Source of the DNA: Patescibacteria group bacterium
GTDB lineage: Bacteria > Patescibacteriota > Patescibacteriia > 2-01-FULL-39-33
Direction: 5' to 3'
DNA length: 32,000 nt
Assembly: GCA_041649575.1 (NCBI GenBank)
Contig: JBAZMW010000005.1
Span: 60,001-92,000 of the forward strand
Part shown: piece after piece, positions 1 through 32,000 of the stretch
Position numbering within the stretch: position 1 is the first letter of the stretch
How the letters are laid out: every line of letters begins with the position of its first letter
The notes under the pieces: generated by a model
Database searches by the model: none
Seen by the model: only the letters and a program-made list of their open reading frames with translations
Told to the model about the DNA's origin: nothing
Position numbers and translations under genes: made by a program

Positions 1-1
1 T

Positions 2-145
2 GAGTGCAAGCAGACCGCGCACTACCTCACCCTGGAGGAGTGGGCTGCTTATCTAAAGGAAGCGGGATTCGAAGTTGTCGACGCTAGCGTCGGCGAGTCG
101 TACGCTAAGCAGGGCATCGTAGTAGTCGCACGTAAGGTCAGTTGA
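2..145 (+). CDS. 3' end of a CDS entering from upstream (47 codons, ...EEWAAYLKEAGFEVVDASVGESYAKQGIVVVARKVS*). The product cannot be called; the tail is reminiscent of class I methyltransferase C-termini.
   Basis: Frame 2 is open from the window edge to TGA at 143-145. Codon choice is GC-rich. A hairpin plus T-run follows. Confidence 0.45.
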   Translation, partial: ECKQTAHYLTLEEWAAYLKEAGFEVVDASVGESYAKQGIVVVARKVS

Positions 146-152
146 CTTCGAT

Positions 153-197
153 CCTCTCAAGATCGCGAGATTGAGAGGGGGTCGGAGTTTTATTTTT
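153..197 (+). terminator. putative intrinsic terminator
   Basis: CCTCTCAA (153-160) pairs with TTGAGAGG (171-178). A T-rich run at 188-197 lies about 10 nt downstream, so the geometry is imperfect. Confidence 0.4.
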
Positions 198-240
198 CCA
201 TAAATAATGATAAAATATTTATATAAAGACGGGAAGAATT

Positions 241-1884
241 ATGGATATAAGAAACATAATTTTATTTATTGTATCGGTTTTGGATATAATCGTAGCGCTG
301 GTTATATTTATTCATAACCCCAAAAAGGTTATGAATATAGCTTATTCTCTGACTGCTGTCTGGGCTGGCTTGTGGGGTTTTGGCATTGCAATGTTTAGGA
401 TGTCCACTATTCACTTAGAACAATTGGTTTGGAACCAGTTTTTTATTTTTGTAGCGGCGTTGGTCGGCAGCGGTTTTTTACACTTCTCTTTGGTTTTCGG
501 CGACAAGGCCGCAAAGTTGGATTTGAGAAGGTTTATATTGGTATACGCCCCTAATCTGATAGTTTTATGGGCAGTTTTGACTCCGGGAGTCATGATTAAG
601 GATATCGTTGTCAGGAGCTGGGGCAACGAGAGTATTTTGGGTTGGGGCTATATTTATTACGGCTTGTATTTTGCCTTGTTGTGGCTGTGGGCGACTTTCA
701 ACTTGTTTAAAAAATATGCTAAAGGCGAACCATCCCTAAGACAACAAATACTTTTTATCTATATTGGCATTGGCGTATCAATAGTTTTTGGCGCCACCTT
801 TAACCTGATTTTTATTTTACTGGGCAATTATCAATACATTTGGCTGGGGCCATATGCCATGTTTTGCTTTGTTATCGCCACTTCTTATGCGGTGGCCAAA
901 CATCAGCTATTGGATATAAAGGTGGTGACAACAGAAATTTTTGCTATCTTTTTGAGTCTGTTGACCTTTTCCGATCTGTTCAGGACTAGTGGTGGTTGGG
1001 AGTTTTCCGGAAAATTAGCTTTATTTTTATTAACTTTATTTTTTTCCATCCTTCTCATCCGCTCTGTCCTAAATGAAGTTCGCCGCCGCGAAGAAATGGA
1101 AAAACTCACCGAAGAATTAAAAAAGACCACCAAGAAGTTGGCTTCTGCCAACAAGGAACTGGAAAGGCTGGACGAAGCCAAGTCGGAATTTTTGTCCATC
1201 GCCAGCCACCAGCTGCGCACTCCCTCCACCATTATCAAAGGCTATATTTCCATGATGCTCGAGGGCAGTTTTGGCAAGGTGCCAAAAATAATCAAAGAGA
1301 ATTTAGATAAGGTCTATATTTCCAACGAGCGCTTGTTAAATTTGATAGAAACATTATTAAATATTTCCCGCATTGAATCTGGCCGACTAGAATTCAACAC
1401 CCAGCCGGTGGATTTGGTGAAGACCATCGAGCCGATTGTGGCCGACTTTCAGAAGAAGGCCAAGGAGAAGGGCTTGAAACTGGAATTTAGAGCCGAAAAA
1501 GATATCCCACAGGCCAAGGCCGACCCGCAGAAAGTCAAGGAAGTGATTTCCAACCTGATAGACAACTCTGTCAAATATACCAAGGAGGGTGAGGTGATTA
1601 TCGGTTTGCATCAGGAGGGCCAGTCGGTGGTTTTTACCTGCCAGGACACGGGTATTGGCATTGATCCAGAAGATGTGCCGCGGCTGTTTAATAAGTTTGT
1701 GCGCGGCAAGGGCATGATGCAGGTGTATACCGAAGGCACGGGCTTGGGACTATACTTCGCGCGGATGGTGATAGAAAATATGGGCGGCCGTATTTGGGCG
1801 GAATCGCCAGGCAAAGGCAAGGGCAGCAAATTTTCTTTTTCTCTGACGATGGCCGATAAAAATAAGGCTAAGAAAGTGAGCTAG
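241..1884 (+). CDS. membrane-bound sensor histidine kinase
   Basis: 547-aa ORF. The N-terminal ~270 aa are hydrophobic and multi-TM, followed by a charged coiled-coil linker. H-box SIASHQLRTPST; ATPase boxes ISNLIDNSVKYT, DTGIGI and GTGLGLY. Confidence 0.9.
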   Translation: MDIRNIILFIVSVLDIIVALVIFIHNPKKVMNIAYSLTAVWAGLWGFGIAMFRMSTIHLEQLVWNQFFIFVAALVGSGFLHFSLVFGDKAAKLDLRRFILVYAPNLIVLWAVLTPGVMIKDIVVRSWGNESILGWGYIYYGLYFALLWLWATFNLFKKYAKGEPSLRQQILFIYIGIGVSIVFGATFNLIFILLGNYQYIWLGPYAMFCFVIATSYAVAKHQLLDIKVVTTEIFAIFLSLLTFSDLFRTSGGWEFSGKLALFLLTLFFSILLIRSVLNEVRRREEMEKLTEELKKTTKKLASANKELERLDEAKSEFLSIASHQLRTPSTIIKGYISMMLEGSFGKVPKIIKENLDKVYISNERLLNLIETLLNISRIESGRLEFNTQPVDLVKTIEPIVADFQKKAKEKGLKLEFRAEKDIPQAKADPQKVKEVISNLIDNSVKYTKEGEVIIGLHQEGQSVVFTCQDTGIGIDPEDVPRLFNKFVRGKGMMQVYTEGTGLGLYFARMVIENMGGRIWAESPGKGKGSKFSFSLTMADKNKAKKVS

Positions 1885-1933
1885 CTTATGCCAGCAAAAC
1901 AATTTTTGCTAAAAGGTTGTCTTTTACCATAAC

Positions 1934-1953
1934 TATGGTATAATTATACCATA
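1934..1953. promoter_or_regulatory. perfect 20-bp palindrome overlapping an extended -10 (TGgTATAAT); candidate operator for the downstream wHTH-NTase/HEPN operon
   Basis: TATGGTATAA|TTATACCATA is an exact reverse complement. TATAAT lies at 1939-1944, preceded by TGg. The site is about 20 nt upstream of the ATG at 1973. Confidence 0.55.
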
Positions 1954-1972
1954 ATCAAGGTGATAATAACTT

Positions 1973-2512
1973 ATGGTTTTCAAGGGTAAAGCAGAGAATA
2001 AAATTCTAGACTACTTTTTTGTAAACGTGTCAGCCAGGCATTATATTAATGAATTGGCGAGAATTTTGGATCTTGACCCCAAAAATACCTACCGCAAGCT
2101 TCTAGAGCTGGAAGAAAGAGGGGTGTTGGGAAGTGAATTTTCAGGCAAACAGAGGTATTTTTTTCTGGCTGCCAAAAATCGGTCGTTAAAAAATTTGCGA
2201 TCACTTTTTTTGAGCACAGCGGGGCTGGAAAGACGGCTAAGAGAGATAATGAAAGTAGATAAAAAAATAAAGCAAGCCTATCTTTTTGGCTCTTATGCCC
2301 AAGACAAAATGAGTCTTTCCAGTGATATTGATCTTTTGGTTGTCGGCCATCACTCGCCTTTGAAATTACAAAAAGAGATAGGCAGGATTCAAAAGGAAGT
2401 CGGGCGAGAGATCAACGTGATCAATTTAAGCGAAACCGAGTTTAAGGAAAAAAGGGAAAAGGATGCTTTTTTAAAGAATATTTTTTCAAAAAAAATAATC
2501 AGATTGAAGTGA
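1973..2512 (+). CDS. wHTH + minimal nucleotidyltransferase (MNT-like) protein, antitoxin-type partner of HEPN
   Basis: N-terminal helix-turn-helix-like ARILDLDPKNTYRKLLELEERGVL. NTase motif LFGSYAQD...SSDIDLLVV. The stop overlaps the next start. Confidence 0.7.
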   Translation: MVFKGKAENKILDYFFVNVSARHYINELARILDLDPKNTYRKLLELEERGVLGSEFSGKQRYFFLAAKNRSLKNLRSLFLSTAGLERRLREIMKVDKKIKQAYLFGSYAQDKMSLSSDIDLLVVGHHSPLKLQKEIGRIQKEVGREINVINLSETEFKEKREKDAFLKNIFSKKIIRLK

Positions 2513-2913
2513 CGATTTTTGAAAATGACTATTTCCAGCCGCTGAAGTTTGAACCGGAGCAAATCAGTCAATATGTGGCCTCGGCCAAAAGAGATTTTTC
2601 CATAGCTAAAAACTCATCTGAGCCCGAGGTGGTCTTTAGGTTTGCTTATGACGCGATGATAAAATTAGGCCTGGCTTTAATTGCCAAACACGGGTATCGG
2701 GTCAGAAGCGCGCCCGGACACCATATCAAAATTATAGAAAAGATAGGATCGGTTTTGCATGACGGAGACATTGAAATGATGGGCAACCAGATGAGACAAA
2801 AACGCAACCTTGACTTATACAGCGGCGGATTTTTGATTTCAGAAAAAGATAGCAAAGAATATCTAGTTTTTGTGGAGAAGCTTTTTAAAAAGGCGGATAA
2901 TCTTTTGTTATGA
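2509..2913 (+). CDS. HEPN domain protein
   Basis: 134 aa. The GTG start overlaps the upstream TGA (GTGA at 2509-2512), indicating translational coupling. R-x4-H motif RSAPGHH. Canonical pairing with an MNT gene. Confidence 0.65.
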   Translation: MTIFENDYFQPLKFEPEQISQYVASAKRDFSIAKNSSEPEVVFRFAYDAMIKLGLALIAKHGYRVRSAPGHHIKIIEKIGSVLHDGDIEMMGNQMRQKRNLDLYSGGFLISEKDSKEYLVFVEKLFKKADNLLL

Positions 2914-2953
2914 TTCCTAAAGTAATCTTTTGTTACGTCTGTATTTAAATTAT

Positions 2954-3697
2954 ATGTGCAGACTCTTAGCCATTAAAGGAAAGATAAGCCAGGCCGACTT
3001 GGCTTTTGTTTTAGGTGAATTCAAAAAACAGGCGGTAATCGGCCGAGTGCCTCATGGCGTTAAGCCCGGTCATCGCGATGGCTGGGGTTTTTCGGTTTAT
3101 CAAAAAGGCAAGGTAAAAATATATGAGCGCAGCAACCAAGATGCCAGCCAGGACAAAAAATATGATCAAACTGTAAATAAGATTTTAAAAATTGATAGCC
3201 AGATAATTATCGGGCATCTAAGAAAGGCGTCGGTCGGAGAAAATAATGCCAAAAACAACCATCCGTTTGTGTATAAGAATTTTTCTTTCTGCCATAACGG
3301 CAAAATACTTGAAAGTGACAAGATAAAAATCAAAGCCAAATTTAAAAAATCAATCAAGGGCAGTACCGATTCGGAGCGGCTGTTTTATTTTATCCTTGGC
3401 AATCTGACCACCAGCATTAAGTTAAAAGTTGATTTTATAAAAGCGATTAAGAAGATAAAAAAAGATTTTGATTATACCGGTTTGAACTTACTGTTTTCTA
3501 ACGGCCGGAAACTGATCGCCATAAGGGAAGTGAATTTAAAGAATAAGGTAGTAAAAGAAAAGAAGATGCTGGGCTATTATGGTTTGTTTGTTGGCATTAA
3601 TAAAAAATATAGCTATCAGATAGTCGCCTCTGAAAAAATAAAACTACCAGGAACAAGCTGGCGGTTGATGAAGAATGCAGAAATAATAGAATTATAA
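2954..3697 (+). CDS. class II (Ntn-type) glutamine amidotransferase-like protein (YafJ-like)
   Basis: ATG at 2954 gives MCRLLAI with the Cys2 nucleophile. Motifs HRDGWGF and HLRKAS...NNHPF. The ORF track starts at TTG 2930, but a Met-Cys N-terminus is expected for this family. Confidence 0.7.
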   Translation: MCRLLAIKGKISQADLAFVLGEFKKQAVIGRVPHGVKPGHRDGWGFSVYQKGKVKIYERSNQDASQDKKYDQTVNKILKIDSQIIIGHLRKASVGENNAKNNHPFVYKNFSFCHNGKILESDKIKIKAKFKKSIKGSTDSERLFYFILGNLTTSIKLKVDFIKAIKKIKKDFDYTGLNLLFSNGRKLIAIREVNLKNKVVKEKKMLGYYGLFVGINKKYSYQIVASEKIKLPGTSWRLMKNAEIIEL

Positions 3698-3741
3698 AAT
3701 TCAGCTCAGCCTTCAAAGGTTGGGCTGAATTGTTTTTGTTT
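3698..3741 (+). terminator. intrinsic terminator after the amidotransferase gene
   Basis: AATTCAGCTCAGCC / GGTTGGGCTGAATT imperfect stem, followed by TGTTTTTGTTT. Confidence 0.6.
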
Positions 3742-3768
3742 GACACTGATATGGCCGGGTGATAAGAT
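3739..3768 (+). promoter_or_regulatory. sigma70-like promoter for the PRTase-like gene
   Basis: TTGACA (3739-3744), 18-nt spacer, TAAGAT (3763-3768). Confidence 0.45.
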
Positions 3769-3820
3769 AATCTCGGTTCCTTCAACAGCCGTAATGATAC
3801 GGCAGAAAGAGAGGTGCATC

Positions 3821-4921
3821 ATGGGAACTGCAGTGTCTACGTCGCCAACGCCGACTTCCACCGAGACGGCGGAAGAAAGCGTCCCCGACCACCATTCGGA
3901 AAGTGAGGTGGCAGGAGAATTGACGAGGCTGTACGCTTTCACCTGGGATTTGGGAGAGAAAATGCAGTGTTTCTCCGCGCTCGGGCTGAACGTACCTCCC
4001 GCCAACGCCAAGATCTACACCGAGACGGTAAACGACGTGATCAACGAGCTCAACCGCGTTCTCAAACCGACGCAAGCCAGAGTGGAGGCCAGGTCGACGC
4101 AGGATTTGGCCAGGGCAATCGTGTCCAGGGCCTTGCGTCATCAATCGGATCTCAGGTCGCGTGCTATGCGAGAATCGTTTGTCGTCAGCACCTGTCCGGA
4201 GATCGCCAATATCCGCCAGGGCGTTTCCTTGCAGATCAATCGTCTCATCGATGAGAACGGTCGGGTGATTGGCCTGGGTCCGCGTCCGGGTACTGAGCCA
4301 ATCGAGGACCAAATGGAGGCCATCGCACACGCTTCGGGTGGGCATCCGGTGATACTCATGGAGGATGGAGCGTTCACCGGCGGCACGATGCGTTTTGTGA
4401 TCGAGAAGATGCGCGAGTATCGTCTCCAGGTGATCGCTGTGGTCATCGGCATGGCCTTTCCTACGGCCAAAGAGAAGATCGCCGAGGTCTTCGACGGTGA
4501 GATTATCTGCGAGGAGGAGAAAGACTGGCTGGACTGGATGCCCGACCACGACTTCTTCCCCTTCGTGCCCAACAGCGGCCGAGTATTCGGCGTTTCTTGG
4601 CGAGGCAATCTGGGCCCGCTCTACACTCGCGAGGGTATCAGTCTGAGCGCGCCATACATCCAACCCTTCGCTCCGTCGAGCAAGTGGGCGAGTATCCCGG
4701 AGGCGAGCTTCCTGGAATTCTCGCGTTTCTGTCTGGACAAGACGTTGCGGATTTTCCAGGATCTCTGCCACCGCAACGGCGATCGCCAGCTCACTATCGG
4801 TGACATCATCGACACAAAACCGCGCGTCAGCGTTCCGATGGGCATGGGCCAGAAGCGCTTTCCGTCTCCGAGTACGCGGATTCTCGATTACCTCAAAGAC
4901 TGCATCGAGGAGATCGACTGA
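3821..4921 (+). CDS. hypothetical protein with phosphoribosyltransferase-like PRPP-binding motif (GC-rich orphan)
   Basis: ATG at 3821 is preceded by AAAGAGAGG (3806-3814). VILMEDGAFTGGTMRF fits the type I PRTase PRPP loop (four hydrophobic residues, two acidic residues, x2, T-G-x-T). The track ORF begins at TTG 3740. The large antisense ORF is Arg-rich shadow. Confidence 0.5.
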   Translation: MGTAVSTSPTPTSTETAEESVPDHHSESEVAGELTRLYAFTWDLGEKMQCFSALGLNVPPANAKIYTETVNDVINELNRVLKPTQARVEARSTQDLARAIVSRALRHQSDLRSRAMRESFVVSTCPEIANIRQGVSLQINRLIDENGRVIGLGPRPGTEPIEDQMEAIAHASGGHPVILMEDGAFTGGTMRFVIEKMREYRLQVIAVVIGMAFPTAKEKIAEVFDGEIICEEEKDWLDWMPDHDFFPFVPNSGRVFGVSWRGNLGPLYTREGISLSAPYIQPFAPSSKWASIPEASFLEFSRFCLDKTLRIFQDLCHRNGDRQLTIGDIIDTKPRVSVPMGMGQKRFPSPSTRILDYLKDCIEEID

Positions 4922-4948
4922 TCCATGATGCACTACAACACTAACAAC

Positions 4949-4996
4949 CAGCCTGTTTCCCGCGAGGGAGATGGGCTGTATTATTTTTTATTTTTT
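4949..4996 (+). terminator. intrinsic terminator after the PRTase-like gene
   Basis: CAGCC...TCCC-GCGA-GGGA...GGCTG nested hairpin, followed by TATTATTTTTTATTTTTT. It overlaps the 3' end of the convergent LOG-like gene. Confidence 0.6.
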
Positions 4997-5520
4997 GCTA
5001 GTTTGATGGCCAGTTTTACGGCCACCGCCGGATTTTTTGCGGTCTGAATCTTTAATCTTTTTCTGCGGTCAAAATATTTACCGGCCATTTCATCGGCCCA
5101 ACCGCCAGTTCCTTTGATGGCGACAATGGGAATATTGAGCTGATAGGCAATGGCCATTTCGGTCAGCGTGCCGGAACCGCCGGAGATGGCAACGATAGCA
5201 TCACAGCTGTTAACTAAGACAAATTCACGTCCACCGCCACGCTCCATCCCGCTGACAATTAATACATCGGTGTTGATGCCCTTGTCCCAGATTTCTTTGC
5301 CTTGTCCGTAAGTCACTCCGACGGTTAGGCCCTTGCCGGCTTTAGCGCCTCGAGCAGCGGCGGTGGAAAGTGAATCATAATCTTTTTCGGCGCCGTAAAC
5401 GGTGATATTACCAGACTCGGCTATCAGTTTGCCAGCCTGGTAGGCCAATTTTTCAAGCTCTGAGGAGTATTTGAGATCAGCTGCGGAACCCATGACTCCG
5501 ATTTGTAATTTTTTGCCCAT
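4981..5520 (-). CDS. LOG/TIGR00725-like Rossmann-fold protein (SLOG superfamily)
   Basis: 179 aa. ISGGSGTLTEM matches the PGGxGTxxE-type LOG motif. Gly-rich N-terminus GVMGSA. Confidence 0.6.
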   Translation of the reverse strand: MGKKLQIGVMGSAADLKYSSELEKLAYQAGKLIAESGNITVYGAEKDYDSLSTAAARGAKAGKGLTVGVTYGQGKEIWDKGINTDVLIVSGMERGGGREFVLVNSCDAIVAISGGSGTLTEMAIAYQLNIPIVAIKGTGGWADEMAGKYFDRRKRLKIQTAKNPAVAVKLAIKLAKNKK

Positions 5521-5521
5521 A

Positions 5522-6229
5522 TTATTTATTTATTTTTTTCATTTTATAGCAAAGAATTCCCAAGCGGGCGTACTGATTTACCAATAAGGGATAGAACTCT
5601 TCTCCCTGGAAAGTGTTGGCTTGGAAATTTTCCGGCAACGGGCGGTCTTTTTCCCAATCAGTTAGACTAATAGTGCCATCAACGCGATAAACCGTTTTTT
5701 CTTTTGGAGAATGATTTTGATTTTTTTCCATGGCCAAAATAAAATTTTCTACTACCTCTGTCGCTTCTGTGACCACTTGTTGGTAGTCGCGTCCCATTAT
5801 TCCAAACTCCAACTCAACGCAATTATCCAAGATACCGCCCAATGGTCCTTGCGGGTCGGGCCAGAGCAACACGGTATCCAAGCTCAACCAATCGAGCGGA
5901 AATTTAGTCGGCAAGTCTGGTCTAGGCGCAATAATGAAATTATTATTGCCTTTGCCGGCTTTATGAATATCAATGATGTATTGGTATTTTTTGGCCACTT
6001 CCAAATTTTCGGCCGCTCGGCGCAGTTCGTATTTGTCGCTTTTAGGATCTCCCGGGTAAGCACGATTTAAATCATAGTCGATGAAGCGTTCGTTTTTTTC
6101 CAAAGCCAAAGGGTTGCCGATAAGCACATCAAAATAGTCGGATAATTTTTTATCATTCAGATTCTTTATCACTTCAAGTCCGATTGGTTCATCACCATGA
6201 GTGGCGGCGATTAGTAGTAGTTTTTTCAT
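5522..6229 (-). CDS. succinylglutamate desuccinylase/aspartoacylase (AstE/AspA) family zinc hydrolase-like protein
   Basis: ATHGDEPIG (H-x-x-E zinc site) and NPLALEKNERFIDYDLNRAYPG signature. One-nt spacing to the downstream LOG-like gene suggests an operon. Confidence 0.6.
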   Translation of the reverse strand: MKKLLLIAATHGDEPIGLEVIKNLNDKKLSDYFDVLIGNPLALEKNERFIDYDLNRAYPGDPKSDKYELRRAAENLEVAKKYQYIIDIHKAGKGNNNFIIAPRPDLPTKFPLDWLSLDTVLLWPDPQGPLGGILDNCVELEFGIMGRDYQQVVTEATEVVENFILAMEKNQNHSPKEKTVYRVDGTISLTDWEKDRPLPENFQANTFQGEEFYPLLVNQYARLGILCYKMKKINK

Positions 6230-6243
6230 ATTTAAAGTTGGTT

Positions 6244-6279
6244 AAAAATGGTGTTGAGGAACAGCCGGAGCTGTTCCTC
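6244..6279 (-). terminator. putative terminator of the GNAT gene
   Basis: Perfect 10-bp stem GAGGAACAGC (6256-6265) / GCTGTTCCTC (6270-6279) with a CGGA loop. The U-run on the minus strand starts about 7 nt after the stem. Confidence 0.45.
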
Positions 6280-6298
6280 GGTAAGGTGCGGTTACGGT

Positions 6299-6853
6299 TT
6301 AGAGCGCCAATAACCAGTAGCTGCGATCGGTTTCCGCGCCGTCGCGAACGTCAAGCTCGCGAAAGCCCAAATTGGCGTAGAGTGAACGCGCCGGTACGGC
6401 GCGCATGTCGGTGCGCAGGATAGCCTGCTGGTGGCCCAAGGTCTTGGCGCGCGCAATCAGTATGCGGCTTAGCAACTTACCCAGGTTTTTGCCGCGAAAA
6501 CGCGAGTCGACGCCCAGCTCATCAACGTAGAATACGCGTCGGTCATCAGTGAAGATGAAGTCGAGCTGTCGGGAGCTGGCGATCAGTCTCATATCCTCTT
6601 GACTGACGGTATAGCCAAGCGTGAAGCCAGCGAGTTCTGGTTGCGGCTTACCGTTTTGTGCAAAAACCAGTAAGGCGGCAACCCCGGGTAGCCGGAGATG
6701 ATTAGCAATATCGCCTTTGACTCCCCGCGGTGTCCAAAAGTCCTCTAGCCACGGCGGCTCTTTCCAGATTTGACAATACAGGGCAGCGTAAGCATCGTGT
6801 ATCCAACTGTCGAGATGGGATATGTTGAATTCCGAGATTTCGAAGTTCGCCAT
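6299..6853 (-). CDS. GNAT family N-acetyltransferase (GC-rich)
   Basis: 184 aa. Acetyl-CoA motif A: VDELGVDSRFRGKNLGKLL. C-terminal ...YANLGFRE. RBS AAGGAG lies 7 nt upstream of the ATG. Confidence 0.8.
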   Translation of the reverse strand: MANFEISEFNISHLDSWIHDAYAALYCQIWKEPPWLEDFWTPRGVKGDIANHLRLPGVAALLVFAQNGKPQPELAGFTLGYTVSQEDMRLIASSRQLDFIFTDDRRVFYVDELGVDSRFRGKNLGKLLSRILIARAKTLGHQQAILRTDMRAVPARSLYANLGFRELDVRDGAETDRSYWLLAL

Positions 6854-7042
6854 GGTGTCTCTCCTTGGTTGTCACGAGCCGGGCTCGATGATCGCTTCTA
6901 AAAAGATGGGGTACAAAAAACCCCTTTCTCTATCCGAGAAAGGGATTATCTCAAAGCCAATTCTAACTTATGGAATTAGCTTCGCAATAATCCCTTTTTT
7001 GTGATGATGTCTTAAAATTGTTTTAGGACTCCCGATCATATT
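6854..7042 (-). promoter_or_regulatory. ~190-nt leader of the GNAT gene with terminator/antiterminator alternative pairing and a 23-codon His-His-His sORF
   Basis: On the minus RNA, AAGGGATTAT...ATAATCCCTTTCTC-GGATA-GAGAAAGGG-GTTTTTTG. The sORF at 7039-6968 encodes MIGSPKTILRHHHKKGIIAKLIP*. Confidence 0.4.
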
Positions 7043-7048
7043 AATCAA

Positions 7049-7077
7049 ATTATAGATGGAATTTATTAAAAAGTCAA
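7049..7077 (-). promoter_or_regulatory. sigma70-like promoter driving the GNAT leader
   Basis: On the minus strand, TTGACT (7077-7072), 17-nt spacer, TATAAT (7054-7049). Confidence 0.55.
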
Positions 7078-7090
7078 ATAAAAATTACAG

Positions 7091-7119
7091 TTGACAGAAA
7101 AAATTTTTAATGGTAGTTT
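7091..7119 (+). promoter_or_regulatory. candidate hisS promoter
   Basis: TTGACA (7091-7096), 17-nt spacer ending in TGG, then a weak -10 TAGTTT (7114-7119). Confidence 0.35.
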
Positions 7120-7193
7120 ATAAATACCTTTTTAATTAAGGCAGGAAAACAGGCTTGCCGACGGCAAGAACTATAAGGAAAGGATCCGATACC

Positions 7194-8582
7194 ATGTCAA
7201 ACAAAACCGTAAAGCCAGAAATTCTGGGTGGCTTCCGCGATATGCTACCCAGGGACGCATTGATGTTGCAGGAGATAGTCGACATTGTCAGAAGGGTGTA
7301 TGAATCCTTTGGCTTCTTGCCGCTGGAGACGCCCTGTATGGAACGGCAAGAGGTGCTGACGGGCGGCGATCCGCATTTCAACAAAACCATCTTCATTGCC
7401 CGCACTTTGCGCGGCACGGAAGACAGGGGCGTTGAGGAGAGCTGGGACAACGACTTCGCGCTGAGGTTTGATCTGACTGTGTCTCTGGCTCGGGTGGTGG
7501 CTGCCTATCCCGACTTGCTCAAGCCGTTCAAGCGCTACCAGTTGGGCAAGGTGTGGCGCGGCGAGAGCCAGCAGTCGGGGCGTTTTCGTGAGTTCTTTCA
7601 GTTGGACTTTGACACCATCGGTTCGCGTTCGCTCAACGCCGACATCGAGACCATCCAGGTGATTTACGAGTGCCTCAAGGAGCTCGGCATCGCCAACTTC
7701 ACTATTCGGTTCAACACCCGTAAGGTTCTCAACGGGTTGGCCCAGGTGGTGCAAGTGGGTGATCGGGCCAGGAATTTCTTCCGCATTCTCGACAAGCTGG
7801 ACAGGATCGGCGCCGACGGAGTGAAGGCCGATTTGATGCGTCAGCCGGACAACGAGTTCGACGAATCGGCCGTGGCCTTGAGTGAGTCGGAAGCGGACAA
7901 GGTTCTGGGTTTTTTGTCCATCAAGGATGAACGACCCGAGGACACCTTGGCACGGCTGGAGGAGTTTTTTGCCGGTGCTCAAGGCGATGGTCAGGAAGGT
8001 CTGGCCGAACTGCGGGGCATTGTCGAGGCGCTTGATCTCTTGGGCATTCCTCGCGCCAACTGGAAGCTGGATTTGTCGGTAGCCCGTGGCCTGGACTACT
8101 ACACCGGGCCGGTGTTTGAGACGATACTCAATGACTATCCGGAGCTCGGTTCGGTGGTCGGCGGCGGGCGTTTCGATGGCCTGACCAACCGTTTCATCCC
8201 GGACAGCAATATTGCGGGCGTGGGTGCCTCGGTCGGCGTGGACCGGCTGATCGTGGGTATGCAGAAACTCGGTCTGCTCAAGGCCAAGGACTCTCTGACT
8301 CAGGTGCTGGTCACCATCTTCGATCCCAAGTACGAGCGCGAGTCAAGGGCGATGGCGGCCTACTTGAGACGTTTCGGAGTACGAACCGAGCTCTACCTGG
8401 GCGAGGATCGCACACTGCGGGCGCAGTTCGCTTACGCCACCAAGAAGGGCATCCCGTTCGTCGTGGTTCTGGGCGAAGAGGAAATCGAGGCCGATAAGGT
8501 AGCCTTGAAGGATATGGCCAGTCGCAGCCAGGAGCTCTTGACAAGAGAGGAGGTTCTTGCTAAGCTGGCAAGAGCAGAATAA
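7194..8582 (+). CDS. hisS: histidine--tRNA ligase
   Basis: ATG at 7194 follows AAGGAAAGGA; the track start at 7155 is TTG inside a leader hairpin. Class II motifs: GFRDMLP, motif 2 RYQLGKVWRGESQQSGRFREFFQLDFD, motif 3 GGGRFDGL. C-terminal anticodon-binding domain (VLVTIF...IPFVVVLGEEE). Confidence 0.9.
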   Translation: MSNKTVKPEILGGFRDMLPRDALMLQEIVDIVRRVYESFGFLPLETPCMERQEVLTGGDPHFNKTIFIARTLRGTEDRGVEESWDNDFALRFDLTVSLARVVAAYPDLLKPFKRYQLGKVWRGESQQSGRFREFFQLDFDTIGSRSLNADIETIQVIYECLKELGIANFTIRFNTRKVLNGLAQVVQVGDRARNFFRILDKLDRIGADGVKADLMRQPDNEFDESAVALSESEADKVLGFLSIKDERPEDTLARLEEFFAGAQGDGQEGLAELRGIVEALDLLGIPRANWKLDLSVARGLDYYTGPVFETILNDYPELGSVVGGGRFDGLTNRFIPDSNIAGVGASVGVDRLIVGMQKLGLLKAKDSLTQVLVTIFDPKYERESRAMAAYLRRFGVRTELYLGEDRTLRAQFAYATKKGIPFVVVLGEEEIEADKVALKDMASRSQELLTREEVLAKLARAE

Positions 8583-8603
8583 GACGCATGTTCGTTCTTA
8601 GGT

Positions 8604-8680
8604 GGGCATGTAGCTCAGTTGGCCAGAGCGCAGGGTTGTGGCCCCTGAGGTCGTGGGTTCGAGCCCCATCGTGCCCCCCA
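8604..8680 (+). tRNA. tRNA-His (anticodon GTG), CCA encoded, no encoded G-1
   Basis: Hand-folded cloverleaf. Acceptor GGGCATG/CGTGCCC. D stem GCTC/GAGC. Anticodon stem CAGGG/CCCTG with loop TTGTGGC. Variable loop AGGTC. T stem GTGGG/CCCAT with loop TTCGAGC. C73 followed by CCA. Confidence 0.85.
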
Positions 8681-8693
8681 GGCAATCCTAGGT

Positions 8694-8732
8694 CGTTTCC
8701 GAAGTTTCAGGAAACGGCCTTTCTTTTTTTTT
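8694..8732 (+). terminator. intrinsic terminator after hisS-tRNA-His
   Basis: CGTTTCC (8694-8700) / GGAAACG (8710-8716), followed by CCTTTCTTTTTTTTT. Confidence 0.7.
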
Positions 8733-8742
8733 GTTTTTAAAT

Positions 8743-8766
8743 CACCGCTCCTAGCTAGGAGCGGTG
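8743..8766. terminator. perfect 24-nt palindrome between convergent tRNA-His and thrS, likely a (second/bidirectional) terminator
   Basis: CACCGCTCCTAG|CTAGGAGCGGTG. There is a T-rich run on the plus side; the U-run for the minus strand is poorer. Confidence 0.4.
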
Positions 8767-8779
8767 GTTGGCTTTTATT

Positions 8780-10534
8780 TTATTTTTTTTCTTTGATTTC
8801 CATTTCTATCTCTTCGATAAACTGGGCCACTTTTTTGCTACCTAGGTCGCCCTCACCACGTTTTCTAATAGCCACGGCGGCGGCGGATTCTTCTTTCTCT
8901 CCAACCACTAAAATGTAAGGCACCTTTTCTTTCTCCGCGTTTCTGATTCTTTTGCCCAGACTCTCGTCGCTGTTGTCCAATTCGACGCGGACATTTTTTT
9001 TGAATAATTGGTCTCTAACTTTTTGGCCATAATTGTTGAATTTTTCGGAGACGGGGATAATAACTGCTTGCACCGGAGCCAGCCAGGTCGGGAAAGCTCC
9101 TGCATAGCGTTCGATCAAAAAGGCCATGGTGCGCTCCAGGCAGCCGATAGAAGAACGGTGGATGACGATGGGCCGCTCATTTTTCCCTTCTTTGTTGGTG
9201 AAAGTTAGGTCGAAGCGTTCCGGCATAACAAAGTCATATTGGACAGTAAAGGCAGTTTCTTCTTTGCCGCCGGTTCTTTTCATTTGGATATCGATTTTCG
9301 GGCCATAGAAAGCGGCTTCGTTGGCGGCCTCATAGAACGGAGCCTTAACTTCTATCAGAACCTCGCGCAAAACATTTTCGGCAAAATCCCAGGCATCGTC
9401 GTCTTTATAATATTTTTTGGTGTCCGAACGGTCGCCCAGAGACAGACGATAGCGATAGTCCACGCCCTTTTCCAGGCCCAGCGTCCCATTGATAAAATCA
9501 ATAAGGTCGAGAACTTCCTTGATGACTTGTTTGGCCTGGTCTTTGGCAGCGATGATGTGGGCGTCGGCCAAGCAAAACATGCGGACACGGGTCAGACCGG
9601 ACAATTCGCCGCTTTTCTCGTAGCGATATTGATGAGCGATTTCGCCGATGCGGTAAGGCAGCTCGCGGTAGCTGTGCTTTTCGGATTTATAAAACATGAA
9701 ATGATGCGGGCAGGTCATGGGCTTGAGGATCAATTCTTCCTCATCGATTTTCATCACCGGATACATGGTGTCTTTGTAGTAAGGATAGTGGCCGGATTTT
9801 TTGTAGAGATCGACTTTGGCCAAATCGGGAGTGACCACATGGTGATAACCGCGTTTTAATTCTTCGTCTATAGTAAAGCGCTCAAGCTCTCTTTTGATGG
9901 TGGCGCCTTTGGGGCCGAAAGTCGGCAGGCCTTTGCCAACAAGCTCGGAAAAGACGAAGAGCTTTAAATCTTGGCCGATAACTCGGTGGTCTCTTTTTTT
10001 GGCTTCTTCTTGCAGTTTTAAATATTCGTCCAATTCTTTTTGGGTGGCAAAAGCAGCGCCATAAATCCGCTGGAGCATTTTATTTTTCTCATTGCCTCGC
10101 CAATAAGCGCCAGCGACAGATAATAGCTTGAAAATCTTAACTTCGCCGGTGGACTTCAAATGGGGACCACGGCACATATTGGAGAAGTCGCCTTGCTCAT
10201 AGAAACCAACTTCTTTCTCATCCGCTTGTTTCAGTTCTTTAGCCAACTCCGCAGTGTAGGTGTATTTTTTGCTTTTTAGAAGTTTGATCGCCTCATCAAT
10301 CGGCAACAGCTTTTTTTCAATTTTTAAATCTTCTTTGACAATTTTTTTCATTTCAGCCTCGATGTCGGCCAGGTCGTCTTCGGTCACTTGATTTTGGGCT
10401 TCAAAATCATGATAAAAGCCGTTTTCAATGGCCGGGCCGACACCGGGAACGGCGCCATAAAGTCGTTCAAGCGCCTGCATCATGATGTGTGCCGCGCTGT
10501 GATTGAGGATTTCTTGCTGGTCTTGGTTATTCAT
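8780..10534 (-). CDS. thrS: threonine--tRNA ligase lacking the N-terminal TGS domain
   Basis: 584 aa. It starts directly at the editing-domain HxxxH region (NHSAAHIMMQA). Further matches: CRGPH, GAYWRG..NKMLQRIYG, class II catalytic core, anticodon-binding domain. Confidence 0.9.
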   Translation of the reverse strand: MNNQDQQEILNHSAAHIMMQALERLYGAVPGVGPAIENGFYHDFEAQNQVTEDDLADIEAEMKKIVKEDLKIEKKLLPIDEAIKLLKSKKYTYTAELAKELKQADEKEVGFYEQGDFSNMCRGPHLKSTGEVKIFKLLSVAGAYWRGNEKNKMLQRIYGAAFATQKELDEYLKLQEEAKKRDHRVIGQDLKLFVFSELVGKGLPTFGPKGATIKRELERFTIDEELKRGYHHVVTPDLAKVDLYKKSGHYPYYKDTMYPVMKIDEEELILKPMTCPHHFMFYKSEKHSYRELPYRIGEIAHQYRYEKSGELSGLTRVRMFCLADAHIIAAKDQAKQVIKEVLDLIDFINGTLGLEKGVDYRYRLSLGDRSDTKKYYKDDDAWDFAENVLREVLIEVKAPFYEAANEAAFYGPKIDIQMKRTGGKEETAFTVQYDFVMPERFDLTFTNKEGKNERPIVIHRSSIGCLERTMAFLIERYAGAFPTWLAPVQAVIIPVSEKFNNYGQKVRDQLFKKNVRVELDNSDESLGKRIRNAEKEKVPYILVVGEKEESAAAVAIRKRGEGDLGSKKVAQFIEEIEMEIKEKK

Positions 10535-10621
10535 ATATTTTGTATTAATTTTAGAGTTTTTTTATGAATTGGTCAAATATTATAATTGTCAGAAAAGAAA
10601 AGCCTTGTTAAGATAATTATT

Positions 10622-10722
10622 GCTCGTTACGGAGCGCACTCTGCACGCTTGAGTCGAGTATGGCAGCGTCTACTCTGGCAGCGCGCACCAAGGGATGGGG
10701 TTTTCGATGAGAGAATCCCATC
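10622..10722 (+). repeat. unit 0 of the hairpin-terminated ~100-nt repeat family, upstream of the island's first promoter
   Basis: GC-rich segment ending ...CACCAA|GGGATGGGGTTTTC-GATGA-GAGAATCCCATC (hairpin 10692-10722, 12-bp stem). It has the same CAA|GGG junction and GATGGG/CCCATC stem type as H20. Confidence 0.6.
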
Positions 10723-10770
10723 ATTATTTTTGTTTAAATTTAGATATTTAAAAATTTTTAATTTTTAGTA

Positions 10771-10799
10771 TTGACAAAAATATTAATATATGTTAGGAT
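10771..10799 (+). promoter_or_regulatory. sigma70-like promoter P1 of the island (drives the 226-aa gene)
   Basis: TTGACA (10771-10776), 17-nt spacer, TAGGAT (10794-10799), then ATGGGGTCA. It is near-parallel to P2 at 13747. Confidence 0.5.
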
Positions 10800-10928
10800 A
10801 TGGGGTCAATGACGCGTCGTCATCTGACGGGACAGGCAACTGTGTTGTCCTGGCCAAAGCGAGGGCGGTTTGAGTCATTGAGGCTTAAATCGCAAGTGAG
10901 TATTTCAACAAGGTAGGAGTAACTAGTC

Positions 10929-11609
10929 ATGGCGAAAGTCAAGCCGGAAGTCGAGCCGGAAGTCAAGTCGGGAGAATCGAAATCGAAGGTAGTGAGAGTG
11001 AAAGTGGAGGGGGTTTACCCAATCCTCATGAATCCCATGACCGAGGCCACGCTCGACAGCTTGATCACGGGCAATCGCCTGCCGCCGACCAAGGATTTGG
11101 CGTTCGAGGAGGTCGCGAGCAGGAAGATTTACCGTGAAGGCGGCGAGCCCGATGGCGCTATCGGTATTCCCGTGGAGAATCTGTGCTCCTGTCTGGTGCG
11201 GGCGGGACGCGAAGTCAAGAATGGCAAGAAGCAGATCAGCACGGCGGAAAGCACCACGCTGTTCTCATTTCTCTCCATTCGCGGCGAGTTCCTGCCGTTC
11301 ACCAACGATCTGACCCGGCACGGCGACGGCAAGGGTTGGGTTGTCGACAAACGTCGCGGTTGCCTGCACGACAAGGGCAAATCCACGGCGGTCGGCATCC
11401 TGCGGCCGAAATTCCCCGTCTGGGCATTCGAGTTCGTCATGGACCTCGACTTGACCGAGATCGACGAGGGCGTCGTGCGGAAGCTTGTCGAGGTCGCGGG
11501 CAAGAAAGTCGGCCTGGGCGATTTCCGGCCCACCTGCAAGGGGCCGTTCGGTCGGTTCCAGGTCGTGAGCTGGGAAGAGGCCAAGAAAGAAGTTCCGGCC
11601 GCGGCCTAG
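10929..11609 (+). CDS. hypothetical 226-aa protein with a C-terminal glycine-rich loop reminiscent of RAMP (Cas5/Cas6/Cas7-like) proteins
   Basis: RBS AGGTAGGAG lies 9 nt upstream of the ATG. K/E-rich N-terminal tail. IGIPVENLCSCLVRAGREV resembles the RAMP IPGSSLKGALR-type segment. VGLGDFRPTCKGPFGRFQVV lies ~25 aa from the C-terminus. The coding call is confident; the fold assignment is speculative. Confidence 0.75.
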   Translation: MAKVKPEVEPEVKSGESKSKVVRVKVEGVYPILMNPMTEATLDSLITGNRLPPTKDLAFEEVASRKIYREGGEPDGAIGIPVENLCSCLVRAGREVKNGKKQISTAESTTLFSFLSIRGEFLPFTNDLTRHGDGKGWVVDKRRGCLHDKGKSTAVGILRPKFPVWAFEFVMDLDLTEIDEGVVRKLVEVAGKKVGLGDFRPTCKGPFGRFQVVSWEEAKKEVPAAA

Positions 11610-11832
11610 CTCCGGTGTACATCATGTAACACGGCTACCCTGTCACGTGGGGTTTTCCAACCTCGTGCCAGGCACGCCGCACCATGGGGCGGGAGAGCAG
11701 CAATGTTCTCCCGCCAGCACTTATACATTATTATCAATGCGTGCCGATGCCACCAAAGGCACGGCTTGGTCCGGTGGCGTCCGCTGCTGCAATGAGCTGC
11801 ATGGGGTGGGAGTTCGCAAGAATTCCCGCCAA

Positions 11833-13553
11833 CTAATCAATGCGTGTTATAATGAAAATAATAAATATTGATTAGTACATTCTTCTGCGTGTGGTGTTGT
11901 TTCGCTCGGTTGCGTAGAGCGTCGCATCGCATGGTCGACCTCACCACGGGGCGAGGGTTCATCGCAATCCTCGCCGACTAATCAGTGATTATTACGGTTT
12001 AATAATTAGTGATCAGTTCTTTTTCACAGTCCTTGGTGCGGCTAAGCTCCGCTCCGCGCAGTCCGCTCTGCTGTTGTTTGCCAGGGGGCGGGAGAGCAGA
12101 GATGTTCTCCCGCCAGAGTGTATCACCCATTTTCCCAACTGGCCAAGGCGTGGCCCGGCGGTGTGGGCAATGGTTCGGCTCGGGGCGGGAGTCCATCGCG
12201 ACTCCCGCCAGCTAATCAATGGTTGTTAAAAAATTTAGTAATTATTGATTAGTTCGTTTATAAATCATGATGTGGCTGGCCGTCGCATGTCTTAGTTGCG
12301 TATCGTGTAGCCGCGCTTTCCCTGGGGCGAGGATTGAAATACATCCTCGCCAGCTAATCAATGTCCATTAATTAATTAGTGGTTATTGATTAGTACCTTT
12401 TCACTTTGACTCAGCTAGCCGCCGTAGCGCGGAGTAAGCTGCAGTGGGGCTCACCCCAGCTATGTTGAGCTCGCCATGGGGCGGGGATGGGAAACTGTCT
12501 CCGCCAAAACTACTATCACCGTGTCGTTGGGTCGGCTTCGGCTACCTTTGATCCGGCGAACCGGCGCAGAGCGTGGGGCGGGGATTGTAACAAATCCCCG
12601 CCAACTAATCAGTGTGTATTATGCAAATAGTAAATATCGATTAGCTCTTTCTGGTCCTAGCATTCTTGGCCGCCGTGGTGTGAGGCACTGCAAGACGGAG
12701 CGGAGCTGCGCACGGGGCGGGAGGTAGCAATACTCTCCCGCCAATATCTACCAAACACTTCTCAATGGCAGGGCTTTCCGGCGCGTAGTTCAGCCCCGCC
12801 AGGCGAAGCGTTCTGTTGCAAGGGGCGGGGGTTCAGTGATGTTCTCCCGCCGTACCTTTTGCTTTTTAGGCCGCCCAGAGCAGTCAGCGGTAGAGCCTGG
12901 TCCTCTGTGGCAGTCCATGGGCGGGAGTCCTCACCCGGCTCCCGCAACTATTTATTGGCGTTTGTTCCTCGGCGGAGCTACGCAGCCTGCCGCATAGTTC
13001 GGCCAGGTGTAGCGACGCACTCCCTGGGGCGGAGGTCGGTAGTCATGATCTCCGCCGACTAATCAGTGTTCATAATAATTTGTGATTAATGATTAGTTCA
13101 TTTGTTAGACGGTTATGCTCAGGCGCAGTTCCGCGGAGCAGAGTATAGCTCGGCAGACACCGGCGTACTTGTCCATGGGGCGGAGACGGGAAACTGTTTC
13201 CGCCGAGCGATCAACCAGCTTCGGCTGTCAGAAAAGGATAATCGGTATGACTGGTGGTATGGGCATGCACAAACATGGCACGAGCGGTCATGTGCATAAT
13301 GACCAGCATTTCACTGGCAAGAAGGGCGGCAAGCGTGCTGAGCGGAAAGGAAAGACGCACAAACAGCGTCGCCTGAACCGCGGGACGCACAAGAACAGGT
13401 TCAAGGAAGACTAGCTGACATTAGGCCATGGTGCCGCGGAGCAAACATCTCTCCGGCATTGCGGGCTGTGGCGCGGGGCGGAAATCGGCAACGGTTTCCG
13501 CCATTAATCAATGTTTATTAAGAATTTAGTAATTATTGATTAGTTTTAGTTCT
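11833..13553. repeat. seven AT-rich palindromic modules (CTAATCARTG-N20-30-ATTGATTAG), each 1-2 nt after a GC hairpin
   Basis: M1 11833-11875, M2 11978-12016 (degenerate right arm TAGTGATCAG), M3 12212-12252, M4 12354-12393, M5 12605-12644, M6 13059-13096, M7 13504-13553. The loops contain TATAAT-like hexamers. Each module is followed by a T-rich stretch on the plus strand. Confidence 0.7.
13247..13414 (+). CDS. candidate 55-aa highly basic His/Lys/Arg-rich small protein inside the array
   Basis: ATG at 13247 is preceded by AAAGGA. Product: MTGGMGMHKHGTSGHVHNDQHFTGKKGGKRAERKGKTHKQRRLNRGTHKNRFKED*. It fills the single ~270-nt gap in the otherwise ~100-nt periodic array. No homology check was possible. 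Confidence 0.3.
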   Translation: MTGGMGMHKHGTSGHVHNDQHFTGKKGGKRAERKGKTHKQRRLNRGTHKNRFKED

Positions 13554-13746
13554 TTCGGCAAAGCTGAGTAAAGCTGCCTGTTGTCCGCCGACGCACGGGG
13601 CGGGAGTTCGCAAGAATTCCCGCCAAGCACATCTCATCTTTGGCGGCATCGTTGGGCGCAGTATGGCTCGGCATGCTTTGCCAGAGTGCGGCGCGGAACG
13701 GAGATCGGTAACGGTCTCCGTTATTATATTTTTAATAAATTTATTG

Positions 13747-13775
13747 TTGACAATTTTAATATTTTTTGTTAATAT
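13747..13775 (+). promoter_or_regulatory. sigma70-like promoter P2 of the island (drives the helicase)
   Basis: TTGACA (13747-13752), 17-nt spacer, TAATAT (13770-13775), then ATGGTGTCA. Confidence 0.5.
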
Positions 13776-13883
13776 ATGGTGTCAGGCCAAAATCAATAAC
13801 AAGCAGTTCTTTGACACTTTGGCCTGTGAGAATATAGGAAATTGAAGAAGCGAAGTAAAACCAGGCGAGAAGGAAGACAAATC

Positions 13884-15671
13884 ATGAAACATCCGAAACA
13901 TCTGGACCTTTGGAGTTGTTTCCCGCATGACTGTTATCCAAATATCTTGGATAATCAGAGGGACGCTCTCCGGGTCATCGAGCAGGAAGGCGGTTGCGCT
14001 CTATTGCAACTGCCGACCGGCTCAGGCAAGACAGCAGTGGGGTACGCTTTTCTCAAGGCCGTCTTGAAGAGGGCTGAGGGGCCGGTGTACTATGTCGTTC
14101 CCACCAAGACGCTGGTGGAGCAGGTCAGAAGGCTCCACCCCGACGTCAAGATCATATTTGGTCGAAACGAATACTCATGTCTGTTCTACCCCGATCAGGA
14201 GCTGAAGGCCGACGAAGTGCCTTGCTCGATGCTGCACGATTGCCCGCATCGCGTGGACCAGGAAACTGGCCAGACCGCTGTGCCCGGCGTCAAGCCCTGT
14301 CCTTATTTGCAGAAGAAGTGGGAGGCGAGCCAAGGCGGTATCGTGGTTTGCACTACGGCGTTCTTTCTCTTCACCCACTTGTTCGCCAGCGAAGACGCCA
14401 AGCCGGCAGCGCTGGTGATCGACGAAGCCCATGGCATTGCTCATACGGTTCGCGGTTGTCTCTCCTACGAGATTACCGACTACCATCTTGGGCGGGCGGT
14501 GGAGCTACTACGGCCAGTGGACAACGAACAGGCCGAGCGACTTGACGCTTTCTTGCGGACGATGGTTCGTATCATCAAGAAGAAGGCGTCTGGCGAGCGG
14601 CAGATCATCGAGGATGAGGAGGTCGCCAAGCTGCTGGATAAGCTCAAGCAGATCAACATCACGCGACTGGGAGAAAAGGTGCGCCAGGCGATTAGGCAGG
14701 GAGTAATCGACGCCAAAGCGGAACGCGAAACCCTGCGTCGGCTGGAGATTGTCTTACGCGACTTGTCGCATTATGCCCGATCGCTCGAATACTCCCGGCC
14801 TAACGAGAAGCGTAACGCCCTCAACTACACCTATGCGTTTTGGAGCCAGGAGCGCGCCGAAGGCGAGCGGGTGAAGTACCGTCTGTTCATCAAGTGCTAC
14901 TATGTGGCGCCGCTCATACGGCGGATGTTGCCGGAGATGACTGTGGCTTACTCGGCGACCATCGGCGATCCCGAAGTGTTCGGTTTCGAGACTGGCATTG
15001 AGGCGCCGTTTCACAGCTTCGGTTCGGACTTCCCGGTTGGCAAAACGCAGATTTTTGTGCCGACCGATACGCCGAATTTGGCCGTCAACGTTCGTGGTCG
15101 TCAGGATCGCACCAGGGCGCTAAGGAGGATCGCCAAGGCCTGCCGCCGTTTTGCCGATCAAGGCAGGCGGTCGCTGGTGGTGGTGATCTCCAACGAGGAA
15201 CGCGCTAAGTTCCTGACGCTCGCCGGCGAGGAAGGCGTCGCAGCCGTCAGCTACGGTAATGGCGTCAAGCCAAAAGACGCGGCCCTGAAGTTCAAGGAGG
15301 GTGAGGGTGATGTCTTGGTTGGCACAGCGGCCAATTACGGAGAGGGCTTTGACTTACCCAAGGGCATCGCTCCGGTCATCTTCTTTCTCCGGCCAGGATT
15401 TCCGCATCCGCACGATCCGGCGACAGTGTTTGAGGAGAGGCGATTCGGCGGCATGCGTTGGCGGATCTGGAATTGGCGTGTGATGATGGAGGCCTTGCAG
15501 GTGCGGGGTCGCAACATCAGAAGCGCCGAGGATGTGGGCGTCTGCTTCTTCATTTCCCAGCAGTTCCGGCGGTTCGTTTTCGCCGCCCTGCCCGACTGGT
15601 TGCAGCCGGCGTATTGTGGCGATAAGGACTGGGAGGAGTGCCTTGAAGAGGCGGAGCGATTGCTTTCCTAG
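13884..15671 (+). CDS. XPD/DinG/Rad3-family superfamily 2 DNA helicase with a 4-Cys (Fe-S) insertion
   Basis: ATG at 13884 follows GAGAAGGAAG; the track start at 13842 is TTG. Motif I LPTGSGKT. Four Cys between motifs I and II (YSCLF, VPCSM, HDCPH, KPCPY). Motif II VIDEAHGI (DEAH). Also SATIG, motif V GTAANYGEGFDLP and motif VI QVRGRNIRSAEDVG. Confidence 0.85.
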   Translation: MKHPKHLDLWSCFPHDCYPNILDNQRDALRVIEQEGGCALLQLPTGSGKTAVGYAFLKAVLKRAEGPVYYVVPTKTLVEQVRRLHPDVKIIFGRNEYSCLFYPDQELKADEVPCSMLHDCPHRVDQETGQTAVPGVKPCPYLQKKWEASQGGIVVCTTAFFLFTHLFASEDAKPAALVIDEAHGIAHTVRGCLSYEITDYHLGRAVELLRPVDNEQAERLDAFLRTMVRIIKKKASGERQIIEDEEVAKLLDKLKQINITRLGEKVRQAIRQGVIDAKAERETLRRLEIVLRDLSHYARSLEYSRPNEKRNALNYTYAFWSQERAEGERVKYRLFIKCYYVAPLIRRMLPEMTVAYSATIGDPEVFGFETGIEAPFHSFGSDFPVGKTQIFVPTDTPNLAVNVRGRQDRTRALRRIAKACRRFADQGRRSLVVVISNEERAKFLTLAGEEGVAAVSYGNGVKPKDAALKFKEGEGDVLVGTAANYGEGFDLPKGIAPVIFFLRPGFPHPHDPATVFEERRFGGMRWRIWNWRVMMEALQVRGRNIRSAEDVGVCFFISQQFRRFVFAALPDWLQPAYCGDKDWEECLEEAERLLS

Positions 15672-16208
15672 TATCACGGACTGGCTCGCCATGGCTGCGC
15701 CTTGCTTGCCACTGCCTGCCGTCGTCCGCCAAGGGGCGGAGATCTGGTCCATCCGGGTCTCCGCCACATTCTTTGTTTTCAAACGTCGCTCGGCAACGTT
15801 GGGTCTTCAATGGCTTACCGCTGTTGCGCGTCGCAAGGGGCGAGGATGGTCTTTGACTAATTCTCGCCATTCTACACTTGTCAAAGAGATTCTTTGGCAG
15901 ATGTGGTCTTTATGAGGTAGCGTATTCTTCAGTTGAGCTCAGTCTAGCTCGGTACAGCTGAGCGCCGCAGCCATTTCCAAGGGGCGGGGGTTGGGCTTGC
16001 CCAAATCTCCGCCAACGCTTATCTTCTCGGCAATGCTTGGCACAGTATCCCAGTGTTGTGCGTCGCTGAGTTAGCCAAGGGATGGGACTGGTCAAACGGT
16101 CTCATCAAGATTATTTTTCTGGGCACGTCTCAGTATTCAATGGCCCGCTGCTGTTGAGTAGTGCAGAGCCCCCAGTCCAAGGGGCGGGAATCCATCGTGG
16201 TTCCCGTC
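15672..16208 (+). repeat. array block B: 5 further hairpin-terminated units downstream of the helicase
   Basis: H17 15733-15765, H18 15837-15868, H19 15981-16013, H20 16079-16106, H21 16181-16208. All are preceded by CAA|GGG. Confidence 0.75.
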
Positions 16209-16230
16209 GATTTTTTTTATTTAAAATTAA

Positions 16231-16259
16231 TTGCTAAATTCTAGGTTTTAAGCTAAAAT
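16231..16259 (+). promoter_or_regulatory. candidate argS promoter
   Basis: TTGCTA (16231-16236), 17-nt spacer, TAAAAT (16254-16259). Confidence 0.4.
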
Positions 16260-16273
16260 ATTCGTAAATCCCC

Positions 16274-17980
16274 ATGTCTTACACCATAGAAAAAATCAAA
16301 AAGCAAATTATCGAACAGGTCTCTGGCGCCGTAGGCCAGAAAATCGATAAAAGCCAGCTGGAAGTGACGGTGCCGCCGGACGCCTCTTTAGGCGATTTGG
16401 CCGTGCCCTGTTTTTATCTGACCAAACTGCTGCGGCGTTCGCCCAACCAGATTGCCGACGAGCTGCAGGCCAGAATCCGTCCGACAGGACTGATCAAGTC
16501 GGTGCAAAATGTCGGGCCTTATTTGAATTTTTTTGTCAGTAGCGGAGTTTTTGGCAAGGAGGTTTTAAAAGAAATAGCCAGATTAAAAGATAAATACGGC
16601 CGCGGCAAATTAGGCGAAGAAAAAGTAATGATTGAGTTTTCCCAGCCCAATACCCACAAAGAATTTCATATCGGCCACGTGCGTAATGCGGTTTTGGGTG
16701 ATAGTTTGGTGAAGCTTAATAAGTTCGCCGGACGCAAAGTGGTGGCGGTCAATTATATTGGCGATATCGGCGCTCATGTGGCCAAGTGTTTGTGGGCGCT
16801 TAAAAAATTTCACCAGCAGGAAGAACCGCCAAAGAATAAAGGCAAATTTTTAGGTCAGATTTATACCGAAGCGGTGAGAAAAATAGAAAGCAATCCCCAG
16901 TTCAAGCGAGAGGCCGATGAGGTTTTGCAAAAATTGGAGCGAGGCGACAAAAAGATGCTGGCTTTGTGGCAGAAAACCAGGAAGTGGAGTTTGGTGGAGT
17001 TTGAGGCGATTTACAAAACGCTGGGCATCAAGTTTGATCAAATTTTTTATGAGAGCGAGGTGGAGCAGCCGGGCAAAAAGATCGTTGAGAAGCTGCTAAA
17101 AGACGGCTTGGCCGAAAAATCGGAAGGTGCCGTAATTATCAATTTGGAAAAATACAATTTAAAAAATTTTTTACTGCTCAAATCCGACGGCTCATCGCTT
17201 TATTCCACCAAAGACCTGGCCTTGGCCGAGCTCAAATTCAAAAAATTCAAAATTGACAAAAGCGTGGTGGTAGTCGACAGCCGACAAACTTTTTATTTGC
17301 AGCAACTATTCAAAACCCTGGAAGTCATCGGCTTCAAAAAAAAGATGGAACATATCGCTTACGAGTTCGTCACCTTAAAGGATGGCGCCATGTCTTCGAG
17401 AGCGGGCAACGTGGTGTTGTTTGAAGATTTTTTTGAAGAAATGAAAGCTCTGGCCAAAAACGAAACCAAGAAAAGGCACGAGAATTGGCCGGCCAAAAAA
17501 ATCAGCCAAGTGGCCCGACAGCTGACTTTATCGGCTGTTAAATTCAATATGCTGAAAATCAGCAACAGCAGCATCATTGTTTTTGACAAAAATGAAGCTT
17601 TGAGTTTTGAGGGCTTTACCGGCCCTTACCTGCAATACACTTTAAGCCGCATTGCCAGTTTGCTAAAAAAGAGCCAGACCGTTGTCGCCGCCAACATTGA
17701 TTACAGTAAATTAAACAGTGACTTGGAAAAAGAAATTATTTTGAAGCTGGCGGAGCTGCCGGAGGTTATTAAGCGGGCGACAGCAACCAGCGAACCCAGC
17801 GAACTGGCCAAGTATTTATTTGATTTGTCCAGGCTGTTTTCTAATTTTTATCAGAGTTTGTCGATTTTGACCGCCGAAGAAAAAACCAAAAAAGCGCGAT
17901 TGACGCTAGTGGTGGCGGTCAGGCAGGTTTTGGTTAACGGTTTGAATCTGTTGGGCCTGGAAGCACTGGAGCAAATGTAG
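16274..17980 (+). CDS. argS: arginine--tRNA ligase
   Basis: 568 aa. HIGH-type motif NTHKEFHIGHVRN, MSSR (KMSKS-equivalent) GAMSSRAGN, and a C-terminal DALR-type anticodon-binding region ending ...EQM. Confidence 0.9.
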   Translation: MSYTIEKIKKQIIEQVSGAVGQKIDKSQLEVTVPPDASLGDLAVPCFYLTKLLRRSPNQIADELQARIRPTGLIKSVQNVGPYLNFFVSSGVFGKEVLKEIARLKDKYGRGKLGEEKVMIEFSQPNTHKEFHIGHVRNAVLGDSLVKLNKFAGRKVVAVNYIGDIGAHVAKCLWALKKFHQQEEPPKNKGKFLGQIYTEAVRKIESNPQFKREADEVLQKLERGDKKMLALWQKTRKWSLVEFEAIYKTLGIKFDQIFYESEVEQPGKKIVEKLLKDGLAEKSEGAVIINLEKYNLKNFLLLKSDGSSLYSTKDLALAELKFKKFKIDKSVVVVDSRQTFYLQQLFKTLEVIGFKKKMEHIAYEFVTLKDGAMSSRAGNVVLFEDFFEEMKALAKNETKKRHENWPAKKISQVARQLTLSAVKFNMLKISNSSIIVFDKNEALSFEGFTGPYLQYTLSRIASLLKKSQTVVAANIDYSKLNSDLEKEIILKLAELPEVIKRATATSEPSELAKYLFDLSRLFSNFYQSLSILTAEEKTKKARLTLVVAVRQVLVNGLNLLGLEALEQM

Positions 17981-18058
17981 GAAAAATTTAAAACTAAAAG
18001 TTTAAAGCTCAAAAGGTAAAGTAGGTTAGAGGGAATGTTTTAAGTTTTTAGTTGTTTG

Positions 18059-18067
18059 TGCTATAAT
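18059..18067 (+). promoter_or_regulatory. extended -10 promoter (TGcTATAAT) giving a near-leaderless receiver-domain mRNA
   Basis: TG at 18059-18060, TATAAT at 18062-18067, ATG at 18079. No SD sequence lies between them. Confidence 0.4.
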
Positions 18068-18078
18068 ATAACTGCAAT

Positions 18079-18462
18079 ATGAATAGTAGCGACTATAAAA
18101 TCTTATTAGTCGAAGACGAGCCGGAACTGGTCCAGTTGTTCAGTAACGCTCTGAAAAACGAGGGTTTTAAGATGGAGTTGGCCACTGACGGCCATATTGC
18201 TTTGAAAAAAATCGCCGAATTCAAGCCAGATTTAATGCTTTTGGATTTGGTAATTCCCCAGCTGGATGGTTTTCAGGTTTTGGAAAAAATTAAAAAAGAA
18301 AAACAGGACAAGAAGATGCTGGTCTATGTTTGGAGCAATCTGACCCAGGAGAGCGAAATCGGCCGTGCCAAGAAATTAGGCGCTAGCGGCTATCTAATCA
18401 AGTCGGATTATACGCCCACCAAACTAGTTGCCAAAATAAAAGAAATTTTACGGATTCAATAA
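18079..18462 (+). CDS. stand-alone response regulator receiver (CheY-like) domain
   Basis: 127 aa. ILLVEDEP acidic pocket, phospho-acceptor LMLLDLVIP, conserved S/T in VWSNL, and K in GYLIKS. Confidence 0.85.
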   Translation: MNSSDYKILLVEDEPELVQLFSNALKNEGFKMELATDGHIALKKIAEFKPDLMLLDLVIPQLDGFQVLEKIKKEKQDKKMLVYVWSNLTQESEIGRAKKLGASGYLIKSDYTPTKLVAKIKEILRIQ

Positions 18463-18502
18463 AATATTAAATTGAAAATAGATAATTAATAAAGAAATTG
18501 TT

Positions 18503-18697
18503 ATGAAACCAGCAGTTAACGACAGTTGCATCGGTTGCGGCACTTGCGAAAGTATTTGCCCGGCAGTCTTTAAGGTGACCGAAAAGGATGGCCGAATGGT
18601 CGCCATAGTTTTGGAAGCCGACTTGGCGGCGGAAAAAGCCAAGATCGAGGAATCTATCAGTTCTTGTCCGGTGCAAGCCATTACTTTGGGAGAGTAA
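18503..18697 (+). CDS. small 4Fe-4S ferredoxin
   Basis: 64 aa. CIGCGTCESICP plus a distal SCPVQAI cysteine. Confidence 0.75.
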   Translation: MKPAVNDSCIGCGTCESICPAVFKVTEKDGRMVAIVLEADLAAEKAKIEESISSCPVQAITLGE

Positions 18698-18752
18698 GGG
18701 AATTGTAAAAAAGGTGTCCGCGAGTCGGGCGTCTTTTTTGTTTAATTAAAAA

Positions 18753-18781
18753 TTGACTAAAACAGCAGAAATTGTTAAGAT
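18753..18781 (+). promoter_or_regulatory. candidate ileS promoter
   Basis: TTGACT (18753-18758), 17-nt spacer, TAAGAT (18776-18781). This is why the TTG start at 18753 in the track is unlikely to be the real start. Confidence 0.45.
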
Positions 18782-18806
18782 AAGAGCAATTTTTAAATTA
18801 AAAATT

Positions 18807-21800
18807 ATGAACAATATAATTGCTGACAAAGAAAAAGAAATTCAAAAATTTTGGCAAGATAATCAAATTTTTGAAAAGTCATTGGCGCAAACCAAAAACG
18901 GCCAGCGTTACAGTTTTTATGATGGCCCGCCGTTTGCCACCGGCACCCCGCATTACGGGCACCTAGTGGCCAGTCTTATGAAAGACGTGGTGCCGCGGTT
19001 TTGGACGATGCGCGGGCATTATGTGGAGCGGCGTTGGGGCTGGGATTGCCACGGACTGCCGATAGAAAACATGGTGGAGAAAGAGCTGGGTTTTAAGAAT
19101 AAAAAAGACATTGTCGAATATGGCATTGCCAACTTCAACGAGTACTGCCGCAGCAAAGTTTTGACGTATGTGGCGGAATGGAAAAAAACCATCAAACGAT
19201 TCGGCCGCTGGGCAGACATGGAAAACCCCTACAAGACCATGGACGTGGATTATATGGAAAGTATTTGGTGGGTTTTCAGACAGTTGTGGGACAAAGGCTT
19301 AATTTATGAGGGCTACCGCTCAATGCATATTTGTCCCAGGTGCGAAACGACTCTAAGTCAGTCGGAAGTGAGTGAGGGCTATCGCGACGTTGAAGATCTT
19401 TCCGTCACTTGGAAATTCAAAGTGCTCCCACCCCCCCATTCCCCCCCTCGGGCAGAGGGGGAAGATATTCCCACCTATTTATTGGCCTGGACAACAGTGC
19501 CTTGGAGCACCCTGAGCACCATGGGCCTGGCCATTGGCGCTGATTTTGATTATGTCAAAGCTAAAGTAAAAAACGAACACCTTATTTTTATCAAAGATAA
19601 ACTGGAAGAAGTAATGGCCGGTGTTAGCAATTATGAAATTATTGAAGAGTTTAAGGGCAGCAAGATGATTGGCTGGGAATATGAGCCGGTCAGCGATATT
19701 TTCAAAAATTTGCCGGAAGTGAAAAATAAAAAAAATGCCTATCATGTTTTTGCCGCCGATTATGTGGAAGCGACCGAGGGCACGGGCATCGTGACGATTA
19801 ACGGCTCATATGGCGAGGTGGATTTGCTCTCCGCCCAGCAAAATGATTTGCCGGTACTGATGGATGTGAAGCTGGATGGCAGGTTTGCCGATTTTGCCGG
19901 TGCTTATGCCGGCCTGGATGTCAAAGACGCCCAGGTCAAGTTTGTGGCTGATATGGAAAAGAAGGGTTTGGTTTGGAGCAGTGAGAAATACACCCATTCC
20001 TATCCCCATTGCTGGCGCTGTGATACCCCGCTTTTAAATTATTCGACTTCCTCCTGGTTTGTCAAAGTGACAAAAATCAAAAACCAGGCGCTGGCTTTGG
20101 CCAAACAGATCAATTGGTCGCCAGCGCATATCAAGGAAGGCCGTTTTGGCAAGTGGCTCGAAGGCGCACGCGACTGGTCGATTAGTCGTCAGCGGTTTTG
20201 GGCGAGCGTGATTCCGATTTGGAAATGCGTTTGTGGCGAGATGAAGGTCTTGGGTTCGGTCGACGAGTTATATAAAAGCTCTAGCGATAACCCCCCGCAG
20301 ATTACTAAGGTTATTTTTGTCAGGCACGGTGAAGCCGAAAACAATATTAGCCATATTAATTCCAACTCCTTGGATAAATATCCATTAACCAAAAAGGGCG
20401 CTGGACAAGTAAGTGAATCGGCGGCAAAAATAAAAGAAATTTTGGCAGAATCTTCGACAAAAGCCGTAATTTTCAGTTCTCCTGTCTTAAGAACTAAAGA
20501 AAGCGCGGAAATAATTTCTCATTATTTGGGATTGAAATATGAATTATCCGACGAAATTAAAGAGGTTGATTTTGGTATCGTGGAAGGAAAACAACTGGAT
20601 GAATTAATGGATGAATATAATCCTTTGCCGGCGGATAAAAAGTGGAATTTTAAAAATGGTCAAACCGGAGAATCTCAAAAAGATATACAAGAACGGATGT
20701 ATAAATGGTTCAAAAAAGTTTTAGAGGAAAATAAAAACAAAATAATAATCATAATTTCTCATGGCGACCCCCTTATGGCGTTGATAAATAAGATTAAAGG
20801 CAAGACAATAGAGGAACATGTTTTATCTTTAGAGAGCGATTCATATATTCAAAAAGGAGAAGTCAGAGTTGCTTATGTTATGAATGAAACTAAATTGGAA
20901 ATAGATTTACATAAGCACAGCATCGATAGGGTGGTTTTAAAATGCGAGAAGTGCGGAAACGAGATGAGTCGTATTCCCGATGTTTTGGACACCTGGTTTG
21001 ATAGCGGCTCTATGCCTTATGCGCAGCAGCACTATCCGTTTGCCAATAAGGAAAAATTTGAAGCCGGCTTTCCGGCGCAGTTCATTGCCGAAGGCGTGGA
21101 TCAGTGTCGCGCTTGGTTTTACTATCTGCACGTCAACGCCGCCGCCATTACAAACAAAATCGCCTACGAAAACGTCATTGCCAACGGTATTGTACTCGCC
21201 CAGGACGGTCGCAAAATGAGTAAAAAATTACAAAACTATCCGGAGCCAGAAGCGTTGATGGAAAAGTATGGCGCCGATGCCCTGCGTTTTTATTTATTAT
21301 CCGCGCCGGTGATGGCGGCCGAGAATTTGAATTTCTCCGAAGCCGGAGTAAAAGAAGCGATGCAGAAAGTGGTGATGCTTTTAAATAACATTTTGAATTT
21401 TTATAAGTTGTATGCTGATGTCATCCCGACTGAAGCTGTGGGTCGAGTGGAAGGATCCCTTAGAAAAGAAAGGGATTCCTCCGTTACTTCGCCAGCTGGC
21501 GACTCCGGTCGGAATGACAATGTGCTGGATCAGTGGCTCTTGGCCAAATTAAATTTATTAATTAAAGAGGTGGCTGGAGCGATGGAGGCGTATGACCTGC
21601 CGCGGGCGGTGCGTCCGATCGCCGGATTTATAGATGAATTTTCCACTTGGTGGCTAAGGCGTTCGCGTGACAGATTTAAGGGGGCAGACGAAAAAGATAA
21701 ACAGCAAGCCCTGGCTGTTTTTGGGCATACGCTTTTAGAATTATCAAAAGTGATGGCGCCGTTTACTCCGTTTATCGCCGAGCAGGTTTATAAGGAAGTG

Positions 21801-22403
21801 GGCCCGTCCAGCCAGGGTGGCCGGGCAAGCGGTGAGCAGGAATCAGTGCATTTAGAAAAATGGCCTGAAGAATCAGAAATATTAATTAAGGAAGAGGTTA
21901 TTAAACAAATGGAACAGGTGAGAAAAATCGTAGAATTAGGCTTGGCCAAACGGGCCGAAGCGGGAATTAAGATTCGGCAGCCGCTCGGAAACTTTCAATT
22001 TTCAATTTTCAATTTTCAAAATAACGCCGACCAGTATTTAAAAATTATCGCCGACGAACTTAATGTAAAAAAAGTTGTTTATAACAAAAATCTCGGCCAA
22101 GAAATAGAGTTAGACACGGAGATTACCAAGGAGCTGAAGCTGGAGGGCGTGGCGCGAGAATTGGTTCGCACTATTAATAATTTGCGCAGAGAGGCCGGGC
22201 TGACAATTCAAGATCAGATTAAAATTGACTGGCAATCGGAGGGCGAAACAATCAGGCAGGTTTTTGCGGTTGAAAGTTTAGTCGAGGAGTTGAAAAGGGC
22301 AACGATTACCAAGGAATTTTTAGACAAGGACAACCAGGGCCAAGTGGCGGAAATCAATGGTGAAAAAATTAAGCTGGAAATAAACAGGACCATACCTTCT
22401 TAA
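18807..22403 (+). CDS. ileS: isoleucine--tRNA ligase carrying an internal histidine-phosphatase domain and short GC-rich in-frame inserts
   Basis: ATG at 18807 (MNNIIADKEKEIQKFW). HIGH motif PHYGH, WTTVPW editing domain, KMSKK. Cys motifs: C-P-R-C (ICPRCE), C-W-R-C (PHCWRCD), WKCVCG and LKCEKCG. Confidence 0.9.
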   Translation: MNNIIADKEKEIQKFWQDNQIFEKSLAQTKNGQRYSFYDGPPFATGTPHYGHLVASLMKDVVPRFWTMRGHYVERRWGWDCHGLPIENMVEKELGFKNKKDIVEYGIANFNEYCRSKVLTYVAEWKKTIKRFGRWADMENPYKTMDVDYMESIWWVFRQLWDKGLIYEGYRSMHICPRCETTLSQSEVSEGYRDVEDLSVTWKFKVLPPPHSPPRAEGEDIPTYLLAWTTVPWSTLSTMGLAIGADFDYVKAKVKNEHLIFIKDKLEEVMAGVSNYEIIEEFKGSKMIGWEYEPVSDIFKNLPEVKNKKNAYHVFAADYVEATEGTGIVTINGSYGEVDLLSAQQNDLPVLMDVKLDGRFADFAGAYAGLDVKDAQVKFVADMEKKGLVWSSEKYTHSYPHCWRCDTPLLNYSTSSWFVKVTKIKNQALALAKQINWSPAHIKEGRFGKWLEGARDWSISRQRFWASVIPIWKCVCGEMKVLGSVDELYKSSSDNPPQITKVIFVRHGEAENNISHINSNSLDKYPLTKKGAGQVSESAAKIKEILAESSTKAVIFSSPVLRTKESAEIISHYLGLKYELSDEIKEVDFGIVEGKQLDELMDEYNPLPADKKWNFKNGQTGESQKDIQERMYKWFKKVLEENKNKIIIIISHGDPLMALINKIKGKTIEEHVLSLESDSYIQKGEVRVAYVMNETKLEIDLHKHSIDRVVLKCEKCGNEMSRIPDVLDTWFDSGSMPYAQQHYPFANKEKFEAGFPAQFIAEGVDQCRAWFYYLHVNAAAITNKIAYENVIANGIVLAQDGRKMSKKLQNYPEPEALMEKYGADALRFYLLSAPVMAAENLNFSEAGVKEAMQKVVMLLNNILNFYKLYADVIPTEAVGRVEGSLRKERDSSVTSPAGDSGRNDNVLDQWLLAKLNLLIKEVAGAMEAYDLPRAVRPIAGFIDEFSTWWLRRSRDRFKGADEKDKQQALAVFGHTLLELSKVMAPFTPFIAEQVYKEVGPSSQGGRASGEQESVHLEKWPEESEILIKEEVIKQMEQVRKIVELGLAKRAEAGIKIRQPLGNFQFSIFNFQNNADQYLKIIADELNVKKVVYNKNLGQEIELDTEITKELKLEGVARELVRTINNLRREAGLTIQDQIKIDWQSEGETIRQVFAVESLVEELKRATITKEFLDKDNQGQVAEINGEKIKLEINRTIPS
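20284..20900 (+). other. histidine phosphatase (PGAM-like) domain inserted in-frame within IleRS
   Basis: VIFVRHGEAENN (RHG catalytic motif), VDFGIVEGK and IIIISHGDPLMAL (second His). The domain is flanked by the IleRS segments IPIWKCVCGEMKVLGSVDELY and DLHKHSIDRVVLKCEKCGNEMSRIPDVLDTWFDSGSMPYAQ, which are normally ~20-30 aa apart. Confidence 0.75.
21420..21518. repeat. 99-nt imperfect palindromic element inserted in-frame in ileS (MITE/RPE-like)
   Basis: Terminal arms GTCATCCCGACTGAAG / CTCCGGTCGGAATGAC and a central stem ATCCCTT-AGAAAAGA-AAGGGAT. 99 nt equals 33 codons (VIPTEAVGRVEGSLRKERDSSVTSPAGDSGRND). It is GC-richer than the flanks. Confidence 0.55.
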
Positions 22404-22408
22404 GCTTA

Positions 22409-22446
22409 AATAAAAAAGACGAGCCCGATCCTTGCGTCTCGGGCTC
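22409..22446 (-). terminator. intrinsic terminator of the 42-aa sORF (hairpin may also stop ileS)
   Basis: GAGCCCGA (22421-22428) / TCGGGCTC (22439-22446). On the minus strand it is followed by GTCTTTTTTATTT. Confidence 0.7.
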
Positions 22447-22467
22447 TAACCTGCCGGTAGCAGTCCC

Positions 22468-22596
22468 TTATTCTTCGGGGCTGCTCCCATCGTCTTCTTC
22501 ATCGCCAGTCCGCTCGCCTCTGGCGCCCACTAGATGGGCTACCATTGGTGCTTGCAGGACTGCCTGAAGGTGTTCTGGCAGAATTTCTGTCGGCAT
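22468..22596 (-). CDS. candidate 42-aa GC-rich small protein with acidic C-terminus
   Basis: Product: MPTEILPEHLQAVLQAPMVAHLVGARGERTGDEEDDGSSPEE*. AAGGAG lies 6 nt upstream of the ATG. It has its own consensus promoter and terminator. It falls below the ORF-track length cutoff. Confidence 0.5.
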   Translation of the reverse strand: MPTEILPEHLQAVLQAPMVAHLVGARGERTGDEEDDGSSPEE

Positions 22597-22633
22597 GCTT
22601 TTCTCCTTGTATCAGCCAATGTGCGTAGGGTTT

Positions 22634-22662
22634 ATTATATGTTATAAAGCTTCTTTCGTCAA
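22634..22662 (-). promoter_or_regulatory. near-consensus sigma70 promoter for the 42-aa sORF
   Basis: On the minus strand, TTGACG (22662-22657), 17-nt spacer, TATAAT (22639-22634). Confidence 0.6.
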
Positions 22663-22704
22663 GCTTTCTAGAATTTTTACTATTTTTATGTATAATAAAG
22701 GTAT

Positions 22705-23283
22705 ATGATCGCTTATCTCAAGGGCCAAATTTATCATAAGTCCAGTTTTTTAAAAAAGGACAATTTTGTTGTTGTCAGTGTCGGCGGGGTGGGCTATAAA
22801 GTTTTTATTTTAAACAGGGAGGCGGAACATTTCAGTGTTAATGAGGAAGTGGAATTTCATGTTTACACTCAAGTGGCCGAGGGAGTGTTGGATTTGTATG
22901 GCTTTGTTTCCCGCGAAGAACTGGAGTTTTTTGAAGTGTTGATTTCTATTTCCGGCATCGGGCCGCGAAGCGCCCTGGGAATTTTACAAAAAGCCAAACT
23001 TGATGATTTGAAAAAAGCGGCGCAATCGGGCAATGCCGAAGTGCTCAATAAAATTTCCGGCATCGGGCCCAAAACTGCGCAAAAAATAGTTATTGGACTG
23101 AAAGACAAGCTGGCCGACAGCGATGGTGGCGGCGAGTGGGACGCACGGTTCGGCGACGCTTTGGAAGCGCTCATAGGGCTGGGTTACTCTGCCAGTCAGG
23201 CACGAGAAGCGCTGAATTTGTGTCAGTCGCAAGAGATGACGGAAAAAGTCAAAGAGGCTTTAAAAATTCTAAGTCAAAAATAG
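22705..23283 (+). CDS. ruvA: Holliday junction branch-migration complex subunit RuvA
   Basis: 192 aa. MIAYLKG...GVGYKV OB-fold start and two HhH motifs, ISGIGPRSAL and ISGIGPKTAQKI. TATAAT at 22691-22696 implies a very short 5' UTR. Confidence 0.9.
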   Translation: MIAYLKGQIYHKSSFLKKDNFVVVSVGGVGYKVFILNREAEHFSVNEEVEFHVYTQVAEGVLDLYGFVSREELEFFEVLISISGIGPRSALGILQKAKLDDLKKAAQSGNAEVLNKISGIGPKTAQKIVIGLKDKLADSDGGGEWDARFGDALEALIGLGYSASQAREALNLCQSQEMTEKVKEALKILSQK

Positions 23284-23298
23284 ATCAAAAAATAAAAA

Positions 23299-23325
23299 CA
23301 GACCGCCAGTTGGCGGCCTGTTTTT
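23299..23325. terminator. bidirectional terminator between ruvA and typA
   Basis: CAGACCGCCA-GT-TGGCGGCCTG, flanked by an A-run upstream and TTTTT downstream. Confidence 0.65.
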
Positions 23326-23335
23326 AGCTAAAAAG

Positions 23336-25123
23336 TTAAGAAGCTTTTCGGGCCTGTCTTAGTCTGTCTATTTCGGTCAGCAGTTGTTTGCGCAGGCGGA
23401 TGCTCTGGGGAGTGATTTCTAAATATTCATCCTCGGCCATGGTTTCCAGCCCTCTTTCCAGGGTCAGCTGCCAAGGCGGAGTCAGCTTGATAGTTTCATC
23501 CGAGCCGGAGGCACGCATATTGGTTAGGTTTTTACCCTTAATGGGATTGACGGTTAAATCGTTGCCTTTGGCCACGTTGCCAATAACTTGTCCCTCATAG
23601 AGATTCTCTCCCGGACCGATATAAAGCCAGCCGCGATTTTGCAGATTTTCCAAAGCATAGGCGGCGGCTTTGCCGCTGGACAGGGAAACCATCGAACCAA
23701 CATCACGCTTATCGATGTTGCCAGCATAGGGCTTAAAGCCGATGAAGCGCGAGCAAAGAATGCCCTCGCCCCTGGTGTCGATGGTAAATTCGCCACGATA
23801 ACCCAAAAGTCCGCGAGTCGGGATGTTAAAAATAATTTGATTCTGATTGTTGGTTTGTTTCATTTCCAAAATATTGGCGCGGCGTTTGGAGAGTTTTTCA
23901 ATTACTACCCCGGCATAATCGCCAGGGACGCTAATGGTCACTTCTTCGTAAGGCTCTAGTTTTTGCCCGTCGGTTTCTTTGATAATTACCTGTGGTTGGG
24001 AGATTTGCAGCTCAAAACCCTCGCGGCGCATGTTCTCTATCAGAATGGCGATATGCAATTCGCCGCGGCCGTAGACTTTGTAGAATTCCGAAGCGGAAAA
24101 ATCAACCTTTAGACCGACGTTAACCTCCAGTTCTTTAAGCAGACGTTCTTTAATTTGTTTGCTGGTGACCAGCTTACCTTCGCGGCCGCCGAACGGCGAG
24201 TTATTGACCAAAAAATTCAGACAGATGGTCGGCTCGTCAATGGAAATCGCCGGCAACGGCTCCTGGTCGGCGAAAGAACAGACGGTTTCCCCGATATAAA
24301 TATCGGGCAGCCCCGCAATAATTATAATATCGCCGGCAGTGGCGCTCTGCGCCTCTTCTCTTTTTAGGCCGTTGAAAGTAAAAAGTTTGGTGATTTTTCC
24401 GCTGCGGGTTTCGCCGTTGGCTTTTTTTATTATCACATTGTCGCCGGTTCCAACCAGGCCTTCATAAATACGGCCAATAGCCAGACGCCCCAAAAAATCA
24501 TCATAAGCCAGATTGAAAGGTTGGAGCCGCAGGGGCTTGGCGGTGTCGGAAAGGGCGGGAGCGACTTTGGCAATAATTGTCTCCAGTAGCGGCGTTAAAT
24601 CATTTGAGCGGTCGTCTAGGTTTAATTTGGCGACTCCTTCACGGGCCACCGTATAAACCACCGGAAAATCCAATTGTTCATCACTGGCTCCCAAATCCAA
24701 AAATAACTCATAGACTTCTTCTTGCACTATTTCCGGCCGGGCGGCGGTTTTGTCGATTTTATTGATCACCACTATCGGTTCGAGTCCCAATTCCAGTGAT
24801 TTTTTTAGAACAAAACGGGTTTGAGGCATGGGGCCTTCCTGGGCGTCAACCACCAAAATGACCGAGTCGATTGAGCGCAATACCCGCTCCACTTCCGAAC
24901 CAAAATCAGCGTGTCCGGGAGTATCGACGATGTTGATTTTGGTGTTTTTATAGAATAAAGAAGCGTTTTTTGAATAAATAGTTATGCCACGTTCTTTTTC
25001 CAAGGCATTGGTGTCCATGCTAAAATCAGCCGTCACCATGCCGGTTTGTTTAAGCAACTGATCGGTTAAAGCGGTTTTGCCATGATCGACGTGAGCGATG
25101 ATGGCGATATTTCTGATTTCCAT
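23336..25123 (-). CDS. typA: translational GTPase TypA/BipA
   Basis: 595 aa. [18 protein letters not shown]1 motif, [12 protein letters not shown], and EF-G-like domains without domain IV. Confidence 0.9.
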
Positions 25124-25239
25124 GAATTTTTAAAAATAAATCGTCTGAGTAGAAACTCTAACACATTTTTTGTTTTTAGTCAAAATAAAAAAGCCAACAT
25201 AGCTTTAAAAGATGGTTGATTATTAATTTTTTACGGAGA

Positions 25240-25878
25240 TTATTTTTTACTAGGCAGTTTGCGTCTTAGTAATTCGACCAATATAGGGACTAAGGAAATG
25301 ACTATAATTGCCATGATAGCCAGACTGAAGTTTTCTTTCACCCAACTAATATTGCCGAAGAAATAGCCGGTTAAAAAGAAGAGGAGTACCCAAATAATCC
25401 CCCCAAAAATATTATAAGCTAAAAATTTGGGATACTTCATCTTGCCCATGCCGGCGACAAAAGGAGCAAAAGTCCTGATAATAGGAATGAACCGGGCAAG
25501 GATAATTGTTTTGGCACCGTGCTTTTCATAAAAATTTTCAGCCCTTTTCAGATTACCCTGGTTAAAGAACCAGCTGTTTTCTCGGGTAAAAAGCTTCCTG
25601 CCGAATTTTTTCCCCAGCCAGTAATTGACGGAATCGCCCAAAACTGCCGCCAAGCAGAAAATAAGAAGAGTCAGATAAAAGTGAAGCAAACCGATAGCGG
25701 CAAAAGTTCCAGCCGCGAACAATAAAGAATCGCCGGGCAGAAAGGGCATAACAACCAATCCGGTCTCCACAAAAATAATCAGAAATAACAAAGAATAAAT
25801 CAAAGAGCCATAGGTGTTAATTATTAATCCCAGGTACTCGTCGATGTGTAAAATGATTTCTAGCAGTTGAATAAACAT
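25240..25878 (-). CDS. dedA: DedA family (VTT domain) membrane protein
   Basis: 212 aa, multi-TM. FLPGDSLLFAAG and ARFIPIIRTFAPFVAG signatures. Confidence 0.8.
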   Translation of the reverse strand: MFIQLLEIILHIDEYLGLIINTYGSLIYSLLFLIIFVETGLVVMPFLPGDSLLFAAGTFAAIGLLHFYLTLLIFCLAAVLGDSVNYWLGKKFGRKLFTRENSWFFNQGNLKRAENFYEKHGAKTIILARFIPIIRTFAPFVAGMGKMKYPKFLAYNIFGGIIWVLLFFLTGYFFGNISWVKENFSLAIMAIIVISLVPILVELLRRKLPSKK

Positions 25879-25940
25879 AAAAATATTATAACCTCTGGCT
25901 GTTTTTCTGGCAATTGTCAGAAAAATAAGGAAGTGATAAG

Positions 25941-27326
25941 ATGTTGGTAATAAAGAAAATTATAAGGATGAAAACACTGTTAAAAAAAATAATTCCCAAA
26001 AATTTACTAAACCAATATTATAGAATGTTGGCGCTTTTTGCTAATTATTTTTACTTAAAACCAGCGGAGAAGATGGTGGTTATTGGTGTCACTGGCACCA
26101 ATGGCAAATCCACCACCTGCCTGCTAATAGCCAAAATCTTAGAAGAGGCTGGCTATAAGGCAGGAATCACCTCCACCGCGATTTTTAAAGTGGCCGACCA
26201 GGAATGGCTCAATGATATTAAAATGACTATGCCGGGCCGTTTGGCTTTGCAAAAAATGTTAAAGAGAATGCTAAAAGCCGGCTGCAGGTATGCGGTGGTC
26301 GAGACCTCGTCAGAAGGGATCAAACAGTTCAGGCATTTGGGAATCCATTATGATCTCGGCGTTTTTACCAACCTAACCCCAGAGCACATAGAGTCGCACG
26401 GCGGTTTTGCCAACTATAAAAAAGCCAAATTAAAATTATTTGAGCATTTAGAGAAGCAGCCGAACAAAATCATAGCAAACAAAAAAATTAAAGAGGTAAT
26501 CGTGGCCAATGGCGATGATGAGCACGTCAAGGACTTTCTAAATTTTAAAGTTGATGAAAAATATGTTTATCAAGTTCAAGGTTCAGAAGCGGAAATCTCG
26601 GACAAATTTAGGACTGAAAATTTAGAACTGAAAATTCTCAAAGCCGAAGAAGTTAGGTTTTTGAATCAAGGAATTTATTTTAGGCTGGAAAACATAGAAT
26701 TTAATTTGAAATTGTTTGGGCGGTTTAATGTTTATAATGCCTTGGCGGCGATAGCGGTGGCGTTGTCGCAAGGCGTGCCGCTAACAATTTGTAAGGCGGC
26801 TCTGGAAAAGGTGGAGGTGATGCCCGGCCGGATGGAATTCATAAACGAAGGTCAGGATTTTAAATTTTTGGTTGATTACGCGCCCGAACCGGAGAGTATG
26901 AAGCAACTTTATCAGGCTATAGACGATTATAACATCAGGGCCGGAGGTAGAATTATACATATTTTTGGTTCTTGTGGCGGCGGGCGGGATAAGGCGCGTC
27001 GGCCGATTTTGGGACAGATGGTGGCGCAGAGGGCGGATTTTTTGATTATAACCAACGAAGATCCTTATGACGACAGTCCCCAACTGATCATTGATCAGGT
27101 GGCTCAAGGGGCGCAAAGCGAAGGAAAAGTAGTAGGAGAAAATTTATTTAAAATTTTAGATCGGCGTGAAGCCATAAAATTTGCTTTAAATTTAGCCAAG
27201 AAAAATGATTTAATAATACTTACCGGAAAGGCCTGTGAGCAAGCAATCTGCGTGGCTAATGGTCAAAAAATTCCCTGGGACGATCGAAAAGTGGCCAGAG
27301 GAGAATTAAAAATGATTAAAAAATAA
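25941..27326 (+). CDS. murE: Mur ligase, MurE-like (UDP-MurNAc-L-Ala-D-Glu--diamino acid ligase)
   Basis: P-loop GVTGTNGKST. HIFGSCGGGRDKARRP (GGxRDxxKR). ITNEDPYDD aligns with the MurE DNPR region. RBS AAGGAAG lies upstream of the ATG at 25941. Confidence 0.7.
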   Translation: MLVIKKIIRMKTLLKKIIPKNLLNQYYRMLALFANYFYLKPAEKMVVIGVTGTNGKSTTCLLIAKILEEAGYKAGITSTAIFKVADQEWLNDIKMTMPGRLALQKMLKRMLKAGCRYAVVETSSEGIKQFRHLGIHYDLGVFTNLTPEHIESHGGFANYKKAKLKLFEHLEKQPNKIIANKKIKEVIVANGDDEHVKDFLNFKVDEKYVYQVQGSEAEISDKFRTENLELKILKAEEVRFLNQGIYFRLENIEFNLKLFGRFNVYNALAAIAVALSQGVPLTICKAALEKVEVMPGRMEFINEGQDFKFLVDYAPEPESMKQLYQAIDDYNIRAGGRIIHIFGSCGGGRDKARRPILGQMVAQRADFLIITNEDPYDDSPQLIIDQVAQGAQSEGKVVGENLFKILDRREAIKFALNLAKKNDLIILTGKACEQAICVANGQKIPWDDRKVARGELKMIKK

Positions 27327-27478
27327 GGAATTTTTTAATAACTGTGGATAACTTGGGTAAATTATTTTTTAATATAAAGGCATTTTTTGATTTTAATTGT
27401 TAATTTTTATCAATTTTTATCTAAATTTAGATAAAAAATAAATTAATTTGACTTTTTTATTTTTTTTACTTAAAACCG

Positions 27479-27508
27479 TTGACTTTTTAAGGTCGTTTCT
27501 GTTAATAT
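27479..27508 (+). promoter_or_regulatory. candidate rpoBC promoter with ~195-nt leader
   Basis: TTGACT (27479-27484), 18-nt spacer, TAATAT (27503-27508). Confidence 0.35.
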
Positions 27509-27705
27509 AAAGTTAATGGTTTTTTAGTTCGATTTTTTCTAAAAATCACTCTAACAAACCCTACTATTAGAAGTCATTGGGTTAATAACCTTCAGAAATA
27601 GTGGGTAAAAGCAAAAAACAAACCTAAATTCACATCTGACTCATTTCTAGTTTAATCAAAATCCGGCCGGGAACCGGAAAAAAACGAAAGAAATGAGGAT
27701 TTTTT

Positions 27706-30700
27706 ATGTCTCAACAAAACCAGGACAATAAAAAAGTCATTAATGGCCGGGTTAGTTTTTCTGGCCAAGATTCTTGGCAGCAACCGCCAGATCTTATAGA
27801 ATTGCAAAAAAAGTCTTACAAACTTTTTTGGCAGGAAGGATTGAACGAGTTGTTTGAGGAAGTCTCTCCGATTACGGATTTTATTGGCCGTGACCTGGAA
27901 CTCTATTTTGGTAATTACTTTTTGGACGAAGCCAAATTTGACGAAGCTACTTCCAAGGAAAAGAATATTTCTTTTGAAGCGCCGCTAAGAGTCAACGCCA
28001 AGCTGGTCAATAAAAAAACAGGCCAGACAATGGAGCAGGAAGTTTTCTTGGGCGATTTTCCGCTAATGACCGAAAGGGGAACTTTCATTATTAATGGTAT
28101 TGAGAGAGTAGTGGTGTCGCAACTAATCCGCTCGGCCGGAGTTTTTTTTACGGCTCAAAAATGGGGTGACCGTAATTTTTATGGCGCTAAAATCATTCCC
28201 AACCGAGGCTCCTGGCTGGAGTTTGAAACAGATTCCAATGGAGTGGTTTGGGTAAAAATCGATCGCAAAAGAAAAGTAGCCGCCACCGCCCTGTTAAGAG
28301 CCTTTGGTTTTTCTAGCGATGAAGAGATAACGAATTTATTTAAAGAGACGACGGATAAGTTTGAAATTAACAATATCGAAGCCACCTTAAGAAAAGATTC
28401 TTCCAAAAACGAGGTTGACGGTCTGATAGAGGTTTATAAACGCATTCGGCCTGGTGATTTGGCGACTGCCGATAACGCCAAGCAGCTGATTGACAATATG
28501 TTTTTTAATTTTGCTCGCTATGATTTTGGCAGCATTGGCCGTTACAAAATGAACCAACGTTTTGTTCAGAAGTTGGCAATCAATAAAGAAAACAGAGTTT
28601 TATTGAAGGACGACATTATTAATATTTTGAAAGAAATCGTCCGTCTGAACAACACCCAAGAGGGGCCGGACGACATCGATCATTTGGGTAATCGCCGGGT
28701 GCGCGCCGTGGGCGAATTGATTCAAAATAAATTTCGAATCGGTTTGATCAGGATGGAACGCATCGTCAAAGATCGGATGAGCACCCTAGACATTAATACC
28801 TTGACGCCCAACAAGCTGATTAACGCTCGGCCGGTTATCAGCGCGGTAAAAGAATTTTTTATGTCCAGCCAATTGTCGCAATTTATGGATCAGGTCAATC
28901 CTTTGGCTGAACTGGAGCACAAAAGAAGGTTGTCAGCCATGGGTCCGGGTGGCTTGTCCAGAGAACGGGCCAGTTTTGAAGTTCGTGACGTGCACCAAAC
29001 TCATTATGGTCGCATTTGTCCGATTGCCACTCCGGAAGGCCCGAATATCGGTTTGGTGGGGCATTTATCAACTTTTGCTCGGGTCAACAATTACGGTTTT
29101 ATTGAGACGCCCTATTATAAAACGGAAAAGGATCAAGCTGGCCGGCCGCGAGTCACCAAAGAGCTGGTTTATATCGACGCTATCGAAGAAAGCCGTTCTA
29201 CTACCACTCCTTCAACCACCAAAATTGATAAAGACGGGTATTTTTTGGAAGAAAAAACGGAGGCCAGAGTTAGGCTTAACCCGACTATCACCAATGTTAA
29301 AAACATTGATTATATGGACGTGGCCTCCAATCAGATTGTCTCGGTGGCGACATCCTTGATTCCTTTTTTGGAGCATGACGACGCGGTGAGAGCGCTGATG
29401 GGAACGAACATGCAACGCCAGGCGGTTTCTTGCATCAGGCCACAGGCGCCGCTAGTGGGCACGGGCATCGAGGCCAAGGCCGCTTATGATTCTGGTCATT
29501 TGATTATTGCCGAAGAGGCGGGCGAAGTGATAGATATTAGCGGCGATAAAATCGAGGTTCTGAACAAAAATAATCACATTAATTCTTATCGTTTGAATAA
29601 GTTTGTCCGTTCCAACGCCACCACCTGCATCAATCAAAAGCCGCTAGTGGAAAAGGGACAGAAGGTTAAAAAGGGCGAGATTCTGGCTGACGGACCGTCT
29701 ATTGATCATGGCGAACTGGCTTTGGGCCAAAATATTCTGGTGGCCTTCATGCCTTGGCAAGGCTATAACTACGAAGACGCGATTATTATCTCTGAACGTT
29801 TAATCCAGCAAGATCGTTACTCTTCGATTCATATAGAAAATTATGTTTGCGAAGTGCGGGAAACCAAACTGGGTCCGGAAGTGGTCACTTCCGACATACC
29901 AAACGTTTCGGAAGAAAAATTAAAAGATTTGGATGAAGAGGGAATTGTGCGAATCGGCGCCAATGTGAGAAGCGGCGATATTTTGGTCGGCAAAATCACA
30001 CCCAAAGGCGAAACGGAATTATCGGCGGAAGAAAAGCTACTGCGGGCAATTTTCGGAGAAAAAGCCAGAGACGTCCGTGATTCTTCTCTGTATCTCGAGC
30101 ACGGGTCTTCGGGCAAGGTGATTGATATCAAGATTTTTTCCAGAGAGAATGGCGATAAATTGTCGGCTGGCATGATTAAGATGGTCCAGGTGACGGTGGC
30201 TTCTTTACGCAAGGTTCAGGTGGGCGACAAAATGGCCGGCCGTCATGGCAATAAGGGAGTTATTTCCAAAGTGGTGCCGGTGGAAGACCTGCCTTATTTG
30301 GAAGATGGCCGGCCGGTGGATATCATTCTTTCTCCTTTAGGCGTTGTTTCGCGTATGAATCTGGGACAAATTTTGGAAACCCACATGGGTCTGGCCGCCA
30401 AAGCCCTGGGTTACAAAGTGATGACGCCGGTTTTCAACGGAATTAGCGAAGAGACGATAAGAGACGAACTAGAACTGGCCGGCTTTAGTCGCGATGGCCG
30501 GATTCAGCTCTATGACGGCCGAACCGGAGAGCCTTTCGATAAAAAAACCACGGTGGGTTATATTTATATGATGAAATTAAATCATCTGGTGGAAGATAAA
30601 ATCCACCAGCGATCTATTGGCCCTTATTCTTTGATTACTCAGCAGCCTTTGGGCGGCAAGGCGCAGTTTGGCGGCCAGAGATTTGGCGAGATGGAAGTCT

Positions 30701-30978
30701 GGGCCCTGGAAGGTTATGGCGCGGCTCATACTTTGCAAGAAATTTTAACCATCAAATCCGACGACGTGGTCGGCCGCTCCAAAACCTATGAAGCCATCAT
30801 CAAAGGCGAGCCGATAGATAATTTGAATATCCCAGAGAGTTTCAACGTTTTGGTCAGGGAGTTGAAAGGATTGTGCCTGAACGTGGATTTGCTCGGTGGC
30901 GGCAAAGTACAGCCCGAACCATCGGTGGAAGAAGAAATTGAGGCGGAAGAGATGCCCAAAAAAAGAAAAAATAAATAA
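27706..30978 (+). CDS. rpoB: DNA-directed RNA polymerase subunit beta
   Basis: 1090 aa with canonical beta motifs: [51 protein letters not shown]. Confidence 0.95.
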
Positions 30979-31004
30979 TCGTTTTAATTTTTTCAGCAAA
31001 GCCT

Positions 31005-32000
31005 ATGATTACCAGTCAGGATCCCAATTTAGACTTTGAGGCCATCAAGCTTAGGCTGGCTTCTTCAAATGATATAAAAGCCTGGTCTCATGGCGAAGTG
31101 ACTCGGCCGGAAACCATTAATTACCGCACCCAAAAACCGGAGCGGGATGGTTTGTTTTGTGAGAGAATTTTTGGTCCGGTCAAGGATTGGGAATGTTATT
31201 GCGGTAAATACAAAAAAATTCGCTATAAGGGGATTGTTTGCGATAAGTGCGGCGTGGAAGTGACAAAAGCCATTGTTCGCCGGGAGCGCATGGGTCATAT
31301 TGAACTGGCGTCGCCGGTTTCTCATATTTGGTTTTTGCGGGGCGTGCCTTCTCGCATCGGCTTAGCTTTGGATTTATCGGTTCAGTCTCTGGAAAAGGTT
31401 GTTTATTTCGCCAGCTTTATTATTACTTCCGTCAACGAGGAGTTAAAGGCGGAGACGCTGGGTCAAATCAAGGCTGAGTATAAACAATATCGTAAACAAA
31501 TTGAAAATGAATCGGAAAGAAAGGTGGAACAACTGAAAAAAATTGGCGAAACCAAGGCGGGTGTTCTAGAAAAAGAAACGGAGAAAATATTTGTCCAAAA
31601 AGAGGACAAATTAAAAGAGCTGGAAAATACCATGATAGTGGCGGAAAACGAATTGAAAGACTTGAAACCCTTGAAAATTATTTCGGAACACGCTTTTCAC
31701 GATTTGTCTTTGAAATATGGTCATATTTTTGAGGCCGATACCGGCGGCGAAGCGGTGCGCCGGCTGCTGTCGAAAATCAATCTGGAAGAAACTGTAAAAA
31801 AACTGGAAATAGAAACCGTTAAGGCGACGGGAGTCAAAAGAGGCAAGTTGATTAGGCGGGCTAAATTTTTTAACCAGCTTATCAAAAATGGAATTCGTCC
31901 CGAATGGATGATTTTAACTACCATCCCCGTTATTCCTCCGGATTTACGGCCGATGGTGCCTTTGGACGGCGGTCGTTTTGCCACCTCTGATTTGAATGAT
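31005..32000 (+). CDS. rpoC: DNA-directed RNA polymerase subunit beta' (5' partial, continues beyond window)
   Basis: ATG at 31005, and the frame stays open to the window end. Zn-finger [20 protein letters not shown], followed by [19 protein letters not shown]. Confidence 0.9.

What the first reader, a model, noticed from the sequence alone, without database searches (positions are those of the whole stretch)
10622..16210. Island between thrS and argS: RAMP-like protein + XPD/DinG helicase embedded in 22 hairpin-terminated units (candidate undescribed RNA-protein system)
The architecture can be read directly from the sequence. The order is: unit 0, AT-rich promoter P1, the 226-aa gene, then 16 units with 7 AT-rich palindromic modules and a 55-aa basic sORF, then promoter P2, the Fe-S helicase, 5 more units, and the argS promoter. 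Everything is co-oriented on the plus strand. The hairpin family occurs nowhere else in the 32 kb. I see no cas1/cas2, integrase, transposase, reverse transcriptase or obvious nuclease/toxin. A DinG-family helicase, a small protein with a RAMP-type glycine loop and a hairpin array together recall type IV CRISPR-Cas. However, the array behaves like a diverged tandem family of structured elements, not like repeat-spacer units. Possible interpretations are a fixed-guide or scaffold RNA system, a type-III-TA-like processed RNA array, or an RNA or DNA decoy array.
Basis: partly seen in the sequence, partly recalled or inferred. Interest (0 to 1): 0.9.

Follow-up and report, generated by a model that had tools for sequence, protein, structure and literature searches.

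The report
Helicase-linked VIPR guide-RNA system
The island between thrS and argS is a VIPR system, a CRISPR-like RNA-guided DNA-recognition system first described in 2026 preprints, here in a little-studied chromosomal form from a Patescibacteria genome with 22 guide-RNA genes and an iron-sulfur helicase.

Summary
A GC-rich island (about 10.6-16.2 kb) carries a 226-aa gene, a roughly 600-aa XPD/DinG-type Fe-S helicase gene and 22 co-oriented units that each end in a hairpin. The hairpin occurs nowhere else in the window.

Upstream of each hairpin lie about 10-13 pentamers of the form N-G-Y-N-N, in fixed register with the hairpin.

The 226-aa protein has a Cas7/RAMP fold. Its family profile matches the solved SUSP1 Vipr protein (E 1.7e-10, full length), and the RNA-contacting G-loop (GxGD[F/W]RP) and thumb arginine are conserved.

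These are the defining parts of VIPR systems (two bioRxiv preprints, 2026):
- a Vipr protein;
- vrRNAs of 9-16 GGY/NN pentamers with a structured 3' tail;
- an accessory (vap) gene.

In the published system, Vipr polymerises one protomer per pentamer and the NN dinucleotides read double-stranded DNA, skipping every third base.

Vipr, helicase and arrays co-occur in 27 of 34 Patescibacteria loci, and in 3 of 3 loci looked up starting from the helicase.

This is therefore a new member of a known, very recent kind, probably the helicase-associated type mentioned only in passing. It is not type IV CRISPR, REP elements or a toxin-antitoxin array. The targets and the helicase's role remain unknown.

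The parts
10586..10614 (+). promoter-like site P0 in front of vrRNA-0
   Evidence: TTGTCA-17-TAAGAT with a TG extension.
10642..10722 (+). vrRNA-0: 10 pentamer blocks (10642-10691) plus tail hairpin (10692-10722) followed by a T-run
   Evidence: In-register NGY blocks; terminator-like hairpin; covariance-model hit at 30.1 bits, on a training sequence.
10771..10799 (+). promoter-like site P1 for vipr and array 1
   Evidence: TTGACA-17-TAGGAT, 10 of 12 matches, with TG.
10929..11609 (+). vipr: 226-aa Vipr (ancestral RAMP, Cas7-like) protein
   Evidence: - No match in Pfam, NCBIfam or PADLOC; phrog_4652 at E 4.7e-15.
- AlphaFold pLDDT 88.7. All top 50 Foldseek PDB hits are Cas7-family chains.
- The family profile matches PDB 36pp_D, SUSP1 Vipr, at E 1.7e-10 over the full length.
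- The G-loop GLGDFRP aligns to GVGDWRP of SUSP1.
11666..11715 (+). vrRNA-1 (tail 11686-11715; only 4 blocks are in the tail register, the upstream body is degenerate or shifted)
11738..11830 (+). vrRNA-2 (13 blocks; tail 11803-11830)
11830..11878 (+). AT-rich palindromic module 1
   Evidence: RNA fold -13.3 kcal/mol, z -5.9.
11888..11975 (+). vrRNA-3 (12 blocks, 10 of them canonical NGY; tail 11948-11975)
11976..12018 (+). AT-rich palindromic module 2
   Evidence: z -4.85.
12036..12114 (+). vrRNA-4 (GY tract 12036-12080, register shifted by 1; tail 12085-12114)
12147..12209 (+). vrRNA-5 (7 blocks; tail 12182-12209)
12210..12254 (+). AT-rich palindromic module 3
   Evidence: z -6.95.
12274..12351 (+). 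vrRNA-6 (10 blocks; tail 12324-12351)
12352..12396 (+). AT-rich palindromic module 4
   Evidence: z -6.65.
12413..12505 (+). vrRNA-7 (13 blocks; tail 12478-12505)
12555..12602 (+). vrRNA-8 (short in-register body of 4 blocks; tail 12575-12602)
12603..12647 (+). AT-rich palindromic module 5
   Evidence: z -3.3.
12674..12742 (+). vrRNA-9 (8 blocks; tail 12714-12742)
12767..12851 (+). vrRNA-10 (11 blocks; tail 12822-12851)
12869..12946 (+). vrRNA-11 (10 blocks; tail 12919-12946)
12971..13056 (+). vrRNA-12 (11 blocks; tail 13026-13056)
13057..13100 (+). AT-rich palindromic module 6
   Evidence: z -4.2.
13122..13204 (+). vrRNA-13 (11 blocks; tail 13177-13204)
13247..13414 (+). 55-aa highly basic sORF inside array 1 (possible small accessory protein; function unknown)
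   Evidence: Homologs lie inside the array of L001 and next to vipr in L003, but in none of the other loci searched. No family match.
13455..13502 (+). vrRNA-14 (short in-register body; tail 13475-13502)
13503..13546 (+). AT-rich palindromic module 7
   Evidence: z -4.9.
13557..13624 (+). vrRNA-15 (8 blocks; tail 13597-13624)
13646..13722 (+). vrRNA-16 (GY tract 13646-13695; tail 13695-13722 followed by a T-rich run, the likely terminator of array 1)
13747..13775 (+). promoter-like site P2 for the helicase and array 2
   Evidence: TTGACA-17-TAATAT, with TG.
13884..15671 (+). vap-like accessory gene: XPD/DinG-family Fe-S SF2 helicase (595 aa from ATG 13884; the ORF opens at TTG 13842)
   Evidence: - Pfam Helicase_C_2, DEAD, ResIII and DEAD_2.
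- PADLOC typeIV_DinG profile at E 1.9e-38 over the full length; phrog_2488 at E 1.4e-31.
- Best solved relative is XPD Ta0057 at E 1.4e-10.
- Conserved GxGKT, DEAH and four cysteines.
- The 595-aa NCBI protein P0121 fixes the start.
15683..15765 (+). vrRNA-17 (10 blocks; tail 15733-15765)
15787..15868 (+). vrRNA-18 (10 blocks; tail 15837-15868)
15916..16013 (+). vrRNA-19 (13 blocks; tail 15981-16013)
16029..16106 (+). vrRNA-20 (10 blocks; tail 16079-16106)
16122..16208 (+). vrRNA-21 (12 blocks; tail 16181-16208 followed by T8, the likely terminator of array 2 and the end of the island)

Best explanation
The island is a chromosomal VIPR (Viral Interference Programmable Repeat) system of a Patescibacteria (CPR) bacterium.

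What the sequence shows here:
- vipr (10929-11609) encodes a small RAMP of Cas7-like fold.
- The 22 units are vrRNA genes. Each has about 7-13 pentamers N-G-Y-N-N (a relaxed form of the published GGY/NN repeat) in fixed register with a GC-rich 3' tail hairpin that often carries a GNRA loop.

Mechanism taken from the SUSP1 and P. fulva systems studied in the preprints (inferred for this locus):
- One Vipr protomer binds each pentamer.
- The G-loop (D198-F199-R200 here) and the thumb arginine (R159) sequester the G-G-Y bases.
- The two variable NN bases of every pentamer are presented to pair with double-stranded DNA, skipping one target base after each pair. This forms an R-loop triplex that silences transcription.
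- The variable NN dinucleotides of the 22 vrRNAs are therefore 22 hard-wired guides.

Transcription, inferred from consensus sites only:
- P0 drives vrRNA-0.
- P1 drives vipr plus vrRNAs 1-16, ending at tail 16.
- P2 drives the helicase plus vrRNAs 17-21, ending at tail 21.
- Individual vrRNAs would then be cut out of these precursors. The seven 18-20 bp AU-rich hairpin modules are candidate double-strand-RNase (RNase III-type) sites.

The helicase (inferred): the XPD/DinG-type Fe-S helicase is the accessory (vap) enzyme. By analogy with DinG in type IV-A CRISPR and Cas3 in type I, it is most likely recruited to the Vipr-vrRNA-DNA complex, where it would translocate 5'->3' on single-stranded DNA to extend or enforce interference with transcription or replication of the target. 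The target is most likely a phage or another mobile element of the host.
For: Vipr protein:
- The profile of 33 family members matches SUSP1 Vipr (PDB 36pp_D) at E 1.7e-10 over residues 4-188 against 4-189.
- GLGDFRP aligns with GVGDWRP. These are the residues reported to bind G1, G2 and Y3; R159 aligns with R138 (with the residue roles).
- R159, R200 and P201 are invariant and D198 and F199 nearly invariant in the family.
- The AlphaFold model has pLDDT 88.7 and pTM 0.82. All of its top 50 PDB fold hits are Cas7 family: Csm3, type VII Cas7, Cmr4 and gRAMP. One viral fold hit is annotated as a RAMP.

vrRNAs:
- G autocorrelation peaks at lags 5, 10, 15 and 20 in the arrays of the window, L001, L003 and L015. 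Coding controls do not show this.
- Anchored on the hairpin, 177 pentamers give G 77% at position 2, Y 93% at position 3 and under 0.1 bit at positions 1, 4 and 5.
- 14 of the 22 units have at least 9 in-register blocks, within the published range of 9-16.
- All 14 strict GY tracts on the plus strand of the 32 kb lie inside the island.

Tail:
- 9 of 10 stem pairs show compensatory changes.
- The covariance model finds nothing outside the island in the window.
- It finds 22 further tails, all on the vipr strand, in 11 other Patescibacteria loci.

Linkage:
- Among 34 Patescibacteria loci, Vipr and the helicase are the only two conserved gene clusters. The helicase is present in 27 of them.
- GY tracts flank vipr homologs in almost every locus, including the prophage-borne relatives outside the Patescibacteria.
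- All 3 helicase homologs looked up independently have vipr within 6 kb.

Literature:
- VIPR loci are described as vipr plus vap plus flanking vrRNA arrays, about 25% of them chromosomal. Types III-V carry nuclease or helicase vaps.
Against: - No expression data exist. Transcription, processing and RNP formation are inferred.
- The first G of the published GGY motif is only 35% G here. The preprint allows 'a related consensus', but binding of NGY has not been shown.
- The tail is a simple hairpin, not the pseudoknot of the SUSP1 clade.
- Five units have only 4 blocks in register with their tail. They may be decayed or may carry a register shift.
- No natural target was found with the 1-nt-skip rule.
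- I could not see the preprint's figures or tables, so assignment to a numbered VIPR type is a deduction.
- The helicase's role has not been tested for any VIPR system.
Confidence: 0.9

Rival explanations
1. The locus is the same VIPR machinery, but it serves the host's own gene regulation (fixed guides against chromosomal promoters or genes) rather than defence against phages or mobile elements.
For: - The locus is chromosomal and sits between housekeeping aminoacyl-tRNA synthetase genes.
- The published action of VIPR is transcriptional silencing.
- No viral target was found.
Against: - No significant self-target was found in the 32-kb window or in about 0.9 Mb of related loci: 3 hits at 85% or more, against about 0.8 per shuffled guide set.
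- The preprint reports no self-targeting for any VIPR type, and reports viral targets for the chromosomal types III and V.
- The island's GC content and its variable insertion sites point to horizontal acquisition.
- Only 32 kb of the genome could be searched.
Confidence: 0.1
2. The locus is a degenerate or minimal type IV (DinG-associated) CRISPR-Cas system whose repeats have diverged after loss of adaptation.
For: - The small protein has a Cas7-like fold.
- The helicase matches the PADLOC typeIV_DinG profile at E 1.9e-38.
- There is an array of hairpins with variable intervening sequence.
Against: - No Cas5, Cas6, Cas8 or Cas11 is present, and no other conserved gene accompanies the pair in 34 loci.
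- The helicase scores 19 bits against the 400-bit cut-off of the Csf4 equivalog. It has no tblastn hit in 72,556 plasmid records; that type IV-A systems are mainly plasmid-borne is from general knowledge, not tested here.
- The 'spacers' carry a 5-nt NGYNN periodicity locked to the hairpin. Sequence acquired from foreign DNA would not have this.
- The protein's nearest characterised relative is Vipr, not Csf2.
Confidence: 0.03
3. The array is an RNA decoy or sponge, or a type III toxin-antitoxin-like processed array, or REP-like elements and terminators unrelated to the two genes.
For: - The units are tandem, structured and co-oriented.
- Some tails are followed by T-runs.
Against: - No toxin or endoribonuclease gene is present.
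- The units are about 100 nt long with a pentamer code, not short identical repeats.
- The hairpin family is confined to the island. In other genomes it is found only next to vipr or the helicase and only on their strand.
- Homologous RNAs were shown to be guides in SUSP1.
Confidence: 0.02

Closest known systems
VIPR systems (Vipr protein + vrRNA + vap); studied examples are type II from Escherichia phage SUSP1 and a Pseudomonas fulva prophage (bioRxiv 10.64898/2026.04.26.720920 and 10.64898/2026.04.26.720927)
   Same: - A small single-RRM RAMP with the same G-loop and thumb residues.
- Guide genes of about 100 nt made of pentamer repeats with a conserved G-Y and two variable bases, capped by a structured 3' tail.
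- One vrRNA upstream of the genes and arrays downstream.
- A minimal locus with two protein genes.
   Different: - Chromosomal in Patescibacteria rather than carried by a phage.
- 22 vrRNAs, against 4 detected in SUSP1.
- The motif is relaxed to N-G-Y (first G only 35%).
- The tail is a plain hairpin, often with a GNRA loop, instead of a pseudoknot.
- AU-rich hairpin modules lie between some vrRNAs.
- The accessory gene is an XPD/DinG Fe-S helicase rather than a small DNA-binding protein. The preprint mentions helicase vaps only in one sentence (types III-V) and does not test them.
Type IV-A CRISPR-Cas (Csf complex + DinG/Csf4)
   Same: - An RNA-guided RAMP filament paired with a DinG-family helicase.
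- No nuclease and no adaptation genes in the locus.
- Interference probably works by blocking gene expression rather than by cutting.
   Different: - No Cas5, Cas6 or Cas8 and no CRISPR repeat-spacer array.
- The published VIPR code has a 5-nt period and a gapped reading (2 paired bases, 1 skipped on the target). Class 1 CRISPR guides pair contiguously, with base pairing disrupted at every sixth position.
- The helicase is not a Csf4 equivalog and has no close plasmid relative.
Type III / type VII Cas7 (Csm3, Cmr4, Cas7 of the Cas14 complex)
   Same: These are the best structural matches to the 226-aa protein (Foldseek E about 2e-5, TM about 0.5): an RRM core, a glycine-rich loop and a thumb.
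   Different: - Sequence identity is only 10-16%.
- The protein works without Cas10, Cas5 or Cas11 partners.
- The preprint places Vipr proteins as a separate, early-branching RAMP clade. I did not test that here.
TRAP-trp leader RNA (11 (G/U)AG triplets with 2-3 nt spacers)
   Same: This is an analogy only (from general knowledge): an oligomeric protein reads a short G-containing motif repeated every 5 nt or so along an RNA.
   Different: The protein fold is unrelated. TRAP forms a closed ring and regulates by attenuation. Its RNA does not guide recognition of DNA.

Membership tests
VIPR system | Vipr protein: a small (~20 kDa) single-RRM RAMP homologous to characterised Vipr | tested here: met
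   - Family profile against SUSP1 Vipr (PDB 36pp_D): E 1.7e-10, full length. Pairwise comparison: E 0.0085 over the C-terminal 60 residues.
- The AlphaFold model hits only Cas7-family folds.
VIPR system | Conserved residues that sequester the GGY motif (SUSP1 D177, W178, R179 in the G-loop; R138 in the thumb) | tested here: met
   The aligned residues are D198, F199, R200 and R159. They are invariant or conserved in at least 90% of 33 homologs.
VIPR system | vrRNA genes: 9-16 tandem pentamers with conserved GGY (or a related consensus) alternating with hypervariable NN | tested here: met
   - The pattern is N-G-Y-N-N: G 77%, Y 93%, positions 4 and 5 under 0.1 bit, over 177 blocks.
- 14 of 22 units have 9-13 in-register blocks.
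- Periodicity at lags of 5 nt.
- The first G is weak (35%), so this counts as a 'related consensus'.
VIPR system | A conserved, structured 3' tail directly after the repeat tract | tested here: met
   The hairpin keeps a fixed register with the pentamers. 9 of 10 pairs show compensatory changes. The covariance model finds tails in 11 other loci. The structure is a hairpin, not the SUSP1 pseudoknot.
VIPR system | A minimal locus: vipr plus one accessory (vap) gene with a DNA-related function, flanked by vrRNA arrays | tested here: met
   Vipr and the helicase are the only two conserved genes across 34 loci, with the helicase in 27 of them. Reciprocal look-up from the helicase: 3 of 3.
VIPR system | vrRNAs are expressed as RNAs of about 100 nt and co-purify with Vipr | not testable with these tools
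   Only consensus promoter and terminator sites are available.
VIPR system | Natural targets that match the NN code under the 1-nt-skip rule | tested here: inconclusive
   - Local search: 3 hits at 85% or more, against about 0.8 per shuffled set.
- Three full 20-22-base patterns gave 0 hits in IMG/VR.
- Two 16-base cores gave 10 hits. The best (L075) matches 19 of 20 guide bases, or 20 of 22 if the tail-adjacent block is counted, but it is within chance and the skipped base is not at the wobble position.
- One exact 20-base hit in the metagenomes lies in an ABC-transporter gene. By my rough guess of the collection's size, about one such hit is expected by chance.
VIPR type assignment (I-VII) | Position on the Vipr phylogeny together with the vap family; helicase or nuclease vaps belong to types III-V, and III and V are the nuclease types | not testable with these tools
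   The figures and data tables of the preprint are not held. 'Type IV' is a deduction from the text.
Type IV-A CRISPR-Cas | Csf1 (Cas8-like), Csf2 (Cas7), Csf3 (Cas5) and Cas6/Csf5 effector genes | tested here: not met
   Only one RAMP gene is present. PADLOC and NCBIfam give no Cas hit for it. No other conserved neighbour was found.
Type IV-A CRISPR-Cas | A CRISPR array of near-identical repeats with spacers of about 32 nt | tested here: not met
   The hairpins are diverged and carry compensatory changes. The intervals are 65-126 nt, apart from the 270-nt gap that holds the sORF, and carry the pentamer code.
Type IV-A CRISPR-Cas | Csf4/DinG helicase | tested here: inconclusive
   - PADLOC typeIV_DinG profile: E 1.9e-38, full length.
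- NCBIfam cas_csf4: 19.4 bits against a cut-off of 400.
- No plasmid tblastn hit.
- The best solved relative is archaeal XPD.
REP/BIME-type intergenic palindromes | Dispersed genome-wide in many intergenic regions, independent of particular genes | tested here: not met
   No copies lie outside the island in the 32 kb. In the other loci searched, all 22 hits lie on the vipr strand. Only 32 kb of this genome was available.
Type III toxin-antitoxin (ToxIN-like) | A short tandem RNA repeat followed by an endoribonuclease toxin gene | tested here: not met
   No toxin family was detected. The units are about 100 nt long and not identical.

The most novel reading that the evidence does not exclude
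This Patescibacteria clade may be a mechanistically distinct, helicase-coupled branch of VIPR. In this reading, an XPD/DinG Fe-S helicase is loaded at the Vipr R-loop triplex, as a functional parallel or evolutionary bridge to DinG in type IV and Cas3 in type I CRISPR. Large chromosomal batteries of more than 20 hard-wired guides would be matured at AU-rich hairpin modules and would use a relaxed N-G-Y code. This would give CPR bacteria a non-adaptive RNA-guided defence. None of this has been tested in the preprints, which characterise only the small DNA-binding-vap type.
Probability: 0.35. Interest if true: 0.65.

Novelty: new member of a known kind. Interest (0 to 1): 0.5.

Why it matters
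VIPR is a months-old discovery, proposed to be the ancestor of CRISPR effector complexes. Only phage-borne systems with small DNA-binding accessory proteins have been studied experimentally.

This locus and its relatives are a compact natural example of the helicase-associated form. The relatives comprise 189 Vipr homologs and at least 479 helicase homologs (90%-identity cluster representatives), mostly from Patescibacteria. The locus has 22 guides and a Vipr protein for which AlphaFold gives a high-confidence model. It offers a concrete way to ask three questions:
- What does a helicase add to a gapped-code RNA-guided binder?
- How are long vrRNA arrays processed?
- Do ultra-small CPR bacteria rely on hard-wired guides for defence?

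It also bears on the proposed evolutionary path from VIPR to helicase-using class 1 CRISPR systems.

Tried and rejected
Searches that returned nothing useful:
- Rfam (4227 families, E up to 1) found nothing in 10-17 kb, so there is no hammerhead or other known RNA family.
- ARAGORN found only tRNA-His at 8604-8680.
- Pfam, NCBIfam and PADLOC gave nothing for the 226-aa protein or the sORF.
- tblastn of the helicase against plasmids gave no hit. Against phages it gave only weak Rad3-like hits at 22-25% identity.
- Literature searches on DinG, Cas7 and CPR found nothing relevant. The PDB sequence hit led to the VIPR preprints.

Ideas considered and dropped:
- An adaptive CRISPR array: dropped once the 5-nt register appeared.
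- The tails as tRNA-like minihelices, because of the ...GCCA ending: dropped because the CC is base-paired and ARAGORN finds nothing.
- The AT-rich modules as promoters: no sigma-70-like site was found in them on the plus strand. They fold as long AU hairpins instead.
- The sORF as a universal component: it is found in only the three closest loci.

Target hunting with the published 1-nt-skip rule led nowhere, both locally and with five IMG/VR scans and one metagenome scan. Nothing exceeded what chance predicts.

The preprint's supplement, as held, does not mention helicase, type IV or Patescibacteria, so the type could not be confirmed.

Full report
**1. What is in the sequence**

The region from 10.6 to 16.2 kb is a GC-rich island, about 55-61% GC where most flanking windows are about 40-49%. 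It lies between thrS (8780-10534, minus strand) and argS (16274-17980, plus strand), both confirmed by Pfam.

It holds two substantial plus-strand ORFs:
- a 226-aa ORF at 10929-11609;
- an ORF of about 600 aa at 13842/13884-15671.

The larger ORF is an SF2 helicase of the XPD/DinG/Rad3 family.
- It matches Pfam Helicase_C_2, DEAD, ResIII and DEAD_2.
- Its best solved relatives are archaeal XPD (E 1.4e-10) and FANCJ.
- In 25 aligned homologs the Walker A motif (G60-x-G-K-T64), the DEAH box (194-197) and four cysteines between them (C113, C128, C134, C153) are conserved. This arrangement is the Fe-S domain signature.

Twenty-two GC-rich hairpins lie on the plus strand: one upstream of the small gene, 16 between the genes and five after the helicase.
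- They share the form GG-GGCGGGAG...CTCCCGCC-A. Stem variants are compensated, and 9 of 10 pairs carry double changes. Loops are often GNRA.
- A covariance model built from them and run unfiltered over all 32 kb finds only these 22.

That includes the seven AT-rich palindromes, the 55-aa basic sORF (13247-13414) and the strong promoter-like sites P1 and P2.

**2. The feature that decides the matter**

Reading related loci, I noticed that the 'variable' 60-80 nt in front of each hairpin look like (GTNNN)n.
- G autocorrelation (observed over expected) peaks at lags 5, 10, 15 and 20. The values are 1.39/1.16/1.02/1.19 for array 1 of the window and 1.40/1.41/1.01/1.20 for array 2. They reach 1.99/1.86/1.57/1.54 in L015. 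Coding controls show no such pattern.
- When the 22 units are anchored on the first base of the hairpin, the bodies fall into pentamers in one register.
- Over 177 blocks, position 2 is G in 77% (1.08 bits) and position 3 is a pyrimidine in 93% (0.74 bits). Positions 1, 4 and 5 carry less than 0.1 bit.
- Fourteen units have 9-13 in-register blocks and three have 7-8. Five keep only four blocks in the tail register, so they are degenerate or frame-shifted.
- A strict tract detector (at least 7 of 9 G-Y blocks) finds 14 tracts on the plus strand of the window, all inside the island.

Sequence captured from foreign DNA could not have this property, so the array is not an adaptive CRISPR array.

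**3. The small protein**

It has no Pfam, NCBIfam or PADLOC match, only phrog_4652 of unknown function.
- A search of 5.8 billion proteins gave 189 homologs, mostly from Patescibacteria MAGs. The C-terminal motif G-L-G-D-F-R-P-x-x-x-G-P-F-G-R-F is strongly conserved.
- AlphaFold with this alignment gave a confident model, pLDDT 88.7 and pTM 0.82.
- All of the top 50 Foldseek PDB hits are Cas7-family RAMPs: Csm3, type VII Cas7, Cmr4 and gRAMP domains, with E about 2e-5 and TM about 0.5. A viral-structure search returned a protein annotated as 'Cas system-associated RAMP'.
- Decisively, the family profile matches one PDB sequence over its full length: 36pp_D, 'SUSP1 Vipr protein' (E 1.7e-10).
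- In the pairwise alignment, GLGDFRP pairs with GVGDWRP and R159 pairs with R138.

**4. What is known about that family**

Two 2026 bioRxiv preprints describe VIPR (Viral Interference Programmable Repeat) systems.
- A small Vipr RAMP, proposed to be older than the CRISPR RAMPs, binds vrRNAs of about 100 nt. These consist of 9-16 pentamers in which a conserved GGY alternates with a hypervariable NN, followed by a structured 3' tail.
- Loci typically hold vipr plus one accessory gene (vap) and are flanked by vrRNA genes.
- One Vipr protomer binds one pentamer. D177 and H17 read G1, R138 and W178 hold G2, and R179 with neighbouring residues forms a pyrimidine-only pocket for Y3.
- The exposed NN dinucleotides pair with double-stranded DNA, skipping one target base after each pair. 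No PAM is needed and either strand can be read. The result is an 'R-loop triplex' and transcriptional silencing.
- Seven types are defined. [quoted passage not shown]
- About a quarter of VIPR loci are chromosomal.

Each defining element I could test is present here: the homologous protein with the motif-binding residues, the pentamer tract, the tail in fixed register, and the two-gene locus flanked by arrays. I therefore file the island as a VIPR system. By deduction from the text it is probably the helicase-associated type (type IV). I could not verify this because the figures and data tables are not held.

**5. Linkage in other genomes**

- A scan of species-representative genomes gave 64 loci encoding relatives.
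- In the Patescibacteria group (36-58% identity), all-against-all clustering of ORFs from 34 loci yields only two genuine conserved clusters: Vipr in 34 loci and the helicase in 27. The other clusters are shadow ORFs inside these genes, and several loci without the helicase end at a contig edge.
- The flanking genes differ from locus to locus. Together with the GC contrast, this suggests the island moves horizontally.
- Between and after the two genes lie arrays of units of about 100-130 nt ending in hairpins, read directly in L001, L003 and L015. G-Y pentamer tracts are present.
- The tail model trained only on the window finds 22 more tails in 11 other loci, all on the vipr strand.
- Starting from the helicase instead, there are at least 479 homolog clusters, and the top 120 are all 52-60% identical. 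Three helicases on long contigs were looked up, and all three have vipr within 6 kb. Two have strict pentamer tracts in between. The third has two vipr paralogs and 5-nt periodicity in 3-kb gene-free flanks.
- More distant Vipr relatives (27-37% identity) occur in Desulfovibrionaceae, Planctomycetes, Victivallales, Magnetococcales and others. They have no such helicase. In the two loci I examined they lie in phage contexts. One is next to a PDDEXK exonuclease, a ParB-like gene, an AAA_24 gene, DUF669, RusA, a helicase and a methylase in L042. The other is next to an exonuclease and an integrase in Burkholderia phage vB_E436. They too are flanked immediately by pentamer tracts. This agrees with the preprint's picture of a mainly phage-borne family.

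**6. How this locus most likely works**

Shown by the sequence: the parts and their registers.

Inferred from consensus sites:
- P0 (10586-10614) drives vrRNA-0, which has its own terminator-like tail.
- P1 drives vipr plus vrRNAs 1-16, ending at tail 16, which is followed by a T-rich run.
- P2 drives the helicase plus vrRNAs 17-21, ending at tail 21, which is followed by T8.

In L001, by contrast, nearly every unit has its own TTGACA promoter and T-run terminator. Array architecture therefore varies even within this clade.

Inferred processing: the seven AT-rich modules fold into 18-20 bp AU hairpins with z-scores of -3.3 to -7. L015 has analogous palindromes of different sequence. This makes them candidates for double-strand-specific RNase cleavage. 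They would play the role that hammerhead ribozymes play in other VIPR arrays.

Inferred by homology: Vipr coats each pentamer tract, the hairpin caps the 3' end, and the NN code reads DNA under the 1-nt-skip rule.

Inferred by analogy only: the Fe-S helicase is recruited to the bound target and translocates on single-stranded DNA, as DinG does in type IV-A CRISPR. This would extend or enforce silencing, or displace polymerases. No nuclease is present in the locus.

**7. Targets**

I converted the guides to NNxNNx... patterns.
- In the window plus about 0.9 Mb of related loci there were 3 hits at 85% or more, against about 0.8 per shuffled guide set. None is convincing.
- Three full-length patterns of 20-22 specified bases found nothing in IMG/VR.
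- Two 16-base cores found 10 places. The best (L075) matches 19 of 20 guide bases, or 20 of 22 if the tail-adjacent block is counted. It is within chance given the search design, and the skipped base is not at the codon wobble position.
- One exact 20-base match in the metagenome collection lies in an ABC-transporter ATPase gene of an unrelated contig. By my rough guess of the collection's size, about one such hit is expected by chance.

Targets therefore remain unknown. Exact-match scanning is a blunt tool here, because natural matches in the preprint were accepted at 80% or more.

**8. Comparison and verdict**

It works like VIPR and is a member of VIPR. It resembles type IV-A CRISPR only in pairing a RAMP filament with a DinG-family helicase, and it fails that family's membership tests:
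- it has no Cas5, Cas6 or Cas8;
- it has no repeat-spacer array;
- the helicase scores 19 bits against the Csf4 cut-off of 400 and has no close plasmid relative, although a PADLOC typeIV_DinG profile matches at E 1.9e-38.

REP-like, toxin-antitoxin-like and decoy readings have no support.

However, the system is no longer undescribed, and the key pentamer code was missed.

Relative to the published examples this locus differs in six ways:
- a chromosomal location in a CPR bacterium;
- 22 guides;
- a relaxed N-G-Y motif;
- a plain hairpin tail;
- AU-hairpin modules;
- a helicase accessory gene that nobody has tested.

I rate it a new member of a known, very recent kind, of moderate interest.

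Noticed in passing
window 18753-22403 (+): The isoleucyl-tRNA synthetase (1216 aa) carries an inserted histidine-phosphatase (His_Phos_1, PGAM-like) domain at residues 520-688, which splits the class I catalytic domain (Pfam E 1.9e-28). This is an unusual fusion for an aminoacyl-tRNA synthetase.
   Followed up: partly
window 13247-13414 (+); L001 9817-9990 (+); L003 7537-7803 (-): A 55-57-aa highly basic protein (MTGGMGMHKHGTSGHVHNDQHFTGKKGGKRAERKGK...) is encoded inside or next to the vrRNA arrays of the three most closely related loci, but in none of the other loci searched. It has no family match. It may be a clade-specific small nucleic-acid-binding accessory protein, or an unrelated passenger.
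   Followed up: partly
window 11830-11878, 11976-12018, 12210-12254, 12352-12396, 12603-12647, 13057-13100, 13503-13546; L015 e.g. 1441-1480: AT-rich palindromic modules (CTAATCAATG...ATTGATTAG) follow 7 of the 16 tails in array 1 and fold as 18-20 bp AU hairpins. L015 has palindromes of different sequence in the same position. Their role is unexplained; processing site, operator and bidirectional signal are all possible.
   Followed up: partly
L084 11489-12076 and 12219-12806: One Kerfeldbacteria genome carries two tandem vipr paralogs (about 35% identity to the window protein) 3.6 kb downstream of the helicase. About 3 kb of gene-free sequence on each side of the helicase shows 5-nt periodicity, and in the 750 nt read directly the units have their own TTGACA promoters and terminators. 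The pentamer pattern looks like NNNGG rather than NGYNN.
   Followed up: partly
L042 6261-13718; L071 (Burkholderia phage vB_E436) 5070-9529: In the two loci examined outside the Patescibacteria, the Vipr relatives sit inside phage or prophage early or replication-recombination regions. In L042 the neighbours are a DUF3799 exonuclease, a ParB-like gene, AAA_24, DUF669, RusA, a helicase and a methylase; in the Burkholderia phage they include an exonuclease and an integrase. GY-pentamer tracts lie directly on both sides of the gene in L042.
   Followed up: partly
window 7155-8680: hisS (GC about 57-61%) is followed directly by a tRNA-His gene (8604-8680). Like the segment at 4001-5000, it is markedly more GC-rich than most of the window. 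This suggests a mosaic composition beyond the VIPR island.
   Followed up: no
L005 8001-8909: A 302-aa Vipr homolog with a long, lysine/alanine-rich N-terminal extension lies next to thrS with only two pentamer tracts and no helicase within 8 kb. It may be a helicase-less variant within the same clade.
   Followed up: no

Follow-up and report, generated by a model that had tools for sequence, protein, structure and literature searches.

The question raised by this locus is what is specified by 22 hairpins that share one strand and one fold while differing in the sequence of their stems. They lie in an island at positions 10586-16215 of the window (the whole 32,000-nt stretch of DNA that was analyzed), which is flanked by thrS and argS on a Patescibacteria chromosome and has a GC content of ~58%, versus ~43% for the host. 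The island is very probably a VIPR (Viral Interference Programmable Repeat) system consisting of a Vipr protein, a helicase, and 22 vrRNAs with hairpin tails. VIPR, an RNA-guided DNA-binding system related to CRISPR, was first described in a 2026 preprint, the main text of which defines it by a vipr gene, a vap gene, and vrRNAs, the last being composed of 9 to 16 YNNGG repeats (or NNNGG, YNNNG, NNNNG) followed by a structured 3′ tail (10.64898/2026.04.26.720920). All 22 vrRNA genes of the island are on the plus strand, with one solitary copy upstream, 16 between vipr and the helicase gene, and 5 past the helicase gene. Each is built, from 5′ to 3′, of a short leader, ~9-14 Y-N-N-N-G pentamers, and a hairpin. 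The features of the island are listed below.

10586-10614, +, sigma70-like promoter, TG-extended, TTGTCA-17-TAAGAT, before the solitary vrRNA (called solely by its match to the consensus, the promoter function being presumed)
10639-10722, +, unit 0: 11 pentamers, hairpin H0 10694-10722, then ATTATTTTTG, terminator-like
10771-10799, +, sigma70-like promoter TTGACA-17-TAGGAT, preceding vipr and array 1
10929-11609, +, vipr gene: 226-aa Cas7-like RAMP protein with a C-terminal G-loop (GLGDFRPTCKGPFGRF)
11638-11715, +, unit 1: tract, hairpin H1 11688-11715, GCAA loop
11735-11830, +, unit 2: tract, hairpin H2 11805-11830, GCAA loop
11832-13546 (span), +, seven AT-rich palindromes, (C)TAATCArTG-N(20-26)-ATyGATTAG
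11885-11975, +, unit 3: 13 pentamers, hairpin H3 11950-11975
12032-12114, +, unit 4: tract, hairpin H4 12087-12114, GAGA loop
12139-12209, +, unit 5: tract, hairpin H5 12184-12209
12266-12351, +, unit 6: tract, hairpin H6 12326-12351
12410-12505, +, unit 7: tract, hairpin H7 12480-12505, GAAA loop
12517-12602, +, unit 8: tract, hairpin H8 12577-12602
12656-12742, +, unit 9: tract, hairpin H9 12716-12742
12764-12851, +, unit 10: tract, hairpin H10 12824-12851
12866-12946, +, unit 11: tract shifted in register by 1 nt, hairpin H11 12920-12946, G·A mismatch at the base of the stem
12968-13056, +, unit 12: tract, hairpin H12 13028-13056
13119-13204, +, unit 13: tract, hairpin H13 13179-13204, GAAA loop
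13247-13414, +, small ORF inside array 1, encoding a very basic protein of 55 aa
13432-13457, +, decayed, bulged hairpin copy, GCCGCGGAG..CTCCGGC (repeat family D2)
13452-13502, +, unit 14: short tract of ~5 pentamers, hairpin H14 13477-13502, GCAA loop
13554-13624, +, unit 15: tract, hairpin H15 13599-13624, GCAA loop
13642-13722, +, unit 16: tract, hairpin H16 13697-13722, GTAA loop, AACGGAG stem, then ATTATATTTT; closes array 1
13747-13775, +, sigma70-like promoter TTGACA-17-TAATAT, preceding the helicase gene and array 2
13884-15671, +, accessory helicase of the XPD/Rad3/DinG family, 595 aa from ATG 13884
15675-15765, +, unit 17: tract, hairpin H17 15735-15765
15784-15868, +, unit 18: tract, hairpin H18 15839-15868
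15908-16013, +, unit 19: tract, hairpin H19 15983-16013
16026-16106, +, unit 20: tract, hairpin H20 16081-16106, GATGGGA stem
16120-16208, +, unit 21: tract shifted in register by 1 nt, hairpin H21 16183-16208, then GATTTTTTTT; closes array 2 and the island

The 22 plus-strand hairpins reported in the preliminary description were all found in place, from H0 (10694-10722) to H21 (16183-16208), although their dimensions required revision. The stems measure 8 to 13 bp rather than 7 to 12 bp, and the loops 4 to 12 nt rather than 8 to 15 nt; the loops, which had been described as unconserved, include GNRA tetraloops in 8/22 hairpins (gcaa ×4, gaaa ×2, gaga ×1, gtaa ×1) and catcgY in 3/22. The flanking bases were as proposed: the unpaired 5′ GG is present as G at -1 in 22/22 and G at -2 in 21/22 hairpins, and all 22 have a purine as the first base past the stem (A in 17, G in 5), in keeping with a 3′ purine that is mostly A. 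A C is also found at -5 in 22/22. A covariance model of the family detected exactly 22 plus-strand sites (E = 2e-9 to 1e-3) and, elsewhere in the 32 kb, nothing except the minus-strand counterparts of these palindromes, which were matched much more weakly; the decayed copy at 13432-13457 was not detected by the model.

Across 236 stem positions, there are 203 Watson-Crick pairs, 30 G·T, 3 G·A, and 0 A·C, which agrees with the claim that the mismatches are almost all G-T. In the outer 8 pairs, which are independent of stem extension, the count is 14 G·U versus 0 A·C. The covarying stem substitutions that had been proposed were recovered as both-side changes at 9/10 outer pairs in 44 cells, a count that overstates the independent events, the copies being paralogues of one locus, although at least 9 separate compensatory events are needed despite the paralogy. 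Pairing was retained in 97.3% of cells in the outer 10 pairs versus 81.9% after shuffling, none of five covariation measures was reached by any shuffle (0/500), and pairing fell to 38 to 61% when the 3′ partner was slid by 1 to 3 columns. The same helix, with 9/10 pairs compensatory, was found by RNAalifold on an independent MAFFT alignment. Folding energies of the two strands, compared as had been suggested, averaged -18.6 kcal/mol for the plus-strand RNA versus -13.6 kcal/mol for the minus strand, with the plus-strand fold more stable in 19/22 hairpins (Wilcoxon p = 1.3e-4). The proposal of a plus-strand RNA selected for its structure is thus supported by the covariation, the 30:0 G·T/A·C asymmetry, the GNRA loops, and the folding energy.

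Selection on structure rather than on sequence is also borne out beyond this locus, as the pattern repeats in 218 units of related loci with a different stem sequence in each locus. The helicase gene adjoins vipr in 23 related Patescibacteria loci, and these carry YNNNG arrays of up to 37 tracts each, with every tract ending in a hairpin and the stems varying between loci. Folding energy averages -15.2 kcal/mol in these hairpins and -8.7 kcal/mol in random 48-mers (p = 2e-39); in 78% of the 218 units, the more stable fold is that of the tract strand (p = 8e-21).

Every hairpin of the island is preceded, in exact register, by ~9-14 pentamers with the consensus Y-N-N-N-G (chi2 = 309.8, p = 4e-59, compared with chi2 of at most 38.7 for the 5-nt periodicity at random anchors). 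A pyrimidine occupies position 1 in 89% of the pentamers and a G occupies position 5 in 67%, and the last pentamer ahead of the hairpin is the canonical C-A-N-G-G. A tract detector found 17 plus-strand tracts, all within the island, and no tracts in the rest of the 32 kb. From the YNNNG tracts and the flanking genes, one for a RAMP protein of the Vipr type and one for a helicase, the hairpins can be recognized as the tails at the 3′ ends of VIPR guide RNAs. Conservation at this locus does not extend to the second G of the published GGY motif, and the published one-nucleotide-skip decoding rule may therefore not transfer here. When targets of seven vrRNAs were sought with this possibly inapplicable rule, exact matches were absent for 5/7; of the other two, one had a candidate target in a single phage with 58% GC, and one had a hit only in an implausible contig with 30% GC. 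Neither the tract before each hairpin nor the Vipr and helicase neighbors had appeared in the preliminary description.

The ORF at 10929-11609 is, as judged from its sequence, remotely homologous to the Vipr protein of SUSP1, the structure of which has been solved. Searched against the PDB as a single sequence, its 226-aa product matched SUSP1 Vipr (36pp_D) with E = 0.0085, and a profile of 35 homologues matched the same chain with E = 1.5e-10 over positions 8-193 of 204. The AF2 model of the protein has a pLDDT of 87.7, and its top Foldseek matches in the PDB are all Csm3/Cmr4/type VII Cas7 proteins; the protein also matches phrog_4652 (E = 4.7e-15). The likeness to SUSP1 Vipr is remote, and the VIPR role of the locus is proposed by homology.

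The XPD-like helicase has four conserved Cys and matches Helicase_C_2, DEAD, ResIII, and DEAD_2 in Pfam. Its best PADLOC match is typeIV_DinG (E = 1.9e-38), and NCBIfam cas_csf4 is matched only with E = 2e-4 (cut-off, 400 bits). The helicase family profile retrieved XPD, FANCJ, CHL1, and DinG from the PDB and no chain named CRISPR-associated. Of 80 viral loci with relatives of vipr, none carries this helicase. The locus probably belongs to the helicase type of VIPR. In the main text of the preprint, predicted nucleases or helicases are assigned to types III-V, with nucleases said to occur in types III and V alone (10.64898/2026.04.26.720920); the helicase type is therefore probably type IV. 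The tail hairpins, covariation, array processing, and helicase family of helicase-type VIPR are not described in that main text, as far as it is available (10.64898/2026.04.26.720920).

Two further elements are found within array 1. The small ORF at 13247-13414 had no match in the libraries searched and is conserved in L001, the locus most closely related to this one, where its counterpart occupies the corresponding place (62% identity, E=5e-8, tblastn). The AT-rich palindromes sit directly past H2, H3, H5, H6, H8, H12, and H14, with 5′ arms starting at 11834, 11979, 12213, 12355, 12606, 13060, and 13505; they are confined to the array of vrRNA units 1-16, and there are no sigma70-like flags on the plus strand at these palindromes.

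Selection on RNA-strand structure would give the same covariation and G·U bias if the hairpins were only Rho-independent terminators or 3′-end stabilizers of small transcripts, with no ribonucleoprotein role. Six of the 22 hairpins (H0, H11, H16, H17, H20, and H21) were flagged as terminator-like, and a T-run lies past nearly every hairpin in L001 and in a second related locus, L009, with 12 and 15 terminator-like hairpins, respectively; the L001 units also have their own TTGACA-17-TATATT promoters. The hairpins of the relatives, as read from their sequences, thus also look like intrinsic terminators. However, 16/22 hairpins here have no T-run, termination alone does not require an exact pentamer register behind an invariant C-A-N-G-G, and the complex of the only VIPR system yet studied includes the 3′ structure. 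We consider it improbable that the hairpins are terminators and nothing else, and the terminator role complements that of a VIPR tail rather than replacing it.

A degenerate or minimal type IV-like CRISPR-Cas locus, with the hairpins as repeats and the intervening DNA as spacers, would be consistent with the typeIV_DinG match of the helicase (its best in PADLOC, E = 1.9e-38), with the Cas7-like fold of the 226-aa protein, and with hairpins that form clusters of palindromic repeats, 26-31 nt long and all on one strand. In crRNAs of types I-E and I-F, each unit likewise ends in a 3′ hairpin, matching the layout here. This explanation is nevertheless very unlikely, as start-to-start spacing within the arrays is irregular (97 to ~300 nt), the repeats are not near-identical copies but have diverged through compensatory changes, and the supposed spacers have a 5-nt periodicity unlike that of CRISPR spacers. 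Moreover, Cas1, Cas2, Cas6, Csf1, and Csf3 are absent from the locus, its neighbors are housekeeping genes, cas_csf4 is matched only with E = 2e-4, and no CRISPR-named PDB chain was retrieved by the helicase profile. The palindromes are also concentrated in intergenic DNA and have a second, AT-rich family of seven among them, as might be expected of DNA-level elements (REP/BIME-like sequences, MITEs, integron attC sites, or operators) whose complementarity is kept by template switching or symmetric protein binding. A symmetric DNA site, however, would not be expected to show 30 G·T versus 0 A·C or an energy gap between plus and minus strands, and GNRA tetraloops are a feature of RNA. All 22 hairpins have one orientation, zero copies occur outside the island, genes for a RAYT transposase or an integrase are absent, and the gaps of 67-128 nt between hairpins are too short for gene cassettes, which makes an origin as DNA palindromes extremely unlikely.

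For the hairpins as VIPR tails, a mechanism can be proposed by homology to the SUSP1 system, which was characterized by experiment and cryo-EM. One Vipr protomer would occupy each pentamer, holding the constant G and Y and displaying the variable bases; the folded 3′ tail would cap the Vipr filament at its 3′ end; and the helicase would subsequently act on the bound target. In SUSP1, a 3′ structure caps the filament, and the protomers resolve 3′-to-5′ (10.64898/2026.04.26.720927). A tail that must fold and is free in its sequence would account for the GNRA loops, for G·U pairs being tolerated, and for substitutions that compensate one another. Among the AT-rich relatives, the U-tract past the hairpin and the promoter of each unit suggest that the tail also makes the 3′ end by intrinsic termination. 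Here, a T-run is kept only by the hairpin that ends each transcription unit and by a few more, and the arrays, with few T-runs, are therefore probably transcribed as precursors, which would probably be cut or trimmed back to the hairpins. Neither a ribozyme (Rfam, 0 matches) nor, at the locus, a Cas6-like nuclease able to cut the arrays was found.

Among known elements, the hairpins resemble Rho-independent terminators in having a GC-rich stem-loop on the RNA strand, with a T-run in relatives and at the array ends here, and differ from them in that most copies here have no T-run and all are register-locked to a pentamer tract. Type IV-A CRISPR-Cas systems (Csf2/Cas7 plus Csf4/CasDinG) resemble the locus in having a Cas7-like protein that binds RNA, a DinG-family helicase, no nuclease, and small RNAs with a hairpin at one end. 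Type IV-A interference reportedly works through the helicase and transcriptional repression. In contrast to type IV-A, the locus has no true CRISPR array, Cas6/Csf5, Csf1, or Csf3, the guide is a periodic repeat tract, and the helicase is XPD-like, with profile matches that do not mark it as a CasDinG orthologue.

Type II VIPR, with Escherichia phage SUSP1 and a Pseudomonas fulva prophage as examples (10.64898/2026.04.26.720920, 10.64898/2026.04.26.720927), shares with this locus a homologous Vipr RAMP protein, guides in which ~9-14 pentanucleotide repeats precede a structured 3′ tail, the placement of one vrRNA upstream of the genes and arrays downstream, and a minimal layout without a CRISPR array. 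The repeat here is Y-N-N-N-G, with a full YNNGG only in the last unit before the hairpin, and the tail is a plain hairpin of 8-13 bp, variable in sequence and often with a GNRA loop, instead of the invariable, pseudoknot-containing tail described for SUSP1. The accessory gene encodes an XPD/DinG helicase in place of the DNA-binding Vap1 of SUSP1, there are 22 vrRNAs versus 4, and the locus is chromosomal, in a Patescibacteria genome, whereas SUSP1 is a phage. One of the five seed proteins of the preprint has a UniProt accession in a format that we take to be that of candidate-phyla-radiation genome records. YNNNG repeats are used by some vrRNAs according to the preprint's main text (10.64898/2026.04.26.720920), and the combination of a helicase with YNNNG repeats would place the locus, on the types as outlined there, alongside VIPR types III-V and the YNNNG variants.

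The 22 stem-loops at 10692-16208 were confirmed, all of them on the plus strand: a solitary copy (H0), 16 copies in a first array (H1-H16), and five in a second (H17-H21). The family itself stood as the preliminary description had given it, and the stem and loop sizes were corrected, by walking inward from the stem base, to stems of 8 to 13 bp and loops of 4 to 12 nt. Among the 22 loops, eight are GNRA tetraloops and three read catcgY. The flanks had been described as an unpaired GG and a 3′ purine, and they held (G at −1 in 22/22, G at −2 in 21/22, and a purine after the stem in 22/22, with 17 A and 5 G); an invariant C at −5 was found in addition. A covariance model built from the family was used in place of a generic hairpin finder, whose output at permissive settings held too much noise to reveal any enrichment. 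The model recovered exactly the 22 plus-strand sites in the 32 kb (E = 2e-9 to 1e-3), and elsewhere in that sequence it returned only weak minus-strand images of the same palindromes.

Paired bases that change together, a plus-strand RNA, and selection on structure were the central claims made for these hairpins. MAFFT alignment of the raw hairpins misaligned the 3′ arms, so pairs were counted in fixed-length pieces anchored at the stem base and covering the outer 10 pairs. The 236 stem positions of the 22 hairpins comprise 203 Watson-Crick pairs, 30 G·T, 3 G·A, and no A·C. Standard pairs occupy 97.3% of the cells in the outer 10 pairs, compared with 81.9% when the 3′ letters were shuffled, and pairing dropped to 38 to 61% when the partner column was shifted by 1 to 3 positions. 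Changes on both sides were present in 9 of the 10 outer pairs (44 cells), and none of 500 shuffles equaled the observed value on any of five covariation measures. Because the hairpin copies are paralogues, fewer independent events lie behind these counts than the cells suggest, although the data still call for nine or more distinct compensatory events. RNAalifold, run on an independent MAFFT alignment, recovered the same helix. The assignment to the plus strand was likewise borne out, since the plus strand folds more stably in 19 of the 22 hairpins (mean of −18.6 versus −13.6 kcal/mol, p = 1.3e-4), and the outer eight pairs, a frame independent of stem extension, hold 14 G·U and no A·C.

What the preliminary description had missed is a tract of pentamers in front of each hairpin. 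A strict 5-nt periodicity was found upstream of all 22 hairpins (70 nt each, read as 5-mers ending at the hairpin), with the consensus Y-N-N-N-G: a pyrimidine at position 1, G at position 5, and variable bases at positions 2 to 4. Between −55 and −6 of the 22 units, position 1 is C or T in 196/220 pentamers (89%) and position 5 is G in 147/220 (67%), giving a chi-square of 309.8 (p = 4e-59), a value that never exceeded 38.7 in 2,000 sets of random anchors placed in the window or in the ORFs of the island. Tracts are approximately 9 to 14 pentamers long in 21 of the 22 units and approximately 5 in H14, and those of H11 and H21 contain a 1-nt register shift. A simple tract detector reported 17 plus-strand tracts in the window, all within the island.

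The tracts and hairpins lie in an island of ∼58% GC, compared with ∼43% for the genome, between thrS and argS. The island contains a vipr gene, a helicase gene, a 55-aa ORF, and the RNA genes, with both substantial ORFs on the plus strand; the rest of the window consists of housekeeping genes. The protein-coding genes and one further class of repeat are listed below.

Features of the island
10929-11609, plus strand: ORF encoding the 226-aa putative Vipr protein
13247-13414, plus strand: small ORF of 55 aa, very basic (MTGGMGMHKHGTSGH...KQRRLNRGTHKNRFKED), with a ribosome-binding site, inside array 1
13884-15671, plus strand: helicase ORF of the XPD/Rad3/DinG family, 595 aa from the ATG used by NCBI
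11834-11876, 11979-12017, 12213-12252, 12355-12393, 12606-12644, 13060-13096, and 13505-13543: seven AT-rich palindromes

The exact 226-aa protein is MFA5029932.1, from a Patescibacteria metagenome-assembled genome, on a 114-kb contig. It has no match in Pfam, NCBIfam, or PADLOC, and it matches phrog_4652 (E = 4.7e-15), a phage family without an assigned function. A single-sequence search retrieved PDB chain 36pp_D, "SUSP1 Vipr protein," weakly (E = 0.0085); with a profile of 35 homologues the match to this chain strengthened to E = 1.5e-10 and covered nearly its full length. The G-loop GLGDFRP..GPFGRF is invariant or nearly so among Vipr homologues. An AlphaFold2 model of the protein (pLDDT 87.7, pTM 0.82) was compared to the PDB with Foldseek, and the top 50 matches were all Cas7-type RAMPs (Csm3, Cmr4, type VII Cas7, and the Cas7 domains of gRAMP). 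The helicase matches Helicase_C_2 and DEAD_2 in Pfam and typeIV_DinG in PADLOC (E = 1.9e-38); its family, which has four conserved cysteines, retrieved XPD, FANCJ, CHL1, and DinG when its profile was searched against the PDB. The 55-aa ORF has no match in any library (including Pfam, NCBIfam, and PADLOC), and a homologue with 62% identity (E = 5e-8) is found at the corresponding position of the nearest related locus (L001, 9809-9978). The 55-aa protein may be a third protein component of the helicase-linked VIPR clade.

Two smaller features of array 1 were observed. A decayed, bulged copy of the hairpin is present at 13432-13457, between the small ORF and the unusually short tract of H14, suggesting that one unit was broken up as the small ORF originated or was inserted. 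The AT-rich palindromes, (C)TAATCArTG...ATyGATTAG with a potential stem of 15 to 24 bp, lie directly 3′ of H2, H3, H5, H6, H8, H12, and H14; they are confined to array 1 and are absent from all other loci fetched. As promoters they were rejected, with no plus-strand sigma70-like match and no convincing −35/−10 pair found by hand. They may serve in RNase III-type processing, as weak terminators, or in protein binding, or they may represent a small inserted element.

[quoted passage not shown] According to one preprint (10.64898/2026.04.26.720920), a VIPR system comprises a small Vipr RAMP, an accessory vap gene, and vrRNAs of ∼100 nt, each with 9 to 16 YNNGG repeats (NNNGG, YNNNG, and NNNNG being variants) followed by a structured 3′ tail; seven types are distinguished, with nucleases or helicases in types III to V. 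The 2026 VIPR preprints have each repeat bound by one Vipr protomer, with GGY held and NN displayed, and the Vipr filament on double-stranded DNA reading two bases and skipping the third. The 3′ end of the filament of SUSP1, an Escherichia phage with a type II system, is reported to be capped by the folded tail, a pseudoknot (10.64898/2026.04.26.720927). In the window, a minimal RAMP homologous to known Vipr was found by PDB profile, G-loop, AlphaFold2 model, and Foldseek. Tandem pentanucleotide repeats, of which a vrRNA has at least four and typically 9 to 16, are present as YNNNG; a structured 3′ tail, conserved in structure and not in sequence, follows them here and in 218 units of related loci; and the locus is minimal, with vipr and an accessory gene and without cas genes or a CRISPR array. 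Since every VIPR feature that could be tested was found, the 22 hairpins are predicted from sequence to be the 3′ tails of 22 vrRNAs in a VIPR system, each unit being a vrRNA gene made of a pentamer tract and a hairpin.

A scan for homologues, limited to one genome per species, yielded 60 loci. The 28 closest vipr loci (35 to 54% identity) are nearly all from Patescibacteria, and the helicase adjoins vipr in 23 of them, with arrays of up to 37 tracts; the other five are on short contigs, on contigs cut near vipr, or without a helicase match. The helicase is absent from the more distant bacterial vipr loci and from 80 viral contigs (≤40% identity). The pentamers keep the consensus Y-N-N-N-G throughout the clade, and a hairpin follows every tract of the related loci, with stems that vary by locus (AGCGGGAGTCA, GGCAGAG, GGTAAGTGG, GACAGG, GTCAGY). 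The 48-nt segments at the tract ends of the 218 related units have a mean folding energy of −15.2 kcal/mol, compared with −8.7 kcal/mol for random 48-mers from the same loci (p = 2e-39), and the tract strand is the more stable one in 78% of these units (p = 8e-21). The count of G·U versus A·C in these loci (278:25) was excluded from the evidence, since counting G·U as a pair is built into the finder and biases the ratio; the fixed-frame count in the window alone was relied on. The related loci, independently of the window, show that structure and not sequence is conserved in the tails.

Three sigma70-like promoters were predicted by sequence match.

Predicted promoters
10586-10614, plus strand: sigma70-like promoter before H0
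10771-10799, plus strand: sigma70-like promoter before vipr and array 1 (H1-H16)
13747-13775, plus strand: sigma70-like promoter before the helicase gene and array 2 (H17-H21)

A T-run comes after the final hairpin of each proposed transcription unit (H0, H16, and H21) and after three further hairpins. A GC-rich hairpin followed by a U-tract, the hallmark of an intrinsic terminator, was flagged in 6 of the 22 copies in the window, in 12 hairpins of L001, and in 15 of another related Patescibacteria locus (L009). Each vrRNA of L001 is served by a TTGACA-17-TATATT promoter of its own, and ATTTTTAT follows its hairpin; the tails of L009 are terminator-like in the same way. The promoters and T-run tails of these relatives suggest that the tail doubles as an intrinsic terminator in the family. 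At L001 8677-8704 and in similar hairpins, the tail hairpin itself (AGCGGGAGTCATTAACTTGACTCCCGCT) includes a −35-like TTGACT, with a second TTGACA beyond the T-run, so that the putative terminator of one vrRNA overlaps the promoter of the next. Most tails in the GC-rich island have lost the T-run, so the arrays are probably transcribed into precursors that mature to the hairpins. A search of 10000-17000 against Rfam (evalue mode) gave no matches, so the stretches separating the units hold no hammerhead or other ribozyme and no RNA family known to Rfam, and no Cas6-like gene was found in the locus. By analogy with SUSP1, a Vipr filament would assemble on the pentamers, the folded tail would cap it, DNA would be recognized non-contiguously by the filament, and the helicase might then act on the bound target.

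These observations bear on what else the hairpins might be. If they were terminators only, the T-runs and part of the pattern would be accounted for, but the register of the hairpins with the tracts and the 16 copies without T-runs would be left unexplained. Palindromes acting at the DNA level, such as REP elements, MITEs, attC sites, or operators, fail to explain the family: all copies share one orientation and are confined to the island, and the G·T versus A·C asymmetry and the GNRA loops argue against them. REP/BIME elements in particular would be dispersed through the genome in both orientations and accompanied by a RAYT transposase; the hairpins are not so dispersed, and no transposase was found.

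The typeIV_DinG match of the helicase is what a degenerate type IV CRISPR locus could claim in its favor, but that explanation fails on the rest of the locus. A CRISPR array has near-identical direct repeats and spacers of uniform length; here the gaps between hairpins within the arrays range from 67 to 272 nt, the repeats diverge with compensatory changes, and the would-be spacers are 5-nt periodic. No ORFs for Csf1, Csf3 (Cas5), or Cas6/Csf5 were found, and the NCBIfam model cas_csf4 scored 19 bits, far below its cutoff of 400. Tails of vrRNAs remain the preferred reading of the hairpins.

To search for targets of the predicted vrRNAs, the published rule was applied: bases 2 and 3 of each pentamer with one base skipped (NNx), over the ten tail-proximal pentamers, not counting the constant one that adjoins the hairpin, for 20 specified bases per pattern. 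Seven vrRNAs were scanned against a viral collection and one against a metagenome collection. Across the two collections, the H3 pattern had an exact 20/20 match in one 58%-GC phage only (viral contigs L141, L142, and L144), for which pentamer-order shuffles give similar local scores. The site, GTTTTATCCTGTAGGGTAATCATACGGTC (L141 4126-4154; L142 and L144 3096-3124), spans the stop of a terminase gene and the start of an amidase (endolysin-like) gene, with the skipped bases on wobble positions of the amidase. At this site the match does not extend to the two 5′ pentamers of H3, and no other vrRNA matched the 11.7-kb phage contig. The H3 site is an unproven candidate target. A match of the H20 pattern, in a 30%-GC contig resembling a giant virus, probably arose by chance; the five other patterns had no exact match in the viral collection. 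Alternative spacing rules (NNN contiguous, NNNx, NNNxx, and NNxxx) gave nothing above shuffled controls in 3.2 Mb.

Several features outside the island were observed in the same window. Two further patches of 56 to 61% GC, compared with ∼43% for the genome, are present at 4001-5000 and 7501-8500, of which one spans a pair of 383- and 393-aa ORFs that Pfam does not match and the other the 3′ half of hisS. Mosaic composition is not limited to the VIPR island. At 1973-2913 and 4981-5520 lie a Polbeta-type nucleotidyltransferase with an adjacent small ORF, which may be an MNT/HEPN-like toxin-antitoxin pair, and a SLOG (LDcluster4) protein, ∼5 to 9 kb upstream of the island. No clear defense island was found in the window. 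A 1,216-aa class I aminoacyl-tRNA synthetase (18753-22403, plus strand; Pfam tRNA-synt_1, Anticodon_1, and DUF5915) carries a complete histidine-phosphatase domain, His_Phos_1, inserted at residues 520 to 688 (E = 1.9e-28), an unusual fusion.

The locus is a large, clean example of the hardly studied helicase-associated VIPR, with 22 predicted guides in three proposed transcription units. Its 22 paralogous tails and the more than 200 related ones amount to a natural mutagenesis series in which the RNA helix is constrained and the sequence is not, and this series bears on the capping of Vipr filaments and on 3′-end formation. It also makes testable how arrays without ribozymes or terminators are processed, how YNNNG is decoded, and what part the XPD-like helicase plays once Vipr has bound its target. 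Such loci, which current libraries label "hypothetical protein" and "Rad3-related helicase," can be annotated by a simple signature, in which a periodic Y-N-N-N-G tract leads into a hairpin beside a 200-aa protein with GLGDFRP..GPFGRF. A more far-reaching reading, which we consider improbable, is that the hairpin is a true repeat element (processing signal, 3′ handle, and terminator in one), that YNNNG is decoded unlike the one-nucleotide skip, e.g., with three bases per pentamer, and that the clade, whose arrays are punctuated by hairpins and which pairs a Cas7-like protein with a DinG/XPD helicase, is a surviving intermediate between VIPR and type IV-like CRISPR and more than one further VIPR type.

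Compared with known VIPR systems, the locus differs in its tail, which is a pseudoknot in SUSP1 and a plain hairpin in the window; no pseudoknot was seen in the tail hairpins of the window or of the related loci. For this clade, the available text of the 2026 preprints does not describe plain covarying hairpin tails and their apparent double use as terminators, arrays without ribozymes and terminators, a basic ORF of 55 aa that is conserved, or the XPD-like nature of the helicase. Those preprints already include helicase-linked types and YNNNG repeats, and the locus is therefore an example of VIPR and not a new kind of system. It would not surprise a specialist who knows them, and is a solid and useful example of what they describe.
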